Positions 1 to 64,000 of a stretch of 64,000 bases of DNA are shown one piece after another. Source of the stretch: a virus. The notes below the pieces were generated by a model, which was given only the letters and a program-made list of their open reading frames with translations, had not been told where the DNA came from and did not search any database. The stretch covers positions 47,967 through 111,966 of the IMG/VR virus record IMGVR_UViG_3300021963_000051. One strand, given 5' to 3'. Position 1 is the first letter of the stretch; every line of letters begins with the position of its first letter. The position numbers and the translations under genes are program-made.

Positions 1-2
1 AT

Positions 3-404
3 CCAGATGACCTAAAAGTAAATTTGGATCGTGTCAGCCACATGATTACACAAATGTGGATGGAAGGTCCTAATGGATATGGGAAGATGAAAATTCTTCC
101 CACTCCCATGGGCAACTTGGTTCGGACTATGTTAGAAAGCGGTGTAAAACTTGGTGTTAGTTCAAGAGGCAGCGGAAACGTTGATGATTATTCTGGCAAA
201 GTATCCGATTTTGAAATCATTACAGTCGACATAGTAGCCCAACCAAGCGCCCCAGGTGCTTACCCCACTCCTGTTTATGAGCATTTGATGAATATGAGAG
301 GTGGAAGTAAGGCATTAAAGGTAGCACAAGAAGTTAAAGAAGATCCAAAGGCCCAGAAATATTTGAAGGAAAGTCTCCTTCAGATCATCAAAGGTCTAAA
401 ATAA
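3..404 (+). CDS. Prohead core protease (T4 gp21-like), 5'-truncated by window edge
   Basis: HPDDLKVNLDRVSH, ILPTPMG, GVSSRGSG and DIVAQPSAPGA motifs; lies directly upstream of scaffold and major capsid genes. Confidence 0.9.
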   Translation, partial: PDDLKVNLDRVSHMITQMWMEGPNGYGKMKILPTPMGNLVRTMLESGVKLGVSSRGSGNVDDYSGKVSDFEIITVDIVAQPSAPGAYPTPVYEHLMNMRGGSKALKVAQEVKEDPKAQKYLKESLLQIIKGLK

Positions 405-422
405 GCCCGAGGAGAAATATAA

Positions 423-1514
423 ATGTTGGACGCATTCAAAAAATTAGTTGAAAGTGGAGCGATTTCGGAAGATGTAAGTTCCGAATTACAATCTGCTTTT
501 GATACTAAGCTTCAAGAGAATCGCGACCAAGTTACTGCTGAACTTCGTGAAGAATTCGCTAAGAAATACAACCATGATAAGTCTCTTATGGTTGAAGCGA
601 TCGACAAGATGTTAAGTGACAGATTGGCCGCAGAAATGGCTGAGTTATATGAAGACAAAAAAGCACTAGCCGAAGTAAAAGCGCAATACACAAGACGTAT
701 TAGCGAAGATGCCAGAAAGCTAGAAGGATTTGTAATCAAACAACTAGGCAAAGAACTCGTAGAATTTCAAGGTGATAGAAGGAAAGTATCTGAGAATTTT
801 GCGAAATTAGAACAATTTGTTGTACATGCTTTGGCAAAAGAAATAAACGAATTTGCTATTGACAAGCGTGATTTAGCTGAAACTAAAGTAAGACTTATTA
901 GAGATGCAAAAATTAAATTTGAAGATATTAAATCTAAGTTTATTAGTCAAAGTGCGAAAATTGTAGAAAATGTTGTAAAAGAAAAATTATCTTCTGAAAT
1001 TTCACAATTGAGAGAAGACATAGAAAGTGCTCGTAATAATGATTTTGGTCGTAGAATTTACGAAGCATTTGCGCAAGAATATGCCGGTTCATATCTAAAT
1101 GAAAAGTCTGAGACAAGCAAGTTGTTAAAGATAATTCAGAAAAAGGATCAAGAACTAGCAGAAGCACAAGAGGCTATAGCTGTTAAACAAACTCTAGCTG
1201 AATCTAAGGACCGCGAATTGCGTGTTACTAAAGATTTAATGGAACGTAAACATGCTATGTCCGAATTGCTGGCACCATTAGGTGCTGATAAAAGGGAGCT
1301 GATGCATACGCTTCTTGAGTCTGTACAGACAAAAGATCTTGCAAAAGCATATGAGAAATACCTACCAACAGTAATGGAAGGCGAAACAAGAAAAGTAGAA
1401 AAGAAAACTACTCTTAAGGAAAGCACTGAAGTGACTGGAAATCGTGAAGCAAAGCCCGAGGTAGGCTTCGACAACATTATTGATATCCGCAAACTTGCGG
1501 GGTTGTCAAAATAA
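423..1514 (+). CDS. Prohead scaffold/core protein (gp22-like)
   Basis: 363-aa E/K-rich coiled coil between protease and major capsid gene; GAGGAG SD. Confidence 0.75.
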   Translation: MLDAFKKLVESGAISEDVSSELQSAFDTKLQENRDQVTAELREEFAKKYNHDKSLMVEAIDKMLSDRLAAEMAELYEDKKALAEVKAQYTRRISEDARKLEGFVIKQLGKELVEFQGDRRKVSENFAKLEQFVVHALAKEINEFAIDKRDLAETKVRLIRDAKIKFEDIKSKFISQSAKIVENVVKEKLSSEISQLREDIESARNNDFGRRIYEAFAQEYAGSYLNEKSETSKLLKIIQKKDQELAEAQEAIAVKQTLAESKDRELRVTKDLMERKHAMSELLAPLGADKRELMHTLLESVQTKDLAKAYEKYLPTVMEGETRKVEKKTTLKESTEVTGNREAKPEVGFDNIIDIRKLAGLSK

Positions 1515-1535
1515 TATTCAAGGAGAAGACATAAA

Positions 1536-2711
1536 ATGTCAAAACTTTTAAATGAAAGATGGTCAGAGACCAAAGACGCTCTGCTTGAAGGCCTACAAGG
1601 TAACCGTCGTCAATCCATGGCAGTTTGCTTGGAAAACACACGTCGTTATTTGGCTGAGGCTGCAACAGCAGGTGCAACCAGCACAGGTAACATCGCTACA
1701 TTAAACCGTGTGATTCTGCCAGTAATCCGTCGTGTTATGCCAACAGTTATTGCTAACGAAATCGTTGGTGTTCAGCCAATGACAGGTCCAGTTGGTCAAA
1801 TTCATACTCTACGTGTTCGTTACGCTGACAGCGGTGACGGCGTTGTAGCAGGTGAAGAAGCACTAAGCCCATTCAAGATTGCTGCTGCTTATTCTGGAAA
1901 TAACGTAGATGCTACACCTAAGGCTGCTGTAACAAGCCAGTTAGAAGGTGCTCCAGGTAAGCGTATGAGCATTCAAATCTTGAAGACACCAGTTGAAGCT
2001 AAGAGCCGTAAGCTATCAGCTCGCTGGACATTCGAGGCTGCTCAAGATGCACAGGCACAACAAGGTATCGACATTGAGGCAGAAATTATGGCCGCTCTAG
2101 CTCAAGAAATTACAGCTGAGATCGACCAAGAAATCCTAGCTTCTTTACGTGGTCTTGCTGCTGTTGAAGAAACATATGACCAGTCATTAGTTTCTGGTAC
2201 AGCTACATTCGTTGGTGACGAGCACGCCGCTCTTGCTATTCAGATCAATCGTGTAAGCAACTTAATTGCTCAGCGTACACGTCGTGGTTCTGCTAACTGG
2301 GCAGTTGTTTCTAACCAAGCTCTTACAATTCTACAGAGCGCAACAACTAGTGCTTTTGCTCGCACAACAGAAGGCACATTTGAAGCTCCAACAAACACCA
2401 AGTTTGTAGGTACATTGAATGGAGCAATGCGTGTATATGTAGATGCATACATGAGCGACACAGTTGATAACAACCAAGTTTTAGTTGGTTATAAGGGTTC
2501 AAGCGAAGCCGATGCTGCTGCTTTCTACTGCCCATATATTCCTCTAATGAGTTCTGGTGTTGTTCTAGATCCAGCAACATTTGAACCAGTAGTTGGCTTC
2601 TTAACACGTTATGGCTATGTTGAGCTAACAAACACAGCTAGCTCTCTAGGTAACGCTGCTGACTATCTAGGTAAGGTTGCAATTACATCTGCTAATGTAA
2701 GCTTCAAGTAA
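1536..2711 (+). CDS. Major capsid protein (T4 gp23-like)
   Basis: RRVMPTVIANEIVGVQPMTGP, AKSRKLSARWT, EITAEIDQE, FYCPYIPL, TRYG motifs; strongly biased codon use; AAGGAG SD. Confidence 0.97.
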   Translation: MSKLLNERWSETKDALLEGLQGNRRQSMAVCLENTRRYLAEAATAGATSTGNIATLNRVILPVIRRVMPTVIANEIVGVQPMTGPVGQIHTLRVRYADSGDGVVAGEEALSPFKIAAAYSGNNVDATPKAAVTSQLEGAPGKRMSIQILKTPVEAKSRKLSARWTFEAAQDAQAQQGIDIEAEIMAALAQEITAEIDQEILASLRGLAAVEETYDQSLVSGTATFVGDEHAALAIQINRVSNLIAQRTRRGSANWAVVSNQALTILQSATTSAFARTTEGTFEAPTNTKFVGTLNGAMRVYVDAYMSDTVDNNQVLVGYKGSSEADAAAFYCPYIPLMSSGVVLDPATFEPVVGFLTRYGYVELTNTASSLGNAADYLGKVAITSANVSFK

Positions 2712-2735
2712 TAGTTTATATACAGATGATACACG

Positions 2736-2759
2736 AAGCCCGCTAAATGCGGGCTTTTT
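2736..2759 (+). terminator. Intrinsic terminator after major capsid gene
   Basis: AAGCCCGC-TAAAT-GCGGGCTT followed by T run. Confidence 0.85.
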
Positions 2760-2833
2760 GTTAAATATAAAGTCTTTATGATTTATGCGGCACCCACCGC
2801 GTAGGGCATAGAACGCTCAATAAGGAGAAACAA

Positions 2834-3259
2834 ATGGGACGTCCATTAAAGAAAAAATTTTTTAGCGCAAATGCTAATAATAACATTAAAGTACAATTTC
2901 ATAACGGTACTTCAAGCGTAGCTGGTTACATTGTTCACCAAGTAGGTGCTCGTAGATTTCAGTGTAGTGACGGAACAAATCGAAGAGTATGTAAATTAGT
3001 GAACAAAGCCTCTGCAGCTATTGCGGCTGGGGAAATGACCATTACAGTGAAACAAGATGATGGTACTATAGATCAAGTTCTTAAAATTTCAGGAAGAATG
3101 CTAACAACCTTAAATGCTGGTGGCAATACGATTCGTAGACCTTGGAATTTCAGTACTTCAACTAGTGACAGTTATGTGCAAGTTGAAGAAGCTGGTACTT
3201 CGACTAGCGCAGTTACAACAGCAACTGGTGCAACCAACCTTGAAGGTGATGCTCAGTAA
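2834..3259 (+). CDS. Putative virion structural/head decoration protein
   Basis: 141 aa with TAAGGAG SD, own TAAATA promoter (2762-2767) and terminator; follows capsid gene. Confidence 0.55.
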   Translation: MGRPLKKKFFSANANNNIKVQFHNGTSSVAGYIVHQVGARRFQCSDGTNRRVCKLVNKASAAIAAGEMTITVKQDDGTIDQVLKISGRMLTTLNAGGNTIRRPWNFSTSTSDSYVQVEEAGTSTSAVTTATGATNLEGDAQ

Positions 3260-3274
3260 TTCCTAAGCATCTAT

Positions 3275-3299
3275 AAAAGGGGGCTAGACCCCCTTTTTT
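3275..3299 (+). terminator. Intrinsic terminator
   Basis: AAAAGGGGG-CTAGA-CCCCCTTTTTT. Confidence 0.85.
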
Positions 3300-3317
3300 C
3301 ATAAGGTAAATAAAGGT

Positions 3318-3842
3318 ATGGCAAGTAATTGGGCTCTCCCTAACACAATTATTCAATATGCTGAATCAGGATTTGAAAATATTCATGTAGCCTGGGATAA
3401 CAGCAGGCAGTTTTCACCTCTAAAAAATAAAGACGGTATTCATACAAAGACTGTTAGAGACCTTATTCACATAGCTAGAGATCCTAAACATGACATTGTA
3501 GAAAAAACCTATTTTTTAAAACTTACAGGTTTTAATTTTACAAACATACCTATTTTTCTATCAGGAATAGAAGTTAAGGTAACTATGAACAGATACGGTA
3601 GAATTACCGACGACGAAATAAATCTTTGCTTAAACAATGAAACAATAGGTACAAATCAAGCAGATAGAGAATTAAGTCCTATTAAAATTTATGGTGGTCA
3701 ATCTTATCTATGGGAAACAGGTTTGACTATAGCAGATTTATCAAATAGTTCTTTTGGCTGTGTATTTAGATTTCAAAGTCATCCAAATTGGCCTCATAAG
3801 TGTAGTGCGCTAATTGATGCTGTTGAGATAAGAGTTCATTAA
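3318..3842 (+). CDS. Hypothetical structural protein
   Basis: 174-aa ORF; TAAATA 5 nt before ATG; beta-rich composition. Confidence 0.5.
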   Translation: MASNWALPNTIIQYAESGFENIHVAWDNSRQFSPLKNKDGIHTKTVRDLIHIARDPKHDIVEKTYFLKLTGFNFTNIPIFLSGIEVKVTMNRYGRITDDEINLCLNNETIGTNQADRELSPIKIYGGQSYLWETGLTIADLSNSSFGCVFRFQSHPNWPHKCSALIDAVEIRVH

Positions 3843-3869
3843 AAAATAAATACACTGAGGATCAATTAA

Positions 3870-6800
3870 ATGGCAACCAGCGTACAACAATATCCAGGGA
3901 ATCTTAAAGTATCTGTATATAACGGATTCATTGTTATTGATGCTAAAGATCAAATTTCAATAACTTCCCAATTTGGATACATAAGAACAGAAGCAGGACT
4001 CTATATTACCAACGAAGCCACTGGGGGTTATCTTAGAAATATAGCATCTCAAGAAGTCTTAATAAGATCAAATTTAAGTTATGTAGAGGTAGATGCTAAT
4101 GATTATATAAGATTAACATCCAATAGTAATTATATTCAATTAAATGCTGCTCAATACGCTAGAATTTCAGCAGGCGATTATGTAGAGTTAAAGCCTCAAA
4201 GTTATTTAAAATTTGATGTAACTACGTATCATCAAAGTCAAATAGGTGATTATTCTGTCAGTGTAATCGGGGGTTATCAAACTGTTGATGTTGCACAATA
4301 TATTGAACAGTCTGCTGGTAATTATTATAAAATATCAGCATTAGGTGGAAGAATTACATTAGAAGCTAATAGCTTTGTAGAGATTGACGCCCAACAGCAA
4401 GTCACAATTACTTCTCAAGGAAGTTTTATAAATTTAACCGCTGTATCTGTTATTGGCACAGATGCTCAAGAAATTGAATTAGGAGCTAATGATACTCAAG
4501 ATGTTATTCCTAATGCAAAATTTAAAAAGGATCTCTTTGTTAGAGATTCTACAACATATGATATAGGAGCATCTGGGGAGACATGGAGAGGACTCCACAT
4601 TGAAACAATTGACAGTTATGATCAAGGCAATGTTCAAAATCCTTATTTCAGAGTATTCGATCCAAATGATGTTTACGGCGCCGCAATAGGTAATGCTGGT
4701 CAAATAGCCATAGCGAATGCTCAACGAGCATCAGCACCTGTGTATTTTAGAGGTGGTGTAGGTATAGCAAAAGATTTAAATGTTGGCGGATTCATTTATG
4801 GTAGAATTGAAACAGCTAATACCAGTTTAAGTATTAATGTAACTGCTACAAATATTGATCAAGTTTTTTACAATACCTTTGCAGTAAGTACGGGTAATCA
4901 ATTTTTATTCATAGACTCTACAGGATTACAAGGAGGATATACCTATAATCCAAGTCGAGGTCTACTTACTGTTGAACGGGGGAGAGTAGTAGCTACAGAT
5001 CAAAGTGTTAGTACTACAACAGGTGCATTTACTGTAACAGGCGGAGTTGGTATTGGCAAAGATGTTTATATTGGTGGCAATATTTTACCTGGAACTGCTA
5101 ATACTAGCAGTATAGGCCTACAAGATTTAGAATGGGCTACAGGATTTATCAATAATTTATATTCCGAATTTATTGGGAATACCAATACTAATATAATTAT
5201 GCAGCCAGATATCACTGCAAATAAAGGCAGAGTTGATATTTTCGGTGACATTAGAGTACGCGGTAAAGATCCTGTAGGAACTGCTCCAGTTGTAAGGAAT
5301 ACTCTATATGTCACTATGGATGGTAATGACACTAATGATGGTAGAGCAATGGATGCCAGTCGTGCTTGCAGAACAATTAGTGGAGCTGTTAAGAGTCCGT
5401 ATTACCAAGAAGGAACACAAATTCTAGTTAGTGCAGGATTTTATCTTGAAGATAATCCTATAAGGATGAAGCCTTACACTAGTATAAGAGGTAGTGATAT
5501 TAGAACTACCTTTATTGAACCAATCAATAAAACGCAGGATTTATTTCATGTAGAAAGTGGTTGTTACCTAAACTATATGACCTTTTTAAATGGAAGAAGT
5601 GGCTTACTTGAAGGTCCATATGAACAGGGCTTTAATAGAGGAGCGTATTGTACAGCATTTCCTCCATTAGAAGGTGATGACAGAATAGACTTGTTCCATA
5701 GTCCTTATATTCAAAACTGTACAAATCAAAGCGGTCCTTGGCTCAAAGACGGAACAATGTTTATACCGAATTCCACTGTACAAATTCCAAGAGCTGTAGG
5801 AACAGGAACATGGGAAGCAAACACTACAACTATAGTAGTAAAAGCTAATACAGGCACAATTGCCAAAGGCATGAGTATAAACGCAGGTAATCAAAATCCA
5901 GGATTTTTTGATGCTCGTACGTTAATGTTGGCAAATAAGGCATTCATTCAAGAACAGGTAGTTGCTTTTGTAGATCAAACATTTAATAGTGGAAATTTTG
6001 TCTACGATCAAATTAAATGTGCTAGAGACACAGGTTTGATTTTAGAAAGTATTGCCATTGATATGCTTCAAGATAGCACAAGCGAAAGCATTTTTGCCGG
6101 CCTTCAGTACTGGAGACAGAGCGGATATGTAGATGCTATAGGTAGTCAATTTACAGCAACAATAAATTCTATAGGATATCTAGCTACTCTTGCTGTTACT
6201 ACAGCATCTAATGCAGGTGGTGGCGCACAAGGATCTATTGTCAATCAGCGTTTTCAAAATATTTTAACAATTCTTAATACTAGTACAGCAACTTTAGCTA
6301 ATGGTTCATTTAGTGAATGGATAACAAATAGTATTGTAAGTAATGGTACCGCTACAAATAATGTCAATACTGTCTTGGCCTACAATGCTTTATTAGCCGC
6401 TAAAAATAGTTTAAAAGAAGGCGTAATATCTTATATAACTAGTAATTTTCCAACATTGGTATACAACTCATCTACATGTCGAAGAGATGTAGGATTTATA
6501 ATAGACAGTGTAGCATTTGACCTATTACATGGCGGAAACAAACAAAGTATTAAATCTGGAGTTTACTATTTTGGCTATACTTCAACCATTAGTGAAATTA
6601 ATACAGGTTCTAGTAATATTACGAATGAAATTCCACAAACAACTGCTGCTTATAGATTCTTGAAAGGTATCGTTTCAAATGTCGTTCAAGGAATTCCTGT
6701 ACCTACAAAATATCAAAATTCTATCCTACAAACTATCGCAGGATATAACAGCGGTACTATTCATCAGGCTGAAGATTTATCAGATAGGATAGATATTATC

Positions 6801-9800
6801 ACAGGTATAATTAGAAATGGCCCTTCTGATTATGCCGAAACTGGTAAACGTATTCCTATTAGTCTTGAAACAAATACTACGACGCAAGTTTCAAATGCCT
6901 ATAATTTATTACAAGCTAATAAAAATTTTATAGTTGCTGAAACTATTGCTTATATTAATTCAACATCAAATTACTTCGAATATAATAGAGAAAAATGTAG
7001 ACGTGATGTTGGAATTTTAGTAGAAAATATAAGTTATGATGCTACATTTGGTGGTAATGAAAAAGCTGTAGAAAGTGGACTTGCCTATTTCGATGGTGTA
7101 ATAAGCAAAATTTCCGGACAAGAAGTTCAAACTATTTCAGCTATAGATTATCTAAATTCTTTAGCTCAAAAAATAATAAGAAATCAAACCTGTACAAATC
7201 TTTTAGGATTTACTGCAACTCATGTACAAGTAATTAATACAGCATTAACTGGAGGAGCAGTAAGTTCAGATACTATAGATTATCTATTTGATATAGTTAC
7301 AACAATTATAGATAATGGTCCTACCGCAGCACCTACCATTTATAATAGCCCAGGACCGGATAGCGCATTTGTAAGTGCTCAAACTCTTATTCAATCTAAT
7401 AGAGCATTTATACAACAAGACACGATAAACTATGTTAATAATGTTTTATTACCTACTTTATATCCAGGATATTTTTCATACAGTGAAATAAAATGCCGTA
7501 GAGACACTGGATTAATTATTGATTCTATCGCTATTGATTTATTGTATCCAACTGCGGCAAGAAGTCAAAGTACATTTGCCGGATTACAATACTGGAATCA
7601 AGATGCATATGTTGGAGCTATTGCAGATCAATTAAATCCTACTGTAGATGCTATTAAGTACCTTAAAGATCTAGCAAGAAAAATTGTCTTATGTATTACA
7701 CCTAGTGATGATTTAGTTAATAGATATCAAACAGCCATTCCCCAGGTTACAAATTTAGAACCAGGAACAGATAACGAAGTAACTATTTTAAATGCTAGAT
7801 TTGATGAACTTATAGAAATAGTAAACGGAAATAAATCAGGTTGGACAAACAGAATTATTCCCAATGGAAAAACAAATAGTTTATTAAATTACAAAAATGC
7901 TTACAATCTATTAATAGCAAATAGAGCATACTTAGGTGCTGAAGTAAATGCCTATGTCCAGGCAACAAATTTTGGATTTACTTATGATACAGCCAAGTGT
8001 GCTAGAGATGTGGGATACCTCACAGAAGCTGTAGGCTTTGATATGCTTCACGGAGGAAATAGACAAACTGTTCAAAACGGTTTATATTATTACGGATTTA
8101 CTTCAACTACAAACATTTATAATGAAACTACTCAGACTGTTGCTGCCTTCAACACGTTAAGTTATATCATAAGTCAAGTTGTACTTAATACTCCTGTTAA
8201 TCGTAGACAGTTTAAAAAAGTTCAAACATTTTTTACAACTACTGCTACAATAAGCGAAGTTAATTTTATTAATACTACTGTTAATACAATTACAAGCATC
8301 ATTTTAAATGGACCAAGTGTAGCAGCATTACCAGCTGGTGTAGCAATGACAGCCAGTAATTCCGCAAGTGTAATCACAGCCTATGATTTAATTTATGCTA
8401 ATAAAGATTTTATTATCGAAGAAGTAATTAGTTTTATAGATCAAACTTATAATGCAGGTAGATTTAACTATGATGAAGCTAAATGTTTTAGAGATGTTGG
8501 GTTAATTTTAGACGCTGTTACTCAAGATGTAATTTTAGGGGGAAATAGTAAAAGTATTGAAGCAGGATTGGCATATTGGAGTGGAGGTTATAATTCTGTA
8601 GGAGATCAAATTACCACTACAACTATGGCAATTAATCACGCACGAGATATGGCGATCACAGTGGCTAAAAATCAAATATTTACAGCTACTACTGGTACAT
8701 TACTAACGCAAAACATTATTCCATTTTTTCAATATGGTGATGAATACGGTCCACAAGAAGCTATTCGTAGAAACTTTAATATAATTACTACTATTATAGA
8801 AAAAGGTCCTTTATATGCTCCGCCAACTTATGCTGGAGGAGGACTCTTTAGTCTTGTTGGTATTAACGGTGCAGATGTTAAGATTGCTCCTAAAGTTATT
8901 AGTGTTTCTACTATTACTACAGGCACATATAGGATCGGGCTTGATATACCTACTATAGGATTCGGTGTTAATTCTACTCTATACTTTGGAGATACACAGA
9001 TATTTCCTTTAAGAGATAAAGAAGTAGATGAGCAAAGTTTTGAATACGCAGGAAACACTTCAACATGGGCACTTAGAAAAATAGACCCAGTCGGTGGTAT
9101 GGGAGGCAGTTTAGTAGATGGTGGGGTGATAAGTGATAGATCTCCTATTCAATCATTTGTGTATGATGCCTTTACTCAACTTACACAGGGCGGCCGTGGC
9201 GTTCATATCATTAGAGATGGTTATGCTCAGTTAGTTTCGGTCTTTACTATTTTTGCTTCTAAGGGTGTAGAAGTTGAAAGTGGTGGTATAGCCAGTATTG
9301 TTAACAGTAACGCTAACTTCGGAGACATCTGTTTACAGGCTAAGGGCTTTGGCAAACGTAAATTTACAGGGCATATTTACAATCCTTCATTTAAGTCTTA
9401 TCCAGAAAGTCCAAATTTAATAGGAGGGGAATATTTAAATCAATATTATCCTAGCGGATTTTGGCCTAACAATGCGCAGGTTATGGTCTTTTTACCAGAT
9501 TTAGATGATCGTCCGCACATTTCTTTAGTAATGGAGGTTATTCCTCCGGAGACTGTACGAGATTATACAGGAGAACTTGTAGCACAGGTTAATGAACAAG
9601 GCTTTCCGGGATTTTTAAATGCTAGTCCTACTACAAGCACTTTGTCTACAGGAAGTATAACTATCTCTGGAATAGACACAACTAATATCTTTGTGGGTAA
9701 CCGTGTATATGCTAGAGATCAATTTGGAAGAAGCACAAGCTCGAATATAGATGTTAATGGTGACTGGATACCATATGTAGATGACGAGACATTTGTTACT

Positions 9801-10928
9801 GGGTTAGAATATCAAACAGTTACACTGAGTAAGCCATTATTATCGGGTGGCGCTGATCCAGATAATACTGCTTTGAGTATAAATGATAATTATTTTGATT
9901 TGTATTTTTGTGGTAATGCATATTATACAGTATTAAGTAGTGAGGTTGGATCAAATCCGCAATATGCCGGCACAGGAACAACTTTAATACCTGATGGAGA
10001 AAATATTCTATCTGCTATAAGTCTAGGTTTACCTGTTGGTCAAATTAATGAACATATAGCTACACTAAATTACCTTAATACAATCACAAATAGAGTGATA
10101 AGTAACCTTCCAGTTACAAGTTTACAGACAGGAACAAGTACAACAACTCAATATATTAACTTGTTAGTACAAGGTGGGGGGGAAGCTACATCGTTCATAG
10201 ATTTAAGGTTTGATGATTCTATAAACATCATAGGAGCAGCTAATCTTACTGCGGCAGAAGCAGTGGTTAGACCTAGTCTTAGAACTACCTCTGGAGCACC
10301 TGTACAAGGGGCAGGTAGTGCTGTCAGTTTAATAGAACAAAATATAGAATTTTTAGCAGACGAAGTCAGCGCATTTGTACGAAATAATTATTTTTCAACA
10401 AATTTTGTAACATTAAGTCAAGCAGACAAAGATAAAATTTTCTACAAGTGTCAGCGAGATACAAAAATTATTCTACAAAGATTAATATACGACATAGAAA
10501 CTGGAGGCAGGTACAATATGGTAATGGTTGGTCTTAGCTATTGGAGAAGACAGGGTACCTATCATATTGTTAGTTTGGGAGAGGCAGTGACAAGAACTGA
10601 TTTATTCCCAGACGGTGCTACAGTTAATTTCTATCAAAGAAGCTATATGAGTGCCAGTGGTTACGTATTTGAATATGTAGGAGCGGGTATCGATTACGGA
10701 GCACTTCCACAGCGTGGGGTAGCAGATCCCCAACAAGGTAGAGAAGTAGTTCAGCTAAATGCCGGTAAGGTATTCTTTACTTCAACTGATCAAAACGGTG
10801 ACTTTAGAATAGGTCCAGGATTAGTTATTAGTCAAGCAACTGGTGTGCTTAGTGGTAGAACATTTACACGATCATTATTTGCTAATTTAACACCCTTTAT
10901 TTTAGCTATTGAAGCAGGTGGGGGCTAA
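3870..10928 (+). CDS. Giant virion protein (2352 aa): beta-repeat N-terminus, fibre repeats, right-handed beta-helix interrupted by phycobiliprotein-like CxRD globin repeats
   Basis: LYVTMDGNDTNDG...RTISGA beta-helix cap, SPYIQNCT, GYAQLVSVFT; seven C-x-R-D repeats; GGVGIGKD fibre repeats. Confidence 0.75.
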   Translation: MATSVQQYPGNLKVSVYNGFIVIDAKDQISITSQFGYIRTEAGLYITNEATGGYLRNIASQEVLIRSNLSYVEVDANDYIRLTSNSNYIQLNAAQYARISAGDYVELKPQSYLKFDVTTYHQSQIGDYSVSVIGGYQTVDVAQYIEQSAGNYYKISALGGRITLEANSFVEIDAQQQVTITSQGSFINLTAVSVIGTDAQEIELGANDTQDVIPNAKFKKDLFVRDSTTYDIGASGETWRGLHIETIDSYDQGNVQNPYFRVFDPNDVYGAAIGNAGQIAIANAQRASAPVYFRGGVGIAKDLNVGGFIYGRIETANTSLSINVTATNIDQVFYNTFAVSTGNQFLFIDSTGLQGGYTYNPSRGLLTVERGRVVATDQSVSTTTGAFTVTGGVGIGKDVYIGGNILPGTANTSSIGLQDLEWATGFINNLYSEFIGNTNTNIIMQPDITANKGRVDIFGDIRVRGKDPVGTAPVVRNTLYVTMDGNDTNDGRAMDASRACRTISGAVKSPYYQEGTQILVSAGFYLEDNPIRMKPYTSIRGSDIRTTFIEPINKTQDLFHVESGCYLNYMTFLNGRSGLLEGPYEQGFNRGAYCTAFPPLEGDDRIDLFHSPYIQNCTNQSGPWLKDGTMFIPNSTVQIPRAVGTGTWEANTTTIVVKANTGTIAKGMSINAGNQNPGFFDARTLMLANKAFIQEQVVAFVDQTFNSGNFVYDQIKCARDTGLILESIAIDMLQDSTSESIFAGLQYWRQSGYVDAIGSQFTATINSIGYLATLAVTTASNAGGGAQGSIVNQRFQNILTILNTSTATLANGSFSEWITNSIVSNGTATNNVNTVLAYNALLAAKNSLKEGVISYITSNFPTLVYNSSTCRRDVGFIIDSVAFDLLHGGNKQSIKSGVYYFGYTSTISEINTGSSNITNEIPQTTAAYRFLKGIVSNVVQGIPVPTKYQNSILQTIAGYNSGTIHQAEDLSDRIDIITGIIRNGPSDYAETGKRIPISLETNTTTQVSNAYNLLQANKNFIVAETIAYINSTSNYFEYNREKCRRDVGILVENISYDATFGGNEKAVESGLAYFDGVISKISGQEVQTISAIDYLNSLAQKIIRNQTCTNLLGFTATHVQVINTALTGGAVSSDTIDYLFDIVTTIIDNGPTAAPTIYNSPGPDSAFVSAQTLIQSNRAFIQQDTINYVNNVLLPTLYPGYFSYSEIKCRRDTGLIIDSIAIDLLYPTAARSQSTFAGLQYWNQDAYVGAIADQLNPTVDAIKYLKDLARKIVLCITPSDDLVNRYQTAIPQVTNLEPGTDNEVTILNARFDELIEIVNGNKSGWTNRIIPNGKTNSLLNYKNAYNLLIANRAYLGAEVNAYVQATNFGFTYDTAKCARDVGYLTEAVGFDMLHGGNRQTVQNGLYYYGFTSTTNIYNETTQTVAAFNTLSYIISQVVLNTPVNRRQFKKVQTFFTTTATISEVNFINTTVNTITSIILNGPSVAALPAGVAMTASNSASVITAYDLIYANKDFIIEEVISFIDQTYNAGRFNYDEAKCFRDVGLILDAVTQDVILGGNSKSIEAGLAYWSGGYNSVGDQITTTTMAINHARDMAITVAKNQIFTATTGTLLTQNIIPFFQYGDEYGPQEAIRRNFNIITTIIEKGPLYAPPTYAGGGLFSLVGINGADVKIAPKVISVSTITTGTYRIGLDIPTIGFGVNSTLYFGDTQIFPLRDKEVDEQSFEYAGNTSTWALRKIDPVGGMGGSLVDGGVISDRSPIQSFVYDAFTQLTQGGRGVHIIRDGYAQLVSVFTIFASKGVEVESGGIASIVNSNANFGDICLQAKGFGKRKFTGHIYNPSFKSYPESPNLIGGEYLNQYYPSGFWPNNAQVMVFLPDLDDRPHISLVMEVIPPETVRDYTGELVAQVNEQGFPGFLNASPTTSTLSTGSITISGIDTTNIFVGNRVYARDQFGRSTSSNIDVNGDWIPYVDDETFVTGLEYQTVTLSKPLLSGGADPDNTALSINDNYFDLYFCGNAYYTVLSSEVGSNPQYAGTGTTLIPDGENILSAISLGLPVGQINEHIATLNYLNTITNRVISNLPVTSLQTGTSTTTQYINLLVQGGGEATSFIDLRFDDSINIIGAANLTAAEAVVRPSLRTTSGAPVQGAGSAVSLIEQNIEFLADEVSAFVRNNYFSTNFVTLSQADKDKIFYKCQRDTKIILQRLIYDIETGGRYNMVMVGLSYWRRQGTYHIVSLGEAVTRTDLFPDGATVNFYQRSYMSASGYVFEYVGAGIDYGALPQRGVADPQQGREVVQLNAGKVFFTSTDQNGDFRIGPGLVISQATGVLSGRTFTRSLFANLTPFILAIEAGGG
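5910..8815 (+). repeat. Six tandem ~153-173 aa protein repeats (CxRD globin-like) arranged ABC-ABC
   Basis: Cys codons at 6018, 6477, 6996, 7494, 7998, 8484; repeats 1/4, 2/5 and 3/6 are pairwise most similar. Confidence 0.85.
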
Positions 10929-10939
10929 AAGGAAAAATT

Positions 10940-11356
10940 ATGGCATTAATTCCATTAAATAAATTTGTTACGAAAACAGTCATTTTAAATACATCTAGTT
11001 TTTATTATAATTATTCTGGAGTGAGTACAACAACTGTATATACCGCTCCAATTGGTGTAACTAGTATTGTATTGATGGCTCAAGTATCTAATATCAGTAC
11101 AGGTACACAAGCAGTGAATTTTATTCATCACAGAAATAGACCAATTTTAGCAGACGCTCAAGGTAACGGTGCTCAACCTGCCAATGTAGATAGCTTTCTT
11201 GTTAAGAATTTTGAAATTCCTAGCGGTGATGCCGGTACTGTTTTGTCAGGTAAACTCGTAATTGAAAGTTTAGATAGTTTAAGAGCATTTGTCAGTTCTA
11301 ACAACTCCAACACTGTACAACTTGTTCTAAGCGTTTTAGAAACAGCAAATAATTAA
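10940..11356 (+). CDS. Small virion structural/fibre adaptor protein
   Basis: 138 aa, TTVYTAPIGVTSIVLMAQVSN beta-sandwich pattern; directly follows the giant virion gene. Confidence 0.55.
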   Translation: MALIPLNKFVTKTVILNTSSFYYNYSGVSTTTVYTAPIGVTSIVLMAQVSNISTGTQAVNFIHHRNRPILADAQGNGAQPANVDSFLVKNFEIPSGDAGTVLSGKLVIESLDSLRAFVSSNNSNTVQLVLSVLETANN

Positions 11357-11366
11357 AGAGAAATTT

Positions 11367-13055
11367 ATGCCAAAACTTTTAAGTGGATCAGTTCTGAGAA
11401 CAGGAGGTAGCGGAGACTTTATTGATCTAGCTAATTCTCAACCTCAACTGCCGGCTACTGAAACAACTGCTACAGGGTTTACTGTAGCAACTGATGGACT
11501 TCTAAGAACAACGTATAGATCAGCGTTAGGTTTCGTAGAATTTAGAACTGCTACAATTTGGAGTGGGTTGCCTGAGGGTACCATTAGAATAAATGCTACT
11601 GGTACAGCATTCTTATCAACAACCACAAGCACCGGAAATCTTGTAGTCCAAGGGGGTATAGGCGTAGGCGGTAATATGAGAATCGCCCGAGATATTACTG
11701 TAAACGGACTAACAATAGGACAGGGAATAGAAGGAAAAAATAATATTATTTTTAGAGGTACAGCTTCGGCTCAAGCAACTGCCTTTGAAGATGGACAAGA
11801 GTCAATAGCAATAGGCTATGATACATTAACTGGATTAATAACAAGTTATAAAAATATTGCCATAGGAAGATATGCTTTAAGTTCAGGCTCAAATATTTCT
11901 AATACCATAGCTATCGGTGACAGTGCTCTACGCCTTATGGGTACAAATAATTATCCATTTTTAGCTACTGTTACTAATGTTACTAGAGTAAATTCAAGTA
12001 CAATTACTGCTGCTACAAATGCTAGTCCTATAGTAGTAACTGCTGCTAGCCATGGTTTAACTACAGGTAGTCAAATATTAATTTCTAATGCTGTAGGTAT
12101 GACCACAGCTACCGGTAGTGTCAGCGTTTTAAACAATACCAAGTATTGGGTTAATGTATTAGATCCTAATTCTTTAGCCTTATATACAAATAAGTCTTTA
12201 ACAATAGCTTCTAACGGGACTTCAACAACTGTTTTTGGTGTTTTATATACTCTTACCAGTTATGTAGGAAGTGGAACTATAATTAGTCCCACTCTTGTTA
12301 CCTACACAGGCACAACAATTAATACCGGAAGTGGAGTGTACATTGACGGTATAAATGGTACAGTACAATTAAATCAACGTAATTTTTATGTTGATTATAT
12401 AAATTCTAACACAGTAAGTCTTTTTCAAAACAGTATTCTTCTTACACCAATAGATGGTAGCGGTTACACTGCCTATACGTCTAGTGGTACAATTTATCGT
12501 TATATTACCAATGATGATAATATTGCCATAGGTAACGATGCTGCTAAAATTTTAGTTAATGGTAATGACAATTTCTTTTTTGGAAATAATGTTGCTGTAA
12601 ACTTGACCACTGGTTCTAATAATACCATAATAGGTCATAATGTAGCCAATAACTTAACTAATGTAAACGGTACTATCGCACTAGGCGGTGATAATCTTGT
12701 TGATAATAGAGATAATCAAGTTAATATAGGTAGTGTATTTTATTATGATGGTAGAGGAAATACAGATTTAAACACAGACGTCCGTGCTGGACTAGGAACA
12801 GATAGCACTGGAACCAACTCAGGAGCAATGGTAATACTAGGTGGGCTAGGTGTAGCCGGTAAAGTTTTTAGTCAAGGTAGTGGGGTAGCCGGAGAAGATT
12901 ATGAATTATATACCCCAACGATAACTATAACAACAGGTACAGCACCTGCAAATCCTAGACTAGGTGATGTTTGGATCAACACTGGAATATTTGCCTATCT
13001 TCAATATATACAGGATGGTACAAGCACCATTTGGTTACAAATTGTTCAACTATAA
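11367..13055 (+). CDS. Tail fibre-like protein with YadA-head-like NIAIG repeats
   Basis: SIAIG/NIAIG/TIAIG/NTIIG repeats, ITAATNASPIVVTAASHGL domain, GGIGVGG repeat. Confidence 0.7.
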   Translation: MPKLLSGSVLRTGGSGDFIDLANSQPQLPATETTATGFTVATDGLLRTTYRSALGFVEFRTATIWSGLPEGTIRINATGTAFLSTTTSTGNLVVQGGIGVGGNMRIARDITVNGLTIGQGIEGKNNIIFRGTASAQATAFEDGQESIAIGYDTLTGLITSYKNIAIGRYALSSGSNISNTIAIGDSALRLMGTNNYPFLATVTNVTRVNSSTITAATNASPIVVTAASHGLTTGSQILISNAVGMTTATGSVSVLNNTKYWVNVLDPNSLALYTNKSLTIASNGTSTTVFGVLYTLTSYVGSGTIISPTLVTYTGTTINTGSGVYIDGINGTVQLNQRNFYVDYINSNTVSLFQNSILLTPIDGSGYTAYTSSGTIYRYITNDDNIAIGNDAAKILVNGNDNFFFGNNVAVNLTTGSNNTIIGHNVANNLTNVNGTIALGGDNLVDNRDNQVNIGSVFYYDGRGNTDLNTDVRAGLGTDSTGTNSGAMVILGGLGVAGKVFSQGSGVAGEDYELYTPTITITTGTAPANPRLGDVWINTGIFAYLQYIQDGTSTIWLQIVQL

Positions 13056-13066
13056 TGAGATTATAA

Positions 13067-14104
13067 ATGGCACTATTTAATTTTCCCCCTAATCCTACTA
13101 TAGGACAGACATATCAAGTAGGAAATAGAACTTATGTATGGACTGGGTCAGCTTGGGTAATAGGCCCTAGTCCGACAAATTTTACTTCTGGTACTGGTGT
13201 AACATTGATTTTAACATCTACCACAAATGCTGTGGGTTTAAACACAGGTGGTACATTAACAGTTCTAGGTGGAGCTGCTATTTCAGGAGATTTATATCTC
13301 GGAGGTAGTTTAATAGGTATTAGTACAGGAACTGGTGGCGGAGCAGGAACTGTTAATGCAGGTACAGGAACGTTTACAAGAGTTTACATCAATGGAGGAT
13401 TTCAATCCACAGGAACAAATAGCGGCGCATTACAAGTATTAGGAGGTGTGGGCATAAGTGGAAACCTTTGGATAGGCGGAATTTTATACTCTGCTGGTGC
13501 TCCGGTTTTAACAACTGCTAGCTTTAATGAAACTCTATTCGACGGTGTTGATATAGATATTACAGACATCGGGGGTGGAGTTTTGCAATTAAATAATATC
13601 TCAACTCTTCAATCTGTAACAGGCAGAGGTAATGCTACCAATAATGATGTAAGAATAACTGCTTCAACAATATCTACAGGTACAAACTCAGGTGCTTTAG
13701 TTGTCACAGGAGGTGTAGGAGTAGGTGGACGTATCAATTCTGAAAGTCTTAAGATCGCTGATGCGGTTTATGATTCAACTGTCCAACTGGTAAATAGTAC
13801 TGTCTTGACAGTAATAGATGAATTTAGTTTTAACCAATTTAGATCTGCCAAGTATATGGTACAGGTCAGCGAAGGAAATTCTAGTACTCATAGATGTCAA
13901 ATTACAGAATTATTAGCACTGGTCTCAAACACAGGTACAGTTATTTTAACAGAATATGCTACGATTAATACGGATGTAGATTTAGGTAATTTTGATGCAT
14001 TGGTAACAGACACAGGAAGCGACATAGTTGTAAGATTATATTTTTTAGCTACAGATAGTATTCCAAAAACAGTAAAAGTATTGAGGACTGCTATCGCCAA
14101 ATAA
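13067..14104 (+). CDS. Tail fibre-like protein
   Basis: FPPNPTIGQTY...WTGSAW N-terminus, GALxVxGGVGI repeats, C-terminal RSAKY domain. Confidence 0.7.
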   Translation: MALFNFPPNPTIGQTYQVGNRTYVWTGSAWVIGPSPTNFTSGTGVTLILTSTTNAVGLNTGGTLTVLGGAAISGDLYLGGSLIGISTGTGGGAGTVNAGTGTFTRVYINGGFQSTGTNSGALQVLGGVGISGNLWIGGILYSAGAPVLTTASFNETLFDGVDIDITDIGGGVLQLNNISTLQSVTGRGNATNNDVRITASTISTGTNSGALVVTGGVGVGGRINSESLKIADAVYDSTVQLVNSTVLTVIDEFSFNQFRSAKYMVQVSEGNSSTHRCQITELLALVSNTGTVILTEYATINTDVDLGNFDALVTDTGSDIVVRLYFLATDSIPKTVKVLRTAIAK

Positions 14105-14116
14105 AGGAAGTGGAGC

Positions 14117-16681
14117 ATGCCGATATTTTCGCAAAGTAGGGATTTCCTTACTAAAAATGGTATCATAACCGAAGGGACAGGTGAAGTAACTAGTTCAACA
14201 GGTAATACCAACGCAATTCAGTCAGCGGGCGGTATTGCCGCAGCTAAAAATATCATAGTAGGCACCACGGCTACAATTTATGGTCCGTTAATAGTTAACA
14301 ACTCAGCAACGCTAGGAAATACATTTGTAACATCTATCACAGCCACTAGTACTTCTGGATTCGTTGATTTATATGTAAGAGATATTACAGCTAGTGGAAT
14401 TATTTTCGGAACCATTACAGGCAATATTAATACAGCTACTAATCTAGCGAATGGTTTAGCTGGACAACTTGTTTATCAAACCAACCCAGGTCAAACGGCC
14501 TTTGTTACTCGCGGTGCCACAGGCACTATTCTTACCAGTAACTTTGCCGGTGCTCCCAGTTATAATGATTACCTAACATTGGCAAATGTTACAAATGCCA
14601 GTTCCACACTTACAGGAGCTTTACAGGTAAGAGGTGGGGCAGGGATTGGCCTTAATTTATATGTCGGTGGTGACTTATCTGTAAGCGGTGGTGACATAAT
14701 TACAGATGCTACAACATTTAATCTTTTAAATGCCAATGCTACTACGATCAACTTCGGTGGTGCTGCTACCTCTTTAACAATTGGTAATACAACAGGTGAA
14801 ACTACTGTTCGAAATAAATTTACAGTCAGTAATATCACCAATGCTGCTTCTACAGTAACAGCAGCCCTGGTCGTTTCTGGTGGAGTTGGTATAGGTAGAG
14901 ATCTTGTAGTAGGCGGAACCATATATGGAACTATAAGCGGTATTATTACCACTGCCACATTTGCTCAAACTGCTCAAACTGCTACAAATATAGCAGGCGG
15001 TTCTGTAGGCAGCATACCTATCCAAACAGCAGCTGGGTTGACAGCACATATACCTTTAGGTGCTGTGGGATATGTTCTAACTGCCGCAGCCAGTACAGCT
15101 AGTTGGCAAAGTTTAGCAGGACTAAGTGCAGGCAGAGCCACCACATCAACTCATTTAGATCTAGGATCAGCTGGGCAAGTACCATTTCAAACTGGTGTGG
15201 GACTCACAGGCTTCACTGGGCCTGGTTTAGATGGAGAAATATTAGTTAGCAGAGGTGCTGTGGCTTCCGGTCCAGTATTTCAAAACACTCTTACACTAAA
15301 CAGCACTATCGCAGCAAGTTCTACACAGACCGGTGCTTTACAGGTTAGAGGTGGTGTTGGCATAGCTCAAAATCTTTATGTAGGAGCTAATGCTAATATT
15401 GGCGGTACAGTTATTGTTAATAGTACAGCGTCTAGTACAGGCACAGGTAATAGTAATGCCCTGTATGTAGTAGGCGGTGCCTATATTGATAAAACATTAG
15501 TCGTAAAGGAGCAAGCAAGATTTGAAGGGGCTGTAGTTTTTGCCGGTACAGCCACATATGCCTATTCTACTGTTACAGTCTTTACAGATAATTTATTAAG
15601 TGTACACGCACCGTCAGGAACAACACCTCCTGATCATACTTGGACACTAGACGATGGTAAAGACATTGGCCTATTGTTTCATTACTACAAAAGTGCCACA
15701 GATAAAGATGCCTTTTTAGGATTTAAGAACAGTTCCGGATTTTTAGAATGGTATGATAATGGTACAGAAAGTGGTGGTGTATTTACAGGTACTAGTTATG
15801 GTACTTTTAGAACAGGTGGAATACGACTTGTAGGCGGCAATGCCAATACAGAAAATACTACTTCTGGAGATCTACAGGTCCTGGGTGGAGTGGGTATTGG
15901 TGGTAAAATTTATGTAGGTAGTTCAGGAACATTCGCCGGTGATATATTACCCGCTTCTAATGGCACAGTAAACCTAGGTAGTCCAACAAGGCGATTTGGT
16001 ACCTTATATGTTACAAGTTCTACATTAGATGTTGGTGGGTTAGTAATCGCCAGTGACGGAACTTATGTAACAATACCAGCTGTGAAAATTACAAATTCTA
16101 CAGCGTCAGCTTCAACTTTAACAGGTGCATTTGTTGTAGTAGGTGGTGTTGGTATCGGTGGAGCTACAAACATAGGTGGTGTAGTTAAGGTTTTAGATAC
16201 AACTAATGCCACAAGTACAACCACAGGTGCTTTACAAGTTTCTGGCGGGGCTTCGATATCCAACAACCTATATGTGGCTGGTAATAATTATGTATCAGGT
16301 GCTTCTAGTCTAGGGACAACTGCTACAGGTGTAGTGGTTAGAGGATTTGTTAGCAATAATAGTGAATACGCTACATACACAAGTAATCCAATCACAACAA
16401 CTGTACAGACAGTATTAGACACATTTAGTACCAGTTCGTTTAGAACCTGTAAGTATGTAATTCAAATGGTTGACGGCACTAGTACACATATACAAGAACT
16501 TCTAATGTTCCACAATGGTAGTCAAGTATTCAAGACAGAATATGGACTTGTTGTAAATAATTCTGAATTAGGTACTTTTGATGCAGAAGTAACTACAGGC
16601 ACAGTTCGACTGTTATTTACTGCCAATCCAACTCCTAGTAATCTTGTAGTTAAACTAATTAGATTAGCGATTACCGGATAA
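14117..16681 (+). CDS. Long tail fibre-like protein
   Basis: T/G-rich; many TGALQVxGGxGIG repeats; N-terminal DFLTKNG; C-terminal RTCKY domain. Confidence 0.75.
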   Translation: MPIFSQSRDFLTKNGIITEGTGEVTSSTGNTNAIQSAGGIAAAKNIIVGTTATIYGPLIVNNSATLGNTFVTSITATSTSGFVDLYVRDITASGIIFGTITGNINTATNLANGLAGQLVYQTNPGQTAFVTRGATGTILTSNFAGAPSYNDYLTLANVTNASSTLTGALQVRGGAGIGLNLYVGGDLSVSGGDIITDATTFNLLNANATTINFGGAATSLTIGNTTGETTVRNKFTVSNITNAASTVTAALVVSGGVGIGRDLVVGGTIYGTISGIITTATFAQTAQTATNIAGGSVGSIPIQTAAGLTAHIPLGAVGYVLTAAASTASWQSLAGLSAGRATTSTHLDLGSAGQVPFQTGVGLTGFTGPGLDGEILVSRGAVASGPVFQNTLTLNSTIAASSTQTGALQVRGGVGIAQNLYVGANANIGGTVIVNSTASSTGTGNSNALYVVGGAYIDKTLVVKEQARFEGAVVFAGTATYAYSTVTVFTDNLLSVHAPSGTTPPDHTWTLDDGKDIGLLFHYYKSATDKDAFLGFKNSSGFLEWYDNGTESGGVFTGTSYGTFRTGGIRLVGGNANTENTTSGDLQVLGGVGIGGKIYVGSSGTFAGDILPASNGTVNLGSPTRRFGTLYVTSSTLDVGGLVIASDGTYVTIPAVKITNSTASASTLTGAFVVVGGVGIGGATNIGGVVKVLDTTNATSTTTGALQVSGGASISNNLYVAGNNYVSGASSLGTTATGVVVRGFVSNNSEYATYTSNPITTTVQTVLDTFSTSSFRTCKYVIQMVDGTSTHIQELLMFHNGSQVFKTEYGLVVNNSELGTFDAEVTTGTVRLLFTANPTPSNLVVKLIRLAITG

Positions 16682-16746
16682 GTGGGAGAATAGTAAACGG
16701 ATCAATGATCTAGTAATCAAAAACCAATTAGTGGAAAGGGAAACTA

Positions 16747-19710
16747 ATGGCAGTCGATAAAGATTTTAAAGTTAAAAATGGCCTTGTGGTAGTTACGACT
16801 GCTAGTTTGTTATCAGGAGTTGACTCGGCATCTACTAGTACAGGCGCTCTTCAGGTAGTAGGTGGTGCAGGAATAGGAAAAAATCTTTATGTAGGTTCTG
16901 CAGTATATATTGCCGGAAGCACTGCTCTTACCGCTGCTAATTTTACCACATTCGTTAATCAGACCTATATTTTTGCCGGTACTGACACCGCTGTAAATAC
17001 CAGTTCGGGTAATGTGACGATTTGGAGCACTTCAACATTACAAAGTATTACCAATAGAGGTGCTACAACTAATAATGCTATAAGCATCACCAACGCTACA
17101 AGTTCAACAACAACAGCAACAGGAGCCTTGATTATTACAGGTGGTCTTGGTGTTGGTAGAACTATAAATGCTTTGGAACACCATACTCCTACAGGACTAG
17201 CAAATAGACCAAGCTCAAATTATGATATAACCGGAAATTTAGGTCATTTTCAAAATGCTGTCAATATAGGTAGGGTAGGAGGAGGATCAATATCTTTTGG
17301 TGATGGCAATACACCTTCTATAATTCAAGGCTTTCCTGGTCTAGGGTTTATAAGAGCATATATTAACAATGATTCTACTAATAATCAACTATGGTATGGA
17401 AACAGTACAGGATTAGTTGTAGGTAATGGAACAAGTCCCGCGGCAAAATTAGATGTTGTTGGATCAGTAAGAATCAGCGGCATAACCACTATAACCAATA
17501 CAACAGCAGCATCGTCCACTCAGACTGGTGCTCTACAGGTCAGCGGTGGAGTTGGTATTGGTGGTAATACCTATGTAGGTGGCAATTTGAATGTAAGTGG
17601 TGAGATAGTCGCTACAAAATTAACAATAGAATTGACCACTGTTACTACTACATTAGTAACAACTGATGACATTATTCAAACCGCTAATACAACTAATTCT
17701 ACTGTGACAAATTTAGGTGCCCTTGTAGTAGCGGGCGGTGCGGGTATAGGAAAAAGACTAAGCGTAGGTGAAATTTTAAAGGTTTTTGATACCACTTCAG
17801 CTACCAGTAGTCTAACCGGTGCTCTTCAGATAGTAGGCGGTGCTGGTATTCAAGGCAGTTTATTCGTAGGCGGCAATCTCAATGTTGGTGGTACAATAAC
17901 CGGTAGCATATCGGGATCATCTAATACTGCTACTAATCTTGCTGGTGGCGTGTCTGGACAACTATTATATCAAGTAAATGTAGGACAAACTGGATTTGTT
18001 GCCACAGGTACTGATGGTACAGTTCTTGTTTCTAAAGGGTCCAGCCAACCAGTATATCAAAATACTCTTACTCTTGCCAGTTCATTGGCATCAAGTTCGA
18101 CTCAATCAGGAGCACTACAGGTCATAGGTGGAGTTGGTATAGGTGGAGACCTATTTGTATCAAGAGTGAGAATCACAGCGAATACCACAGCTTCATCTAC
18201 TAACAGCGGCGATCTTGTTGTAACTGGTGGAGTGGGAATCGGTCGTGATACATTTATAGGCGGGGCACTTACTGTAGGAGGAACAAGCGGAGGTATAATT
18301 ACCGGACTATCTGGACTTACAACTACCAACGCTGTAATTTCTGGAACAGCTACAGCGGTTTCGACTCAAAGCGGAGCACTTCAGGTAGTAGGTGGAGTAG
18401 GAATCGGGCGGGATTTATATGTTGGCGGAAATATAACCATTGCGGGCGCTATTCAAGGAACTTTGATCGCCGATCAAATCAAGACTCAAAGCGTTTCAGC
18501 CGCTGCTACTTACTATCCGGCTTTCGTTGACAGCAACAATGCCACAGTATCGACTGAAACAGTCTATACCACTAGCACTTTCAATGTAAACCCAGCAAGC
18601 GCATTGGTCACTGTGGGTAATCTTTCAGCTACAAATATAGCTACAATTTTGTCTACTCAAGCAGCCAGCTCAACAGCAACTGGTGCTTTACAGGTTAGGG
18701 GTGGAGCTGGTATCGGCGGTGAGCTTTATATAGGTAATAATTTATACCTTAATAAATCAATAGGGAATTCTATTGTTTTAATAAATTCTAACTCTGGTGG
18801 GAATCTAGGTAGTGAAGTTGTTTTTAAAAATGCTACTACTTTTAGTTCCTTAGGAGATCAAGGAATACTCGGTAGTTTAATTATTGCAGATTCAACAGAT
18901 ACCAGCAGAGGATCTATAAGATTTTCAAAAAATGGCAACGGTATTGATATTGGATTATGGTCAAGCGGATTTGCTACAACATCTACAGCAAATTTATTAA
19001 TAAGACCTACTCAATCTCAGTTTACAACAGAATTATTAATAACAAGTACTTCAAGTTCTGTATCTACCCAAACCGGAGCTCTTCAGGTCGTTGGCGGTGT
19101 AGGGATTGGCGGTAAACTATTTGCTAGAGGATTGGTAAATTCAACTGGTACGCAAATTGTATATTACAATAGTTCTACTGGTGAGTTGAGCTTCGGTGCT
19201 AATTTTGCTTCCGGTGGTGGAGGAATAACCAGTCCCTACGCTGGTATTTTTACTATAACAAATACTTCAAATGCTACTTCTATTGCCTCAGGAGCACTAC
19301 AAGTAGCAGGCGGTGTAGCTATTGGCCAAGATATATATCACAATGGAAGTGCTTACCTTTCACAAAACGTCTTCGGCGACGTGGTAAGATTCGGTAGCGG
19401 AATTAATGCAATTCTCTTTAATAATTCGAACCCGCCAAGTATTAGGCCTGGCGGCGCAGTGCCGTTTAATTTATATACAAGTAATCAAAACGGCGGACTA
19501 ACAGTATTATCAACAGGTGAAGTATTATTAAATTCCGCATCTGCGGCAAGTTCTACCTCTACAGGTGCGCTAAGAGTAAATGGGGGCGCAGGTATACACG
19601 GCAACATTTATGCTTCTGGTAGAATTTATTCAGGTGGGTTTGAAGTATCAACCGCCACCGGTGCCGGTGTATCAGAAGCTTTGGTTATTGCCTACTCTGT
19701 AGTGTTATAA
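16747..19710 (+). CDS. Long tail fibre-like protein
   Basis: N-terminal DKDFKVKNG; about ten GALQVxGGxGIG repeats. Confidence 0.75.
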   Translation: MAVDKDFKVKNGLVVVTTASLLSGVDSASTSTGALQVVGGAGIGKNLYVGSAVYIAGSTALTAANFTTFVNQTYIFAGTDTAVNTSSGNVTIWSTSTLQSITNRGATTNNAISITNATSSTTTATGALIITGGLGVGRTINALEHHTPTGLANRPSSNYDITGNLGHFQNAVNIGRVGGGSISFGDGNTPSIIQGFPGLGFIRAYINNDSTNNQLWYGNSTGLVVGNGTSPAAKLDVVGSVRISGITTITNTTAASSTQTGALQVSGGVGIGGNTYVGGNLNVSGEIVATKLTIELTTVTTTLVTTDDIIQTANTTNSTVTNLGALVVAGGAGIGKRLSVGEILKVFDTTSATSSLTGALQIVGGAGIQGSLFVGGNLNVGGTITGSISGSSNTATNLAGGVSGQLLYQVNVGQTGFVATGTDGTVLVSKGSSQPVYQNTLTLASSLASSSTQSGALQVIGGVGIGGDLFVSRVRITANTTASSTNSGDLVVTGGVGIGRDTFIGGALTVGGTSGGIITGLSGLTTTNAVISGTATAVSTQSGALQVVGGVGIGRDLYVGGNITIAGAIQGTLIADQIKTQSVSAAATYYPAFVDSNNATVSTETVYTTSTFNVNPASALVTVGNLSATNIATILSTQAASSTATGALQVRGGAGIGGELYIGNNLYLNKSIGNSIVLINSNSGGNLGSEVVFKNATTFSSLGDQGILGSLIIADSTDTSRGSIRFSKNGNGIDIGLWSSGFATTSTANLLIRPTQSQFTTELLITSTSSSVSTQTGALQVVGGVGIGGKLFARGLVNSTGTQIVYYNSSTGELSFGANFASGGGGITSPYAGIFTITNTSNATSIASGALQVAGGVAIGQDIYHNGSAYLSQNVFGDVVRFGSGINAILFNNSNPPSIRPGGAVPFNLYTSNQNGGLTVLSTGEVLLNSASAASSTSTGALRVNGGAGIHGNIYASGRIYSGGFEVSTATGAGVSEALVIAYSVVL

Positions 19711-19735
19711 ATAGATAATAACGGAATGTTCAAAT

Positions 19736-22700
19736 ATGGCAAAGAAACAGATTATTGATTATACATTTTTACCTGCATTTGCACCGAGTGCTAATGCCTA
19801 TCCTAACGCCTACAATAGATTAGTCAATAATAAAAATTATATAACCAAAATGGCCAGTGCCTTTATTGCCAATCAAGTTGCTAACAATACTGCCCCATTT
19901 GTAAATTTTACCTATAACGCAGAAAAGTGTGAACGAGATGTAGGTTATGTATTAGATGCCATAATAAATGATTTGAGATATGGTGGGGATGCAGATACCG
20001 TATTGGTAGGAAGTTTTTACTGGTTTGAAGGTATTCCTCAGGTCGACGGTGATAGGCAACCAGAAGTTGTTACGCAAAATTATATAAGAGATTTAATCAA
20101 CAATTATATTTTTACAGGGACAGCAGCAAGTCCGGCTTACCAAACAGTTGTACCGCAGAGCACAACTGGTTCGAATGCCGAGGCTGGTGCTAGTGGCAGA
20201 ATAACAACTCTGTATGCTACTCTCACAAACATTATTTCAACAGGTGTAGTACCAGCAGCTACAGCCAATCCTAATTACAAAGGCACTGTTGAAATATTAG
20301 GAAATATACCTATAAAAGAACTGCTGCTGATTATTAATGTAACAAGAAACATTATTATCTATAACTTTGCAGACACCACTAAAGGTGGTCAATCCATCTA
20401 TAACTTTAACACAAAACGCACAAGATATAGATTAGATTTTGATACTTCATCAATGATAGCCACTGACAAGCTGATCATTTATGTAGAGCGAGACAACGAA
20501 ACAATTAAACCACATCCTACCTATCAAGATCCTGTTGAAAAGATGCGTGTATCAACACCGCAGGCATTGATGGATACCGACTTTGAGTATAGTCTACAAG
20601 GTACAAAGTGGGAAACTCTTACATTAATGAGCAATGTGCCCAGTGTATATAGTAAAGCCAATGAGCCTTCTTTTACAGCGCAACAGATTAACTCAATACT
20701 TCCTGTTCCTGGTGGTGGTCCTGCTGCGGCAGTAAGTTATATAACATATGCTCCAAACGGGACCACAGGCCTTACTTTGTTACGAAACGGTGCTTACTAC
20801 GCTGATGATTATAACGAACCATTAAATTTTCCTTGGACAGTACAATTCTTAGGTGATAATTATAGTTTAGCCTATTTCGGCAGTAATGGATATTTTACAT
20901 TTGGATCAGGTTCTAATCAATATAGCGGCTATAATCAATTTGCACCACCAAGGGGTATTGGTTACGCCCCTGCGGATAGAACACTTTGGCAATTTTGGTA
21001 CGGACTTGTAAACTCCAATTTATTCATTGTTAAAATCAGTGGAGGTAATTGTTGTAGCGGCCCGCAAGTGTATGATACCGAAATGCACTTTAACAGACTA
21101 ACACCTAGTATAATTGATATTCATATGGTATATAAGAATACAGGTGATAGTGTAAGTCCTTGGGTTAAGACTGATAGTGCTTATCTTTTTCAAGGTGGCT
21201 TGGCTACTGGACAAGCCTGGCGTGTGGTCACGGGTGCAGGAACTTCTAGAGATGTAACATTAAATGTTAATACCACTCCCCCGACACCATTCTATGTAGG
21301 ACAACCTATAATTTTTAAAGAGACCCAAAATTTATATCTTGACGGATCATATCTAGTCAAAACAGTAGTGAGCAATACACAGGTTACTATAGGTACAGGT
21401 AAGGCTTTGACAGCAGGATTTGATTATAAATCAAACTATACCACTGTGTATACGGGCGGATTTTTTACAGGTGCTGAGCTACCTCTTAATTTTGTTCAAA
21501 CCATTTCAGGTACGCTTAATGCAGACATTTTCTTTAACAGTCCTCACGCACTATATCCTGGACAAACAATCTATGTAGTAGATAGTACTCAAAACAACGC
21601 AGATTGGGTAGGATCTTTCCAAATTTTTCAAGTTGTAAGCTCTACACAGGTAAGGTTTATCACCGCGAGATTAACTAATTGGCCATCAACAGCCACAGTA
21701 AGCGGTGCCAATACTAGAGTGTATGTTAGACCTACAGGGGTTGCCAACCATAGGTTTGCCGATGGTGGAGTATCTATTAGTCCAGGTGGCTCTGCGCCTA
21801 ATACACAGATAATTAGACAGACTAGAAAATATTTTAGATATCAATCTGGTAAAGGTATTCAATTTTCCACTGGCGTATTATTTTTACCAACCTATGATAT
21901 TAATTCAGTAAGTGTGACGACCAATGTGTACAGTGTTTCTAATCCCTTTTATGATCTAAATATTTTATGCGATCAAGAGCATGGCTTCGCACAGCCTGAT
22001 AGTTTTAGACAAGGTGCTTACATTTTATTATCCGGATTTACTGTAAGCACTGGCCCAAACTTCTATAATGGACTATATTATGTAAGTGGTATTGCCAGTG
22101 AACGACAATTTACAGTTAAAATAAATCCTGCAATCACAGATTTGAATCCCGGTGGTATTGCTAAGGTCAGTGTTGTCAGCTGGTATGATTGTACTATTCG
22201 TGATGGATTGTTTGATGATCAAAATGGAATTTTCTTTGAGCACGACGGACAACAATTAGCCGTCGTCAAAAGAGCAAGTACTCAGCAGCTAACTGGCACA
22301 GTAAATGTAACAAATAACAGTTCTACAATTACAGGAAACGGTACTAAATTTCTAACTCAACTGAGTGTAGGCAATTACATAGTAATAAAAGGAATGAGTT
22401 ATTTGATTACCAGCAAACCTTCAAATACATCTGCTACGATTGCCCCTGATTTTAGAGGAATAACTGAGTCAAATTTAAGAATATTAAAAACCATAGATGA
22501 TAGAACACTTCAATCTAACTTCAATTTAGATCGTATGGATGGAACAGGTCCTAGTGGTTATGTTTTTGATAAAAATAAAATGCAGATGGTGTTTATAGAT
22601 TATAGTTGGTACGGAGCCGGTAAGATTCGTTGGGGTATGAGGGGACTAGATGGTAGTATCCTATACTGTCACGAAGCTCCTCAAAATAATAGAAATACAG

Positions 22701-23611
22701 AAGCATACATGCGTTCAGGTAATTTACCTGGACGCTTTGAAATTAATACCACAGCCAAAATTGGGTTGTTAACTAGTAACTTAACTACAGTATCTACTTC
22801 ATTTACTATGGGTGCGGCAGATGCTACACAATTTCCACTAACCGGAAGAGTAGTAATTAACTATGAAGTTATTCGCTACACTAAAGGAAATACAAACTCT
22901 GGACAAACTACATTCAATATTAATCTAAGAAATGAATATGGACTTGCCTCCAACGCTACAGGTACAGCGGGTATTGACAGTGTTATTAGTTTTAATCAAA
23001 ATTGCGGGCCTTCATTGAGTCATTGGGGTGTTAGCGTTATGATGGACGGTATGTTTGACAGTGATAAATCATATCTATTCACCGCTCCTACTAATAATGT
23101 TATTAGCATTCCGTCTAGTACTGAATTACCTTTGGTTAGTATTAGATTAGCACCTAGCGTTGATAATGGGATAGGTAGAGAATTTGGTGTCAGAAATTTA
23201 ATTAATAGATCTGCTATCATTTTAAGATCAATTGGTGTAGGATGTAACGGGCAGTTTATTTTAAGTGTTAGAATTAATTCAGAATCTACATTATTCAGCA
23301 CCCAGGCAAACTGGCGAGTTGTTGCCAATGGAAGTATCAGTCAATATCTAGATCATAGTATTACAGGCACATCCCCCGTGCCAACAGCAGGTGATACTGT
23401 ATTTTCATTTTTAGCTGAAGCAGGTAGCGGTGGGGCCCAGGCAGTAACAACTGTAAATATTGACGAAATCAGAGAATTGGGCAATAGTACAATCGGTGGG
23501 CAAAATGTATATCCAGATGGTCCTGATGTTCTAACCCTATTTGCTAGAAATCTAGGCGGAGCTTCTGCTAACATTAGAGGGCGCATTTCTTGGACAGAAT
23601 CACAAGGGTAA
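19736..23611 (+). CDS. Large virion/receptor-binding-type protein with an N-terminal CxRD globin-like domain
   Basis: KCERDVGYVLDAIINDLRYGG near N-terminus; RVSTPQALMDTDFEY, RQTRKYFRYQSGKG, YSWYGAG motifs; ends the fibre cluster. Confidence 0.65.
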   Translation: MAKKQIIDYTFLPAFAPSANAYPNAYNRLVNNKNYITKMASAFIANQVANNTAPFVNFTYNAEKCERDVGYVLDAIINDLRYGGDADTVLVGSFYWFEGIPQVDGDRQPEVVTQNYIRDLINNYIFTGTAASPAYQTVVPQSTTGSNAEAGASGRITTLYATLTNIISTGVVPAATANPNYKGTVEILGNIPIKELLLIINVTRNIIIYNFADTTKGGQSIYNFNTKRTRYRLDFDTSSMIATDKLIIYVERDNETIKPHPTYQDPVEKMRVSTPQALMDTDFEYSLQGTKWETLTLMSNVPSVYSKANEPSFTAQQINSILPVPGGGPAAAVSYITYAPNGTTGLTLLRNGAYYADDYNEPLNFPWTVQFLGDNYSLAYFGSNGYFTFGSGSNQYSGYNQFAPPRGIGYAPADRTLWQFWYGLVNSNLFIVKISGGNCCSGPQVYDTEMHFNRLTPSIIDIHMVYKNTGDSVSPWVKTDSAYLFQGGLATGQAWRVVTGAGTSRDVTLNVNTTPPTPFYVGQPIIFKETQNLYLDGSYLVKTVVSNTQVTIGTGKALTAGFDYKSNYTTVYTGGFFTGAELPLNFVQTISGTLNADIFFNSPHALYPGQTIYVVDSTQNNADWVGSFQIFQVVSSTQVRFITARLTNWPSTATVSGANTRVYVRPTGVANHRFADGGVSISPGGSAPNTQIIRQTRKYFRYQSGKGIQFSTGVLFLPTYDINSVSVTTNVYSVSNPFYDLNILCDQEHGFAQPDSFRQGAYILLSGFTVSTGPNFYNGLYYVSGIASERQFTVKINPAITDLNPGGIAKVSVVSWYDCTIRDGLFDDQNGIFFEHDGQQLAVVKRASTQQLTGTVNVTNNSSTITGNGTKFLTQLSVGNYIVIKGMSYLITSKPSNTSATIAPDFRGITESNLRILKTIDDRTLQSNFNLDRMDGTGPSGYVFDKNKMQMVFIDYSWYGAGKIRWGMRGLDGSILYCHEAPQNNRNTEAYMRSGNLPGRFEINTTAKIGLLTSNLTTVSTSFTMGAADATQFPLTGRVVINYEVIRYTKGNTNSGQTTFNINLRNEYGLASNATGTAGIDSVISFNQNCGPSLSHWGVSVMMDGMFDSDKSYLFTAPTNNVISIPSSTELPLVSIRLAPSVDNGIGREFGVRNLINRSAIILRSIGVGCNGQFILSVRINSESTLFSTQANWRVVANGSISQYLDHSITGTSPVPTAGDTVFSFLAEAGSGGAQAVTTVNIDEIRELGNSTIGGQNVYPDGPDVLTLFARNLGGASANIRGRISWTESQG

Positions 23612-23614
23612 AGA

Positions 23615-23869
23615 ATGGTAAAATATTTCTATATTGATAAAAATTATCACGATTTGGTCAGAAGCGCAGCCGTACCAATGACTAAAGATAGTTCAGGGGT
23701 CGGTGAATCTCTATTTAAAATTATGAGAGAACTTGCCTATGAATATGAAAGTAAAACTAGACAAAGAATAGACTATGAAATTACAGACGAAGAATTATTA
23801 GAAGTACAACAGAAATTTCTGCTAGCGAGAGATAATTTTGTCAAATGGATAGACTCACAACCAAAATAA
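23615..23869 (+). CDS. Hypothetical protein
   Basis: 84-aa ORF coupled to the upstream gene. Confidence 0.5.
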   Translation: MVKYFYIDKNYHDLVRSAAVPMTKDSSGVGESLFKIMRELAYEYESKTRQRIDYEITDEELLEVQQKFLLARDNFVKWIDSQPK

Positions 23870-23941
23870 TTATGTTAAAGTTCTTTTTTTATTCTAGTCT
23901 ATTATATGCTCATATAAATACACTTGCTCTAAGGTGGTAAT

Positions 23942-24166
23942 ATGGCCTTTATAACCCCAGCCACAGGACAAGCGATTACATTTGGTAAGGTGAATAAAGC
24001 CTTTACGAATAATTATCCTAATACTGGTGGTAATGCTCCTAGCGGAGGTAAAAATATTAAACTTAGTGCAGTTTTGGGAACATTTGTTAGTATATCAACA
24101 GGAACACAAATTAGATTTAGTCAACAACTAGGCGGTAGACCTACACCATACGATTACGATACTTAA
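23942..24166 (+). CDS. Hypothetical small protein
   Basis: 74 aa; TAAATA promoter and AAGGTGG SD upstream. Confidence 0.55.
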   Translation: MAFITPATGQAITFGKVNKAFTNNYPNTGGNAPSGGKNIKLSAVLGTFVSISTGTQIRFSQQLGGRPTPYDYDT

Positions 24167-24171
24167 AAAAA

Positions 24172-24642
24172 ATGAAATATGACCAAATAGAAAAGCTACT
24201 TAAAACAGCGCATATAGGACCTAGTAAATGGGAATTAGACACTATAATCTATCATGACAGAACAACTAATCCATCAACCCTAATAAGTTTTTTCAATAGA
24301 ATAATAAATCTAAAAAGCGTCCAAAATCCTAGCGCTTTAGAAACCGCTGAATTGAAAAAATTATTAGAACTACTAGCAGATCTTGATCAAAAAGAATGTA
24401 ATGAACTTTTATCAAATTCAGATAATGATGCAAAAGATCATTTCATAGAATCTCTAGCTAGAAACAGCGCCATTGAAATATTGACCAAAGGAAGATTGGA
24501 TAAAGAAACAATGGAAACCGCTTGCAAACTGAGTCCCAGCGACTTTATACTTTGTGCCAAAAGAACACAAGATTTGATCAATGCCATACAGGGTCTTGTA
24601 ATCAAAGGCGAAAATCTTAGCAACGATGTGGCCGGAGCATGA
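24172..24642 (+). CDS. Hypothetical protein
   Basis: 156-aa helical ORF in operon. Confidence 0.55.
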   Translation: MKYDQIEKLLKTAHIGPSKWELDTIIYHDRTTNPSTLISFFNRIINLKSVQNPSALETAELKKLLELLADLDQKECNELLSNSDNDAKDHFIESLARNSAIEILTKGRLDKETMETACKLSPSDFILCAKRTQDLINAIQGLVIKGENLSNDVAGA

Positions 24643-25304
24643 AAAAGAAAACCAGTGTTTTTAGTTCTTCAAAGTGGTCATCAAAAAAAGGTAAATTAGC
24701 AGTCTGTATTCCAACTAGGGATGTTCTTCATTCGGCTCATGCTTTATGTCTAACAGAAATGATTAAATTCAATACAATGAACGATATAGATACGCATGTG
24801 TTTATGGATGCTAGTACAATTTTACTAACTCAGAGAGAACGATTGGCCACTGAAGCACTAGAGTTGGGAGCTGAATATACACTTTGGCTAGATAGTGATA
24901 TTACATTTCCAGCAACTACTGCTATTAGATTACTAGCACACAATGAAGATATAGTAGCTTGTAACTATATTAGAAGACAATTGCCCCCAAAAGGTGTTGC
25001 CTATGAAGTCATAGGAGATTGGCAAAATCCGTTGTCTTGGGATATGTATGATGAACTCGTTGAAGTTCAAGGTGTAGGAATGGGTTGTATGTTGATGAAA
25101 ACAGAAATATTTTCAAAATTACCTAAACCTTGGTTTGAATTTGGTTGGAATCCCGGCAATAATGATCATTTAGGTGAAGATATGATCCTGTGTCAAAAAA
25201 TGGCAGCAAAGGGATATACTATAAAAATTGATACGGTTCTCAGTCACGATCTTAGACATTTAGGAACCTGGGCTTTCGGACCAGAATTATTAGATCATTT
25301 CTAA
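24639..25304 (+). CDS. GT-A fold glycosyltransferase (family 2-like)
   Basis: AVCIPT, WLDSD (DxD), GMGCMLM, GEDMILC motifs; ATGA overlap with upstream gene. Confidence 0.8.
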   Translation: MKKKTSVFSSSKWSSKKGKLAVCIPTRDVLHSAHALCLTEMIKFNTMNDIDTHVFMDASTILLTQRERLATEALELGAEYTLWLDSDITFPATTAIRLLAHNEDIVACNYIRRQLPPKGVAYEVIGDWQNPLSWDMYDELVEVQGVGMGCMLMKTEIFSKLPKPWFEFGWNPGNNDHLGEDMILCQKMAAKGYTIKIDTVLSHDLRHLGTWAFGPELLDHF

Positions 25305-25715
25305 TAATATATCTAACTTTGCCCGAATAATTTTATTATTAAAACTAGACGATACTCTTTTATGTAGTGGCCTAGGCCATTTATTGTAATCACACCATGC
25401 ATAGGCAGAATGTTCAGAATTTAGTTTTGGAATAAATTCACCTTCAACAAGTATTACAAATGTATTATATTGAAAATGTAGATCGTCACTAAGATAAAGC
25501 TCAAGCGGTATTATTTTTTTAATAGGCGGCACTATTCCTAGTTCTTCTTCTATTTCTCTAGTTAAAATATCAAAGCTTGTTATATCGGCAGGCTCTTTTC
25601 TACCTCCCACAAAACCCCAAGTACCGGCAGTTTTTCCATTATTTCTCAATAAAAATAAAAAGCGTTTTGTTTCTACTGATAATATTAGACCTCCACTACA
25701 AATAATTTCATTCAC
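25290..25715 (-). CDS. NUDIX hydrolase
   Basis: Nudix box GGRKE...REIEEELG; probable GTG start at 25715 overlapping upstream TGA. Confidence 0.85.
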   Translation of the reverse strand: MNEIICSGGLILSVETKRFLFLLRNNGKTAGTWGFVGGRKEPADITSFDILTREIEEELGIVPPIKKIIPLELYLSDDLHFQYNTFVILVEGEFIPKLNSEHSAYAWCDYNKWPRPLHKRVSSSFNNKIIRAKLDILLEMI

Positions 25716-27112
25716 AGGATGAGACGCCAAAGTTTTTTATCATAAATTCCTTCAAAACTTTTAAACCAATCATTATCTGAGAACTGATATTGTACATTAG
25801 TATAAACATTGGTTATGTAAATTGTACTAGTAGGCAGAGTAGAGTCAAAGATTTTCACCCAATTAGTCCCATTCCATTCTATAATATCGTTGGCCTTGGC
25901 TTGGAAGTCAGAATTGTCACTGTTTTTCCAAGCAACTGGTCCAGAATATCCAGGATCTCCAAAATTAGAATTATCGTTTAGGCCTTCTACAAGTAGATAT
26001 CTAGTGCCAGCATTGAGGCTAGCCGGCCTAAAGGTTATGGGATTTACAATGGCATCAACTGTGCCTCTACCTTGAATTATAGTGTTTGTAGGAACAGTAT
26101 CGTTATCAATATTTAGTATCATTTCCTTTTCATTAATAGCATTTAAGCTGAGTCTGGCTATTATCTCTGTTTGTCCTTCCCTAGAAAATCTTAATTGACT
26201 TATGCCTACTCTAAACTTTCCAGGATAAAGATCTAATATTTTTAACCACGAATGAGAATTTCTGGGATCTGTGATATCTATATCGTCGCCTTGATAATTT
26301 GAATAAACTAGTCTGGCTGTGCCATTTAAAATAAGTAGATCAAAATCACCGGGAGTAATTGTTATATTTTCATCAGGAGTTACTTCATTAAAAATGTTTG
26401 ACGCATTATCTATACGATAATCATTTTTTATCATACCTTCTGTATTACTTGAAAATATATTACTAATAATTTTTGTAACTATGCCTAATTTTTTAACCTT
26501 AGCAGGAGGCGTAATCCATATAGGTGCAGAAAAAGTCAGTGTTTGAATATCGATATCTTCATTTAAACCTTGAGGAATCGCTCTAGAAGTAAAAACTTGA
26601 GTTTCTAAAGTTAATGTACTTAGACTGGTCCAGTCTATATAATTGTCTGTAGTTTGTATTTCAAAACTAGGATTAAAGAATACAACGATTTGTTCCCATA
26701 TCTGTAATTTTTGATCTATACTAGTACTCCATATATCTGCATTCAGTGTAAGCAAATATGGACTAGGCATAATTCTTTCCACGGTGTAGTTGTTGCCTTG
26801 ATTATTTAGGTACTGACCTGTTAAATCGTTTATGTCTCTTTCTCTAATGTTTATCTTACTAACAAAGGTGGGATCCTGTAGTCTAGGTCTATCAAATTGT
26901 AAATCCTTAATATAACAGGCAATAAAGGGAGCCGATGGTACTGAATTCTCACTGTTCTTTCTCAATACCTGTGCTACCTGCCTACTCATATCGCCATATC
27001 TTACCGGTACTGTAACAAGATTTCCTCTATTATCCTTATAACTAAAATTGCTGAGGATGTTGATAAATTGAGCAAGATATCTTCTAACTTGACCGTCGTA
27101 AAAATAATCCAT
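25712..27112 (-). CDS. Tail sheath stabiliser/tail terminator (gp15-like) with C-terminal extension
   Basis: YFYDGQVRRY, VPVRYG, PYLLT...QIWEQIVVFFNP motifs. Confidence 0.75.
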   Translation of the reverse strand: MDYFYDGQVRRYLAQFINILSNFSYKDNRGNLVTVPVRYGDMSRQVAQVLRKNSENSVPSAPFIACYIKDLQFDRPRLQDPTFVSKINIRERDINDLTGQYLNNQGNNYTVERIMPSPYLLTLNADIWSTSIDQKLQIWEQIVVFFNPSFEIQTTDNYIDWTSLSTLTLETQVFTSRAIPQGLNEDIDIQTLTFSAPIWITPPAKVKKLGIVTKIISNIFSSNTEGMIKNDYRIDNASNIFNEVTPDENITITPGDFDLLILNGTARLVYSNYQGDDIDITDPRNSHSWLKILDLYPGKFRVGISQLRFSREGQTEIIARLSLNAINEKEMILNIDNDTVPTNTIIQGRGTVDAIVNPITFRPASLNAGTRYLLVEGLNDNSNFGDPGYSGPVAWKNSDNSDFQAKANDIIEWNGTNWVKIFDSTLPTSTIYITNVYTNVQYQFSDNDWFKSFEGIYDKKLWRLIL

Positions 27113-28302
27113 TATATATCAGCCCTTGGTTTTAATGCCTTACTGAGAGCCTGTTTCTCTTGAACTACATTACCAGCAATAGTAGACGTATTTAAATTAT
27201 TGACAAAACTTGATTTTAATTTTAGTCTGATTAGATCTGGATCGTTAGTCTGAGTAGCACCAAGCGTACTTGTGGTCATCCTAACATTATCCTCAAATCT
27301 AATCCAATGAACTCCATCATATCTGTACATTCTGTTCGGTAGATAATCAGTTCTTAGGAAGAACTCACCATTAACAGGATTACCTGGAAAACTTATACCA
27401 AATCCATAAGGTGCTCCATTGGGAGGAACGCCATCCCCAGTTAGATAACCAACGTAGTAATTTTTTGTAGGAGTTGATAATACAGCACTGGTATCAAAAA
27501 AGTCATCAGTGGTATCAACCTCGGTATTTGTAACATCTTCTGTCTCAGCAAAGCCTGTTTCTTTATTTGTAGGAATAATGTAAAGATGTCTAGTCTCGTA
27601 TCCACTCTTATTCACATCTTCCTCTGCTTGTAGAATAACCTGGTTGTTTACTTCAATAGATTTTTGATATTCTGATAATAGATCTCTTAAATTTGATCCA
27701 TCTTCAGCCCCACTATCTTTATCAAAAATCTCTTTGAACTCTTGACGATCAACTAAAGGCTGACATTTAGCCCTAACTAGGTGTGGGTACCAGGTTTGAC
27801 TGTATCCTGTAGCAGGTCTTGTAACTTCTGATACTACATAAAATCTTTTTAATGCTATTAAACTGTCATCTAGAGCATACTCGTCCTTTTGATGAGGCAA
27901 TTCGATTACATCTCCTGCCATTATCTTTCTACCTAATGCTTCAAAACTAGATCGCAGATGAAAGGTAATCATTATATTATCATTTTGTAGGAACAGCCCA
28001 AATTGACTGAGGTTAAAATCAATATCTTGTAGTGTATAAATTCCTCTTATTATATAGACATCTTCTGAATAATGTCTATCTCTATTTTCTAAAAATAATA
28101 AATCTTGAATTCCTAATTCCGGAATAGCATTAGTTTGATTAGGTAACGTAGCAGAACTTTCTCCTGCTTGGGGATTTACCGGTCCTAGATATTTGTGAAT
28201 GAACACATCTGTGCCACCAATTTGGAATTGTTCATTGATAGCTCTGTCTAAAAACTTAAAATCATTGCCTTTTTCTGGTTTATAAAGAGATAAGCGTGGC
28301 AT
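27112..28302 (-). CDS. Neck/head closure protein (gp14-like)
   Basis: LSQFGLF...MITFH...GDVIELP pattern; lies between gp13-like and gp15-like genes. Confidence 0.7.
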   Translation of the reverse strand: MPRLSLYKPEKGNDFKFLDRAINEQFQIGGTDVFIHKYLGPVNPQAGESSATLPNQTNAIPELGIQDLLFLENRDRHYSEDVYIIRGIYTLQDIDFNLSQFGLFLQNDNIMITFHLRSSFEALGRKIMAGDVIELPHQKDEYALDDSLIALKRFYVVSEVTRPATGYSQTWYPHLVRAKCQPLVDRQEFKEIFDKDSGAEDGSNLRDLLSEYQKSIEVNNQVILQAEEDVNKSGYETRHLYIIPTNKETGFAETEDVTNTEVDTTDDFFDTSAVLSTPTKNYYVGYLTGDGVPPNGAPYGFGISFPGNPVNGEFFLRTDYLPNRMYRYDGVHWIRFEDNVRMTTSTLGATQTNDPDLIRLKLKSSFVNNLNTSTIAGNVVQEKQALSKALKPRADI

Positions 28303-28331
28303 AGTCTTATATTTATAGCATAAATACCCTT
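28303..28331. promoter_or_regulatory. Back-to-back TAAATA late promoters for divergent neck genes
   Basis: TATAAATA on minus (28310-28317) 7 nt before ATG 28302; TAAATA on plus (28321-28326) 5 nt before ATG 28332. Confidence 0.75.
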
Positions 28332-29090
28332 ATGAGTGATACTGAAATTGAAAGAAAAAAAGTTGTAGATTATATTAAAGCTATGTTAGGTGATGGCATG
28401 GTTGATGTTGAACTCGACCCTATACACTATAATACTTCTATTGATCGTGCTTTAAGTAAATTTCGTCAACGAAGCAGCAATTCAGTTGAAGAAAGTTATG
28501 CTTTTATTACAGTTGAAGTTGATCAAAATGAATATACATTGCCTAAAGAAACAATGGATGTTAGACAAATTTTTCGTAGAAGCATAGGTAGTAGGTCAGG
28601 AGGAGGTCAGGGAGGAACCTTATTCGAACCATTCAATTTGGCCTATTCTAACACTTACCTCCTAACTGCTACAAATATGGGGGGGCTAGCTACCTACTAT
28701 GCTTTTGCCAGCTATCAAAAACAAGTCGGAAAAATGTTTGGCAGTGAAATTAATTTTACTTTTAATAGAACTACAAAAAAATTAACACTCATGCAACGTC
28801 CTAGAAGTGAAGAAGAAGTTCTATTATGGATATATAACTATAGACCCGATTTTAACCTGCTTCAAGACAATTTTGCCGGACAATGGTTATTAGATTATAG
28901 TTTAGCTACCTGTAAAATAATGCTAGGTGAAGCTAGAGAGAAATTTGCTCAGGTGGCTAGTCCTCAGGGTGGTACCAGCCTAAATGGAACAGCATTGAAA
29001 AACGAAGGTAAAGCAGAAATAGAAGTTTTAGAGCTAGACCTTATCAATTATAAAGAAGGCGGAACACCTCTTACATTTGTAATTGGCTAA
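28332..29090 (+). CDS. Neck protein (gp13-like head-tail adaptor)
   Basis: DYIKAMLGDGMVDVEL, WLLDYSLA...GEAREKF...GGTSLNG motifs. Confidence 0.8.
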   Translation: MSDTEIERKKVVDYIKAMLGDGMVDVELDPIHYNTSIDRALSKFRQRSSNSVEESYAFITVEVDQNEYTLPKETMDVRQIFRRSIGSRSGGGQGGTLFEPFNLAYSNTYLLTATNMGGLATYYAFASYQKQVGKMFGSEINFTFNRTTKKLTLMQRPRSEEEVLLWIYNYRPDFNLLQDNFAGQWLLDYSLATCKIMLGEAREKFAQVASPQGGTSLNGTALKNEGKAEIEVLELDLINYKEGGTPLTFVIG

Positions 29091-29097
29091 TAAAAAC

Positions 29098-29126
29098 TTG
29101 ACAATGTAATTTAATGATAATAAATT
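29098..29126 (+). promoter_or_regulatory. sigma70-like promoter
   Basis: TTGACA-17 nt-TAAATT upstream of the dNMP kinase gene. Confidence 0.65.
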
Positions 29127-29147
29127 AAAGCATCTTGAGAGGTTGCT

Positions 29148-29786
29148 ATGATTATAGGTTTCGTTGGGTTCATAGGTTCAGGCAAAGACACAGCCGCTGA
29201 TTATTTGGTTAATTTTCACGGTTTTAGACGAGATTCTTTTGCTAACACTTTGAAAGATGCCGTGGCCGCGGTATTCGGATGGGATAGAGTTCTCCTGGAA
29301 GGACGTACAAATGAAGCTAGAACGTGGCGTGAAGAAGTAGATAGCTGGTGGGCTGAACGCCTAAATATGCCTAATTTAACTCCTAGGTGGGTTTTACAGT
29401 ATTGGGGTACTGATGTCCTTAGAAATCAATTTCACGACGATATTTGGATTGCCAGTATAGAAAATAAATTACGTAAAACTAAAGATCATATTGTGATAAG
29501 TGATGTAAGATTTCCTAACGAAATACAGGCAATACATAATGCTGGTGGATTAGTGGTTAGAGTTCAACGAGGTCCAAATCCCGAATGGTACAATGATGCG
29601 TTGAATATGAATCAAGGTCCAACTAATATGAGTTGGGCTATCAGCAAGCAGAGAATTTCTGAATTAAAAATTCACGCTAGCGAAACTAGTTGGGTAGGAG
29701 ATAAGATTGATCACGTTATTTTAAATGATTCTACTATAGACGAATTATTCAATCAGCTAGAACAACTAATTAAAGATCGGGTTTGA
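29148..29786 (+). CDS. Deoxynucleoside monophosphate kinase (T4 gp1-like)
   Basis: GFIGSGKDT P-loop, SFANTLKD, TPRWVLQYWGT, ISDVRFPNE, HASE. Confidence 0.92.
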   Translation: MIIGFVGFIGSGKDTAADYLVNFHGFRRDSFANTLKDAVAAVFGWDRVLLEGRTNEARTWREEVDSWWAERLNMPNLTPRWVLQYWGTDVLRNQFHDDIWIASIENKLRKTKDHIVISDVRFPNEIQAIHNAGGLVVRVQRGPNPEWYNDALNMNQGPTNMSWAISKQRISELKIHASETSWVGDKIDHVILNDSTIDELFNQLEQLIKDRV

Positions 29787-30105
29787 TATTACCTCGTTTC
29801 CATTTGAAAAGTTCTTTAGTTAAAATTCGTTGACAATTGGCACATACTGTTTTTAAATTTGAATGACGAGAATTTAATAAGTTGCCATCAACGTGAAACA
29901 CATCAAATTGTTCTGTATGTATAGAACTATAACTACATTTATCGCATAGGTTTTTCTTTTTATATCCGCTTTTTTCCCAAAGCGACACCCCTGTTTTTCT
30001 ATTTTTAGCGCAGGTATCACAGACTGTTCTATAGAAAATTTTTTCGTCTTTACGGTAGTTGATAGCTACCTGACGCTTACTACATTTAGAACAAATTTTC
30101 CTCAT
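29770..30105 (-). CDS. Small HNH endonuclease-like zinc protein
   Basis: CxxC pairs; DVFHVDGN...NLKTVCANC. Confidence 0.75.
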   Translation of the reverse strand: MRKICSKCSKRQVAINYRKDEKIFYRTVCDTCAKNRKTGVSLWEKSGYKKKNLCDKCSYSSIHTEQFDVFHVDGNLLNSRHSNLKTVCANCQRILTKELFKWKRGNIKPDL

Positions 30106-30202
30106 TAGCGCCCTTTTCGAATCCCTTTAGGCTTATTTAAGCCTAAATTTTTTACTCCAATCCGCTAAATATATCAAAGTATTCCATTGAGGAGATTGTA
30201 TA

Positions 30203-33175
30203 ATGGCAACATTAAATTCACCAGGTGTATCAGTAACAGTTATTGATGAAAGTTTTTATACACCTGCAGCAGCAGGGACTACACCATTTATCGTTGTGGT
30301 TTCTGCCCAAGACAAAGTAAATCCTAGCGGCACAATCGCTGTAGGTTCAGAAAAAGCCAACGCTGGTAAACCATACCTAATAACCAGTCAAAGAGATCTT
30401 ACTGATACATTCGGTACCCCATTATTCTATACAGATACAAGTGGCAATCCTTTACACGGTAATGAATTAAATGAATATGGATTACAGACCGCCTATAGCG
30501 CACTCGGTGTAAGCTCAAGATCTTATGTCGTTCGTGCAGACATTGATTTATCTGACCTCGCCCCTCAATCATCACCCCCAGAAGGAATGCCAGTATCTGG
30601 AACTTATTGGATTGATACAGCTTCTACTGTATTTGGTATTAAAACATGGAATACTACCACACAAAAATTTACATCTGTTACACCTATTGTCCTTGATGAT
30701 ACGGCAGATCCGATCAATTTTGTAGGATCATCTCTCGTCCCTAGTAATTCAGTCGGTTTGACTGGAAATTTCTGTATGGTGGTTACTAATGATAACTTCA
30801 ATAAACTTTACTATAAGGATGCTACTAATAGTTGGATACCTGTTGTAAATGGTTTTGATACTAGTGGAAAAGCTCTACAAATTAGCCCTCATTATACCTA
30901 CCCAACATGGAACGCTAGTACAGCTACAGGCAGTGTATGGATTACTACTACATCACCATCAAATGGTGCCAAATGGAATGTAAAATATTACGACGGGGGA
31001 TCTGAAACCTGGTCAACTGTTAGTGCTCCTATCTATAATAGTTTTGAAAGTGCTACCTATTATGGTGATACAACAGGTGGTGGTAAAAATATTCCTATTG
31101 GATCTCTCTTTGTTGACAACAATGTCTTAGATCAATTAATTCCTATAGCAGACTTTAAAATTCATAGACGTTCTAGAACAGGTGTTACAACAATTAGTTC
31201 AGATGTAGTAACTCAGTATCCAACAAACGGTACAACTTATACCTTTGAGGTTAGAGAATCCATAACAGGTCAAGAATCATTTAATCCTTTCTACACTGTT
31301 ACATTTACAGCAACTAGTGGCAGTACTTTATTAGGAAGTTATGTACCTGCTGCTATTAGTGCGCAAGTTGGACTTACAAATTTATCTGCTAACTTTAATA
31401 CCTCTACAGGGGTTTTAACCATAACTCATAGGAATGGTGGAGATTTTAGATTTAGAAATATATCTACAGTGACTCAGAGTTTACTAGGATTTGCACCTTA
31501 CAACACAAATACCGGATTAGGAACAACGAATTTATACCTTGTTGAAAATACAAACACAAGTTTTATTGCTACAAACTGGAAACCATTAGCTTATGAAGCA
31601 CGACCAGATGCCCCTTCTACAGATCCAGCAGATGGTACTTTATGGTACAGCAATGTTGTAGACCAAGTAGACATAATGGTCAACACAGGAACAGCTTGGG
31701 TGGGTTATGCTACAGCTTATCCTTTAACTGATGCCAATGGTCCTTTAATTCAAGCAACTAAACCAACTACTCAATCTAATGGTAACGCTTTACAAACTGG
31801 AGACATATGGGTTAATACAAGTGACCTAGAAAACTATGGTAAAAATCTCTACGTGTATAACAGTGCCGCCACAGGTGATAAATGGGAATTACAAGATACT
31901 TCAGATCAATCTTCACCAACAGGTTGGTTGTTTGCTGATGCACGTTGGGCTACATCAGGTGCGGCTATAGAGCCATCTACTATTGTAGCCCTAAGAAGTT
32001 CTAGCTATGTAGATCCAGATGCACCAGATGCTAGACTTTATCCTACAGGGATGAAACTCTGGAATACCCGCAGATCAGGATTTAATGTTAAAAAATATAT
32101 AAAAGGTTATATTAACGTTCTAGCCAATAACGGACAGAATTTACGTTATCAGAACCAAGCTATGGCTCTTTATAATGTAGATCGTTGGGTAAGTCAATAT
32201 CCTACAGCAGAAAACGGTTCTGGTGTGTTTGGAAGAAAGAGTCAACGTCAAGTTATAGTTAAAGAACTTAAACAGCTAGTAGATACTAATACTGTTATTA
32301 GAGATACAGATAGTCTTAACTTCAACTTAATTTTATGTCCAGGCTATCCTGAACTAATCAGCAACATGGTACAGTTTAATAATGATAGAGGTATCACAGC
32401 TTTTGTAGTTGGAGATACTCCAATGCGTCTAAGACCTGTAGGCCAAACCTTAACATCATATGGTTCAAATGCTGCTGGGTCGCTCGACACAGGTGAAGAT
32501 GGTGCCGCAACATATGACGAATATATGGCTATGTATTATCCAAGCGGATACACAACAGATAACAGCGGTAATAATATTGTAGTACCACCTAGTCATATGA
32601 TTTTAAGGACCATCATTAATAGTGATGCTAAGAGCTACCAATGGTTCGCACCAGCGGGAACAAGACGTGGTGGAGTTGATAACGCTACACAGATAGGTTA
32701 TCTAGATAGTGAAGGAGAATTTAGATCACAAACTATTCCTCAAAATTTAAGAGATGTATTGGATGATGTGTCAATTAACCCAATAAGTAACTTAACTGGG
32801 GTTGGATTAACAGTCTATGGTCAAAAAACTAGAGCAAGAAATGCCAGCGCCTTAGATCGTGTAAATGTCGCTAGACTAGTAGCATACTTACGTAAACAAT
32901 TAGACGTTCTATCAAGACCGTTCTTGTTCGAACCAAACGATGCTCAAACAAGGCGTGAAATTAAAGCAGCCGCAGAAAGTCTCATGTTAGAGTTAGTAGG
33001 ACAAAGAGCACTATATGACTTTATTGTAGTATGTGATGAAACAAATAATACACCTTCAAGAATAGATCGTAACGAATTATATATGGACATTGCTATTGAG
33101 CCAGTAAAAGCGGTTGAATTCATTTATATTCCTTTAAGATTGAAAAATAGAGGGGATATTGAGGCAGGGCTATAA
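30203..33175 (+). CDS. Tail sheath protein (gp18-like), enlarged (990 aa)
   Basis: SPGVSVTVIDES N-terminus; WFAPAGTRRG, DRVNVARL, FLFEPND, CDETNNTP, PVKAVEFI. Confidence 0.95.
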   Translation: MATLNSPGVSVTVIDESFYTPAAAGTTPFIVVVSAQDKVNPSGTIAVGSEKANAGKPYLITSQRDLTDTFGTPLFYTDTSGNPLHGNELNEYGLQTAYSALGVSSRSYVVRADIDLSDLAPQSSPPEGMPVSGTYWIDTASTVFGIKTWNTTTQKFTSVTPIVLDDTADPINFVGSSLVPSNSVGLTGNFCMVVTNDNFNKLYYKDATNSWIPVVNGFDTSGKALQISPHYTYPTWNASTATGSVWITTTSPSNGAKWNVKYYDGGSETWSTVSAPIYNSFESATYYGDTTGGGKNIPIGSLFVDNNVLDQLIPIADFKIHRRSRTGVTTISSDVVTQYPTNGTTYTFEVRESITGQESFNPFYTVTFTATSGSTLLGSYVPAAISAQVGLTNLSANFNTSTGVLTITHRNGGDFRFRNISTVTQSLLGFAPYNTNTGLGTTNLYLVENTNTSFIATNWKPLAYEARPDAPSTDPADGTLWYSNVVDQVDIMVNTGTAWVGYATAYPLTDANGPLIQATKPTTQSNGNALQTGDIWVNTSDLENYGKNLYVYNSAATGDKWELQDTSDQSSPTGWLFADARWATSGAAIEPSTIVALRSSSYVDPDAPDARLYPTGMKLWNTRRSGFNVKKYIKGYINVLANNGQNLRYQNQAMALYNVDRWVSQYPTAENGSGVFGRKSQRQVIVKELKQLVDTNTVIRDTDSLNFNLILCPGYPELISNMVQFNNDRGITAFVVGDTPMRLRPVGQTLTSYGSNAAGSLDTGEDGAATYDEYMAMYYPSGYTTDNSGNNIVVPPSHMILRTIINSDAKSYQWFAPAGTRRGGVDNATQIGYLDSEGEFRSQTIPQNLRDVLDDVSINPISNLTGVGLTVYGQKTRARNASALDRVNVARLVAYLRKQLDVLSRPFLFEPNDAQTRREIKAAAESLMLELVGQRALYDFIVVCDETNNTPSRIDRNELYMDIAIEPVKAVEFIYIPLRLKNRGDIEAGL

Positions 33176-33206
33176 TAGGTAAATAATTGAAAGAAGGAGC
33201 ATTTTC

Positions 33207-33857
33207 ATGCCAATCGCAAGTTTAAGAAATTTCACAGTTCCAATCGCGGGGACACAGGCAAGTTCCACACAAGGCCTATTGATGCCAAAGCTAAAGTATC
33301 GTTTTAGAGTAACACTCGATGGCTTTGGAGTTGCTGGAGCACCTACTACAGAATTGACCAAGCAGGTTATGAATGTGACTCGCCCAGATGTTACTTTTGA
33401 AACTGTGGTTCTACCGGTTTATAACAGTCAAGTAAAAATATTAGGCAAACACAGTTTTGCAGATGCTAAATTGACAGTAAGAGACGACGCAAGTGGTGTA
33501 GTAAGCCGTAAGGTAGGTGAACAGTTACAGAAACAATTTGATTTCTTTGAACAAGCCGCAGCTCAGAGTGCTATTGATTATAAATTTAGAATGAGAGTAG
33601 AAATTCTAGATGGCGGTAACGGAGGATTTGAACCAGTTACCTTAGAAAGTTTTGAATTTTTAGGTTGTTTTGTAAAACAAGCTACCTATGCCCAAGGCGA
33701 TTATAACAGTAATGAAGTAATGGATATCGGTTTAACTATAAGTTACGATAATGCAATTCAATTAGAAGCACCGGGGGGAGCGGCGAGCGGAGTAGGAGTT
33801 AATGTTGGAAGAGTAGTAAGGCCAGCAAATGCCCAAGGTTTAGCCACTGGCGGATAA
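33207..33857 (+). CDS. Tail tube protein (gp19-like)
   Basis: PKLKYRFRV...RPDV...GKH...ISYDNA; directly follows sheath. Confidence 0.85.
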   Translation: MPIASLRNFTVPIAGTQASSTQGLLMPKLKYRFRVTLDGFGVAGAPTTELTKQVMNVTRPDVTFETVVLPVYNSQVKILGKHSFADAKLTVRDDASGVVSRKVGEQLQKQFDFFEQAAAQSAIDYKFRMRVEILDGGNGGFEPVTLESFEFLGCFVKQATYAQGDYNSNEVMDIGLTISYDNAIQLEAPGGAASGVGVNVGRVVRPANAQGLATGG

Positions 33858-33871
33858 TTTATTCTAGCTCC

Positions 33872-33900
33872 AAAAAAAGCCTGGAATTTCAGGCTTTTTT
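33872..33900 (+). terminator. Intrinsic terminator
   Basis: AAAAAAGCCTG-GAATTT-CAGGCTTTTTT. Confidence 0.85.
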
Positions 33901-33918
33901 AATGGATAAATATTCTGT

Positions 33919-35163
33919 ATGAGTAAATCAAACAATTTCCTAGCCCTAGCTAATCTTGACGTTAATCTCCAAGATTATAAACACGCATCTAGATTTTATG
34001 TTGACGATAATCAAAAACGTGCTCCAAAGTTTGGATTTTTATACTTTGTAAATTTTATAATTAATTCAGATGCTAAGATAAGTGATATTGATAAAAACAT
34101 AGGGATGTTTGTTAAAAAAATTGATTTACCAAAATTTACCTTAAAGACGGAAGTTTTAAACCAATATAATAGAAAAACTCAGGTAACAACAGGGTTAACT
34201 TATAATCCCATTAATATAGAATTTCATGACGATTCGTCAGATATTACAAATAACTTATGGGTAAATTATTTTAAAAATCTTATAGCAGATCCAAATTATG
34301 ATACTGAAACTACAAATAATCCTAGACAGTTCGGTGATACAAAATTTGAAGAAACGGATTATGAATATGGTATATATAGCAGAGGAGTAAAAGGTAACTT
34401 CTTTGAAAGAATAGATATCTACACATTAAATGGAACTCAACAAACAAATACACAAATTAGTCTTATTAATCCAAAAATAACAGAATGGAAACATGACACA
34501 TTAGATCAATCACAGGGGAATAAAGTCTTAGCAAATAGTATGACTATTGTTTACGAAAATGTTTTATACTATAAAGGTGGCAGAAATAGTAAAATAGATG
34601 GATTTGTAAATGAATTTTATGATACTACGCAAAGTCCGCTAAAAATAGGAGGTAATCCTCAAAATGATCCCGGCGTTACTAATAATTTGGATCTTAGACC
34701 TAGCAACGCTGTAATTTTTGATCGTGCTACCGCACCAATTCAATCAGGAAACCCATTATTCGACAAAGCAGGTAAAGCTAGAACTTATACTATTCCAGGA
34801 AGACAAGTACAAAATTTATTTGATAGATCAGGTAAACCAAGACAATACGGATTGGTCAATGCCCCAAATACCCTTAATAATCCGTTCTTAGATATAGTAG
34901 CGATATTAGCTAAAGATTATGTTAATAAAAATGGATTAGGTAGAGTAGGACCAAAAGGGTATAATATTGCTTCTAGTGCCTTAAATGCTTCTATAGCATC
35001 ACCTGCAGGAAAATATTATGAACCGCCCAGCTCTCAAACTGTACCAGGTATTTTCAGGTTACCTGGTGGATTAGGTATAAATGTCTTTAAGGCATACAAT
35101 ACAGGAGTTGATGGAAAGATAAGAGTAAATCCTGCTGCTATTGTGTTTCCACCTAAGAGGTAA
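33919..35163 (+). CDS. Tube-like baseplate/tail tube initiator protein (gp48/gp54-like)
   Basis: VKKIDLPKF...NQYNRK...YNPINIEFHDD, MTIVYE tube-fold motifs. Confidence 0.65.
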   Translation: MSKSNNFLALANLDVNLQDYKHASRFYVDDNQKRAPKFGFLYFVNFIINSDAKISDIDKNIGMFVKKIDLPKFTLKTEVLNQYNRKTQVTTGLTYNPINIEFHDDSSDITNNLWVNYFKNLIADPNYDTETTNNPRQFGDTKFEETDYEYGIYSRGVKGNFFERIDIYTLNGTQQTNTQISLINPKITEWKHDTLDQSQGNKVLANSMTIVYENVLYYKGGRNSKIDGFVNEFYDTTQSPLKIGGNPQNDPGVTNNLDLRPSNAVIFDRATAPIQSGNPLFDKAGKARTYTIPGRQVQNLFDRSGKPRQYGLVNAPNTLNNPFLDIVAILAKDYVNKNGLGRVGPKGYNIASSALNASIASPAGKYYEPPSSQTVPGIFRLPGGLGINVFKAYNTGVDGKIRVNPAAIVFPPKR

Positions 35164-35165
35164 CA

Positions 35166-35534
35166 ATGAGAGATAATTATACAAATATACCGAAAAATCT
35201 ATCAAAAAATAATACTTTGGAAGAATTTAACGGATACCAAAAGTTAAAATCAGGAACTGATTCGGCTACTTATGCTGCTATGACAGGTTTCTTTAGTTTA
35301 AGGGGATTTGATAAAACCGCCGGTGAGTTAATTTCTGAAACAATTATCACACAGGCCAAACAAGACGGTTATAACCCCATGCAGATATTGGATACCCTAA
35401 AAGGATTATCATCTGTTGAAATTTCAGGAATAGTTGCAGAAATTTTAAATTTCAACAGATATAAGAGCAGTAGCTTAGGTTTCAGCCCTGTAATTGAAAT
35501 AAATCCCTATGTTGCTAGAAACATTATTCCATGA
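35166..35534 (+). CDS. Hypothetical protein
   Basis: 122-aa ORF in tail/packaging operon. Confidence 0.55.
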   Translation: MRDNYTNIPKNLSKNNTLEEFNGYQKLKSGTDSATYAAMTGFFSLRGFDKTAGELISETIITQAKQDGYNPMQILDTLKGLSSVEISGIVAEILNFNRYKSSSLGFSPVIEINPYVARNIIP

Positions 35535-35971
35535 GCTTGAAGTTTTCAAAAGATATTTACAGAGTAAAAAATCCTGAAAAATATGTAGGTTCTAAACTAC
35601 CTGTTTATCGCAGCAGTTGGGAAATGACTTTTATGATGTTTTGTGATAATAATCCATCAATACAAGAATGGTCTAGCGAACCTGTTAAAATCCCATATAG
35701 AGATCCTTTAACAGGTAAACAAAGTGTATATGTCCCTGATTTTTTAATAAGATATATTGATAAAAACATGAAGGAACACGCCGAGCTTATAGAAATTAAA
35801 CCTGTTAACCAAATGATTTTAGAAAAAGTTGGAAAGAATCCTTACAACCAAGCTCAGTATGTAAAAAATATGGCAAAATGGGAAGCAGCAGGGGTGTGGG
35901 CACGAAATCACGGAATTCGGTTTCGTGTTATAAACGAAAATGACATTTTTCATAAACCTGGTAAAAAATAA
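35531..35971 (+). CDS. Head completion nuclease (T4 gp4/TnsA-like)
   Basis: NPEKYVG, YRSSWE, WSSE, YVPDF, IEIKP, KWEAA. Confidence 0.9.
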   Translation: MSLKFSKDIYRVKNPEKYVGSKLPVYRSSWEMTFMMFCDNNPSIQEWSSEPVKIPYRDPLTGKQSVYVPDFLIRYIDKNMKEHAELIEIKPVNQMILEKVGKNPYNQAQYVKNMAKWEAAGVWARNHGIRFRVINENDIFHKPGKK

Positions 35972-35987
35972 GAATAAGTAAGTTATC

Positions 35988-36470
35988 ATGACTAAAAAAT
36001 TAGAATCTATACTTAATTTACCCGAAACTGATGAGCCTTATATAGATGCGAAATCAACTAAGACTACAGTAATTCCTGAAACTATAGACCTACAGGAAAA
36101 ATTAGAAGAATTTGATAAAATAAGTTCTGCTTTACCTAGAGTAAAGGGATTAGGTGATATGGCTGACTCAGAATTAGATGCTCTGGCAACTAAGGCAGAG
36201 CAGGCCTATGACGATCTAATGGACTTAGGAATGAATGTAGAGGTAAGATATGGTGCTCGTATGTTTGAAGTTGCTGCCAATATGATGAATGCTGCTATTC
36301 AAGCTAAAAGTGCTAAAATTGATAAAAAATTGAAAATGGTTGAACTACAATTGAAAAAGCTAGCTATTGATAAGAAAAACAGCGAACCAGAACCTACTGT
36401 TCAAGCAGATGGTTATATTATTTCAGATAGGAATAGCATCCTAGAAAAACTAAAGTCTTTGAATAAATAA
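35988..36470 (+). CDS. Probable terminase small subunit
   Basis: Helical 160-aa protein with ARMFEVA motif, near the large terminase gene. Confidence 0.55.
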   Translation: MTKKLESILNLPETDEPYIDAKSTKTTVIPETIDLQEKLEEFDKISSALPRVKGLGDMADSELDALATKAEQAYDDLMDLGMNVEVRYGARMFEVAANMMNAAIQAKSAKIDKKLKMVELQLKKLAIDKKNSEPEPTVQADGYIISDRNSILEKLKSLNK

Positions 36471-36474
36471 AACT

Positions 36475-37068
36475 ATGAAAAACTTTAAAGAATACCTTAC
36501 CGAAAGTCAAAAACGTTACGATTTTAAAATTAAAATCGCTGGCGAAATGACTAATGAACAAGAGGCAGCACTAAAGTCTAGTCTAGAAAGATTCGTAACA
36601 AATACTTTTAAGAAAGCAGGTAAAACTCCTATTCAAGAACTTCCATTAGATTTTCCCAACATAAAAAATGCAGAAGTTAACATATATGAAGTCAGTTTAG
36701 ACTATCCTACAACACAACACGAACTTACTGAATTTGTTGCTCAGGCCGTAAAAAAACACGCAAACTATGTAGTTGTAAGAAGACCGGGTGAACCAAGTGA
36801 AGAGTATCAAACACCTGCAACAGTACGTAAGGGCGCACTATTAGATGACCCAGATTATAAAGAATCGCCAAATGCTAAATTTGAAGATTATTACGGTGAC
36901 AAATACAATTCGGGGTTCGTCAAAGAATTAAACGATATCTTGAAACTTCAACGTAAAGAGCGTGGAGAGCAAAGACCTAGTGAGGGTGATGCTAAATTTA
37001 ATACAGATTCCCCTGCTGGTACGCAAAGTCCAATACAGCCAACGGACTATAACCCGTTAAGGAAATAA
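36475..37068 (+). CDS. Hypothetical protein (possible internal head protein)
   Basis: MKNFKEYLTES N-terminus resembles the T4 capsid-targeting sequence; TAAATA upstream. Confidence 0.5.
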   Translation: MKNFKEYLTESQKRYDFKIKIAGEMTNEQEAALKSSLERFVTNTFKKAGKTPIQELPLDFPNIKNAEVNIYEVSLDYPTTQHELTEFVAQAVKKHANYVVVRRPGEPSEEYQTPATVRKGALLDDPDYKESPNAKFEDYYGDKYNSGFVKELNDILKLQRKERGEQRPSEGDAKFNTDSPAGTQSPIQPTDYNPLRK

Positions 37069-37070
37069 CT

Positions 37071-37829
37071 ATGCAAATGTTAGATGTATTAAAAAGATTA
37101 GCAGAACTTGATTCTGATAACCCTAGAGTTTACAATGATACTCCTACTCTAAACAATGAAAGCAAAGATGTAGAAGAAGAAAAAGCCGAAGAGGGTCCTG
37201 AGATACTAAAAATTAAGTCAGACCAGGCTAAGTCAAAAGGTGAAAAATCTTTCAAAGTAGGCGACAAAACTTTTCCGGTAAAAGAAGGCGAAGACGAACA
37301 AGTTGAAGAATGTGGTATGATGCCCACAATAGGCTCAATGAACGACCACCATACTCCGGCCAGTATAAACATTTCAGCAGATAGTGGTGATGAACTAAGT
37401 GCTATGCTACGTGATATTATGACACTAGCAGGTCGTGATCATTACGACGATGCCGATATAGGTATGGCAGAACCCTCAACCAATATGCCTCCACCTGCAG
37501 AAGTAGATACAGATAGTAGTAATGATATGGGCATGGATGAACCCTCAATGATGCGTAGTATGATCGATAAATTAAACCCAGGCGACGATGAAGGAGGTGA
37601 CCAAGACGGCGACCAAGGAGACGATCAAGACGAAGTTAAAGAATATGATAATGAGCCTGCACCAGAAACATCTGGATATGCTAGTATGACTCCAACTGGC
37701 AATGACCTTAATTCAAAAGGTGATAACGAAGCTGGCAAGGTAAATGGTGGCGGCAACCCCTATACCAAAACAATGGAGCAAGTAGAAAGAGACTTATTTG
37801 CAGAATATCGCAAATTTGTAGGTGAATAA
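37071..37829 (+). CDS. Acidic low-complexity hypothetical protein (possible internal head protein)
   Basis: D/E-rich; LRDIMTLAG motif; V-x-E motifs. Confidence 0.5.
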   Translation: MQMLDVLKRLAELDSDNPRVYNDTPTLNNESKDVEEEKAEEGPEILKIKSDQAKSKGEKSFKVGDKTFPVKEGEDEQVEECGMMPTIGSMNDHHTPASINISADSGDELSAMLRDIMTLAGRDHYDDADIGMAEPSTNMPPPAEVDTDSSNDMGMDEPSMMRSMIDKLNPGDDEGGDQDGDQGDDQDEVKEYDNEPAPETSGYASMTPTGNDLNSKGDNEAGKVNGGGNPYTKTMEQVERDLFAEYRKFVGE

Positions 37830-37846
37830 AAAATAGTAAATTCACC

Positions 37847-37874
37847 AAATAGCCCCTAAGGGGGCTATTTTTTT
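37847..37874 (+). terminator. Intrinsic terminator
   Basis: AAATAGCCCC-TAAG-GGGGCTATTTTTTT. Confidence 0.85.
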
Positions 37875-37888
37875 CAGTAAATAATGAT

Positions 37889-39469
37889 ATGGCCGTAACA
37901 AAAGATTATAAATTGGTAAAAAATGCCAATATCCAGCAAAAATGGACGCAGCAACATATTGACGATCTTATAGCATGCCAAGATGAAACGCAAGGCCCGC
38001 ATTATTTTCTTAATAACTTTTTCTATATTCAACACCCTGTAAGGGGCAAGTTGAAATACGAAGCATTTGATTATCAGCGTAGATTAGTTGATAGTTATCA
38101 TAATCATAGATTTAACATCAACTTACTGCCGCGTCAAACAGGTAAAACTACTACAGCCGCGGGTTATTTGTTATGGTTCGCAATGTTTATACCCGACAGC
38201 ACTATATTAGTAGCAGCACACAAATATACAGGTGCTCAAGAAATTATGCAGCGTATTAGATATGCTTATGAATTGTGTCCTGACCATATTCGCTGTGGAG
38301 TTACAAGTTATAACAAGCAAAGTATAGAATTTGATAACGGAAGTCGTATTGTAGCACAGACAACAACAGAAACAACAGGCCGTGGTATGAGTATTTCCCT
38401 ACTCTATGCTGACGAGTTTGCCTTCGTTGAACCAAATATAGCTACAGAATTTTGGACTTCAATTCGTCCTACATTGGCCACAGGTGGTAAGGCCATACTT
38501 ACATCTACACCAAACTCAGATGAAGATCAATTCGCTCTAATTTGGAAAGATGCCAGTTATAGGTTTGATGAACACGGTAATACTACCACAGTGGGACGCA
38601 ATGGATTCTTTCCATTCAGGGCCCACTGGAGTGAGCATCCTGAGCGTGATGAAAAGTGGGCAGAAGTAGAAAGAGCAAGTATTGGTGAAGAACGATTTCG
38701 CCGTGAACACGAATGTGAATTTTTAGTATTCGATGAAACACTTATAAACAGTATTAAATTAGCGACTCTTGAGGGCAAAGAACCCTATATGAAAATGGGC
38801 CAATGCCGTTGGTATAAAAAGATTAAAACAAATTCAACTTATATCGTTGCTTTAGATCCAAGTTTAGGAACAGGTGGTGATCCTTCTGCAATTCAAGTGA
38901 TAGAAATTCCGAGTTTCGAACAGGCGGCAGAATGGCAGCACAACTTAACAACTATTCAAGGTCAGGTTAGAATATTAAGAGATATATGTAATTACATAAA
39001 TGACGAATGTGCTAGACAAGGAAATCAAGCTAGTTTGTATTTCAGTGTTGAAAATAATGCTGTGGGAGAAGCAGCATTAGTAGCAATATCCGAAATTGGA
39101 GAAGAAACTATTCCCGGTCTATTTTTGAGTGAGCCTATAAAGAAAGGACATATACGTAGGTTCCGCAAGGGATTTAATACTACTCACTCAGCAAAAATAT
39201 CAATCTGTGCCAAATTAAAGCATCTTATAGAAAGTGATAGATTAAAAATTTATAGTAAGGCATTAGTAAGCGAACTTAAAACATATGTGGCCAAAGGTAT
39301 AAGTTTTGCTGGTAAAACAGGATCTACAGATGATTTAGTAAGTAGTATGTTGTTAGCCCTACGTATGATAATGATGCTACAAGAATGGGATCCTGCTATA
39401 TACGATAAAATGCGTGAAGAACGAGAAGATGAATGGATTATGCCCATGCCTATTTACATAACGCACTAA
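37889..39469 (+). CDS. Terminase large subunit (gp17-like)
   Basis: PRQTGKTT Walker A, LLYADEFAF Walker B, STPN, VALDPS nuclease Asp, DDLV. Confidence 0.97.
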   Translation: MAVTKDYKLVKNANIQQKWTQQHIDDLIACQDETQGPHYFLNNFFYIQHPVRGKLKYEAFDYQRRLVDSYHNHRFNINLLPRQTGKTTTAAGYLLWFAMFIPDSTILVAAHKYTGAQEIMQRIRYAYELCPDHIRCGVTSYNKQSIEFDNGSRIVAQTTTETTGRGMSISLLYADEFAFVEPNIATEFWTSIRPTLATGGKAILTSTPNSDEDQFALIWKDASYRFDEHGNTTTVGRNGFFPFRAHWSEHPERDEKWAEVERASIGEERFRREHECEFLVFDETLINSIKLATLEGKEPYMKMGQCRWYKKIKTNSTYIVALDPSLGTGGDPSAIQVIEIPSFEQAAEWQHNLTTIQGQVRILRDICNYINDECARQGNQASLYFSVENNAVGEAALVAISEIGEETIPGLFLSEPIKKGHIRRFRKGFNTTHSAKISICAKLKHLIESDRLKIYSKALVSELKTYVAKGISFAGKTGSTDDLVSSMLLALRMIMMLQEWDPAIYDKMREEREDEWIMPMPIYITH

Positions 39470-39481
39470 TAAATACACATT

Positions 39482-41605
39482 ATGAAACCTATACAAATTA
39501 TCAGCCAAGATCTATTTGACAAAGTTCGCTCACGTTTTAGCAATTTAGAAATGGGCGACGAAACCGGTGCTGTGACCATTGATCCAGCAGAAGCACGTTT
39601 TTTCGACTTTGACTTTGTGAGAGAAGGTGTAGATCTTGGTCGTGTCAGTATCAGTCTAAATGATTTAGGTAGTCTCAAAGTATACTACAGCCAAGGTATC
39701 ACAGAAGGTCAAGATATTATGGGCAAGAAATTATGGTATGATTTTCTCAAAGAAATGCGCTATTTCGCCATGCGCAGACTATTGAGATTTGATACCAGAG
39801 ACATAGCCAAGACCAACTTAGACAAAAACGATTTTCAACATTTAGCAGCCACGCAGGGCCCCAAGGAAGAAGATATGGCAAACATAGCAGAAGGACGTTG
39901 GAACGGTCGCAGCAGTTCCAAAACCAGTCGTGCTGTCAAGGGACGCACAGAAGTTATCATTAGACATAATAAACCTGTGGAAGAAACATTCCCAGGTGCT
40001 CGCAGCCAACGTAAAAACATCAAGGCAATTTTTATACAGAACAGAGATGGTGAAAGATTCAAGTATCCTTTCATTCATCCCGCAGGCGCATTTGCCATGG
40101 CTCAGCATGTAGATCATGGTGGAGTACCGCATGATCCAGCAGGCAAGGCCATTATACGTATGAGCGAGGAAATTGCTCAATTGGCAGAATTTCAAAAAAC
40201 AGTAAGGGGCGCTACTTTACACGATGACGCACTAGGAATAACAGAGAGGGCCATAGGCCGACTACAAGAATTAAAGGCACAGATTGAAAGTTTGAGCAAG
40301 CGCCCACATTATGAATCATGGATGGCAGAATTTACAGCAACAGAAGATGATGGCTTACAGGCAGAATTAGATGCTGTTACAATGGAAGATTATAAGGCAA
40401 AATTTACAGAAAAAAATTATCAAGAATCACTTAGTCAATATTTTCCCCTACTACATCGCATAATGAGTGAGGCTAACAAGGTAGATTTAGAATCATATGT
40501 CAGTGAGACAGACAGCGAAGAAGACGACGAAATGAGAGAAGAATACGACTTCTCTAACGGTATTAAAGGTCCAATATTACCCCCAGGCAAATTAGATCAG
40601 GCATTCACAGAGTGGGCAGAAGACGCCGTCAGTATGGAATTCGATGCGGCAAAATTAGCACAGGCTCTCCAGGAACTTCCACAACCATTGACACTTAGTG
40701 ATGAAATGGCAGCAGATGAGGTAGTGCGTTTCTTCAGCGAATACGGCGTCGAAAGTCCAGAATTAGCAGACAATCTCAAAGACCAAGCAAGAATCAATCC
40801 CGGTGCAGATCCTATTCAGGATGTCATAATGCCCTGGGCAATAAAACCAGAAAATCAAGACAAGTTTCCAGGATTAGCAGACATATTTCAAGCACCTGCT
40901 CCGGAACAACCTCAGCCTGTGGCAGAAGATCGCGACATGAAGGCCATGATCGGTGAAGTCGCTCGCATTGTAAAAAGTTTCTATAATAGAGACAATCCCA
41001 ATGTGGGACCATTCCGTTCAGAAGAAGGCATTGCCATTGATGTTGAAAAAGAAATCTCAGAAAAGTTCGGCGATGAGGCTGGCCAACATGCTCGTATGCT
41101 AGCAGAAAAGTTCATGGCCAAACTTACCCAAGAATGGGCACAGCGTCATAAGGGTGATAGCCTAATGGGTGAAAAAGGTGTAGCGGAAGGCTCTAGAGAA
41201 GCAATTTTATCAAAGATTGCCGCAAGCGGTGACGATGCCTATGATATGGTCTATGATGGATTAAGCGGTAAATTCGGTGACGAAGTTAGAAATCAACTTC
41301 AAAATATGTATGACCAAATCTCCAGCCAATACAGATTACATCCAGACGATGATTTTGAGGAAATACAAAGCCGTATGGTTGATCAGATAGGACAGGAATA
41401 CGGTATGTCAGAAGATGATGCTGCCTTAGAAGCAATGAGTCGCCATGCCAAAGGTTGGGAAAAATATGGACCAGGCATGAAAGAATTAGCCAAGGCAGGC
41501 AAGGAAGGCGCTAGCGAAAAAGAAATGGATCGCATACGCAAAAAACACGACCGTTATGATGAAGAAATAGAACTTATTCGTAAACTTTCGGGAATGGCAA
41601 AATAG
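39482..41605 (+). CDS. Large acidic hypothetical protein, probable internal head protein
   Basis: 707 aa; TAAATA upstream; IAEG/VAE motifs; C-terminal IRKLSG like the scaffold. Confidence 0.5.
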   Translation: MKPIQIISQDLFDKVRSRFSNLEMGDETGAVTIDPAEARFFDFDFVREGVDLGRVSISLNDLGSLKVYYSQGITEGQDIMGKKLWYDFLKEMRYFAMRRLLRFDTRDIAKTNLDKNDFQHLAATQGPKEEDMANIAEGRWNGRSSSKTSRAVKGRTEVIIRHNKPVEETFPGARSQRKNIKAIFIQNRDGERFKYPFIHPAGAFAMAQHVDHGGVPHDPAGKAIIRMSEEIAQLAEFQKTVRGATLHDDALGITERAIGRLQELKAQIESLSKRPHYESWMAEFTATEDDGLQAELDAVTMEDYKAKFTEKNYQESLSQYFPLLHRIMSEANKVDLESYVSETDSEEDDEMREEYDFSNGIKGPILPPGKLDQAFTEWAEDAVSMEFDAAKLAQALQELPQPLTLSDEMAADEVVRFFSEYGVESPELADNLKDQARINPGADPIQDVIMPWAIKPENQDKFPGLADIFQAPAPEQPQPVAEDRDMKAMIGEVARIVKSFYNRDNPNVGPFRSEEGIAIDVEKEISEKFGDEAGQHARMLAEKFMAKLTQEWAQRHKGDSLMGEKGVAEGSREAILSKIAASGDDAYDMVYDGLSGKFGDEVRNQLQNMYDQISSQYRLHPDDDFEEIQSRMVDQIGQEYGMSEDDAALEAMSRHAKGWEKYGPGMKELAKAGKEGASEKEMDRIRKKHDRYDEEIELIRKLSGMAK

Positions 41606-41618
41606 TATATTAGATAGC

Positions 41619-41647
41619 TTGACAAATCTAGAAATTTATCATAGAAT
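41619..41647 (+). promoter_or_regulatory. sigma70-like promoter
   Basis: TTGACA-17 nt-TAGAAT, 5 nt before ATG 41653. Confidence 0.75.
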
Positions 41648-41652
41648 AAGGT

Positions 41653-42429
41653 ATGGACATTATATTTTATTCACATGAATTACAAGATGAATTCGTAACA
41701 AATCTTTTTGGATTAGAACATAAGGGCATATTTTTAGATGTTGCTTGTTGGCATCCTATACAAGGATCTAATACCTATACATTAGAAAATTATCTAGGAT
41801 GGACTGGTAATTGTTTTGATATCATAGACGCAGAACAACAGTGGTCTTGGAGTAATCATCGATCAGCAAAGTTTAACCACTGTAATATTGCATCTGGCAA
41901 ATTTGTAGAAATTTTAGAATCTATTAGAAATGAAACTCCTATCGTAGATTATGCCAGTGTTGATGTAGATTCTTCACTTACTGTAGTTGCTCTAGATAAA
42001 ATTATAAAATCAGGAATAGAATTAAAAGTTATAACATTTGAACATGAATTTTATTTGTACGATAATTTATATCAAAAAGAATCTGAAAAAATATTATACA
42101 ACCAAGGTTTGGTCAAACTTTTTTCAAATGTAAGATTACTTACAGCAAATCAAACTTCCCCTAATCTCAAAAATCAAACTGAAAGTTTTGAAGATTGGTG
42201 GATCAATCCTAAATATTTTGATTCTAATATTTTAGAAATTCAAAGTGATGGTTTATATTATCATAATTGTGTTAACAAATTGAAGAACTATTCAAATCTT
42301 ACATATAAAGGGACCCATGCCTGCAGCAGAGCATTTCCAGATGAATATTCACTCCATGTTCTTCCAGGAGAAAAAGAGAACACAGAAAAAATTCTAGAAT
42401 TTGTACGCTCAAATAACTTGAATGTATAA
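41653..42429 (+). CDS. FkbM-like SAM-dependent methyltransferase
   Basis: GIFLDVAC...GSNTYTLE...GWTG, VDYASVDVD, ITFEHE, FEDWW. Confidence 0.7.
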   Translation: MDIIFYSHELQDEFVTNLFGLEHKGIFLDVACWHPIQGSNTYTLENYLGWTGNCFDIIDAEQQWSWSNHRSAKFNHCNIASGKFVEILESIRNETPIVDYASVDVDSSLTVVALDKIIKSGIELKVITFEHEFYLYDNLYQKESEKILYNQGLVKLFSNVRLLTANQTSPNLKNQTESFEDWWINPKYFDSNILEIQSDGLYYHNCVNKLKNYSNLTYKGTHACSRAFPDEYSLHVLPGEKENTEKILEFVRSNNLNV

Positions 42430-42529
42430 ATACAATTGTGTAGTATTACAGCTACACACTTTTTCTTTTTAGTCAGTGGGCTAAGAAGAAGTGGCAAATA
42501 CAAAGGCATAAACATTAAGGAGAAACATT

Positions 42530-43528
42530 ATGGCAACTTTGGCAGAGATTCGTGCGAAACTTCAACAGGCTTCCCAACAACAAGGCGGAAGCACAGGCGG
42601 TGACAACGCTATTTTCCCTCACTGGAATATTCAAGAAGGAACAACTACTACAGTTCGTTTCCTACCCGACGGTGATCCAAACAATACCTTTTTCTGGATT
42701 GAACGAGCAATGATTAAATTGCCATTCGCCGGCATCAAAGGTGAAACTAATTCAAAACCAACTCAGGTTCAGGTTCCTTGTATGGAAATGTGGAATGAGT
42801 CTTGTCCAATCCTTACAGAGGTGCGTCCTTGGTTCAAGGACAAATCACTTGAGGATATGGGTCGTAAGTATTGGAAGAAAAAGTCTTATCTGTTTCAAGG
42901 TTTTGTTGTTGATACAAAATTATCAGAAGACAAGACTCCAGATAATCCTATCCGTAGGTTTATCATTGGCAGTCAGATTTTTAACATTGTTAAAAATGCT
43001 CTAATGGACAGTGAGATTGAAGAACTACCCACTGATTTTGTCCGTGGTTTAGATTTTAAAATCGCTAAAACATCCAAAGGTGGTTATGCTGACTATTCCA
43101 CTTCTACATGGGCTCGTAGAGAACGTGCTCTAAGCGAAATGGAACAGGCTGCTATCAAGCAATATGGTCTGTTCAAACTCAGTGACTTCCTACCCAAGAA
43201 ACCAGGTGAAGTTGAACTCAAGGTAATGAAAGAAATGTTTGAAGCATCAGTAGATGGTGAAGCATTTGACATGGAACGTTGGGGTCAATACTTTAAACCA
43301 GCAGGCATGGGAGGCGGTGGTAGTGCTACAGGCAGCGGAACCGCAGTCAAAGCCAGTGCTCCTGCTGCTTCGGTAGATGAGGAAGAAGCCCCTTTTGAAT
43401 CAGCGGCTCCAGTAACCGCTAAAACTGCTGTGAAAGAAGAAGAAAAATCTGCATCAAGTGGTGGTGATTCATCAAGTCGTGCTGCTGATATCATTGCTAT
43501 GATTCGTAAGCGTAATAATCAGCAATAG
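42530..43528 (+). CDS. Single-stranded DNA-binding protein (T4 gp32-like)
   Basis: VRFLPD, CMEMWNESCPI, GLDFKI, YADYSTS; TAAGGAG SD. Confidence 0.9.
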   Translation: MATLAEIRAKLQQASQQQGGSTGGDNAIFPHWNIQEGTTTTVRFLPDGDPNNTFFWIERAMIKLPFAGIKGETNSKPTQVQVPCMEMWNESCPILTEVRPWFKDKSLEDMGRKYWKKKSYLFQGFVVDTKLSEDKTPDNPIRRFIIGSQIFNIVKNALMDSEIEELPTDFVRGLDFKIAKTSKGGYADYSTSTWARRERALSEMEQAAIKQYGLFKLSDFLPKKPGEVELKVMKEMFEASVDGEAFDMERWGQYFKPAGMGGGGSATGSGTAVKASAPAASVDEEEAPFESAAPVTAKTAVKEEEKSASSGGDSSSRAADIIAMIRKRNNQQ

Positions 43529-43538
43529 GGGATAAATC

Positions 43539-44597
43539 ATGGGTAAGGCATTCGATATTAGTAAATTTCGAAAAAGCCTTACCAAGTCCATTGATGGGCT
43601 TGGTATTGGCTTTAATGATCCCACTGACTGGGTTTCTACGGGCAATTATGCTCTAAATTACTTGATCAGTGGAGACTTTTTCAAAGGTGTTCCTTTGGGC
43701 AAGGTCACTGTATTCGCTGGTGAAAGTGGTGCTGGAAAAAGTTATATCTGTAGTGGTAACCTCATTCGCCATGCTCAAGATCAAGGTATTTTTGTAGTTC
43801 TTATTGACTCAGAAAATGCTCTTGACAAAGATTGGTTAGTGAGATTGGGTGTAGATACAGACGAATCTAAACTGCTCAAACTTAACATGGCCATGATTGA
43901 TGATGTGGCAAAGACTATCAACGAGTTCATGAAAGAATACAAGGCCATGCCTCAAGATGAAAGGCCCAAGGTTCTTTTTGTCATCGATAGTTTGGGTATG
44001 TTATTGACACCCACTGATATCAATCAGTTTGAAGCAGGAGATCTAAAAGGTGACATGGGTCGTAAGCCCAAGGCATTGACAGCATTGGTTCGTAATTGTG
44101 TTAATATGTTTGGCAGTCACAATGTTGGTTTGGTCTGTACCAATCATACCTATGCCAGTCAAGACATGTTTGATCCAGATGACAAGATCTCAGGTGGTCA
44201 AGGTTTTATCTATGCGTCATCAATTGTTGTGGCAATGAAAAAACTCAAACTCAAAGAAGATGAGGACGGCAACAAGGTCAGTGATGTATTGGGCATTCGT
44301 TCAGCCTGTAAGATCATGAAAACTCGCTATGCCAAACCTTTCGAAAGTGTTCAAGTTAAAATTCCTTACTCAACAGGCATGGCACCTACTTCAGGGTTAG
44401 TGGATATGTTTGAAAAGATGGGGGTATTGACAAAACAAGGAAATAAGTTACAATATATCAGTAGGCGAACAGGTGAGATTTCAGCAGAATTTCGTAAGAA
44501 TTGGACTGAAGAAAAACTCATGATGATCATGGCAGAGTGGGATCACACTGCTCAGGTTGTACCTATCACTAACGAAGAAACCACAGAGGCAGAATAA
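43539..44597 (+). CDS. uvsX: RecA-like recombinase
   Basis: GESGAGKS Walker A, IDSENA, VIDSLG, NHTY, SGGQG. Confidence 0.93.
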   Translation: MGKAFDISKFRKSLTKSIDGLGIGFNDPTDWVSTGNYALNYLISGDFFKGVPLGKVTVFAGESGAGKSYICSGNLIRHAQDQGIFVVLIDSENALDKDWLVRLGVDTDESKLLKLNMAMIDDVAKTINEFMKEYKAMPQDERPKVLFVIDSLGMLLTPTDINQFEAGDLKGDMGRKPKALTALVRNCVNMFGSHNVGLVCTNHTYASQDMFDPDDKISGGQGFIYASSIVVAMKKLKLKEDEDGNKVSDVLGIRSACKIMKTRYAKPFESVQVKIPYSTGMAPTSGLVDMFEKMGVLTKQGNKLQYISRRTGEISAEFRKNWTEEKLMMIMAEWDHTAQVVPITNEETTEAE

Positions 44598-44857
44598 TGG
44601 AAGAAGCACTAATCATTGAAGTTTGGGACACTTTTAAAGATTATATTCCTGAGAAAAATCGAGATACAGCAGCAAATCATTTTGTAGATTTTTTATTAGG
44701 TAGAGATGTTGATACCAAGACCTTAGAAGGTATCATGGGATTTGACCCTCATCTAGACAATGCTATCGAATTAGTCATTGAAGAACAAAACCAAGACGAT
44801 GACAAAGACGAATATGATGAGGACGGTTATGACTATGAGGATGATGAGGACTATTGA
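44597..44857 (+). CDS. Small acidic hypothetical protein
   Basis: 86 aa with very acidic C-terminus, coupled between uvsX and uvsY. Confidence 0.6.
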   Translation: MEEALIIEVWDTFKDYIPEKNRDTAANHFVDFLLGRDVDTKTLEGIMGFDPHLDNAIELVIEEQNQDDDKDEYDEDGYDYEDDEDY

Positions 44858-45312
44858 TGAAATGGTATTCAAGAGTCAGCAAGGATCTCCAATTCTTGCC
44901 TGACTGTATTGACTATTTCTATCAAGAACTCGACTCAGCCAAAAAAGAATCCAAGATACAGGGTAATATTGAAAAGGCATCTGCGGCCCTTCCTGGTATT
45001 GTTGAACATAGATTCAATCAACTTCAAGAAATTGAAGCAATATTAGAATATCTTAATATTGAACTAAGAAGGACTCGCAGCCGTGTCTTCAAAAAATATT
45101 TGGAAAACTATCAACGGGCTCTTAGTTCCAGAGATGTCGAAAAATATGTAGATGGAGAAGATGATGTTGTTGATATGGAAAAAATCATCAACGAATTGGC
45201 CCTGCTACGCAATCAATGGCTGGGCATTATCAAAGGTTTAGACATTAAACAGTGGCAATTGAGTAACATTATCAAATTAAGGACTGCTGGTCTTGAAGAT
45301 ATCTCACTCTAA
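44854..45312 (+). CDS. uvsY: Recombination mediator protein
   Basis: DVEKYVDGE, KQWQLSNIIKLRTAG; position after uvsX. Confidence 0.8.
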   Translation: MMKWYSRVSKDLQFLPDCIDYFYQELDSAKKESKIQGNIEKASAALPGIVEHRFNQLQEIEAILEYLNIELRRTRSRVFKKYLENYQRALSSRDVEKYVDGEDDVVDMEKIINELALLRNQWLGIIKGLDIKQWQLSNIIKLRTAGLEDISL

Positions 45313-46519
45313 TCGACTTTCTATAGAAAACATGGTTCATGCCGTGGCTACTCAGGCATCATCTGTGCTGAAACCCTATGATTATGTTTTTATACAAAGT
45401 TTAAGTCAACAAATTTCTTACAACCAATATGGACTAACAGAAAAACAGGCTTCACTGTGTCTTAAAATTCTCAAAAAAAACATAAATTGGTTGAATCAAT
45501 TTTATCACCGTGATGTTCTTGGGGATATTGAAAATCCCACCTATCTTTTTCCTTTGAGAACCATATCTATACAGCATAAAATTAGCTATATGGCGGACAA
45601 GGACATCAATGAACGCATCAAACTACAATTTCCCTACAATGAAGAAATTGTAACCTATATTAAATCTCAACGCAACAAGATTTATAACTATACATGGGAT
45701 GCCACTGAAAAATGTTGGTATCTCAGCCTGGATACGCAGTCATTAGAAATTTGTCATACGCTACATAAGAAATATAAGTTTGAATATGATCCAGAATTTC
45801 AAAATTATTTTGATCAAATGGCAGAAATCTATAGCAATTTAGAAAAATATGTGCCTATGCTGGATAAAATTCAAGCAAGGTATCAGTTACGCAATGTTAG
45901 CCCTAAAATTCCTGAATTTTCTGGTGAGGATTTAGTCAAAAGTCTATTCCAAGCAAGACGCTATGGTATAACATCTTGGTCAGATTCAGTAGAAAATGAC
46001 ACTATTGAACAAAACATAGACACAGTTACAATGAATTTTTTAAGGCATACAGAAAAGAAGGAATTTCCTGTAAATTTAGAAGAAATTGATCAAAAAAGCC
46101 TAGAAAATTTGGTAAAAAATCTACTTCCTTGTGTGTTTTTTATCCCAGCAGGCAGCGAACTGTCAAAGACCACACATGCCTTTAACATGCTAAAAAATAT
46201 CGGCGTGGAAAATAATAATATCAGTGTGCTTTTTAGATTGCCTAATGACACAAACAGCAATTTCAATATTTTTGTCAGAGAAAATGGCCTAAACACACCG
46301 CTTACAGGAGATACGCAGGCAGTGTTCATCAGTCAAAAAATTCCTAAGACATTTTTCCCCACTGCTCATAGGTTTAAAACTGCCGTAATGTATAATAAGT
46401 ATCATGCTCACTACGCTACCAGAGATTTTTTGAAGTGTTTTTCTAATACTATAGAAATTTGTGATAAAAACTCAAAATCTACATCAGAAAACAGCATGGA
46501 TTGGTTACAGGATGTCTAA
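45293..46519 (+). CDS. Hypothetical protein
   Basis: 408-aa ORF between uvsY and uvsW; LTEKQ and FPYNEE...WD...KCW segments; start uncertain. Confidence 0.55.
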   Translation: MKISHSNRLSIENMVHAVATQASSVLKPYDYVFIQSLSQQISYNQYGLTEKQASLCLKILKKNINWLNQFYHRDVLGDIENPTYLFPLRTISIQHKISYMADKDINERIKLQFPYNEEIVTYIKSQRNKIYNYTWDATEKCWYLSLDTQSLEICHTLHKKYKFEYDPEFQNYFDQMAEIYSNLEKYVPMLDKIQARYQLRNVSPKIPEFSGEDLVKSLFQARRYGITSWSDSVENDTIEQNIDTVTMNFLRHTEKKEFPVNLEEIDQKSLENLVKNLLPCVFFIPAGSELSKTTHAFNMLKNIGVENNNISVLFRLPNDTNSNFNIFVRENGLNTPLTGDTQAVFISQKIPKTFFPTAHRFKTAVMYNKYHAHYATRDFLKCFSNTIEICDKNSKSTSENSMDWLQDV

Positions 46520-47966
46520 AACTACACAGTTAAGAATCATCGACGAAGTCAATTGTAAGTTTCTAAACCTCGATTTAGATACTCGCAAGGCCTTGGTCAA
46601 AAAATTCAAGTTAGAAGACCCCACAGCCAGGTTTAGACCAGCCTATAAACTGGGTAGATGGGACGGAACGGTGAGTTTTTTCGGTCTGGGCGGCACTACC
46701 TATATTTCAATTCTTCCTCGTATCTTAGAGTATCTGGAAGAACACAACTATTATGTAGAGATTGAAGATCAGCGCTCACCCATTGACCTACAATTTCCTG
46801 AAATTTCCGGTGATTTTTGGGGTGAAAAGTCTTGGCCAAAAGGACATAGATTTGAAGGACAACCTATTCGCCTGCGTGAAGATCAGGTTGAAGTGATCAA
46901 TAAGTTTTTACAAAATCCGCAGAGCCTACAAGAAATTGCCACAGGCTTTGGAAAAACAATAACCACCGCAACTTTGGCAAAAATCTGTGAAAAATATGGT
47001 AGAACAATTACCATTGTGCCAAATAAAAGTTTGGTAGAACAAACCGAAGAAGACTTTCGTAACTGTGAATTAGATGTTGGAGTATACTATGGTGATCGTA
47101 AAGAATTAGGACGAACTCATACCATAGCAACTTGGCAAAGTTTAAACATTTTAGAGAAAAAATCACATGATGATGACGAACTTTTAACACTTGCTGAATT
47201 TTTAGATGGTGTTGAAGCAGTCATAGTTGATGAAGTTCATATGGCCAAGGCTGATGTATTGAAAAAATTGCTGACACAGAATTTAGGCAAGACTCCTATT
47301 CGTTGGGGACTTACTGGAACCATACCAAAAGCCGAAATTGACTTCGAAAATATTCGTTGTTCCATAGGAGATGTAGTTCACCGTGTGGCAGCACATGAAT
47401 TACAAGAAAAAGAAATCTTAAGTCGTTGTCATGTTCAAATTATTCAAACAGCAGAACATAAAGAATTCCGAAGTTACGCTGAAGAATTGAAATTTTTAGT
47501 TACAGATGAAGACAGAATGACCTATATTGCTAATATTATTCAAGGTGTAGCAGAATCTGGCAACACACTAATTTTAGTAGATCGTATCGAAAGTGGTAAT
47601 TTTTTACAGGACAGGTTAACAGACAGTGTATTCATATCAGGAAGAGTTAAAACCAAAGATAGAAAAGAAGAATATGATGAAGTGGCGGTTGCTGATAACA
47701 AGATCATTGTGGCGACTTATGGTGTGGCCGCTGTGGGTATTAATATCCCTCGTATTTTTAATTTGGTTCTTTTGGAACCCGGAAAGAGCTTTACAAGAGT
47801 TATACAATCAATTGGGAGAGGTATTAGAAAGGCTGAAGACAAGGACTTCGTCCGAATCTGGGACTTGACAGCATCGACCAAATATGCTAAAAAGCATTTA
47901 ACAGAGAGGAAACGTTTCTATAAAGAAGCACAGTATCCTTTTACAATAGACAAGGTAAAATATTAA
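46512..47966 (+). CDS. uvsW: SF2 DNA helicase
   Basis: ATGFGKT, DEVH, GLTGT, QSIGRGIR; likely start ATG 46512. Confidence 0.92.
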   Translation: MSKTTQLRIIDEVNCKFLNLDLDTRKALVKKFKLEDPTARFRPAYKLGRWDGTVSFFGLGGTTYISILPRILEYLEEHNYYVEIEDQRSPIDLQFPEISGDFWGEKSWPKGHRFEGQPIRLREDQVEVINKFLQNPQSLQEIATGFGKTITTATLAKICEKYGRTITIVPNKSLVEQTEEDFRNCELDVGVYYGDRKELGRTHTIATWQSLNILEKKSHDDDELLTLAEFLDGVEAVIVDEVHMAKADVLKKLLTQNLGKTPIRWGLTGTIPKAEIDFENIRCSIGDVVHRVAAHELQEKEILSRCHVQIIQTAEHKEFRSYAEELKFLVTDEDRMTYIANIIQGVAESGNTLILVDRIESGNFLQDRLTDSVFISGRVKTKDRKEEYDEVAVADNKIIVATYGVAAVGINIPRIFNLVLLEPGKSFTRVIQSIGRGIRKAEDKDFVRIWDLTASTKYAKKHLTERKRFYKEAQYPFTIDKVKY

Positions 47967-47968
47967 TA

Positions 47969-48472
47969 ATGCAGATACTAACATTAGAAGATCAAACATT
48001 TTTTCTCAATGAGCTTCCGGAAGAAATAGAAAATGATCTTAGATTCGCTGTGTTGGATAACAGTGATCCAACAAACCCAGATTATTTTTTCATTCCATTA
48101 ATCTTTTTAGAGAGTTTTACAGGCCCAGCAGTAGTTCTAAAAATTGGAACTCACGAAGTTACTATGCCATTAGATTGGTGTACGATAGTAGGAGATGCAG
48201 AAGGACATGAAATGGAGGTATTGCCATTGACTAGTCTCAATGACAGGGGTTTTAAAACTTTTTGTTTTAATCCATTGAGTAGTTTTAAACCAGAATTTCT
48301 AGATATTGATATAATCGATGTTTATCAAGATATTAAATGGTATTTTCCTAAAATGAAAACTGGTCAATTATTGTGTACTCCACTCACAGGAGGCTCTAAA
48401 CCACTATGTGCCTATTTTGTAAAAGAAGTTAGCAGACAGAGTGAAATAGTTAATTATAGTCAAGTATGGTAA
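47969..48472 (+). CDS. Hypothetical beta-rich protein
   Basis: 167-aa ORF coupled to uvsW. Confidence 0.55.
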   Translation: MQILTLEDQTFFLNELPEEIENDLRFAVLDNSDPTNPDYFFIPLIFLESFTGPAVVLKIGTHEVTMPLDWCTIVGDAEGHEMEVLPLTSLNDRGFKTFCFNPLSSFKPEFLDIDIIDVYQDIKWYFPKMKTGQLLCTPLTGGSKPLCAYFVKEVSRQSEIVNYSQVW

Positions 48473-48475
48473 ATT

Positions 48476-48778
48476 ATGAGTAATGATTCTGATAAGGCAA
48501 AAAATAGTCATAGACGTTTCAAAGACGAAACATCTATACAAAAACAATTAAAAATAGCGAAATCAAAAGTAGGAGAATCACATAAAGAAGTTGATCAACC
48601 TCATAGGCTAAACAAAAAACATGCTTTAGATTGTGGAAATCCTAATTGTACATTGTGCGGAAATCCAAGGAAAATTTTTAAAGAATTAACAACACAAGAA
48701 AAAAGATTATTTCAAGATGTTGATAAAGTGAGAGATAGACATAGTAACGGATTGATAAATGACAAAGAAAACAAGTAA
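48476..48778 (+). CDS. Small basic Cys/His hypothetical protein
   Basis: HALDCGNPNCTLCGNPRK putative Zn site. Confidence 0.55.
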   Translation: MSNDSDKAKNSHRRFKDETSIQKQLKIAKSKVGESHKEVDQPHRLNKKHALDCGNPNCTLCGNPRKIFKELTTQEKRLFQDVDKVRDRHSNGLINDKENK

Positions 48779-49238
48779 AAAAACTAGAGCACTAGATTTA
48801 AAACAAGTTCTATCTGCTGTCGATACTCGCGATTACAACTTTTATGATTCTTTAACTCAAGATCAACTAAAAGAGTTCAGTCCCTATGTACTCATGAGAT
48901 ATGTATCAAATTCAAATGGGGATTTCGATATTCAAGAATGGTTTTTAGATAAAACCAATGAAACAGTTAATAAACATCATTGGGTATTGAGCAAAAATCA
49001 TAAAGCACTATTATGGAAGCTCTACGCTGGTGTAGGAACTGGTGTACCAATGTTTCATCAATATGTTCCTACTCTCAAAGTAGAACTGAACAAAATTGAA
49101 AAACTTATTGCAGAACTAAATCCATCAATGAAAACAGATGATGTTAAATTACTAGCAAGTATGATGACAGACGAGGACAAAACTGAGCTTTTTGACAAGA
49201 TGGGATTTGATAAAGACCAACGAAAACAATATCAATGA
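48759..49238 (+). CDS. Possible clamp-loader small subunit (gp62-like)
   Basis: FSPYVLMRYVS motif resembles gp62; size fits. Confidence 0.45.
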   Translation: MTKKTSKKTRALDLKQVLSAVDTRDYNFYDSLTQDQLKEFSPYVLMRYVSNSNGDFDIQEWFLDKTNETVNKHHWVLSKNHKALLWKLYAGVGTGVPMFHQYVPTLKVELNKIEKLIAELNPSMKTDDVKLLASMMTDEDKTELFDKMGFDKDQRKQYQ

Positions 49239-49933
49239 TGATTGCACTAGTTGAACAACCTTATAAATGTCATCACTGTGGCAAGAGTTTTATGAAAGAA
49301 AAAACTTGCTTCGCTCATGTTTGCGAACGCAAGCGCAGAGCCATGCAAGAAACTGAAAAAAGAGTTCAGGCAGGTTTTTTAACATTTAATAGATTTTTTA
49401 CATTAACACAAGGAAGTAAAAAACCTAAAACTTATGAAGAATTTTGTAACAGTAGTTACTACAATGCCTTTGTAAAATTTGGTAGTTTTGTTAATAATAC
49501 CAATCCGATTTATCCTGATAAATTTATAGACTATGTTATTAAGAGTGGTGTTAAGTTAGATCATTGGTGTAGAGATGAACTGTATGAAACTTATCTATAT
49601 GAAATTCTTAAAGTCGAACCAGTAGAAAGTGCTGTACAAAGAACACTACAAACAATGATGGATTGGGGAGATGAACATAACGCTCAATTTGAACATTACT
49701 TTAATTATGTAAGCCTAAATAAAGCAGTTCATGATATAAAAAACGGTAACATCAGTTCATGGGTCATTTTGAATAGTCAGGACGGAAAAACTATGGTAAG
49801 TAAGATGACTGATGATCAACTTGCTATTATCAGTCCGGCATTTGATATCAAATTCTGGCTGAAAAAATTCAAAGAGCATCCTGCTGATGTTAGTCTAGTA
49901 AAAGAAATATTAGAAGAGGTTAAGATAAAATGA
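49235..49933 (+). CDS. Hypothetical protein with N-terminal C2H2-like zinc finger
   Basis: YKCHHCGKSF...HVC. Confidence 0.6.
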   Translation: MMIALVEQPYKCHHCGKSFMKEKTCFAHVCERKRRAMQETEKRVQAGFLTFNRFFTLTQGSKKPKTYEEFCNSSYYNAFVKFGSFVNNTNPIYPDKFIDYVIKSGVKLDHWCRDELYETYLYEILKVEPVESAVQRTLQTMMDWGDEHNAQFEHYFNYVSLNKAVHDIKNGNISSWVILNSQDGKTMVSKMTDDQLAIISPAFDIKFWLKKFKEHPADVSLVKEILEEVKIK

Positions 49934-50343
49934 CACGATTAGAAGGTCATGTTGACAAAGGTTGGGGTTATGAATTAATTTGGGCCAGTACAGACAAATA
50001 TTGTGGCAAATTATTAACATTCAAAGAAGATTCTGAATTCAGCATGCACTTTCATGCTACTAAGGAAGAATCATGGTATGTGTTAGATGGTAAATTTATC
50101 CTAAAATATATTGATACATCAAACGCTAAAATAACACAAATTAGTCTAGGCAAAGGAGATATATGGCATAACATGCCGTTAATCCCCCATCAATTAAAAT
50201 GTGTAGAACCTGGAACAATTTTAGAGGTGAGCACCGCAGACAGTGTCGAGGATAATTATCGTGTAATGCCAGGTGACAGTCAAAAAGCTCAACAACTTTT
50301 AGAAGAAGAAAATGAACAAGATCATTATAAATGGAACCTTTGA
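49930..50343 (+). CDS. Cupin sugar isomerase-like protein
   Basis: KGWGYE, SMHFHATKEESW, PHQL, EVST. Confidence 0.8.
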   Translation: MTRLEGHVDKGWGYELIWASTDKYCGKLLTFKEDSEFSMHFHATKEESWYVLDGKFILKYIDTSNAKITQISLGKGDIWHNMPLIPHQLKCVEPGTILEVSTADSVEDNYRVMPGDSQKAQQLLEEENEQDHYKWNL

Positions 50344-50716
50344 TGTTTTACATCTAGGACATTTAAGATTGTTGTCATATGCTAGATCAATTATAGACAG
50401 TTATGTTTATGTTTTAATAGACAGTGACCGAAGAGTAAAAGAACTTAAGGGACCTAAACGTCCCTACAATACAGAATATGAAAGAGCTAGCTTATTATTT
50501 GCTCTAAAATCAGTAGACAGAGTTGATGTATTTGACAATGATTTAGAACTAGAAACCTTCATTAAAAATTACCAACCTGATATTATGATTAAGGGCAGTG
50601 ACTATCAAGGAAAAGATATAATTGGCTCACAATTTTGTAAAAAGATAGAATTTTATGACAGACTTGAAAAATACTCTAGTTCCCAAAAGATTCAAGATAT
50701 TATTAATAGGGGATAG
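50312..50716 (+). CDS. Nucleotidyltransferase, HldC/RfaE domain II-like
   Basis: NGTFDVLHLGH (HxGH), KGPKRP, PDIMIKGSDY. Confidence 0.88.
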   Translation: MNKIIINGTFDVLHLGHLRLLSYARSIIDSYVYVLIDSDRRVKELKGPKRPYNTEYERASLLFALKSVDRVDVFDNDLELETFIKNYQPDIMIKGSDYQGKDIIGSQFCKKIEFYDRLEKYSSSQKIQDIINRG

Positions 50717-51446
50717 TTGCGTAGATGAATATTTCATCGGACATTGTGAAAGATTAAGTCCTGAAGCTCCTGTACCTGTTCTAAAGGTTAACAACAAATA
50801 TTCAACCAAAGGTATGGCAGCTAATGTTAAAACTAACCTTACATCGTTAAATCAAATTGTTGATTTTATAACCAACGACAACATTATTAAAAAAACTCGA
50901 TTTATTGATAAAAAATCCGGGCAACACCTGTTAAGAGTTGATGACGAAACAAAAACCAAGCCGTGGAATGGTCATTATTTGTATAGGACAATTCAAGCAT
51001 ACGATGCTGTGGTAATATCTGATTACAACAAGGGTTTCCTAAATTATGAACACATAGAAAAAATTATAAAAGATTTTTCTATACCAATTTTTATAGATAC
51101 TAAAAAAACTGATATTGCTAGATTTGAAGGTGCATGGATAAAAATCAATTTCAAAGAATATAATGATTTAATATCTACACCAGCAGATAATAAGGGACTA
51201 ATTGTAACCAATGGTGAAAATGGAGCAATGTACAACCTGAAACATTATCCAGCCAAACGAGTAGAAGTTAGTGATGTTTGTGGTGCAGGAGATACTTTTT
51301 TAGCATCATTAGCATATGCCTATTTACAATTCGGATGTATAGATAAAGCCATAGAATTTGCCATTTGTGCCAGCAGTCTTAGCGTCCAACATAGAGGAAA
51401 TTATGCTCCTAAGTTGGCAGAAATAACCACTAAGTTTTTTTGTTAA
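50655..51446 (+). CDS. PfkB-family heptose-7-phosphate kinase, HldA/RfaE domain I-like
   Basis: RLSPEAPVPV, ISDYNKG, DVCGAGDTF. Confidence 0.9.
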   Translation: MTDLKNTLVPKRFKILLIGDSCVDEYFIGHCERLSPEAPVPVLKVNNKYSTKGMAANVKTNLTSLNQIVDFITNDNIIKKTRFIDKKSGQHLLRVDDETKTKPWNGHYLYRTIQAYDAVVISDYNKGFLNYEHIEKIIKDFSIPIFIDTKKTDIARFEGAWIKINFKEYNDLISTPADNKGLIVTNGENGAMYNLKHYPAKRVEVSDVCGAGDTFLASLAYAYLQFGCIDKAIEFAICASSLSVQHRGNYAPKLAEITTKFFC

Positions 51447-51449
51447 ATA

Positions 51450-51478
51450 TTGATTTAGATCAAAAAATAACCTATAAT
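51450..51478 (+). promoter_or_regulatory. sigma70-like promoter
   Basis: TTGATT-17 nt-TATAAT, 6 nt before ATG 51485. Confidence 0.7.
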
Positions 51479-51484
51479 ATTAGC

Positions 51485-52066
51485 ATGCCAGATATAGACA
51501 TTGATTTCGCAGATAGAACAAAAATATTGAATATAATTAAGCATGTTCCAGCAACTATGAATAATTTAGATGAAAAACAACGTAAACATAATACAGGCGT
51601 TTATTGTCATCAAGTTACTGTAAATCCAATATCCAAATCGTGTTCATTGGGGTTTAAAGAAGCAGAAGAAGTTGGTTTTTTTAAATTAGATTTTCTTAAT
51701 GTTGGTATGTATAAAGATATAAAAGATGAAGATCATCTTGTTGAACTTATGAACAAGGAGCCATTATGGGATTTACTGGAACAGGACGATTTCGTCAACT
51801 TGCTATTTCACGTCAACGGTCATGGTTCGATCTTAAGAGAAATGAAACCAAAGACCATACCCCAACTAGCGGCAGTTTTGGCCGTGATACGCCCCGCGAA
51901 ACGTTATCTGATTGGGAAAGATTGGACTACAGTGATGAACGAAGTATGGACCAAACCTGAAAATAATCAATATTATTTTAAAAAATCACATGCAGTTGCC
52001 TATGCTACTGCTATTGTTGTTCAAATGAATCTAATCTGTGATAATATCAGTTATGACTACTCCTAG
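51485..52066 (+). CDS. Minimal DNA polymerase III alpha (DnaE-like) catalytic core
   Basis: MPDIDIDF, KHNTGV, GFFKLDFL, LAVIRP, FKKSHAVAYA motifs in DnaE order. Confidence 0.85.
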   Translation: MPDIDIDFADRTKILNIIKHVPATMNNLDEKQRKHNTGVYCHQVTVNPISKSCSLGFKEAEEVGFFKLDFLNVGMYKDIKDEDHLVELMNKEPLWDLLEQDDFVNLLFHVNGHGSILREMKPKTIPQLAAVLAVIRPAKRYLIGKDWTTVMNEVWTKPENNQYYFKKSHAVAYATAIVVQMNLICDNISYDYS

Positions 52067-52424
52067 GTGTCCTAACCAACTGTATTGACTTACGCTTTAC
52101 TCTTTTTTCAGTTATATCACCTAGATTTACCATAGGACCAAACAGCAATTCTATGTCCTTGTAGTTAAATGTTTTTATAAATGGTCTATAGGCAATTGTT
52201 TCTTGTTTTAGGAAAATATTAATGGGTATTCTACGATTACTTTCCCACCACCAGACTTCACCTAATTCTAAAAATTTTTTCCTTAAAGCTTCATCAACAA
52301 TCATGCCTAAATCATAGATGCTTAAAACGCTGGCATCACAATTAAGAATGATACCTACATATTCTTTATCATTAGATTTTATACAACTTAAAAATGGAAA
52401 ATTGGTCTGAAACTGTTCTTTCAT
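52047..52424 (-). CDS. Hypothetical protein
   Basis: 125 aa; WWWESNRRIPINIFL motif. Confidence 0.6.
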   Translation of the reverse strand: MKEQFQTNFPFLSCIKSNDKEYVGIILNCDASVLSIYDLGMIVDEALRKKFLELGEVWWWESNRRIPINIFLKQETIAYRPFIKTFNYKDIELLFGPMVNLGDITEKRVKRKSIQLVRTPRSSHN

Positions 52425-52445
52425 CAGTGATCAATAAATATTACT

Positions 52446-53282
52446 ATGCAAACATTACCGATCTATTTATACCAAAACATCTTTGATGTAATTTTAGATT
52501 TGGACTTAACTGTGCTTGGAGTGAATCGAGTTATGTACCAACGTGACCTTAATATTCAAAAAGGCCTAAAAAATCAGGTCAAAATTCAGTTTAAGAATAG
52601 TGATCAAAAGAAGATCAGAGTCTATTCAACTCAAACCTATATTTTCAGCATGTTTGATTCAACCAATCAACGCATGGTTATTGAAAAACCTTTGGAAATT
52701 TTAGATATCGCTACTACATCTACTAAAGGACTAGCCCAATTAACCCTACTAGAAAGTGACACTATAGATTTACCTAAAAGCGATTATAAATTCACAATAA
52801 AATGTTTGAACAGCGACGGTAGCTATAGTCCAGCATATTCTAATACTTATTATGGAGTTAATGGTACACTACATTTGCTAGAAGATTCGTTTCCGGTGGC
52901 AAGACAATCAACAGTGGTAGCTAGTTTTTCACAATTTTACAATGCCTCTTCTCAACTCTATGAGTTCAAAAGTGGCAATATCTATGCAGAACCTGAATAC
53001 AATGGAAACTCTGCCTTACATACATTGGCATTTTATTTGACTGCCTTTAGAGGCACAGTACAGGTGTTAGGTACATTAGAAAATACGCCCGGATCTGGTG
53101 ATTTCTATAATATTATCTATACAAAAACATACACCCAATTTTCCGGTATTGACTATGCCAATATCAACGGTGTATATACCTACCTTAAAGTTATCTACAT
53201 TCCTGCCAAAGGTCCAACAGATATAGATAACCTCAACACAGCCTATTCCGGAACATTTGACAAACTTTTATATAGAAGCTAA
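52446..53282 (+). CDS. Hypothetical, probable baseplate/structural protein
   Basis: Ig-like beta pattern (IQKGLKNQVKIQFKNSDQK); TAAATA 5 nt upstream. Confidence 0.5.
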   Translation: MQTLPIYLYQNIFDVILDLDLTVLGVNRVMYQRDLNIQKGLKNQVKIQFKNSDQKKIRVYSTQTYIFSMFDSTNQRMVIEKPLEILDIATTSTKGLAQLTLLESDTIDLPKSDYKFTIKCLNSDGSYSPAYSNTYYGVNGTLHLLEDSFPVARQSTVVASFSQFYNASSQLYEFKSGNIYAEPEYNGNSALHTLAFYLTAFRGTVQVLGTLENTPGSGDFYNIIYTKTYTQFSGIDYANINGVYTYLKVIYIPAKGPTDIDNLNTAYSGTFDKLLYRS

Positions 53283-53285
53283 ACT
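53257..53285 (+). promoter_or_regulatory. sigma70-like promoter for primase
   Basis: TTGACA-17 nt-TAAACT, 6 nt before ATG 53292. Confidence 0.7.
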
Positions 53286-53291
53286 AGTAGA

Positions 53292-54320
53292 ATGAACGAA
53301 ATTCAATCTACACTAAACTTACATCTCCCACCAAACAAAAAAACAACCCCATCAGGGTGGATTTCTTTTAACGCTGTATGTTGTCATCACAACGGCGAAT
53401 CAAGAGATACACGTAACAGAGGTGGTATCCTTATCACATCAGATGGATTTCAATATCATTGTTTCAATTGTAACTTCAAGGCAGGTTGGACTGAAGGTAA
53501 ATTACTCAGTAGTAATACAAAAAAATTATTTTCATGGTTGGGTGTTAATGATTCTGAAATAAACAGATTATCCTTATATTCCTTAAGAATGAAAGATAGT
53601 GCCGCTGTAACAGAAAAGAAAATTAATCTAGATCTAGAAGAAAGGTCTTTACCAGAAGGTTCAGTAGATATCCAAAAGTATTGGGCAGATCCAGATGAAC
53701 CTTTACAGGTTAAGATTAGACATGCTATGAAAATAGTAGTTGATAGAAGATTATCAATGGTCCATTATCAATGGCACTATAGTCCTAATCCAGGATTTGA
53801 GGATAGACTTATAATACCATTTTATCAAAATAGAAAAATTGTTGGTTGGACTGCTAGAAAAATCACTGATGGCAAACCTAAATATATTACAGATAGCCAA
53901 CCTGGTTATGTTTTTAACATGGACAGACAGATAGCAGGTAAAAAATTTGTCATCGTCACTGAAGGACCTTTTGATGCCATTGCTGTAGATGGCGTCGCTA
54001 TATTAGGTAATGAGCCAAATGAAACTCAAATACATAGAATAAATTCTCTGGGAAAGGAAGTAATAGTAGTACCGGATAGAGACATACCTGGACTGAAATT
54101 AATAGATCACGCAATTGAACAAGGTTGGTCTGTGAGTTGCCCACCGTGGAGAGAAAATATCAAAGATGTATCAGATGCTCACGCAGAATATGAAGAACTA
54201 TACACACTGTATAGTATCTTACACTATAGAGAATCTAATAAATTAAAATTAGAGCTACTGAAAAAACAACAAAGAAGAATCATCGAAAGTATAGAACAAA
54301 TCAAAAAAGGCACAGTATGA
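53292..54320 (+). CDS. DNA primase (gp61-like)
   Basis: Zn-binding CC...YHCFNC, TOPRIM EGPFD and DRD. Confidence 0.9.
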   Translation: MNEIQSTLNLHLPPNKKTTPSGWISFNAVCCHHNGESRDTRNRGGILITSDGFQYHCFNCNFKAGWTEGKLLSSNTKKLFSWLGVNDSEINRLSLYSLRMKDSAAVTEKKINLDLEERSLPEGSVDIQKYWADPDEPLQVKIRHAMKIVVDRRLSMVHYQWHYSPNPGFEDRLIIPFYQNRKIVGWTARKITDGKPKYITDSQPGYVFNMDRQIAGKKFVIVTEGPFDAIAVDGVAILGNEPNETQIHRINSLGKEVIVVPDRDIPGLKLIDHAIEQGWSVSCPPWRENIKDVSDAHAEYEELYTLYSILHYRESNKLKLELLKKQQRRIIESIEQIKKGTV

Positions 54321-55729
54321 AGGCACCCAATTATAACCTCGATGTACAGAAATTATACTTAGAAATGTTTTTGTCTGATGCGGAATCATTTATAAGATGT
54401 CAAAATATTTTTGATCCAGAAAATTTTGATCAACGACTTCGTCCTGTGGCTCTGTTTATAAACAATTATGTAGATCAATATAAGATCATGCCAGAGGCTA
54501 GGCAGGTCAATGCTGTCTGTAATTCTTCTCTAGAACAAATCACTGTCCCTAAAGAAAATTATGATTGGTTATTAGAGGAGTTTGAAAGATTCAGCAGACA
54601 TAAAGCCATGGAAAGAGCTATTCTTCAATCCGCTGATTTATTAGAAAAAGGCGAATACAATCCTGTAGAAAAACTTATCAAGGATGCACTTCAAATAAGC
54701 CTAAACAAAGATATGGGCACTGACTATTTTGAAGATCCTAGAGCAAGATTAGAGTTACTGAAAAATTCAAATGGTCAAATTTCAACAGGTTGGCCTTCAG
54801 TAGACAAAAAACTCTATGGTGGATTCAATCGAGGAGAACTTAATATTTTTGCCGCAGGCTCTGGTGGAGGCAAGAGTTTATTTCTTGCTAACTTAGGTGT
54901 AAATTGGGCCATGGCAGGACTAAATGTAATTTATCTAACATTTGAACTTAGTGAAACACTGGTGTCAATGAGACTGGATAGTATGGTCACTGGAATTGCC
55001 ACTAGAGAGATTTTTAAGAATATCGATGACGTAGAACTTAAGGTAAAAATGGCTGGTAAACGTGCCGGAAACATACAGATTAAGTATATGCCATCGGGGA
55101 AAAATTGTAATGATATTCGTGCCTATTTAAAGGAATATCAGGTCAAAAAAGGTCAAAAACCGGACGTATTGTTGATAGATTACCTAGATTTGATGATGCC
55201 CTTATCAGTGAAGGTATCGCCCAGTGATTTGTTTGTAAAGGACAAATATGTATCTGAAGAGATTAGAAATTTAGCTATGGAAACACAGTGTATCACGGTT
55301 ACAGCTAGTCAATTGAACAGAGCGGCAGTAGAAGAAATTGAATTCGATCATAGTCATATTTCAGGTGGTCTAAGCAAAATACAGACAGCAGATAATGTTA
55401 TAGGTATTTTTACATCACGTGCTATGAAAGAACGTGGAAGATATCAAATTCAGTTTATGAAAACACGTTCTAGCAGCGGCGTAGGACAGAAGGTCGATCT
55501 TGAATTTAACATAGATACTTTAAGAATAAATGACCTCGGAGAAGATGAACCAGTAGCTCAGACTCAGTCGAATACAGTATATAGCAACATAAAGAGAACC
55601 AGCAGTGTTTCAAATAACGACCAACTGGATCCGACTAAAGGTATACCTACCCCGAAAGTAAAACCTATTATAAAATCAGGTGCGGAAATCAGAAATATTC
55701 TAGCTGAGATCAATCCTGAAAAGGATTAG
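54317..55729 (+). CDS. Replicative DNA helicase (gp41/DnaB-like)
   Basis: ISTGWPSVD, GSGGGKS, TFELSE, IDYLDL, ASQLNR, MKTR. Confidence 0.95.
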   Translation: MKAPNYNLDVQKLYLEMFLSDAESFIRCQNIFDPENFDQRLRPVALFINNYVDQYKIMPEARQVNAVCNSSLEQITVPKENYDWLLEEFERFSRHKAMERAILQSADLLEKGEYNPVEKLIKDALQISLNKDMGTDYFEDPRARLELLKNSNGQISTGWPSVDKKLYGGFNRGELNIFAAGSGGGKSLFLANLGVNWAMAGLNVIYLTFELSETLVSMRLDSMVTGIATREIFKNIDDVELKVKMAGKRAGNIQIKYMPSGKNCNDIRAYLKEYQVKKGQKPDVLLIDYLDLMMPLSVKVSPSDLFVKDKYVSEEIRNLAMETQCITVTASQLNRAAVEEIEFDHSHISGGLSKIQTADNVIGIFTSRAMKERGRYQIQFMKTRSSSGVGQKVDLEFNIDTLRINDLGEDEPVAQTQSNTVYSNIKRTSSVSNNDQLDPTKGIPTPKVKPIIKSGAEIRNILAEINPEKD

Positions 55730-56292
55730 AACCAAGTTTCTATTTGTTGTTTGGCGCTTTCTTCAATGACATGATGCCATTGGTCATAACCATTTACTGA
55801 AAAAATAGATTCAATATTGCCTTCTATCATACTCCAACTTAGAGTAATGTCATTCCACGGATGTATCATGTCTACTTCACCTTCTAAGTGACCAGGTAAC
55901 CATCTAGAGTATCCTGCTATGGCTCTAAACTGTAGAGGCCCTTTCTTTTCTGACAGCGCGGCCAATACACTGATGTCACTGCTGATACCAAAATTTTCAC
56001 CTAGTTTCTGTGTAGTAGCTGAACTCCAGTCCAAAGTATGTACAACAATTATCCTATTGGTATGTTCTGGACCACCAAAGTAAACTGGCTCATCTTTGTC
56101 TAAGTGTAGGCCCAAACCATGCATGACAGATCCCAAAGTTGTGGAATTTTCCAAGGGTTTGTTAATTTGTAGACCTATACATCCAGAATGGTCATGATCT
56201 ATCACTAAAACTACGCCTTTTTTCAGCACATTGTCATGTCTTTTAGGATGTGCTGCTATGAGATAACCTTTATAATTTTCTATGTCTTCCAT
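55726..56292 (-). CDS. YqgE/AlgH (DUF179) family protein
   Basis: GYLIAAHP, GLQINKP, YFGGP, GYSRWLPGHLEGE; likely start ATG 56292, 5 nt after TAAATA. Confidence 0.85.
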   Translation of the reverse strand: MEDIENYKGYLIAAHPKRHDNVLKKGVVLVIDHDHSGCIGLQINKPLENSTTLGSVMHGLGLHLDKDEPVYFGGPEHTNRIIVVHTLDWSSATTQKLGENFGISSDISVLAALSEKKGPLQFRAIAGYSRWLPGHLEGEVDMIHPWNDITLSWSMIEGNIESIFSVNGYDQWHHVIEESAKQQIETWF

Positions 56293-56321
56293 ATAGATAT
56301 TTAATAAAATAAATATCAATT

Positions 56322-57020
56322 ATGAAGATTATAGAATTTTTACAACCTGGCTTTGATCAACACAGTACACTGAATCCATTGTTATGGCAGGATGAAAAAT
56401 CTCTTCACCCGCAAATAAAGAACAAACTTTTAAAAATTGCTCAACATTTTAAAAAATATGTTGATATTGATTTTCCAATTTTAGATATAGTTGTCACAGG
56501 TGGACAAACAGGAAAATTCTATACAGAACACAGTGATATAGATCTACATATAATCACTGATTATGATAGAATACAATGCGATCAAGAAGCTAGTGAATTA
56601 TTTGATACTAAAAGAAAACTCTATCAGAAAGAATATGATATAAAGATAAAAGGTATTCCTGTAGAATTGTATGTAGAGGATAAAAATAAACCTGCAGTAG
56701 GTGGCGCTATTAGTCTATTGAAGAACAAGTGGATTAAACAATCAACTGAGCCTACAAAACAAATAGATAGTGATCGAATAATTAAAATTAGTGAAAAATT
56801 TAGCGATATAATTAATAGATCATTGGCATCAGATAACATAGATACACTAAAAAATCTAAAAGATCAAATTTGGCAATTTAGACAAACAGGTTTGGCCAAA
56901 GAGGGTGAATTTGGAACATCTAATTTAGTTTTTAAAACTCTACGAAATAGTGGGTTGCTAAAACAATTATTATCTAAAATTAAAGATTTGGAAAATAAAG
57001 ATCTAAGTATTGATCAATAA
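56322..57020 (+). CDS. Pol-beta superfamily nucleotidyltransferase
   Basis: VTGG...SDIDLHI, PVELYV, GEFGTSNLVFKTLRN. Confidence 0.7.
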   Translation: MKIIEFLQPGFDQHSTLNPLLWQDEKSLHPQIKNKLLKIAQHFKKYVDIDFPILDIVVTGGQTGKFYTEHSDIDLHIITDYDRIQCDQEASELFDTKRKLYQKEYDIKIKGIPVELYVEDKNKPAVGGAISLLKNKWIKQSTEPTKQIDSDRIIKISEKFSDIINRSLASDNIDTLKNLKDQIWQFRQTGLAKEGEFGTSNLVFKTLRNSGLLKQLLSKIKDLENKDLSIDQ

Positions 57021-57049
57021 AAAAGCTCACCTTTCAGTGAGCTTTTTTT
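57019..57049. terminator. Bidirectional intrinsic terminator
   Basis: AAAAAAGCTCAC-CTTTCA-GTGAGCTTTTTT between convergent units. Confidence 0.8.
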
Positions 57050-57248
57050 ATTTGAAATAATGCTAACTGCCTCGCTAAAAACAATTTCCACTTTATATTA
57101 TTAGATAAGCCAATATGATTATCTTTAGTTTCAACAACACGTAACCTATTTAGGTTTCTTGCTATTGAATCATCAAAAACAACTATCTCGCTGTCGTCTA
57201 ATTCTGCCTTAAGTTGAAGAAATCGTAGATCCGATCGGCGTGCTAGTA

Positions 57249-57392
57249 TTACTTCTTTGCTGGATCGGCTTTCTTTTCTTCTTTCTTTGCTTCTGCCTTA
57301 GGAGCCTCTTTCTTTTCTTCTTTCTTAGCATCAGCAGCAAAAGCAGAACTAATACCAAAAGCAGCAACTAACATAGCGATAACTGATTTCAT
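57249..57392 (-). CDS. 47-aa exported K/E/A-rich peptide (not in ORF track)
   Basis: MKSVIAMLVAAFGISSAFA signal peptide then ADAKKEEKKEAPKAEAKKEEKKADPAKK; AAGGA SD. Confidence 0.8.
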   Translation of the reverse strand: MKSVIAMLVAAFGISSAFAADAKKEEKKEAPKAEAKKEEKKADPAKK

Positions 57393-57481
57393 TTTAATTT
57401 CCTTTTTGAAATGTCACAAGTTTGTCTTGTGTATATATAAAAACGCCTTAAATACATAAAACGTTGACATATTATACTACA

Positions 57482-57901
57482 ATGGAAAAAATAAAAAAAT
57501 ATCTTTGGATGACCGCAGGATTTATCTTTTTAGGAATTGCTTATATAGGAGTCGTTACACCGGGAATACCTTGGAGTACACCTAGTCTAATTGCGGCCTA
57601 TTGCTTTGCCAAAAGCAGCGAAAGATGGCACAATTATGTAATGAATCATAGATTGTTCGGCCCGTTTATTCGTAATTGGCAAGATGGCCGTGTATTCCCA
57701 ACCTACGCCAAATGGGCCATGTTTATTTGTATGGACATATCACTTTTGATAATTTGGTTTACAACTTACAATGTGAAATTAACTGTAGGTGTTGGCCTGT
57801 TTATGGCATTTTGGATGATCTGGGCTACTCGTTATCCCGGAAGCAAAGAAGAAGCAGATCGAAGACGTGAAGCAGGTGAAAAACTAGGTTGGATCAAATA
57901 A
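57482..57901 (+). CDS. YbaN/DUF454 inner-membrane protein
   Basis: GVVTPGIPWSTP...AYCFAKSSERWH...HRLFGP...W; likely start ATG 57482. Confidence 0.85.
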   Translation: MEKIKKYLWMTAGFIFLGIAYIGVVTPGIPWSTPSLIAAYCFAKSSERWHNYVMNHRLFGPFIRNWQDGRVFPTYAKWAMFICMDISLLIIWFTTYNVKLTVGVGLFMAFWMIWATRYPGSKEEADRRREAGEKLGWIK

Positions 57902-57925
57902 AAAACGCCCCGAAGGGCGTTTTTA
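57900..57925. terminator. Bidirectional intrinsic terminator
   Basis: AAAAACGCCC-CGAA-GGGCGTTTTT. Confidence 0.85.
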
Positions 57926-57942
57926 TTTTTCTAATTTATTGA

Positions 57943-58962
57943 TTAGAAACGATGACGAATACCAACACCTGATACACGAGTATCTGCGAAAGCTGTATTA
58001 GTTCTATTAACACCATCATTGGTATAATTAGTGTCACGTACAGCAGCATAAACATCAGTACGTTTACTTAGGCTGTGGCTTAGACCGACTGCCCAACTTG
58101 CGGTTTCTGCTGACTTATTACCTATAAAGGCGTGATCATGTTTAGCATAACTTACCATAGCTGTGTTACCTTTACCTAAAGGCATAGCAGCACCAAGGCT
58201 CCAACCTTTATCCTCTTTGGTTACCGCATCGCTGTGTTCAACTTTATCCCATTGAGCATAGACTTTGGCAACCTTAAGATCATAACTACCACCAAGAATT
58301 AGAGCAGTCATGCTTGGCTTACCAGCACCTTGTTCTACATCTTGCCATGTGGCTGTAAGACCAATTGGGCCACTAAAATACATAGCGCCCACACTCTTAC
58401 CTGCCTGTTTGGTTCCAGTGGCATCATCTACAACGCCTGCTGAATATACACCAGTAAGAGATAATCCACCTGCTTTGGTTTTTACTAGAACACTGTTGTT
58501 CCAACCAGAATCAACACCGCCTGCGGCTAGGTTGAAATTGGTAACACCAAAACGTTGTGTGAATGTTGGTGAAAATACTGAACTATCACCGAAACTGTTA
58601 AATGCCACAGTAGAAATAAAGTATGGAGTGGTTACACGACCGACTTGTACTTCGCCTACTTTACTGCCCAATGATACATAGGCATTGCGAGCATAGAAAG
58701 CATCACCGTTAAACCGTCCTGTTGAGGCTGTGTCTGGACGTAGAAATGTTTCTAGAACCACGCTGGCCTGATATGCGCCAACTTGCTCAACACTCTTGAT
58801 ACCGATGTGGCTGGTACTCATACCACCTGCTGATACTTGATTAGTTGAGGTCTTTCCTGATGTATGACCGAAGTAAGCATCTGCCAAACCGTAAAGACTG
58901 GTTTGAGCAGCAGCAGTGGTTGTAAGACCGGCCAATAAAACAGCCAATAAAAGTTTTTTCAT
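57943..58962 (-). CDS. Gram-negative general porin (betaproteobacterial type)
   Basis: Signal peptide, SLYGLAD start, RNAYVSL, LSKRTDVYA, C-terminal GIRHRF. Confidence 0.9.
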   Translation of the reverse strand: MKKLLLAVLLAGLTTTAAAQTSLYGLADAYFGHTSGKTSTNQVSAGGMSTSHIGIKSVEQVGAYQASVVLETFLRPDTASTGRFNGDAFYARNAYVSLGSKVGEVQVGRVTTPYFISTVAFNSFGDSSVFSPTFTQRFGVTNFNLAAGGVDSGWNNSVLVKTKAGGLSLTGVYSAGVVDDATGTKQAGKSVGAMYFSGPIGLTATWQDVEQGAGKPSMTALILGGSYDLKVAKVYAQWDKVEHSDAVTKEDKGWSLGAAMPLGKGNTAMVSYAKHDHAFIGNKSAETASWAVGLSHSLSKRTDVYAAVRDTNYTNDGVNRTNTAFADTRVSGVGIRHRF

Positions 58963-58990
58963 GTTTAATTTCCTTATTAAAAAATGCTAA

Positions 58991-59896
58991 TTAACCGCCG
59001 TAATCTACAAATTCTAACCCTGAGTTTTTAATTCCTACAAAGTCAATTTGTGCCAACAGTTCTGGTCTACTAGCAGCAACCAACAGTACGTCGGCCTGTG
59101 AATATCCATGCTTTTCAATTGCTTCGATTACCATGTTGATTTCATCATAGGTGCCATCTTTACCAAAAGTATTTTTCCATACATGCTTGGCAAAAACAAC
59201 ATTAGACTTACCACCGGCATCAGCAAGATATTCATCGCTGGTTAAGATCTTGGCCGCAATCTCTTTGATACTCCAACCTAGATCTTCTCTAAGATACATA
59301 CCAGCACCTATGTATTCTGGTGTGATATCATCCTCTCCTACAGCAGCAGCCATTAATGCTAGAATTTTGCCTAGGTCTGTATCCTTGGTTACATCAAAGG
59401 CCAAACTTTTGTCATCAAAGACTACACGCTCATGATCATTCAAAGTGAATGTAATATTACTAACCAAATCGCTGGTTGCGATTATATCACCGTCTAGATA
59501 TGACAATGTATAATCATCACTTTTGCCGTAAAATTTATAAGAGTCAATACCCGCTGTACCATCTACATCGATTAATACATCTACAACTCCATCTCCTTTA
59601 CGACCAGTGCCTACAGTTCCAAACGTAGCAATTTTACCACCTAGACCAACTGTGCCAACTGTGACAATTAGATTGTTGTCAGGTGAGACTCCGCCTAGAT
59701 TGGTTCCTGAAACAGTGACAGTGTCACCTGCTACATATCCAGTACCTGCCTTGTCTAAGGCCACTGAATATTGACCGTTGGTTTTTACCACATCAAATTC
59801 AGCACCACTACCTGAACCACCGCTGCCAATTACCCCAGTTACATTTTGATAAGTAGCGTCTACTACTTTGTCTGTAATCCTAATTCTTGTTGTCAT
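58991..59896 (-). CDS. Chimeric protein: Gly-rich beta domain plus DUF4214/S-layer-like C-terminus
   Basis: SGAEFDV...GTGYVAGDTVT; ERVVFDDKSLAFD...ILTSDEY...SNVVFAKHVWKNTFG; start ATG 59896 with AAGGA SD. Confidence 0.55.
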   Translation of the reverse strand: MTTRIRITDKVVDATYQNVTGVIGSGGSGSGAEFDVVKTNGQYSVALDKAGTGYVAGDTVTVSGTNLGGVSPDNNLIVTVGTVGLGGKIATFGTVGTGRKGDGVVDVLIDVDGTAGIDSYKFYGKSDDYTLSYLDGDIIATSDLVSNITFTLNDHERVVFDDKSLAFDVTKDTDLGKILALMAAAVGEDDITPEYIGAGMYLREDLGWSIKEIAAKILTSDEYLADAGGKSNVVFAKHVWKNTFGKDGTYDEINMVIEAIEKHGYSQADVLLVAASRPELLAQIDFVGIKNSGLEFVDYGG

Positions 59897-59995
59897 ATAA
59901 ATCCTTATGTAAAAAAACTCTGTGTAAGTATTATATAGCACACATAGAAGATAATGTCAAAATAATGGCAGAAAATATAGGGAATTTTGGTATAT

Positions 59996-60640
59996 CTAAT
60001 GAGCCATTAGGCGATCTACAAAGCTCAATAACAGTTTATGATGTTGGTATTCATGCCAATATGGCTGAAGATAGGCCTTGTCATACCAATAACTGTCACT
60101 CTCAGGATGAGGGCCGATTAGACCAATTCGTCCCTGTATGATAGCAGCAGCATCACCATTTGAATACTTGGCAATTACTTCATAGGTTTTGCCATCACCT
60201 ACTAGACTACAGCCATCATAGAAAAACATGTCGTAATACTGTCCCTGCCAGTTAATTGTTGTAACTGTAGCGAAACTTCTTCTAATATCACTTTTCCTAC
60301 GCTTTATATACTGTAAAGTTTGTATATTGGGACAGATATTGAAATAGTGTGGACCTGCCCAGTAAGCACCCATACAGATGCCTAAATACCGTTTACGTTT
60401 GTCTACTTGATTTCTGATTATGTCTGCTCTTGAACCTATTATCCTATGCCAACTGTTGCTGTCTCCTATCCCACCTGGAAAGGCTATAAGGTCACATTTG
60501 TTAAATCTTGTGTCGGAAATTTCACTGTTACCAAAAAAGTCTATTTCATACTTAGGGCTGAGACTTTTCAATATGCCATGAGCACTTTGAACACTACATT
60601 CGGGATGATGAATGAATATTGCTACACGGGGTTTTTTCAC
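59996..60640 (-). CDS. BPL_N-like class I glutamine amidotransferase-fold protein
   Basis: FPGG, YLGICMGAY, GPHPE. Confidence 0.8.
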   Translation of the reverse strand: MKKPRVAIFIHHPECSVQSAHGILKSLSPKYEIDFFGNSEISDTRFNKCDLIAFPGGIGDSNSWHRIIGSRADIIRNQVDKRKRYLGICMGAYWAGPHYFNICPNIQTLQYIKRRKSDIRRSFATVTTINWQGQYYDMFFYDGCSLVGDGKTYEVIAKYSNGDAAAIIQGRIGLIGPHPESDSYWYDKAYLQPYWHEYQHHKLLLSFVDRLMAH

Positions 60641-60656
60641 ATGAATATTTATGAAA

Positions 60657-60676
60657 GCAGGGTCCTAAGACCCTGC
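60657..60676 (-). terminator. Terminator-like hairpin after tmRNA
   Basis: GCAGGGTC-TTAG-GACCCTGC followed by TTT on minus strand. Confidence 0.65.
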
Positions 60677-61105
60677 TGTTAGTTTCTGTTGCCAGGTATA
60701 ACTACCCCTGCATACCTGTTGATCAGGCTGCTAGAGCGTAAACTTCATCGTTTGCGTCTATTTGGTTTTGCTAGCTTTAGGAGCTTCGCCTTGCCTGTTG
60801 TCCATATCCGTACTCTTTGCCTCGTCGAAACCATGATCAGGCCCATCAACAGGAGACTGTAATTTCATGCTTTCTGGTACTGGTCCAATACCAACTAGCC
60901 TATCCCATTCTCTTTGAGTATACTTCAACATATAATCTCCTCTTGGTGGACCTGCCGGGATTCGAACCCGGGTCCGCGACATGTTTCCTTCAACTTCATA
61001 CAACAATACATGATCATTTTAGCAGACTCCATAGGGCGTGTGGGTCCTCTGCTGAGACTATGAGTCTTTCACTCATACAGGTTAAGCTATGCTTCCTTAC
61101 CCCTA
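60677..61105 (-). ncRNA. ssrA: tmRNA, circularly permuted (two-piece) gene
   Basis: T arm CCGGG-TTCGAAT-CCCGG and CAGGTCC-A-CCA end at 60944, upstream of the 5' end GGGCCTGATCATGGTTTCGAC (60844); 7-bp acceptor stem with G3-U70; tag ANDEVYALAA* at 60755-60723. Outer ends approximate. Confidence 0.92.
60758..60931 (-). CDS. 57-aa ORF starting in the tmRNA intervening segment
   Basis: AGAGGAG SD immediately after CCA; ATG 60931; MLKYTQREWDRLVGIGPVPE... Confidence 0.55.
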   Translation of the reverse strand: MLKYTQREWDRLVGIGPVPESMKLQSPVDGPDHGFDEAKSTDMDNRQGEAPKASKTK

Positions 61106-61115
61106 CTAGATAATT

Positions 61116-61167
61116 TATTTAATCATTGCTCTCTAGCAAGTATAATTATATACTACTAACTTGTCAA
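61116..61167 (-). promoter_or_regulatory. Tandem sigma70 and late promoters upstream of tmRNA
   Basis: TTGACA(61167-61162)-17 nt-TATACT(61144-61139) and TAAATA at 61121-61116. Confidence 0.75.
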
Positions 61168-61183
61168 CCGAATTGAGAAAAAC

Positions 61184-61588
61184 ATGCAAGAAACACTGAG
61201 CCAATTAGAAGACTTTGTCAAAAACTGTTGTCAACACAGACCCAACGGCGCTAGATTTGTGTTCCTGGGCCTAGATCCCAGTGAACTAGACAGCATAGAA
61301 GAACTTAATAAAAAATACGAGGTTGAATATTATGACCAATATTTTGCTCGTAATCTTAGTGCTACCTATCTAGATCACAGCCTAGACTTGGTCTACATAC
61401 ACAGAATAGATCACAGTAGAGATCCAATTGAAGCCATTTATCAATGGGGTTCTAAACTCAAAGGTGGTGGCGCAATCGCAGGATGGGGCTATAATGATCG
61501 AACTATCAAAGCCAGTCTGCTGAGAATTATAGGTGATTGCCCCAGTCGTTGGCCCGACATTTGGGCTTTGCCCATTGTGGTTCCCTAG
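61184..61588 (+). CDS. Degenerate class I SAM methyltransferase-like protein
   Basis: FVFLG, SLDLVYI, KLKGGGAIAG. Confidence 0.45.
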   Translation: MQETLSQLEDFVKNCCQHRPNGARFVFLGLDPSELDSIEELNKKYEVEYYDQYFARNLSATYLDHSLDLVYIHRIDHSRDPIEAIYQWGSKLKGGGAIAGWGYNDRTIKASLLRIIGDCPSRWPDIWALPIVVP

Positions 61589-62103
61589 ACGACCCTGTGA
61601 ATACGCTGCTCTGGATTTTGAAATTCAAACTCTAGAACATATCTGGCCTGTCTAGCTGCTCTATTGGGCAATTCTAGAAAATAGGTCATGCCCTGAGCTA
61701 GTTCAACCACACGCCCTGGTCTATATATGACCGCACCCTGAGCTTCTAGCCCTTGACTGTCTAAGATGATTAGGTGCCCGCCCCATTCTATGGGCCACTC
61801 TAGATTGGCCATATAGATCATGACAGTGAACTGACTTTTTATCACTGAAGGTCTGGTCAAATCTCCGGCTGTTTGACAGCGAACTCTAGTGGATACCAAG
61901 GTCTTGCCCACTATACTGTTCATGATTTCTGGACTGGATCTGTCACTGATCATGCCTAGGTTGGCCAGATCAAAACTGTAATAGGTACTGATCATAGATC
62001 CTTCACTGGGCCTAAATAGACTGGTGGATATGATCTGATAAAAATGCTGTCTATTCTCTAGATCATAACAGTGATCATAGACTCGAATACTGTTGTCATT
62101 CAT
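61585..62103 (-). CDS. Degenerate 2OG-Fe(II) oxygenase-like protein
   Basis: IYMANLEWPIEWGGHL, YRPGRVV; no clear HxD. Confidence 0.5.
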   Translation of the reverse strand: MNDNSIRVYDHCYDLENRQHFYQIISTSLFRPSEGSMISTYYSFDLANLGMISDRSSPEIMNSIVGKTLVSTRVRCQTAGDLTRPSVIKSQFTVMIYMANLEWPIEWGGHLIILDSQGLEAQGAVIYRPGRVVELAQGMTYFLELPNRAARQARYVLEFEFQNPEQRIHRVV

Positions 62104-62123
62104 GATCTATGCTACTACAGAAA

Positions 62124-62399
62124 TCACGTACAGTCACTGAATTTGAGCAAAAACAAAGTGGTGTACTGCTGTGACCTAAAATTTACTAGGCATTGATCAG
62201 CATCTATACCCATGTTGAATGTGGTCAATCCCCAGGTCCAATCTACCCATCTACGCCCAATGTACTGAATCAACCAAGAATCTACTAAAGCCACACTGGC
62301 TTCCCAATCCTGATTGCCATTATAGATCACTCTAGGCCAGGGCGCATGAGCATGATAGGGCAACTCAGGAAATCTATCCCATAACATTCTATGAACCAT
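62124..62399 (-). CDS. Hypothetical protein
   Basis: 91 aa, Trp-rich; TAAATA 7 nt upstream. Confidence 0.55.
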   Translation of the reverse strand: MVHRMLWDRFPELPYHAHAPWPRVIYNGNQDWEASVALVDSWLIQYIGRRWVDWTWGLTTFNMGIDADQCLVNFRSQQYTTLFLLKFSDCT

Positions 62400-62427
62400 G
62401 ATAGAGTATTTACATACTCTGAGTTCA

Positions 62428-63045
62428 TTATTCCATGTAGAAATTTACCATGGTCACACGCTGATGTTGAAAATATCTTGGATCATGATCCATGCCATGT
62501 AGCAGCCTACCATCAAATAATACCATGCGATTGGGCTGACCCTGAAACTGATGAACCAAGTCATAGTACCGTTGGGGACGCCACGGATCCACGTGCTCTG
62601 CTATACCATCTATGACATTGGGATCTGGTGCTAGCTCAGTATAGACATTGGTTCTATCCATGTCCCAGTAGATTATGGCTGTATAACCTGGGTCTCTATG
62701 TGGCCACCAATAGTGATTCTGTGCTCGTGAGTTGTATTCAGTGTTGACCAATCTGGTCACATTACTGACAAATGTATGAGGCTCAACAGGTGCCTGTCCA
62801 CACAGTGAATAAATCAGTCTATCCAGTTCTTCTAGTCGTGGCACTGAAATCTTATGCCTGCGATCTATGAAATCACGACCATTGCGGCTACCTGGTTGCT
62901 GACCCAGATGTAGCCCATTGGTTGACTGCTGAGCTATCCATGCCCATATACGACCAGGGTGATTGAACACTGCGTCTACTTCCCAGGCATCTGTACCTAG
63001 TAGGCTTATTTCACGAGTTTTTCTACGGGGATTGACAAACCACAT
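62428..63045 (-). CDS. 2OG-Fe(II) oxygenase-like protein
   Basis: PHRD, NRMVLFDG..LHG, RVT; GGAGG SD. Confidence 0.7.
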   Translation of the reverse strand: MWFVNPRRKTREISLLGTDAWEVDAVFNHPGRIWAWIAQQSTNGLHLGQQPGSRNGRDFIDRRHKISVPRLEELDRLIYSLCGQAPVEPHTFVSNVTRLVNTEYNSRAQNHYWWPHRDPGYTAIIYWDMDRTNVYTELAPDPNVIDGIAEHVDPWRPQRYYDLVHQFQGQPNRMVLFDGRLLHGMDHDPRYFQHQRVTMVNFYME

Positions 63046-63063
63046 ACGACCTCCACTGCCTAT

Positions 63064-63879
63064 TTAGCCCTTATACCATCGCTGGGGCATGAATTCTAGA
63101 CTGTGATCTAGCACTTCATTGCGATCATACTGATCAAACCATGCCTTAGTCCTAGTTTCCGCCTGATATCTGTCAATGGCCTCATGATGCTGCTTGTAAT
63201 CGACAAAATACTGATAACTCTGTGTGGCATAGTGGTTGATTCGAGCCAAACTGTGATCTGCAGGCCACGGTGACTGTATCCAACCCTCAGCGGACCACTG
63301 AGCCTGCTCTATGGGCCTGGACTGTAGATCCCAGGTTTGATTTAAGGTGTGAAACCAATGACTGCTGAGACTGACCCTGAACCCAGACCACTGCCGCCCT
63401 CTGACTAGACACTTGAACTGTCGATTTATGGCATGATCTAGATTGGCTCTACGACGAAAATTTTCAGTGATCATGCCCCGGGGCTCACGAGTATGATGAC
63501 TGCTGCCAAATACAGACCAATAGACAGCTAGAGCTGTGGCCCTGTGATAGCCCGCATCATTGACTAGTTCTAGTAGATCACCCCCACCTTCACGAAATAG
63601 AAACTCATCCCCATCTATAAAGGCACACCAGTCAAATTCATGACCATGGTTTTGGTAACAGTGCTGGTAACTGACTAACTGCGGCACTATGATGCCCTGA
63701 TCTAGACGATATACGACTAGATCATAGACCTTGCCCAAGTCACTGACTAGATCAATACTGAGCTGATCAGCTCGATCTAGATAGAGATAAAACCTGGATA
63801 CACCTTGGTACTGGTGAAAGGCTAACCACTCATGAATCCAGGGTTCTCTGAATCGCTGAACACTACAGACAGCTAACAT
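63064..63879 (-). CDS. Glycosyltransferase (GT92/GT2-like)
   Basis: EWLAFH...GVSRFYLY, WCAFIDGDEF, INHY. Confidence 0.8.
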   Translation of the reverse strand: MLAVCSVQRFREPWIHEWLAFHQYQGVSRFYLYLDRADQLSIDLVSDLGKVYDLVVYRLDQGIIVPQLVSYQHCYQNHGHEFDWCAFIDGDEFLFREGGGDLLELVNDAGYHRATALAVYWSVFGSSHHTREPRGMITENFRRRANLDHAINRQFKCLVRGRQWSGFRVSLSSHWFHTLNQTWDLQSRPIEQAQWSAEGWIQSPWPADHSLARINHYATQSYQYFVDYKQHHEAIDRYQAETRTKAWFDQYDRNEVLDHSLEFMPQRWYKG

Positions 63880-64000
63880 CGCGCGAAGCGCCTAAACGGA
63901 AAATTTTTTTCATACACTTTAACTACCTACTTTATTTACCCGCTCGACCAATTAAAAACAAACTGAACACGATGATGACCCAAAATGCCCATGCTCCCCA

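Follow-up and report, generated by a model that had tools for sequence, protein, structure and literature searches.

Phycobiliproteins (PF00502), the light-harvesting globins, are free subunits of approximately 165 aa that pair as α and β chains through an N-terminal X-Y hairpin and are accompanied by linker proteins and lyases. Their C-X-R-D sequence is a recognised motif for covalent bilin attachment. Rockwell, Martin and Lagarias (2023) described bilin-binding relatives of these proteins, the BBAGs (PMC10151467). BBAG-1 and BBAG-3 globins are paralogues outside the phycobilisome that possess C-X-R-D and attach bilins without lyases, while BBAG-2 globins bind biliverdin and lack the triad. 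The BBAGs characterised so far are photoinert and weakly fluorescent (PMC10151467). On the phage side, the literature leaves two questions unanswered. The first is why working bilin-synthesis genes are carried by phages, among them those of phycobilisome-free hosts (PMC3037559, PMC2984593, PMC11480375). What pebS and pcyA do for Prochlorococcus phages has been called a mystery (PMC3037559), and hemO and pcyX are described as serving an unknown purpose in phages whose hosts are not cyanobacteria (PMC11480375). The second is how adsorption of some cyanophages can be confined to the light, independently of host photosynthesis. S-PM2, P-HM1 and P-HM2 belong to this type, P-SSM2 and P-SSP7 adsorb in the dark, and light-sensitive tail fibres are one cause already put forward (PMC6628666).

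We found an array of phycobiliprotein-like domains in a giant fibre gene of an uncultured aquatic jumbo phage, whose 112-kb record covers approximately 30% of the genome. The window is the stretch of 64,000 nt analysed here (positions 47,967 to 111,966 of IMG/VR record IMGVR_UViG_3300021963_000051), and its features are collected in Table 1. Our literature search found no description of such domains in phage fibres. The 2352-aa product matches tail fiber, short tail fiber and virion structural protein families of PHROGs (E 1e-18 to 4e-76). Its gene lies within the structural module, with the major head protein gene (1536-2711) on one side and the tail sheath and tube genes on the other; a terminase gene is also among its neighbours. 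Homology and gene position thus place the predicted product in the tail-fibre/virion structural class. Many homologues have near-identical tails of the C-terminal module, and in homologous gene fragments the half-domain of the truncated seventh copy runs directly into this module. A megablast search of the fibre gene against cultured phages gave no match, and genome-collection scans with the giant fibre protein or with the phage's porin as query found no relative. The sequencing runs listing this DNA include no RNA run.

Table 1. Features of the giant fibre gene and of the neighbouring virion protein gene (nucleotide positions in the window)
Feature	Position	Strand	Basis
Predicted giant virion protein (tail-fibre/baseplate class), 2352 aa	3870..10928	+	ORF list and translation; PHROGs; position in structural module
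N-terminal DUF2345 (VgrG-type spike)-like β-helical stretch, aa 50-95	4017..4154	+	PF10106, 30.0 bits, just below the 30.7 cut-off
Phycobiliprotein-like domain R1, aa 667-819, Cys717 at nt 6018	5868..6326	+	motif and repeat profile
Domain R2, aa 820-992, Cys870 at nt 6477	6327..6845	+	motif and repeat profile
Domain R3, aa 993-1158, Cys1043 at nt 6996	6846..7343	+	motif and repeat profile; alone 18.9 bits to PF00502
Domain R4, aa 1159-1326, Cys1209 at nt 7494	7344..7847	+	motif and repeat profile
Domain R5, aa 1327-1488, Cys1377 at nt 7998	7848..8333	+	motif and repeat profile
Domain R6 (modelled copy), aa 1489-1654, Cys1539 at nt 8484	8334..8831	+	PF00502 alone 22.7 bits; AlphaFold
C-terminal half-copy of the domain, aa 2057-2130	10038..10259	+	profile positions 93-166, E 1.5e-5
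Truncated seventh copy, N-terminal half, C-Q-R-D, Cys2194 at nt 10449	10299..10574	+	motif and repeat profile
Conserved C-terminal module, common to many giant fibre proteins	10575..10925	+	C-termini of phrog_17885 and phrog_3442
Virion structural protein, 1291 aa	ORF 19736-23611	+	phrog_5838 virion structural protein, E 5e-214
Further full domain copy, Cys65, N-terminus of the 1291-aa protein	19778..20275	+	hmmsearch E 4e-25; motif

An earlier note on this DNA had reported six C-x-R-D repeats spaced 153-173 aa. All six cysteines are exactly where it put them, the measured spacings are 153, 173, 166, 168 and 162 aa, and the strings that it quoted (KCARDVGYLTEAVGFDMLHGG, AYNALLAAKNSLKEGVISYITSNFP and TVDAIKYLKD) are all found in the translation. 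The array does hold six full copies, but this count understates the family, as part-copies and a copy in the neighbouring protein also exist. The array limits, given as 5910-8815, lie approximately 40 nt earlier at the start and 16 nt later at the end. All six are matched by a profile built from the copies, with E-values from 1e-53 to 1e-67, which confirms the repeat. The copies share 24-41% protein identity and almost no DNA identity, indicating that they are old. Within this protein they form a three-domain super-repeat (R1 and R4 are 41%, R2 and R5 40%, and R3 and R6 34% identical), which is faint among the homologues (36.3% identity at lag 3 versus approximately 35% at other lags). Recent tandem duplication and assembly artefact were both considered, and are ruled out by the identity level of the copies and by the presence of the same DNA in runs from several studies.

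The relationship to phycobiliproteins, which the earlier note had proposed, is now backed by PF00502, by a profile of 92 domains and by an AlphaFold model. The whole protein scores 32.1 bits against PF00502, R6 alone scores just above the cut-off of 22.2, and R3 stays below it; the other copies, taken singly, fall below the reporting level. A precomputed PF00502 match is present in most of the homologues. All 22 matches of the 92-domain profile among PDB sequences are phycobiliproteins, and C-x-R-D aligns with Cys84-Arg86-Asp87 of phycocyanin α, in agreement with the proposed correspondence to the bilin-attaching Cys and the bilin-holding Arg and Asp. The sequence match is modest (best E 5e-4) and covers mainly the helices as far as the G-G turn. 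The note had also proposed structure prediction on a single repeat. With an alignment of only the seven in-protein copies the pLDDT was 47 and the model was unusable; the 92-domain alignment was used instead and yielded an R6 model with pLDDT 90.5 and pTM 0.87. This model is globin-like, and phycobiliproteins are matched first. All of the listed Foldseek matches in the PDB (ranks 1-48) are phycobiliprotein or fluorescent protein entries, with probability 1.0 and TM mostly 0.57-0.68. In VIA-align, phycobiliproteins and the ApcE bilin domain occupy the first eight places (Z 11.3-15.3, rmsd 2.0-3.4 Å over 116-144 residues), and other globins come after them with Z of at most 11. The ESM Atlas gave weak leads only, the best (score 0.86) being to an RsbR-like cluster. 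Together, the HMM, the profile and the predicted fold indicate that the repeats are true phycobiliprotein-type globin domains. Each full copy retains Cys-x-Arg-Asp where the long helix starts, the position at which phycobiliproteins attach the bilin (Cys) and hold it (Arg, Asp), and is predicted to have the phycobiliprotein fold.

The domain family is large, with 1412 clusters and 4 to 37 matched stretches per protein. In 2906 domains from 263 homologues, the Cys is conserved in 98%, the Arg in 98% and the Asp in 100%, although copies within one array average only approximately 35% identity. Two further residues, D65 and Y81 in profile numbering, are invariant and specific to this family; they map to phycocyanin positions that are not conserved or have no mapped counterpart. 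Neither a proximal histidine nor a partner cysteine for a disulfide is among the conserved positions of this set. Searching for short homologues that stand alone yielded almost only gene fragments on 1-kb contigs and C-terminal pieces; neither a free single-domain family nor a true phycobiliprotein was among them.

Compared with the light-harvesting phycobiliproteins (Z 11-15), the phage domains share the globin-type fold, C-x-R-D-x-G at the start of the long helix, and then a G-G turn and a G-L-x-aromatic stretch. Unlike the free subunits, they are 6 to 37 tandem copies inside giant virion proteins. The sequence match does not reach the X-Y hairpin: the Pfam match begins at profile position 32, only approximately 13 residues per repeat lie ahead of it, and the R6 model has two helices ahead of the Cys helix. 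The model also shows a long loop separating the last two helices, which, like D65 and Y81, sets the phage domains apart. They are not accompanied by linker proteins or CpeT/CpeS lyases, and the host is apparently non-photosynthetic. As judged from the published description, BBAG-1 and BBAG-3 are similar in being C-X-R-D paralogues outside the phycobilisome. However, the BBAGs are single-domain cytoplasmic proteins of bacteria, encoded beside a reductase gene (PMC10151467). Globin-coupled sensor and RsbR-type globins (Z 9.6-11) are likewise helical globin modules in larger proteins, but they rank below every phycobiliprotein match, lack C-x-R-D, and bind heme via histidine or have no ligand. 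The giant fibres of T4-like cyanophages (S-PM2 p091 of T4-GC 830, and the 4458-aa and 3682-aa proteins of P-HM2) contain the same domain family. BFVD models of cyanophage ‘tail proteins’ and ‘structural proteins’ share the fold, with TM up to 0.83. These cyanophages are T4-like with genomes of 170-250 kb and infect bilin-making cyanobacteria, whereas our phage belongs to a jumbo clade with a β-proteobacterial-type tmRNA.

We then looked at the bilin-synthesis genes of this clade, which consists of jumbo myoviruses of about 320-370 kb. No heme oxygenase or bilin reductase gene was found in the 112-kb record, as the earlier note had observed for the window. The concern that this raised is largely resolved, because the record covers only part of the genome and near-complete relatives carry a hemO-pcyX cassette. 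Two relatives, G002 and G001, share 89-91% identity with our phage in the major capsid protein, and gene order is conserved. The two relatives with a completeness of 92% or more (G002, 322 kb with terminal repeats and 100% complete, and G054, 92% complete) encode hemO and pcyX. A ferredoxin-dependent bilin reductase is encoded in each of G002, G054, G001, G049 and G055, and adjoins the heme oxygenase gene in G002 and G001. The G002 reductase is a PcyX (E 1.7e-46 to PDB 5OWG). The reductase was not found in five of the ten relatives of at least 185 kb, all five of which are incomplete. Domains and reductase co-occur in the five reductase-bearing genomes without being clustered; in G002 the cassette lies approximately 160 kb away from the fibre gene. 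Of 28 viral fragments with PcyX, five contain the domain as well. Since 5-aminolevulinate synthase (TIGR01821) was not found in five relatives, the clade has the two-gene cassette rather than the three-gene one. CpeT- and CpeS-type lyases (PF06206, PF09367; the CpcE/F types lay outside this search) were found neither in the record nor in four relatives, one of them complete. The host markers, previously described as not cyanobacterial, support a non-cyanobacterial host: the tmRNA is of the β-proteobacterial type, the porin is of the Gram-negative type, and psbA is absent from the relatives.

Cultured phages possess the domains as well. The 141 cultured-phage records that match the domain all belong to cyanophages, whose homologues are publicly annotated as tail fibre or structural proteins only. 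S-PM2 p091, annotated as a tail fibre protein, has five C-x-R-D copies (E 1e-10 to 1e-23 against the profile). The domains are present in S-PM2, P-HM1 and P-HM2 and absent from P-SSM2 and P-SSP7, which is concordant with light-dependent adsorption, in a comparison of only five phages that includes a podovirus and a near-identical pair. P-SSM2 possesses a bilin reductase without the domain, so the domain does not accompany phage bilin genes in every case. Conversely, S-PM2 has the domains without a reductase, and would therefore rely on host bilin.

On balance, we consider it probable, if by a modest measure, that these are bilin-binding globin domains of the phycobiliprotein/BBAG type, that phage-made phycoerythrobilin is attached to them without a lyase, and that the particle bears the pigment. 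During infection, the phage heme oxygenase and PcyX, as seen in the near-complete relatives, would convert host heme to phycoerythrobilin. As in BBAG-1 and BBAG-3, no lyase would be needed for the domains to bind it through a thioether, and the fibres would exit the cell as chains of covalent biliproteins. Because its near-complete relatives encode the synthesis of a bilin, the virus particle may carry pigment. Its role there is the weakest step. Light perception or light-gated adsorption seems most likely, with photoprotection as the alternative. The photoinert and weakly fluorescent nature of the characterised BBAGs weakens the photoreceptor step (PMC10151467), and the specific proposal that the fibres act as a virion photoreceptor, in which phage- or host-made bilin on covalent biliprotein arrays gates adsorption by light, is in our opinion unlikely.

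The domains might instead be chromophore-free, a globin fold of phycobiliprotein ancestry used only as a rigid spacer to determine how long the fibre is, with the triad stabilising the fold or domain contacts. The wide range of copy number among the homologues fits such a spacer, as do the tolerated half-copies, the lack of CpeT/CpeS lyases and the bilin genes of P-SSM2 without a domain, and the invariant D65 and Y81 could mark a fold-specific core. Packing alone, however, hardly explains that a lone Cys is conserved in 98% of 2906 such divergent copies, always within the exact attachment triad, and hemO and pcyX, for whose product no other acceptor is known, are retained by phages with apparently non-photosynthetic hosts (PMC11480375). 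We regard a pure spacer as possible but somewhat doubtful. The conservation pattern bears also on a pocket for another ligand (heme, non-covalent biliverdin or a host surface molecule), by which the array would be an adhesin or a scavenger. Heme-binding globin-coupled sensor domains are the next structural neighbours (Z about 11), BBAG-2 sets a precedent for biliverdin, and binding of the host surface is usual for fibre proteins. Yet no proximal histidine is conserved, the triad is specific to covalent bilin attachment and is missing from the biliverdin-specific BBAG-2 (PMC10151467), and the relatives' reductase goes past biliverdin, so that this reading is improbable; heme or iron scavenging, which nothing observed here favours, was set aside as the leading idea on the first two grounds. 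We give hardly any credence to the last alternative, namely that the conserved Cys forms disulfides or other cross-links between fibre chains and toughens the particle, the likeness to a bilin site being a relic. There is one conserved Cys per domain, virions are exposed to oxidising water, and only 15 cysteines occur in the 2352 aa, seven of them in the motif. However, cross-linking does not account for the Arg and Asp that follow two and three residues later and are just as invariant, no partner Cys is conserved, and the three chains of a trimeric fibre would presumably leave one unpaired Cys per level.

If fibre-borne bilin acceptors exist, they would answer concretely, and in testable form, both why phages make bilins and how some adsorb in the light only. 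Light-gated fibres, if real, would explain hemO/pcyX and pebS/pcyA of aquatic phages as well as the adsorption of S-PM2 and P-HM1/2, and would mean that phages infecting non-photosynthetic bacteria can sense light as well. The phycobiliprotein/BBAG family, of which the origin is also an open matter (PMC10151467), would moreover gain a large branch carried by viruses. A pigmented virion, if confirmed, would be the first pigment-bearing phage particle. The idea is testable in phages already in culture (S-PM2, P-HM1/2). To our knowledge, no coloured cyanophage preparation has been reported. Assuming a copy number of approximately 100 bilins per particle, we estimate that a suspension of 1e12 particles per ml would have an absorbance of only approximately 0.02.

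The repeats of this phage are almost certainly globin domains of the phycobiliprotein type, with an intact attachment triad, displayed in a virion fibre protein. Four independent lines of evidence from sequence and modelled structure, namely Pfam, a domain profile searched against the PDB, an AlphaFold2 model and structure searches, agree that the domain is phycobiliprotein-like, bearing out the resemblance proposed in the earlier note. Pfam PF00502 matches the giant protein with 32.1 bits and its sixth repeat (R6) alone with 22.7 bits (cut-off 22.2). A profile of 92 diverse domains, taken from the window and related viral contigs, has 22 matches among PDB sequences, all of them phycobiliproteins (best E 5e-4). 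The C-x-R-D-x-G motif is aligned onto Cys84-Arg86-Asp87 of phycocyanin alpha. With the 92-domain alignment, AlphaFold2 gave a confident model of six helices (pLDDT 90.5, pTM 0.87), in which the Cys is close to the start of a long helix. The Foldseek matches listed against the PDB are all entries for phycobiliproteins or fluorescent proteins. A separate structure search, independent of Foldseek and covering 48,161 chains, places phycobiliproteins or the bilin domain of ApcE in the first eight ranks (Z 11.3-15.3), ahead of heme sensor globins (Z 11 or less). In the Pfam alignment, the N-terminal X-Y hairpin of phycobiliproteins has no match in the phage domain, which therefore looks like the globin core only. 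No paper describing phycobiliprotein-like domains in phage structural proteins was found in full-text literature searches.

The C-x-R-D motifs at Cys717, 870, 1043, 1209, 1377 and 1539 all lie where the earlier note placed them, and the flanking strings that it quoted are found in the translated giant protein. The six copies that it claimed are all real, but three further copies had been overlooked: a truncated seventh, a half-copy and a full copy in the adjacent virion protein. The six copies share 24-41% pairwise identity and almost no DNA identity, indicating that they are old and individually maintained. They are arranged as a duplicated three-domain unit, in which R1 and R4 (41%), R2 and R5 (40%) and R3 and R6 (34%) are more similar than other pairs (24-32%). 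The period-3 signal across homologues is only faint. The C-terminal module shows very strong conservation across giant fibre proteins, and on short contigs it is frequently annotated as a small gene in its own right. It could serve as a tip or an anchoring domain.

The window, the final 64 kb of a linear IMG/VR virus record of 111,966 bp, is a structural and replication region of the myovirus type, with genes for a major head protein, two sheath-like proteins, a tube protein, a large terminase, SSB, a UvsX-like recombinase and helicases. The giant protein is assigned to tail-fibre, short-tail-fibre and virion-structural families (PHROGs). Its N-terminus is similar to the beta-helix that VgrG-type spikes have as DUF2345, and the protein may therefore be attached at the baseplate or spike rather than being a classical long fibre. 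A 4347-aa ORF upstream of the window in the same record has no phycobiliprotein-like domains according to the repeat profile.

Features of the record and of one relative (window coordinates unless a record is named)
Feature	Position	Strand	Details
Giant protein ORF	3870-10928	+	2352 aa; between head protein and tail genes
DUF2345-like N-terminus	4017-4154		30.0 bits, slightly below cut-off
Six units (R1-R6)	5868-8831		aa 667-1654; each matches copy-derived profile, E 1e-53 to 1e-67
C-terminal half-copy of domain	aa 2057-2130		giant protein
Truncated seventh copy	Cys2194		giant protein; continues straight into C-terminal module
C-terminal module	10575-10925		after truncated seventh copy
Additional full copy	in ORF 19736-23611		N-terminus of adjacent 1291-aa virion protein
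Gram-negative porin gene	57943-58959	-	PF13609, E 6.6e-37
Glutamine-amidotransferase/BPL_N-like protein	59996-60637	-	
Permuted tmRNA	60652-61056	-	RF01850 best, 100.9 bits (gathering score 84); also RF04321
Family 2/92 glycosyltransferase	63064-63876	-	
4347-aa ORF	G000:C1:8628-21671	-	window's own full record
hemO-pcyX neighbourhood	L043 (G002:C1:24000-42000), positions 8227-14546		complete 322-kb relative

The domain family is very large, with 1412 clusters at 50% identity, none of which has a functional name and many of which have a precomputed PF00502 match. Its proteins reach 6382 aa, and a single one can have as many as 37 matched stretches. Over 2906 domains from 263 proteins, the attachment triad is kept (Cys 98%, Arg 98%, Asp 100%), as are the family-specific residues D65 and Y81 (99-100%), and copies within one array have a mean identity of about 35%. 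C-X-R-D was named as the covalent-attachment motif of phycobiliproteins by Rockwell et al., and lyase-free bilin attachment was shown for the C-X-R-D-containing bilin biosynthesis-associated globins BBAG-1 and BBAG-3 (PMC10151467). We lean towards the domains being putative carriers of a covalent bilin made by phage hemO-pcyX, a heme oxygenase and bilin reductase pair. The main rival would make them structural spacers without pigment, which we consider possible but rather unlikely. Disulfide cross-linking through the Cys and the binding of another ligand are less likely readings.

Bilin carriage would draw on a phage-made pigment. The absence of a heme oxygenase or bilin reductase, noted earlier for the window, holds for its whole record, a 30% fragment by CheckV, which implies a full genome of about 320-370 kb. 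Two relatives of 322-327 kb share the gene order and have major capsid proteins with 89-91% identity to that of the window, and both carry adjoining genes for heme oxygenase and a ferredoxin-dependent bilin reductase. Of these two, G002 ends in terminal repeats and has a completeness rating of 100%. The reductase that it encodes is PcyX (E 1.7e-46 against PDB 5OWG), and its cassette is about 160 kb apart from the fibre gene, thus out of reach of the window's record. Ten records of the clade reach 185 kb; five of them encode the reductase, including the two with a completeness of at least 92%, and each of the five also has domain arrays. In the reverse search, the domain was found on 5 of 28 PcyX-bearing viral fragments. 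These co-occurrences belong largely to one clade and cannot be counted as independent. The relatives searched gave no match for a CpeT or CpeS lyase, ALA synthase or psbA. The hemO-pcyX pair of G002 adjoins phage-encoded ClpS, Hsp20, a ClpX-like ATPase and a 629-aa collagen-repeat protein, which looks like a proteostasis cluster beside pigment genes.

Among cultured phages, 141 records have a tblastn match to the domain, and all are cyanophages. The nine domain matches of S-PM2 are divided between p091, with five C-x-R-D copies, and a protein of 3792 aa, and this phage has no bilin reductase. P-HM1 and P-HM2 have four matches each and a reductase. Neither P-SSM2, with a reductase, nor P-SSP7, without one, has any match; P-SSM2 shows that bilin genes can occur without the domain. 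Adsorption in the dark is absent (light-dependent) in S-PM2, P-HM1 and P-HM2 and present in P-SSM2 and P-SSP7, and the authors list light-sensitive tail fibres among the possible causes, acting independently of host photosynthesis (PMC6628666). Domain presence and light-dependent adsorption are concordant in five of five phages, a lead and not a test since the five include two near-identical phages and a podovirus. The domains might act as photoreceptors in adsorption, a putative role that is more speculative than bilin carriage and that we regard as doubtful.

The host is probably a heterotrophic Gram-negative bacterium and not a cyanobacterium, in line with the non-cyanobacterial markers of the earlier note. 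The best-scoring tmRNA family is beta-proteobacterial (tag peptide ANDEVYALAA), which hints at such a host; the porin is of the Gram-negative type, and the same DNA occurs in sequencing runs of several studies labelled marine, pond and freshwater. Such a host fits the literature on PcyX phages, in which the reason why they need bilins is called unknown (PMC11480375). Around the porin gene, for which no close relative was found among 185,579 species genomes, G+C climbs to 41-45% versus 32-40% elsewhere, and the gene may be an acquired host gene. The higher-G+C record end also encodes an amidotransferase-like protein and a glycosyltransferase.

Follow-up and report, generated by a model that had tools for sequence, protein, structure and literature searches.

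The window, by which we mean the whole stretch of 64,000 nucleotides analysed here, forms the last 64 kb of a virus record of 111,966 nt. CheckV places the completeness of this record at ~30%, which at such a length indicates a very large phage. Using Rfam models and ARAGORN, we located on the minus strand a permuted two-piece tmRNA gene of the beta type, which was found again when the whole record was searched (Table 1). The permuted order was confirmed in the sequence: upstream stand the T arm and the 3' acceptor strand with its CCA, downstream the 5' acceptor strand and the tag frame, and the intervening segment (hereafter the spacer) separates the two pieces. The acceptor stem comprises 7 bp, formed by GGGCCUG and the CAGGUCC that precedes ACCA, and includes the G3.U pair of alanine identity. 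RNase P is predicted to cut between positions 60845 and 60844, directly ahead of G1, and the tag encoded by the gene ends in a degron-like ALAA.

Just past the tmRNA terminator lies a minus-strand gene (59996-60640) for a protein of 214 aa with a biotin-protein-ligase N-terminal/class-I glutamine amidotransferase-like domain (E 2.8e-8), and ~1.7 kb downstream of the tmRNA a further minus-strand gene (57943-58962) encodes a Gram-negative porin of 339 residues (Pfam Porin_4, E 6.6e-37). The porin is an unusual cargo for a phage and hints at a Gram-negative host. Elsewhere in the window, at 2765-2836 on the plus strand, we found an Rfam 'freshwater-2' cis-regulatory motif (55.8 bits, cut-off 49.9) that ends in a Shine-Dalgarno (SD) sequence and an ATG at ~2834. 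No SmpB gene was found in the 112-kb record, an absence that says little at a completeness of ~30%.

Table 1. Features of the tmRNA locus and of the reading frame in its spacer, in the order of transcription.
Feature	Position	Strand	Remarks
Sigma-70-like promoter, TTGACA-17-TATACT	61139-61167	-	11/12 matches
Permuted tmRNA precursor, two-piece beta type	60652-61056	-	RF01850, 100.9 bits (cut-off 84)
RF04321 match	60723-61005	-	112.7 bits (cut-off 47)
ARAGORN tmRNA* call	60632-61037	-	tag ANDEVYALAA
Acceptor piece: pairing segment, T arm, 3' acceptor strand CAGGUCC, discriminator A, CCA	60944-61005	-	sequence, Rfam, fold
CCA	60944-60946	-	read from sequence
Intervening segment (spacer), removed on maturation	60845-60943	-	99 nt; same length in four close relatives
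5' strand of spacer-closing stem, with SD AGAGGAG (60943-60937) as part of it	60934-60943	-	stacks on acceptor stem
ORF, 57 codons and TAG	60758-60931	-	codons 1-29 in spacer, codons 30-57 in 5' part of mature tmRNA
Conserved family motif, codons 3-20	60872-60925	-	only part of the ORF under protein-level selection
3' strand of spacer-closing stem (anti-SD)	60849-60858	-	within ORF codons 25-28
5' acceptor strand GGGCCUG	60838-60844	-	G1 = 60844; sequence, Rfam, fold
Resume codon GCA	60753-60755	-	AC separates it from the ORF stop
Tag frame, GCA to GCC (ANDEVYALAA), and TGA	60723-60755	-	TGA at 60725-60723; sequence, ARAGORN, Rfam
G+C-rich, terminator-like hairpin at 3' end of tmRNA gene	60656-60677	-	fold and sequence scan

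The spacer carries the start of an open reading frame (ORF). Straight after the CCA, reading on the minus strand, stands the SD sequence AGAGGAG (60943-60937), followed by the five nucleotides ATTAT and by an ATG at 60931-60929. The 57 codons opened by this ATG run across the predicted RNase P site, with a codon boundary exactly at the cut (GAU/GGG), and end at a TAG (60760-60758) two nucleotides ahead of the resume codon. What the earlier note describes of this layout was recovered unchanged. The stop thus lies 87 nt into the mature RNA, and within the spacer itself the frame has no stop codon, a layout referred to below as stop-less. The frame is also open further upstream, where a TTG at 61006 (82 aa) and an in-frame ATG at 60982 were considered as starts and rejected: this stretch belongs to the T-arm region and its frame is not kept in the related tmRNA L244, so the SD-proximal ATG at 60931 was taken as the start. 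Besides the promoter listed in Table 1, no promoter-like site was found on the minus strand upstream of the tmRNA and the ORF, and none lies between that promoter and the ORF, so that the ORF would be readable only from the primary transcript of the tmRNA.

The predicted protein matches the profile of the YTQREWDR family of small proteins (E 2e-16, 58 bits) and is, by profile search, the sole copy of this family in the record. The family shares an N-terminal motif of ~20 residues, K/Y-Y-T-Q-R-E-W-D-R-x-V-G-x-G-x-V-P-x-E, which in the window takes the form K-Y-T-Q-R-E-W-D-R-x-V-G-x-G-x-V-P-E, and in an alignment all of its invariant residues (Y, E, W, R, G, G and P) are present in the window ORF. 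Three public proteins are 70-84% identical to the ORF over all 57 residues. A search of viral contigs with the motif yielded 70 loci encoding small phage proteins of 32-92 residues; clustering at 90% identity divides the family into 1351 groups and at 50% leaves 304 representatives, all of 29-130 aa and all unnamed. A pattern scan of metagenomes gave at least six family loci, and a scan for the pattern from motif to tmRNA at least one. Among 185,579 prokaryotic species genomes, a single family locus was found, on a short MAG contig; by these counts, the family is almost confined to viruses.

Most of the family genes stand alone and use ordinary start and stop codons. What follows the motif varies freely, the tails ranging from acidic to Lys-rich across the family; in the window, both the end coded by the spacer and the tail that results from read-through lie between neutral and acidic. 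In L267, L286 and L298 (~1480-1641), the free-standing gene runs at its 3' end antisense into the tRNA-Pro of a tRNA array on the opposite strand. Pfam gave no family at E <=1 for ten family members, nor at E <=0.01 for the window protein, and PHROGs none for the protein or nine relatives, its two matches of unknown function having E values of 0.006 and 0.06. A protein atlas returned unnamed viral clusters only, at a score (0.79) below the chance level of the atlas, and neither the tmRNA region nor 20 kb of the window gave a nucleotide match in a collection of phage isolates. For a family member of 67 residues, the AlphaFold2 model, which is of low confidence (pLDDT 72, pTM 0.34), places a short helix on the motif and another helix at the C-terminus.

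To describe selection on the ORF, we compared five DNA copies, namely the window, L243 (identical to L328), L317, L334 and L352; L243/L328 and L317 also supply the DNA of the protein forms P0003 and P0004. In all four relatives, the frame and its stop are laid out as in the window. Over codons 2-20, synonymous differences far exceed nonsynonymous ones (pS 0.52, pN 0.10), with 5, 4 and 12 variable columns at the first, second and third codon positions. Beyond the motif the values differ: codons 21-29, which cover the linker and the 3' strand of the closing stem, show a pS of 0.15 and a pN of 0.25, and codons 30-57, within the mature tmRNA, a pS of 0.19 and a pN of 0.10 with 3, 8 and 8 variable columns, the residue changes following paired, compensatory substitutions of the RNA in the pseudoknot region. 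The contrast between regions indicates that selection acts on the motif as protein and that the evolution of the read-through tail is that of an RNA. Among ten spacer-borne copies from different tmRNA lineages, the 8-codon core of the motif likewise gives a pS of 0.70 and a pN of 0.12, and its Arg codons swap between AGR and CGN. Both the SD and the ATG are kept in four of the five close copies. The exception is L243, which has ATA for ATG and a Leu-to-Glu change inside the motif together with an intact tmRNA, and the gene can therefore decay while the tmRNA persists.

These data bear on the simplest alternative, in which the ORF arose by chance or is a dead, untranslated relic. The frame open upstream through the T arm and the ATG lost in L243 would fit such an origin, as would Coxiella burnetii's 23S rRNA intervening sequence (IVS), whose ORF, S23p, appears not to be made according to a passage of PMC4990558. 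They are outweighed by the profile match at E 2e-16, by a pN/pS of ~0.2 for the motif in the window clade and by the SD and ATG retained in four of five close copies, so that chance or relic status appears close to refuted. On the evidence of profile and codon pattern, the spacer ORF is a genuine gene, beyond what chance would give.

Two features of the ORF described earlier did not hold up as properties of the gene. Codons 30-57, which read into the mature tmRNA, are without protein-level selection. As for the UAG at which the frame stops, 78 of 97 related phage tmRNAs carry a TAA or TAG in the corresponding place (positions -5 to -3 of the resume codon), so that the end of the ORF is a generic feature of such tmRNAs. 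Since the tail is unselected as protein and stand-alone members bear freely varying tails, read-through seems to be tolerated rather than built.

The central claim of the earlier note, that the tmRNA precursor doubles as an mRNA, is by comparison well supported: close relatives and other tmRNA lineages alike have kept the SD, the ATG and the N-terminal peptide, and the motif is under purifying selection. Very probably, the precursor is thus also a messenger, as far as sequence conservation can tell. A contig from a freshwater metatranscriptome, derived from a relative of ~90% identity, bridges G1 (60730-60898) and points weakly in the same direction, as carry-over of DNA is possible. Logan contigs from RNA libraries, which come from relatives and in their nature cannot show RNA ends, cover the coding piece, and none extends over 60906-60939.

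The SD is also a structural element. In the predicted fold of the precursor (z -3.7), which has the acceptor stem as well as the closing stem, both the minimum free energy and the centroid structure pair 60943-60934 with 60858-60849; among close relatives, the anti-SD strand shows changes from G-C to G.U. On average, the first 12 nt of a spacer form 10.8 pairs with its own 3' end and 8.3 with that of another spacer. Spacers without an ORF build the closing stem from other sequence, e.g. AAAGCAUAUU paired with AGUAUGCUUU, so the GGAG is unnecessary for the stem. An ATG ORF filling the spacer accompanies 12 of 13 SD-like spacer starts and 9 of 68 starts that are not SD-like (Fisher p 5e-8). As the SD is paired in the folded precursor, translation may be weak, and in the excised spacer it is predicted to be locked in a 9-bp stem against the spacer's own 3' end.

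This arrangement raises the question whether the passage of ribosomes through G1 and the first pseudoknot, rather than the protein, is what matters, by timing or guiding the folding and processing of the tmRNA. That the ORF spans exactly the distance from the spacer to the pre-resume stop, and that SD and anti-SD are built into the stem which creates the RNase P substrate, would suit such a role in cis. The strong selection on the motif at the amino-acid level and the existence of stand-alone paralogues nevertheless argue that the protein itself is selected, and the ~60% of related tmRNAs that have no spacer ORF evidently mature anyway. We therefore consider a role in cis very doubtful.

To see how the window spacer compares with others, we used 81 unique spacers collected by a scan that was blind to spacer content. 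Spacer-filling ORFs with an early SD and ATG were present in 13 of these, against 2.4 expected from shuffled sequences. Most of the spacer ORFs encode hydrophobic peptides of 21-34 residues and stop at a UGA one nucleotide before G1 (positions -4 to -2); these peptides occur in beta-type as well as alpha-like tmRNAs, and some alpha-like spacers hold two coupled cistrons. Others encode unrelated proteins of 40-83 residues. The spacer genes resemble that of the window in having the SD 1-3 nt after the CCA, the ATG 5-8 nt further on and a closing stem of SD and anti-SD. The window ORF differs from most of them in encoding a soluble motif protein of a different family and in being stop-less before G1.

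Several individual spacers deserve description. In L132, L134, L142, L158 and L197, an acidic leader of 18-25 codons has a stop that overlaps the ATG (ATGTTTAA) of a hydrophobic peptide, and in these alpha-like phage tmRNAs the hydrophobic second cistron ends at the UGA before G1. The same hydrophobic peptide makes up part or all of a single ORF in L129 and L139, an N-terminal extension replacing the leader in L129. One viral contig (L004) has two permuted tmRNA genes (65-513 and 7114-7471) on either side of a tRNA array, at a distance of 7 kb; their tags differ by two residues, and their spacers measure 146 nt with an ORF of 39 codons and 54 nt with none. The spacers of L014 and L015 start with a second T-arm-like sequence (GGGTTCGA..CCCACC), which resembles the remnant of a nested tRNA-like element.

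On a tree of 107 mature tmRNA sequences, the spacer content changes at least 23 times, which marks the spacer as an often-exchanged slot for small genes. It is hence conceivable that the spacer is merely a permissive, well-transcribed place in which a protein unrelated to the tmRNA is parked, the read-through frame being an accident. Besides the frequent exchange, this would account for the many unrelated ORFs in related spacers, both hydrophobic peptides of 21-29 residues and proteins of 40-83 residues, for the tail that evolves as RNA and for the stand-alone family copies, most of which have no tmRNA on their (short) contigs.

The distribution of the family with respect to tmRNA genes speaks for a closer relation. 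In the tmRNA tree, spacer-borne copies occur in at least three beta-type lineages which well-supported branches keep apart (the window clade, L244 and the L073 clade); they are present also in L247, where neither an SD nor an ATG follows the CCA, and in the alpha-like type (L254, L302, L305 and L456), which brings the family to at least four tmRNA lineages overall. The family genes outside spacers, where linked, lie 1-2 kb from a permuted tmRNA. Of 43 family loci, 13 have a tmRNA within 1.5 kb, from which a single nuclease-like gene typically separates them, and a permuted tmRNA scores above the cut-off in 12 of 35 records with stand-alone copies; these counts are not independent, as they include related phages with conserved gene order. 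For comparison, any tmRNA is reported in ~2.3% of phage genomes (PMC9004378). The marine phage contigs L268 and L265 (1570-2305) carry the family gene, followed by the gene of a PD-(D/E)XK nuclease-like protein of ~240 residues and then by a permuted tmRNA, and the order family gene, nuclease-like gene, tmRNA recurs in L272, L276, L294 and L303.

Recurrence in or beside phage tmRNA genes suggests that the role of the protein is probably tied to the tmRNA/tRNA module. An unrelated protein in a convenient slot would not be expected in or near tmRNA genes so far above a base rate of ~2%, nor in the spacers of both beta-type and alpha-like tmRNAs. We take the parked, unrelated gene for a serious possibility, though one that falls short of even odds.

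What RNase P would do to such a message is a separate matter. The earlier note had proposed that cleavage leaves a message without a stop codon, and as a structural inference this is supported by the window, where no stop precedes G1. Nor does one precede G1 in any spacer-borne family copy examined (window clade, L244, L073 clade, L247, L254 clade and L456), unlike most other spacer ORFs with their UGA. The frame is open to within 12 nt of the resume codon in five of these six groups, compared with ~22% of other tmRNAs in that frame. This invites the model of a sensor of trans-translation, which that note put forward as a possibility; in a fuller form of it, RNase P would make the message stop-less, its product would be tagged and destroyed as long as tmRNA is active and would accumulate when rescue falls short. 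Beyond the common layout, the linkage of the family to tmRNA genes agrees with this model, and there are proven precedents in ArfA of E. coli (PMC3989581) and BrfA of B. subtilis (PMC6881298), rescue factors whose messages are left stop-less by processing or termination.

Several observations weaken the sensor model, however. In stand-alone genes of the family, the frame ends at an ordinary stop codon; the sequence shows no resemblance to ArfA, and the tails are acidic, not basic. As a random frame has two chances in three of missing the UGA and any tail is tolerated, read-through comes near the neutral expectation, and the spacer groups may share one cassette together with its junction, for L244 and the window have both spacer ends alike on different tmRNA backbones. 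The SD of the excised spacer would be locked against its own 3' end, and L243 has lost the ATG and changed a motif Leu to Glu with its tmRNA intact. The sensor model is accordingly quite improbable in our view. An ArfA-like function was also set aside, given the lack of Pfam similarity and the acidic tail. A broader version would have the YTQREWDR proteins act on ribosome rescue or on the maturation of tmRNA or tRNA, with the spacer copies gated by tmRNA maturation in the manner of ArfA and BrfA, RNase P being the cutting enzyme; stable protein would then come only from nascent, uncut precursors, and cut messages would feed trans-translation. We regard this version as unlikely.

The reading that we prefer, at a probability of roughly 0.8, is that the spacer holds a gene of the YTQREWDR family which is read only off the tmRNA transcript, that the transcript is first translated and then matured, and that read-through into the mature tmRNA is tolerated. 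The SD and the ATG would emerge ~90 nt before G1 and before the pairing partner of the SD, so that ribosomes could load on the nascent chain. They would translate the 20-codon functional motif and the linker, continue across the RNase P site and through both the tRNA-like part's 5' strand and the first pseudoknot, and stop at the UAG ahead of the resume codon. With the ribosome gone, the acceptor stem and the closing stem stacked upon it could form, bury the SD and create the RNase P substrate, whereupon the RNA would mature into tmRNA. Were the cut to fall while a ribosome is still in the spacer, a stop-less message would result, and trans-translation would rescue the ribosome and tag the product. 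The earlier note had held that translation and maturation exclude each other. This stands in so far as the two cannot coincide on one molecule, for a ribosome that occupies codons 25-57 has to keep the acceptor stem open; for successive events it does not stand, as a precursor could be translated, then fold and then be cut. What we observed is the membership of the family, the selection on its motif, the layout, the stem and the recurrence in other tmRNA lineages; what we infer is when these steps occur, that translation competes with RNase P and what becomes of cut messages.

If spacers serve as messengers, a whole class of small phage proteins escapes any annotation pipeline in which tmRNA genes are masked. 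One RNA would then choose between being translated and becoming a rescue RNA, a compact instance, open to experiment, of a ribosome competing with RNase P. With the nested family, there would be a definite candidate for a phage factor that modulates trans-translation or the processing of tRNA-like RNAs. Moreover, the stop-less layout makes the long-standing idea of the ArfA type, that expression is tied to rescue capacity, testable in phage.

Circularly permuted tmRNA genes have been known since the work of Keiler, Shapiro & Williams 2000 and Sharkady & Williams 2004, as cited in a passage of PMC9004378. The gene in the window has the elements of the known ones: an acceptor piece with CCA, then a spacer and a coding piece, together with G3.U in an acceptor stem of 7 bp, a T arm and a tag that runs from GCA to ALAA. 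The papers on permuted tmRNAs consulted here treat the spacer as discarded RNA; the spacer of the window is a selected gene that ends inside the mature tmRNA. As contents of spacers, the newest tmRNA database paper gives a tRNA gene or a repeat element, and the words 'open reading' are absent from it (PMC11915505). Our searches of the full-text literature found no description of protein genes in tmRNA spacers. What is new here is the assignment of the nested gene to a large, nearly virus-only family, the link of the YTQREWDR family to tmRNA genes and the demonstration that the read-through tail evolves as RNA.

A single transcript that yields both a functional RNA and a small protein is familiar from dual-function RNAs such as SgrS/SgrT and RNAIII/hld and from co-transcripts of tRNA and mRNA. 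To our knowledge, the coding part is in none of these removed to make the functional RNA, nor does the ORF enter the body of the functional RNA.

Closer in layout are the ArfA and BrfA systems. They have in common with the window a small protein linked to ribosome rescue and a cut by RNA processing upstream of the stop which leads to control by trans-translation, as predicted here. They differ in that there is no sequence similarity and that the YTQREWDR family has stand-alone paralogues with normal stops. Here RNase P, not RNase III, is predicted to cut, at a tRNA-like structure, and the tail of the window protein is acidic, unlike the basic tails that enter the mRNA channel. The IVS of the Coxiella 23S rRNA is likewise a stem-closed spacer excised from the precursor of a stable RNA and holding an ORF; where S23p appears not to be made, purifying selection is clear on the motif of the window ORF, whose SD is canonical and whose family includes genes that stand alone.
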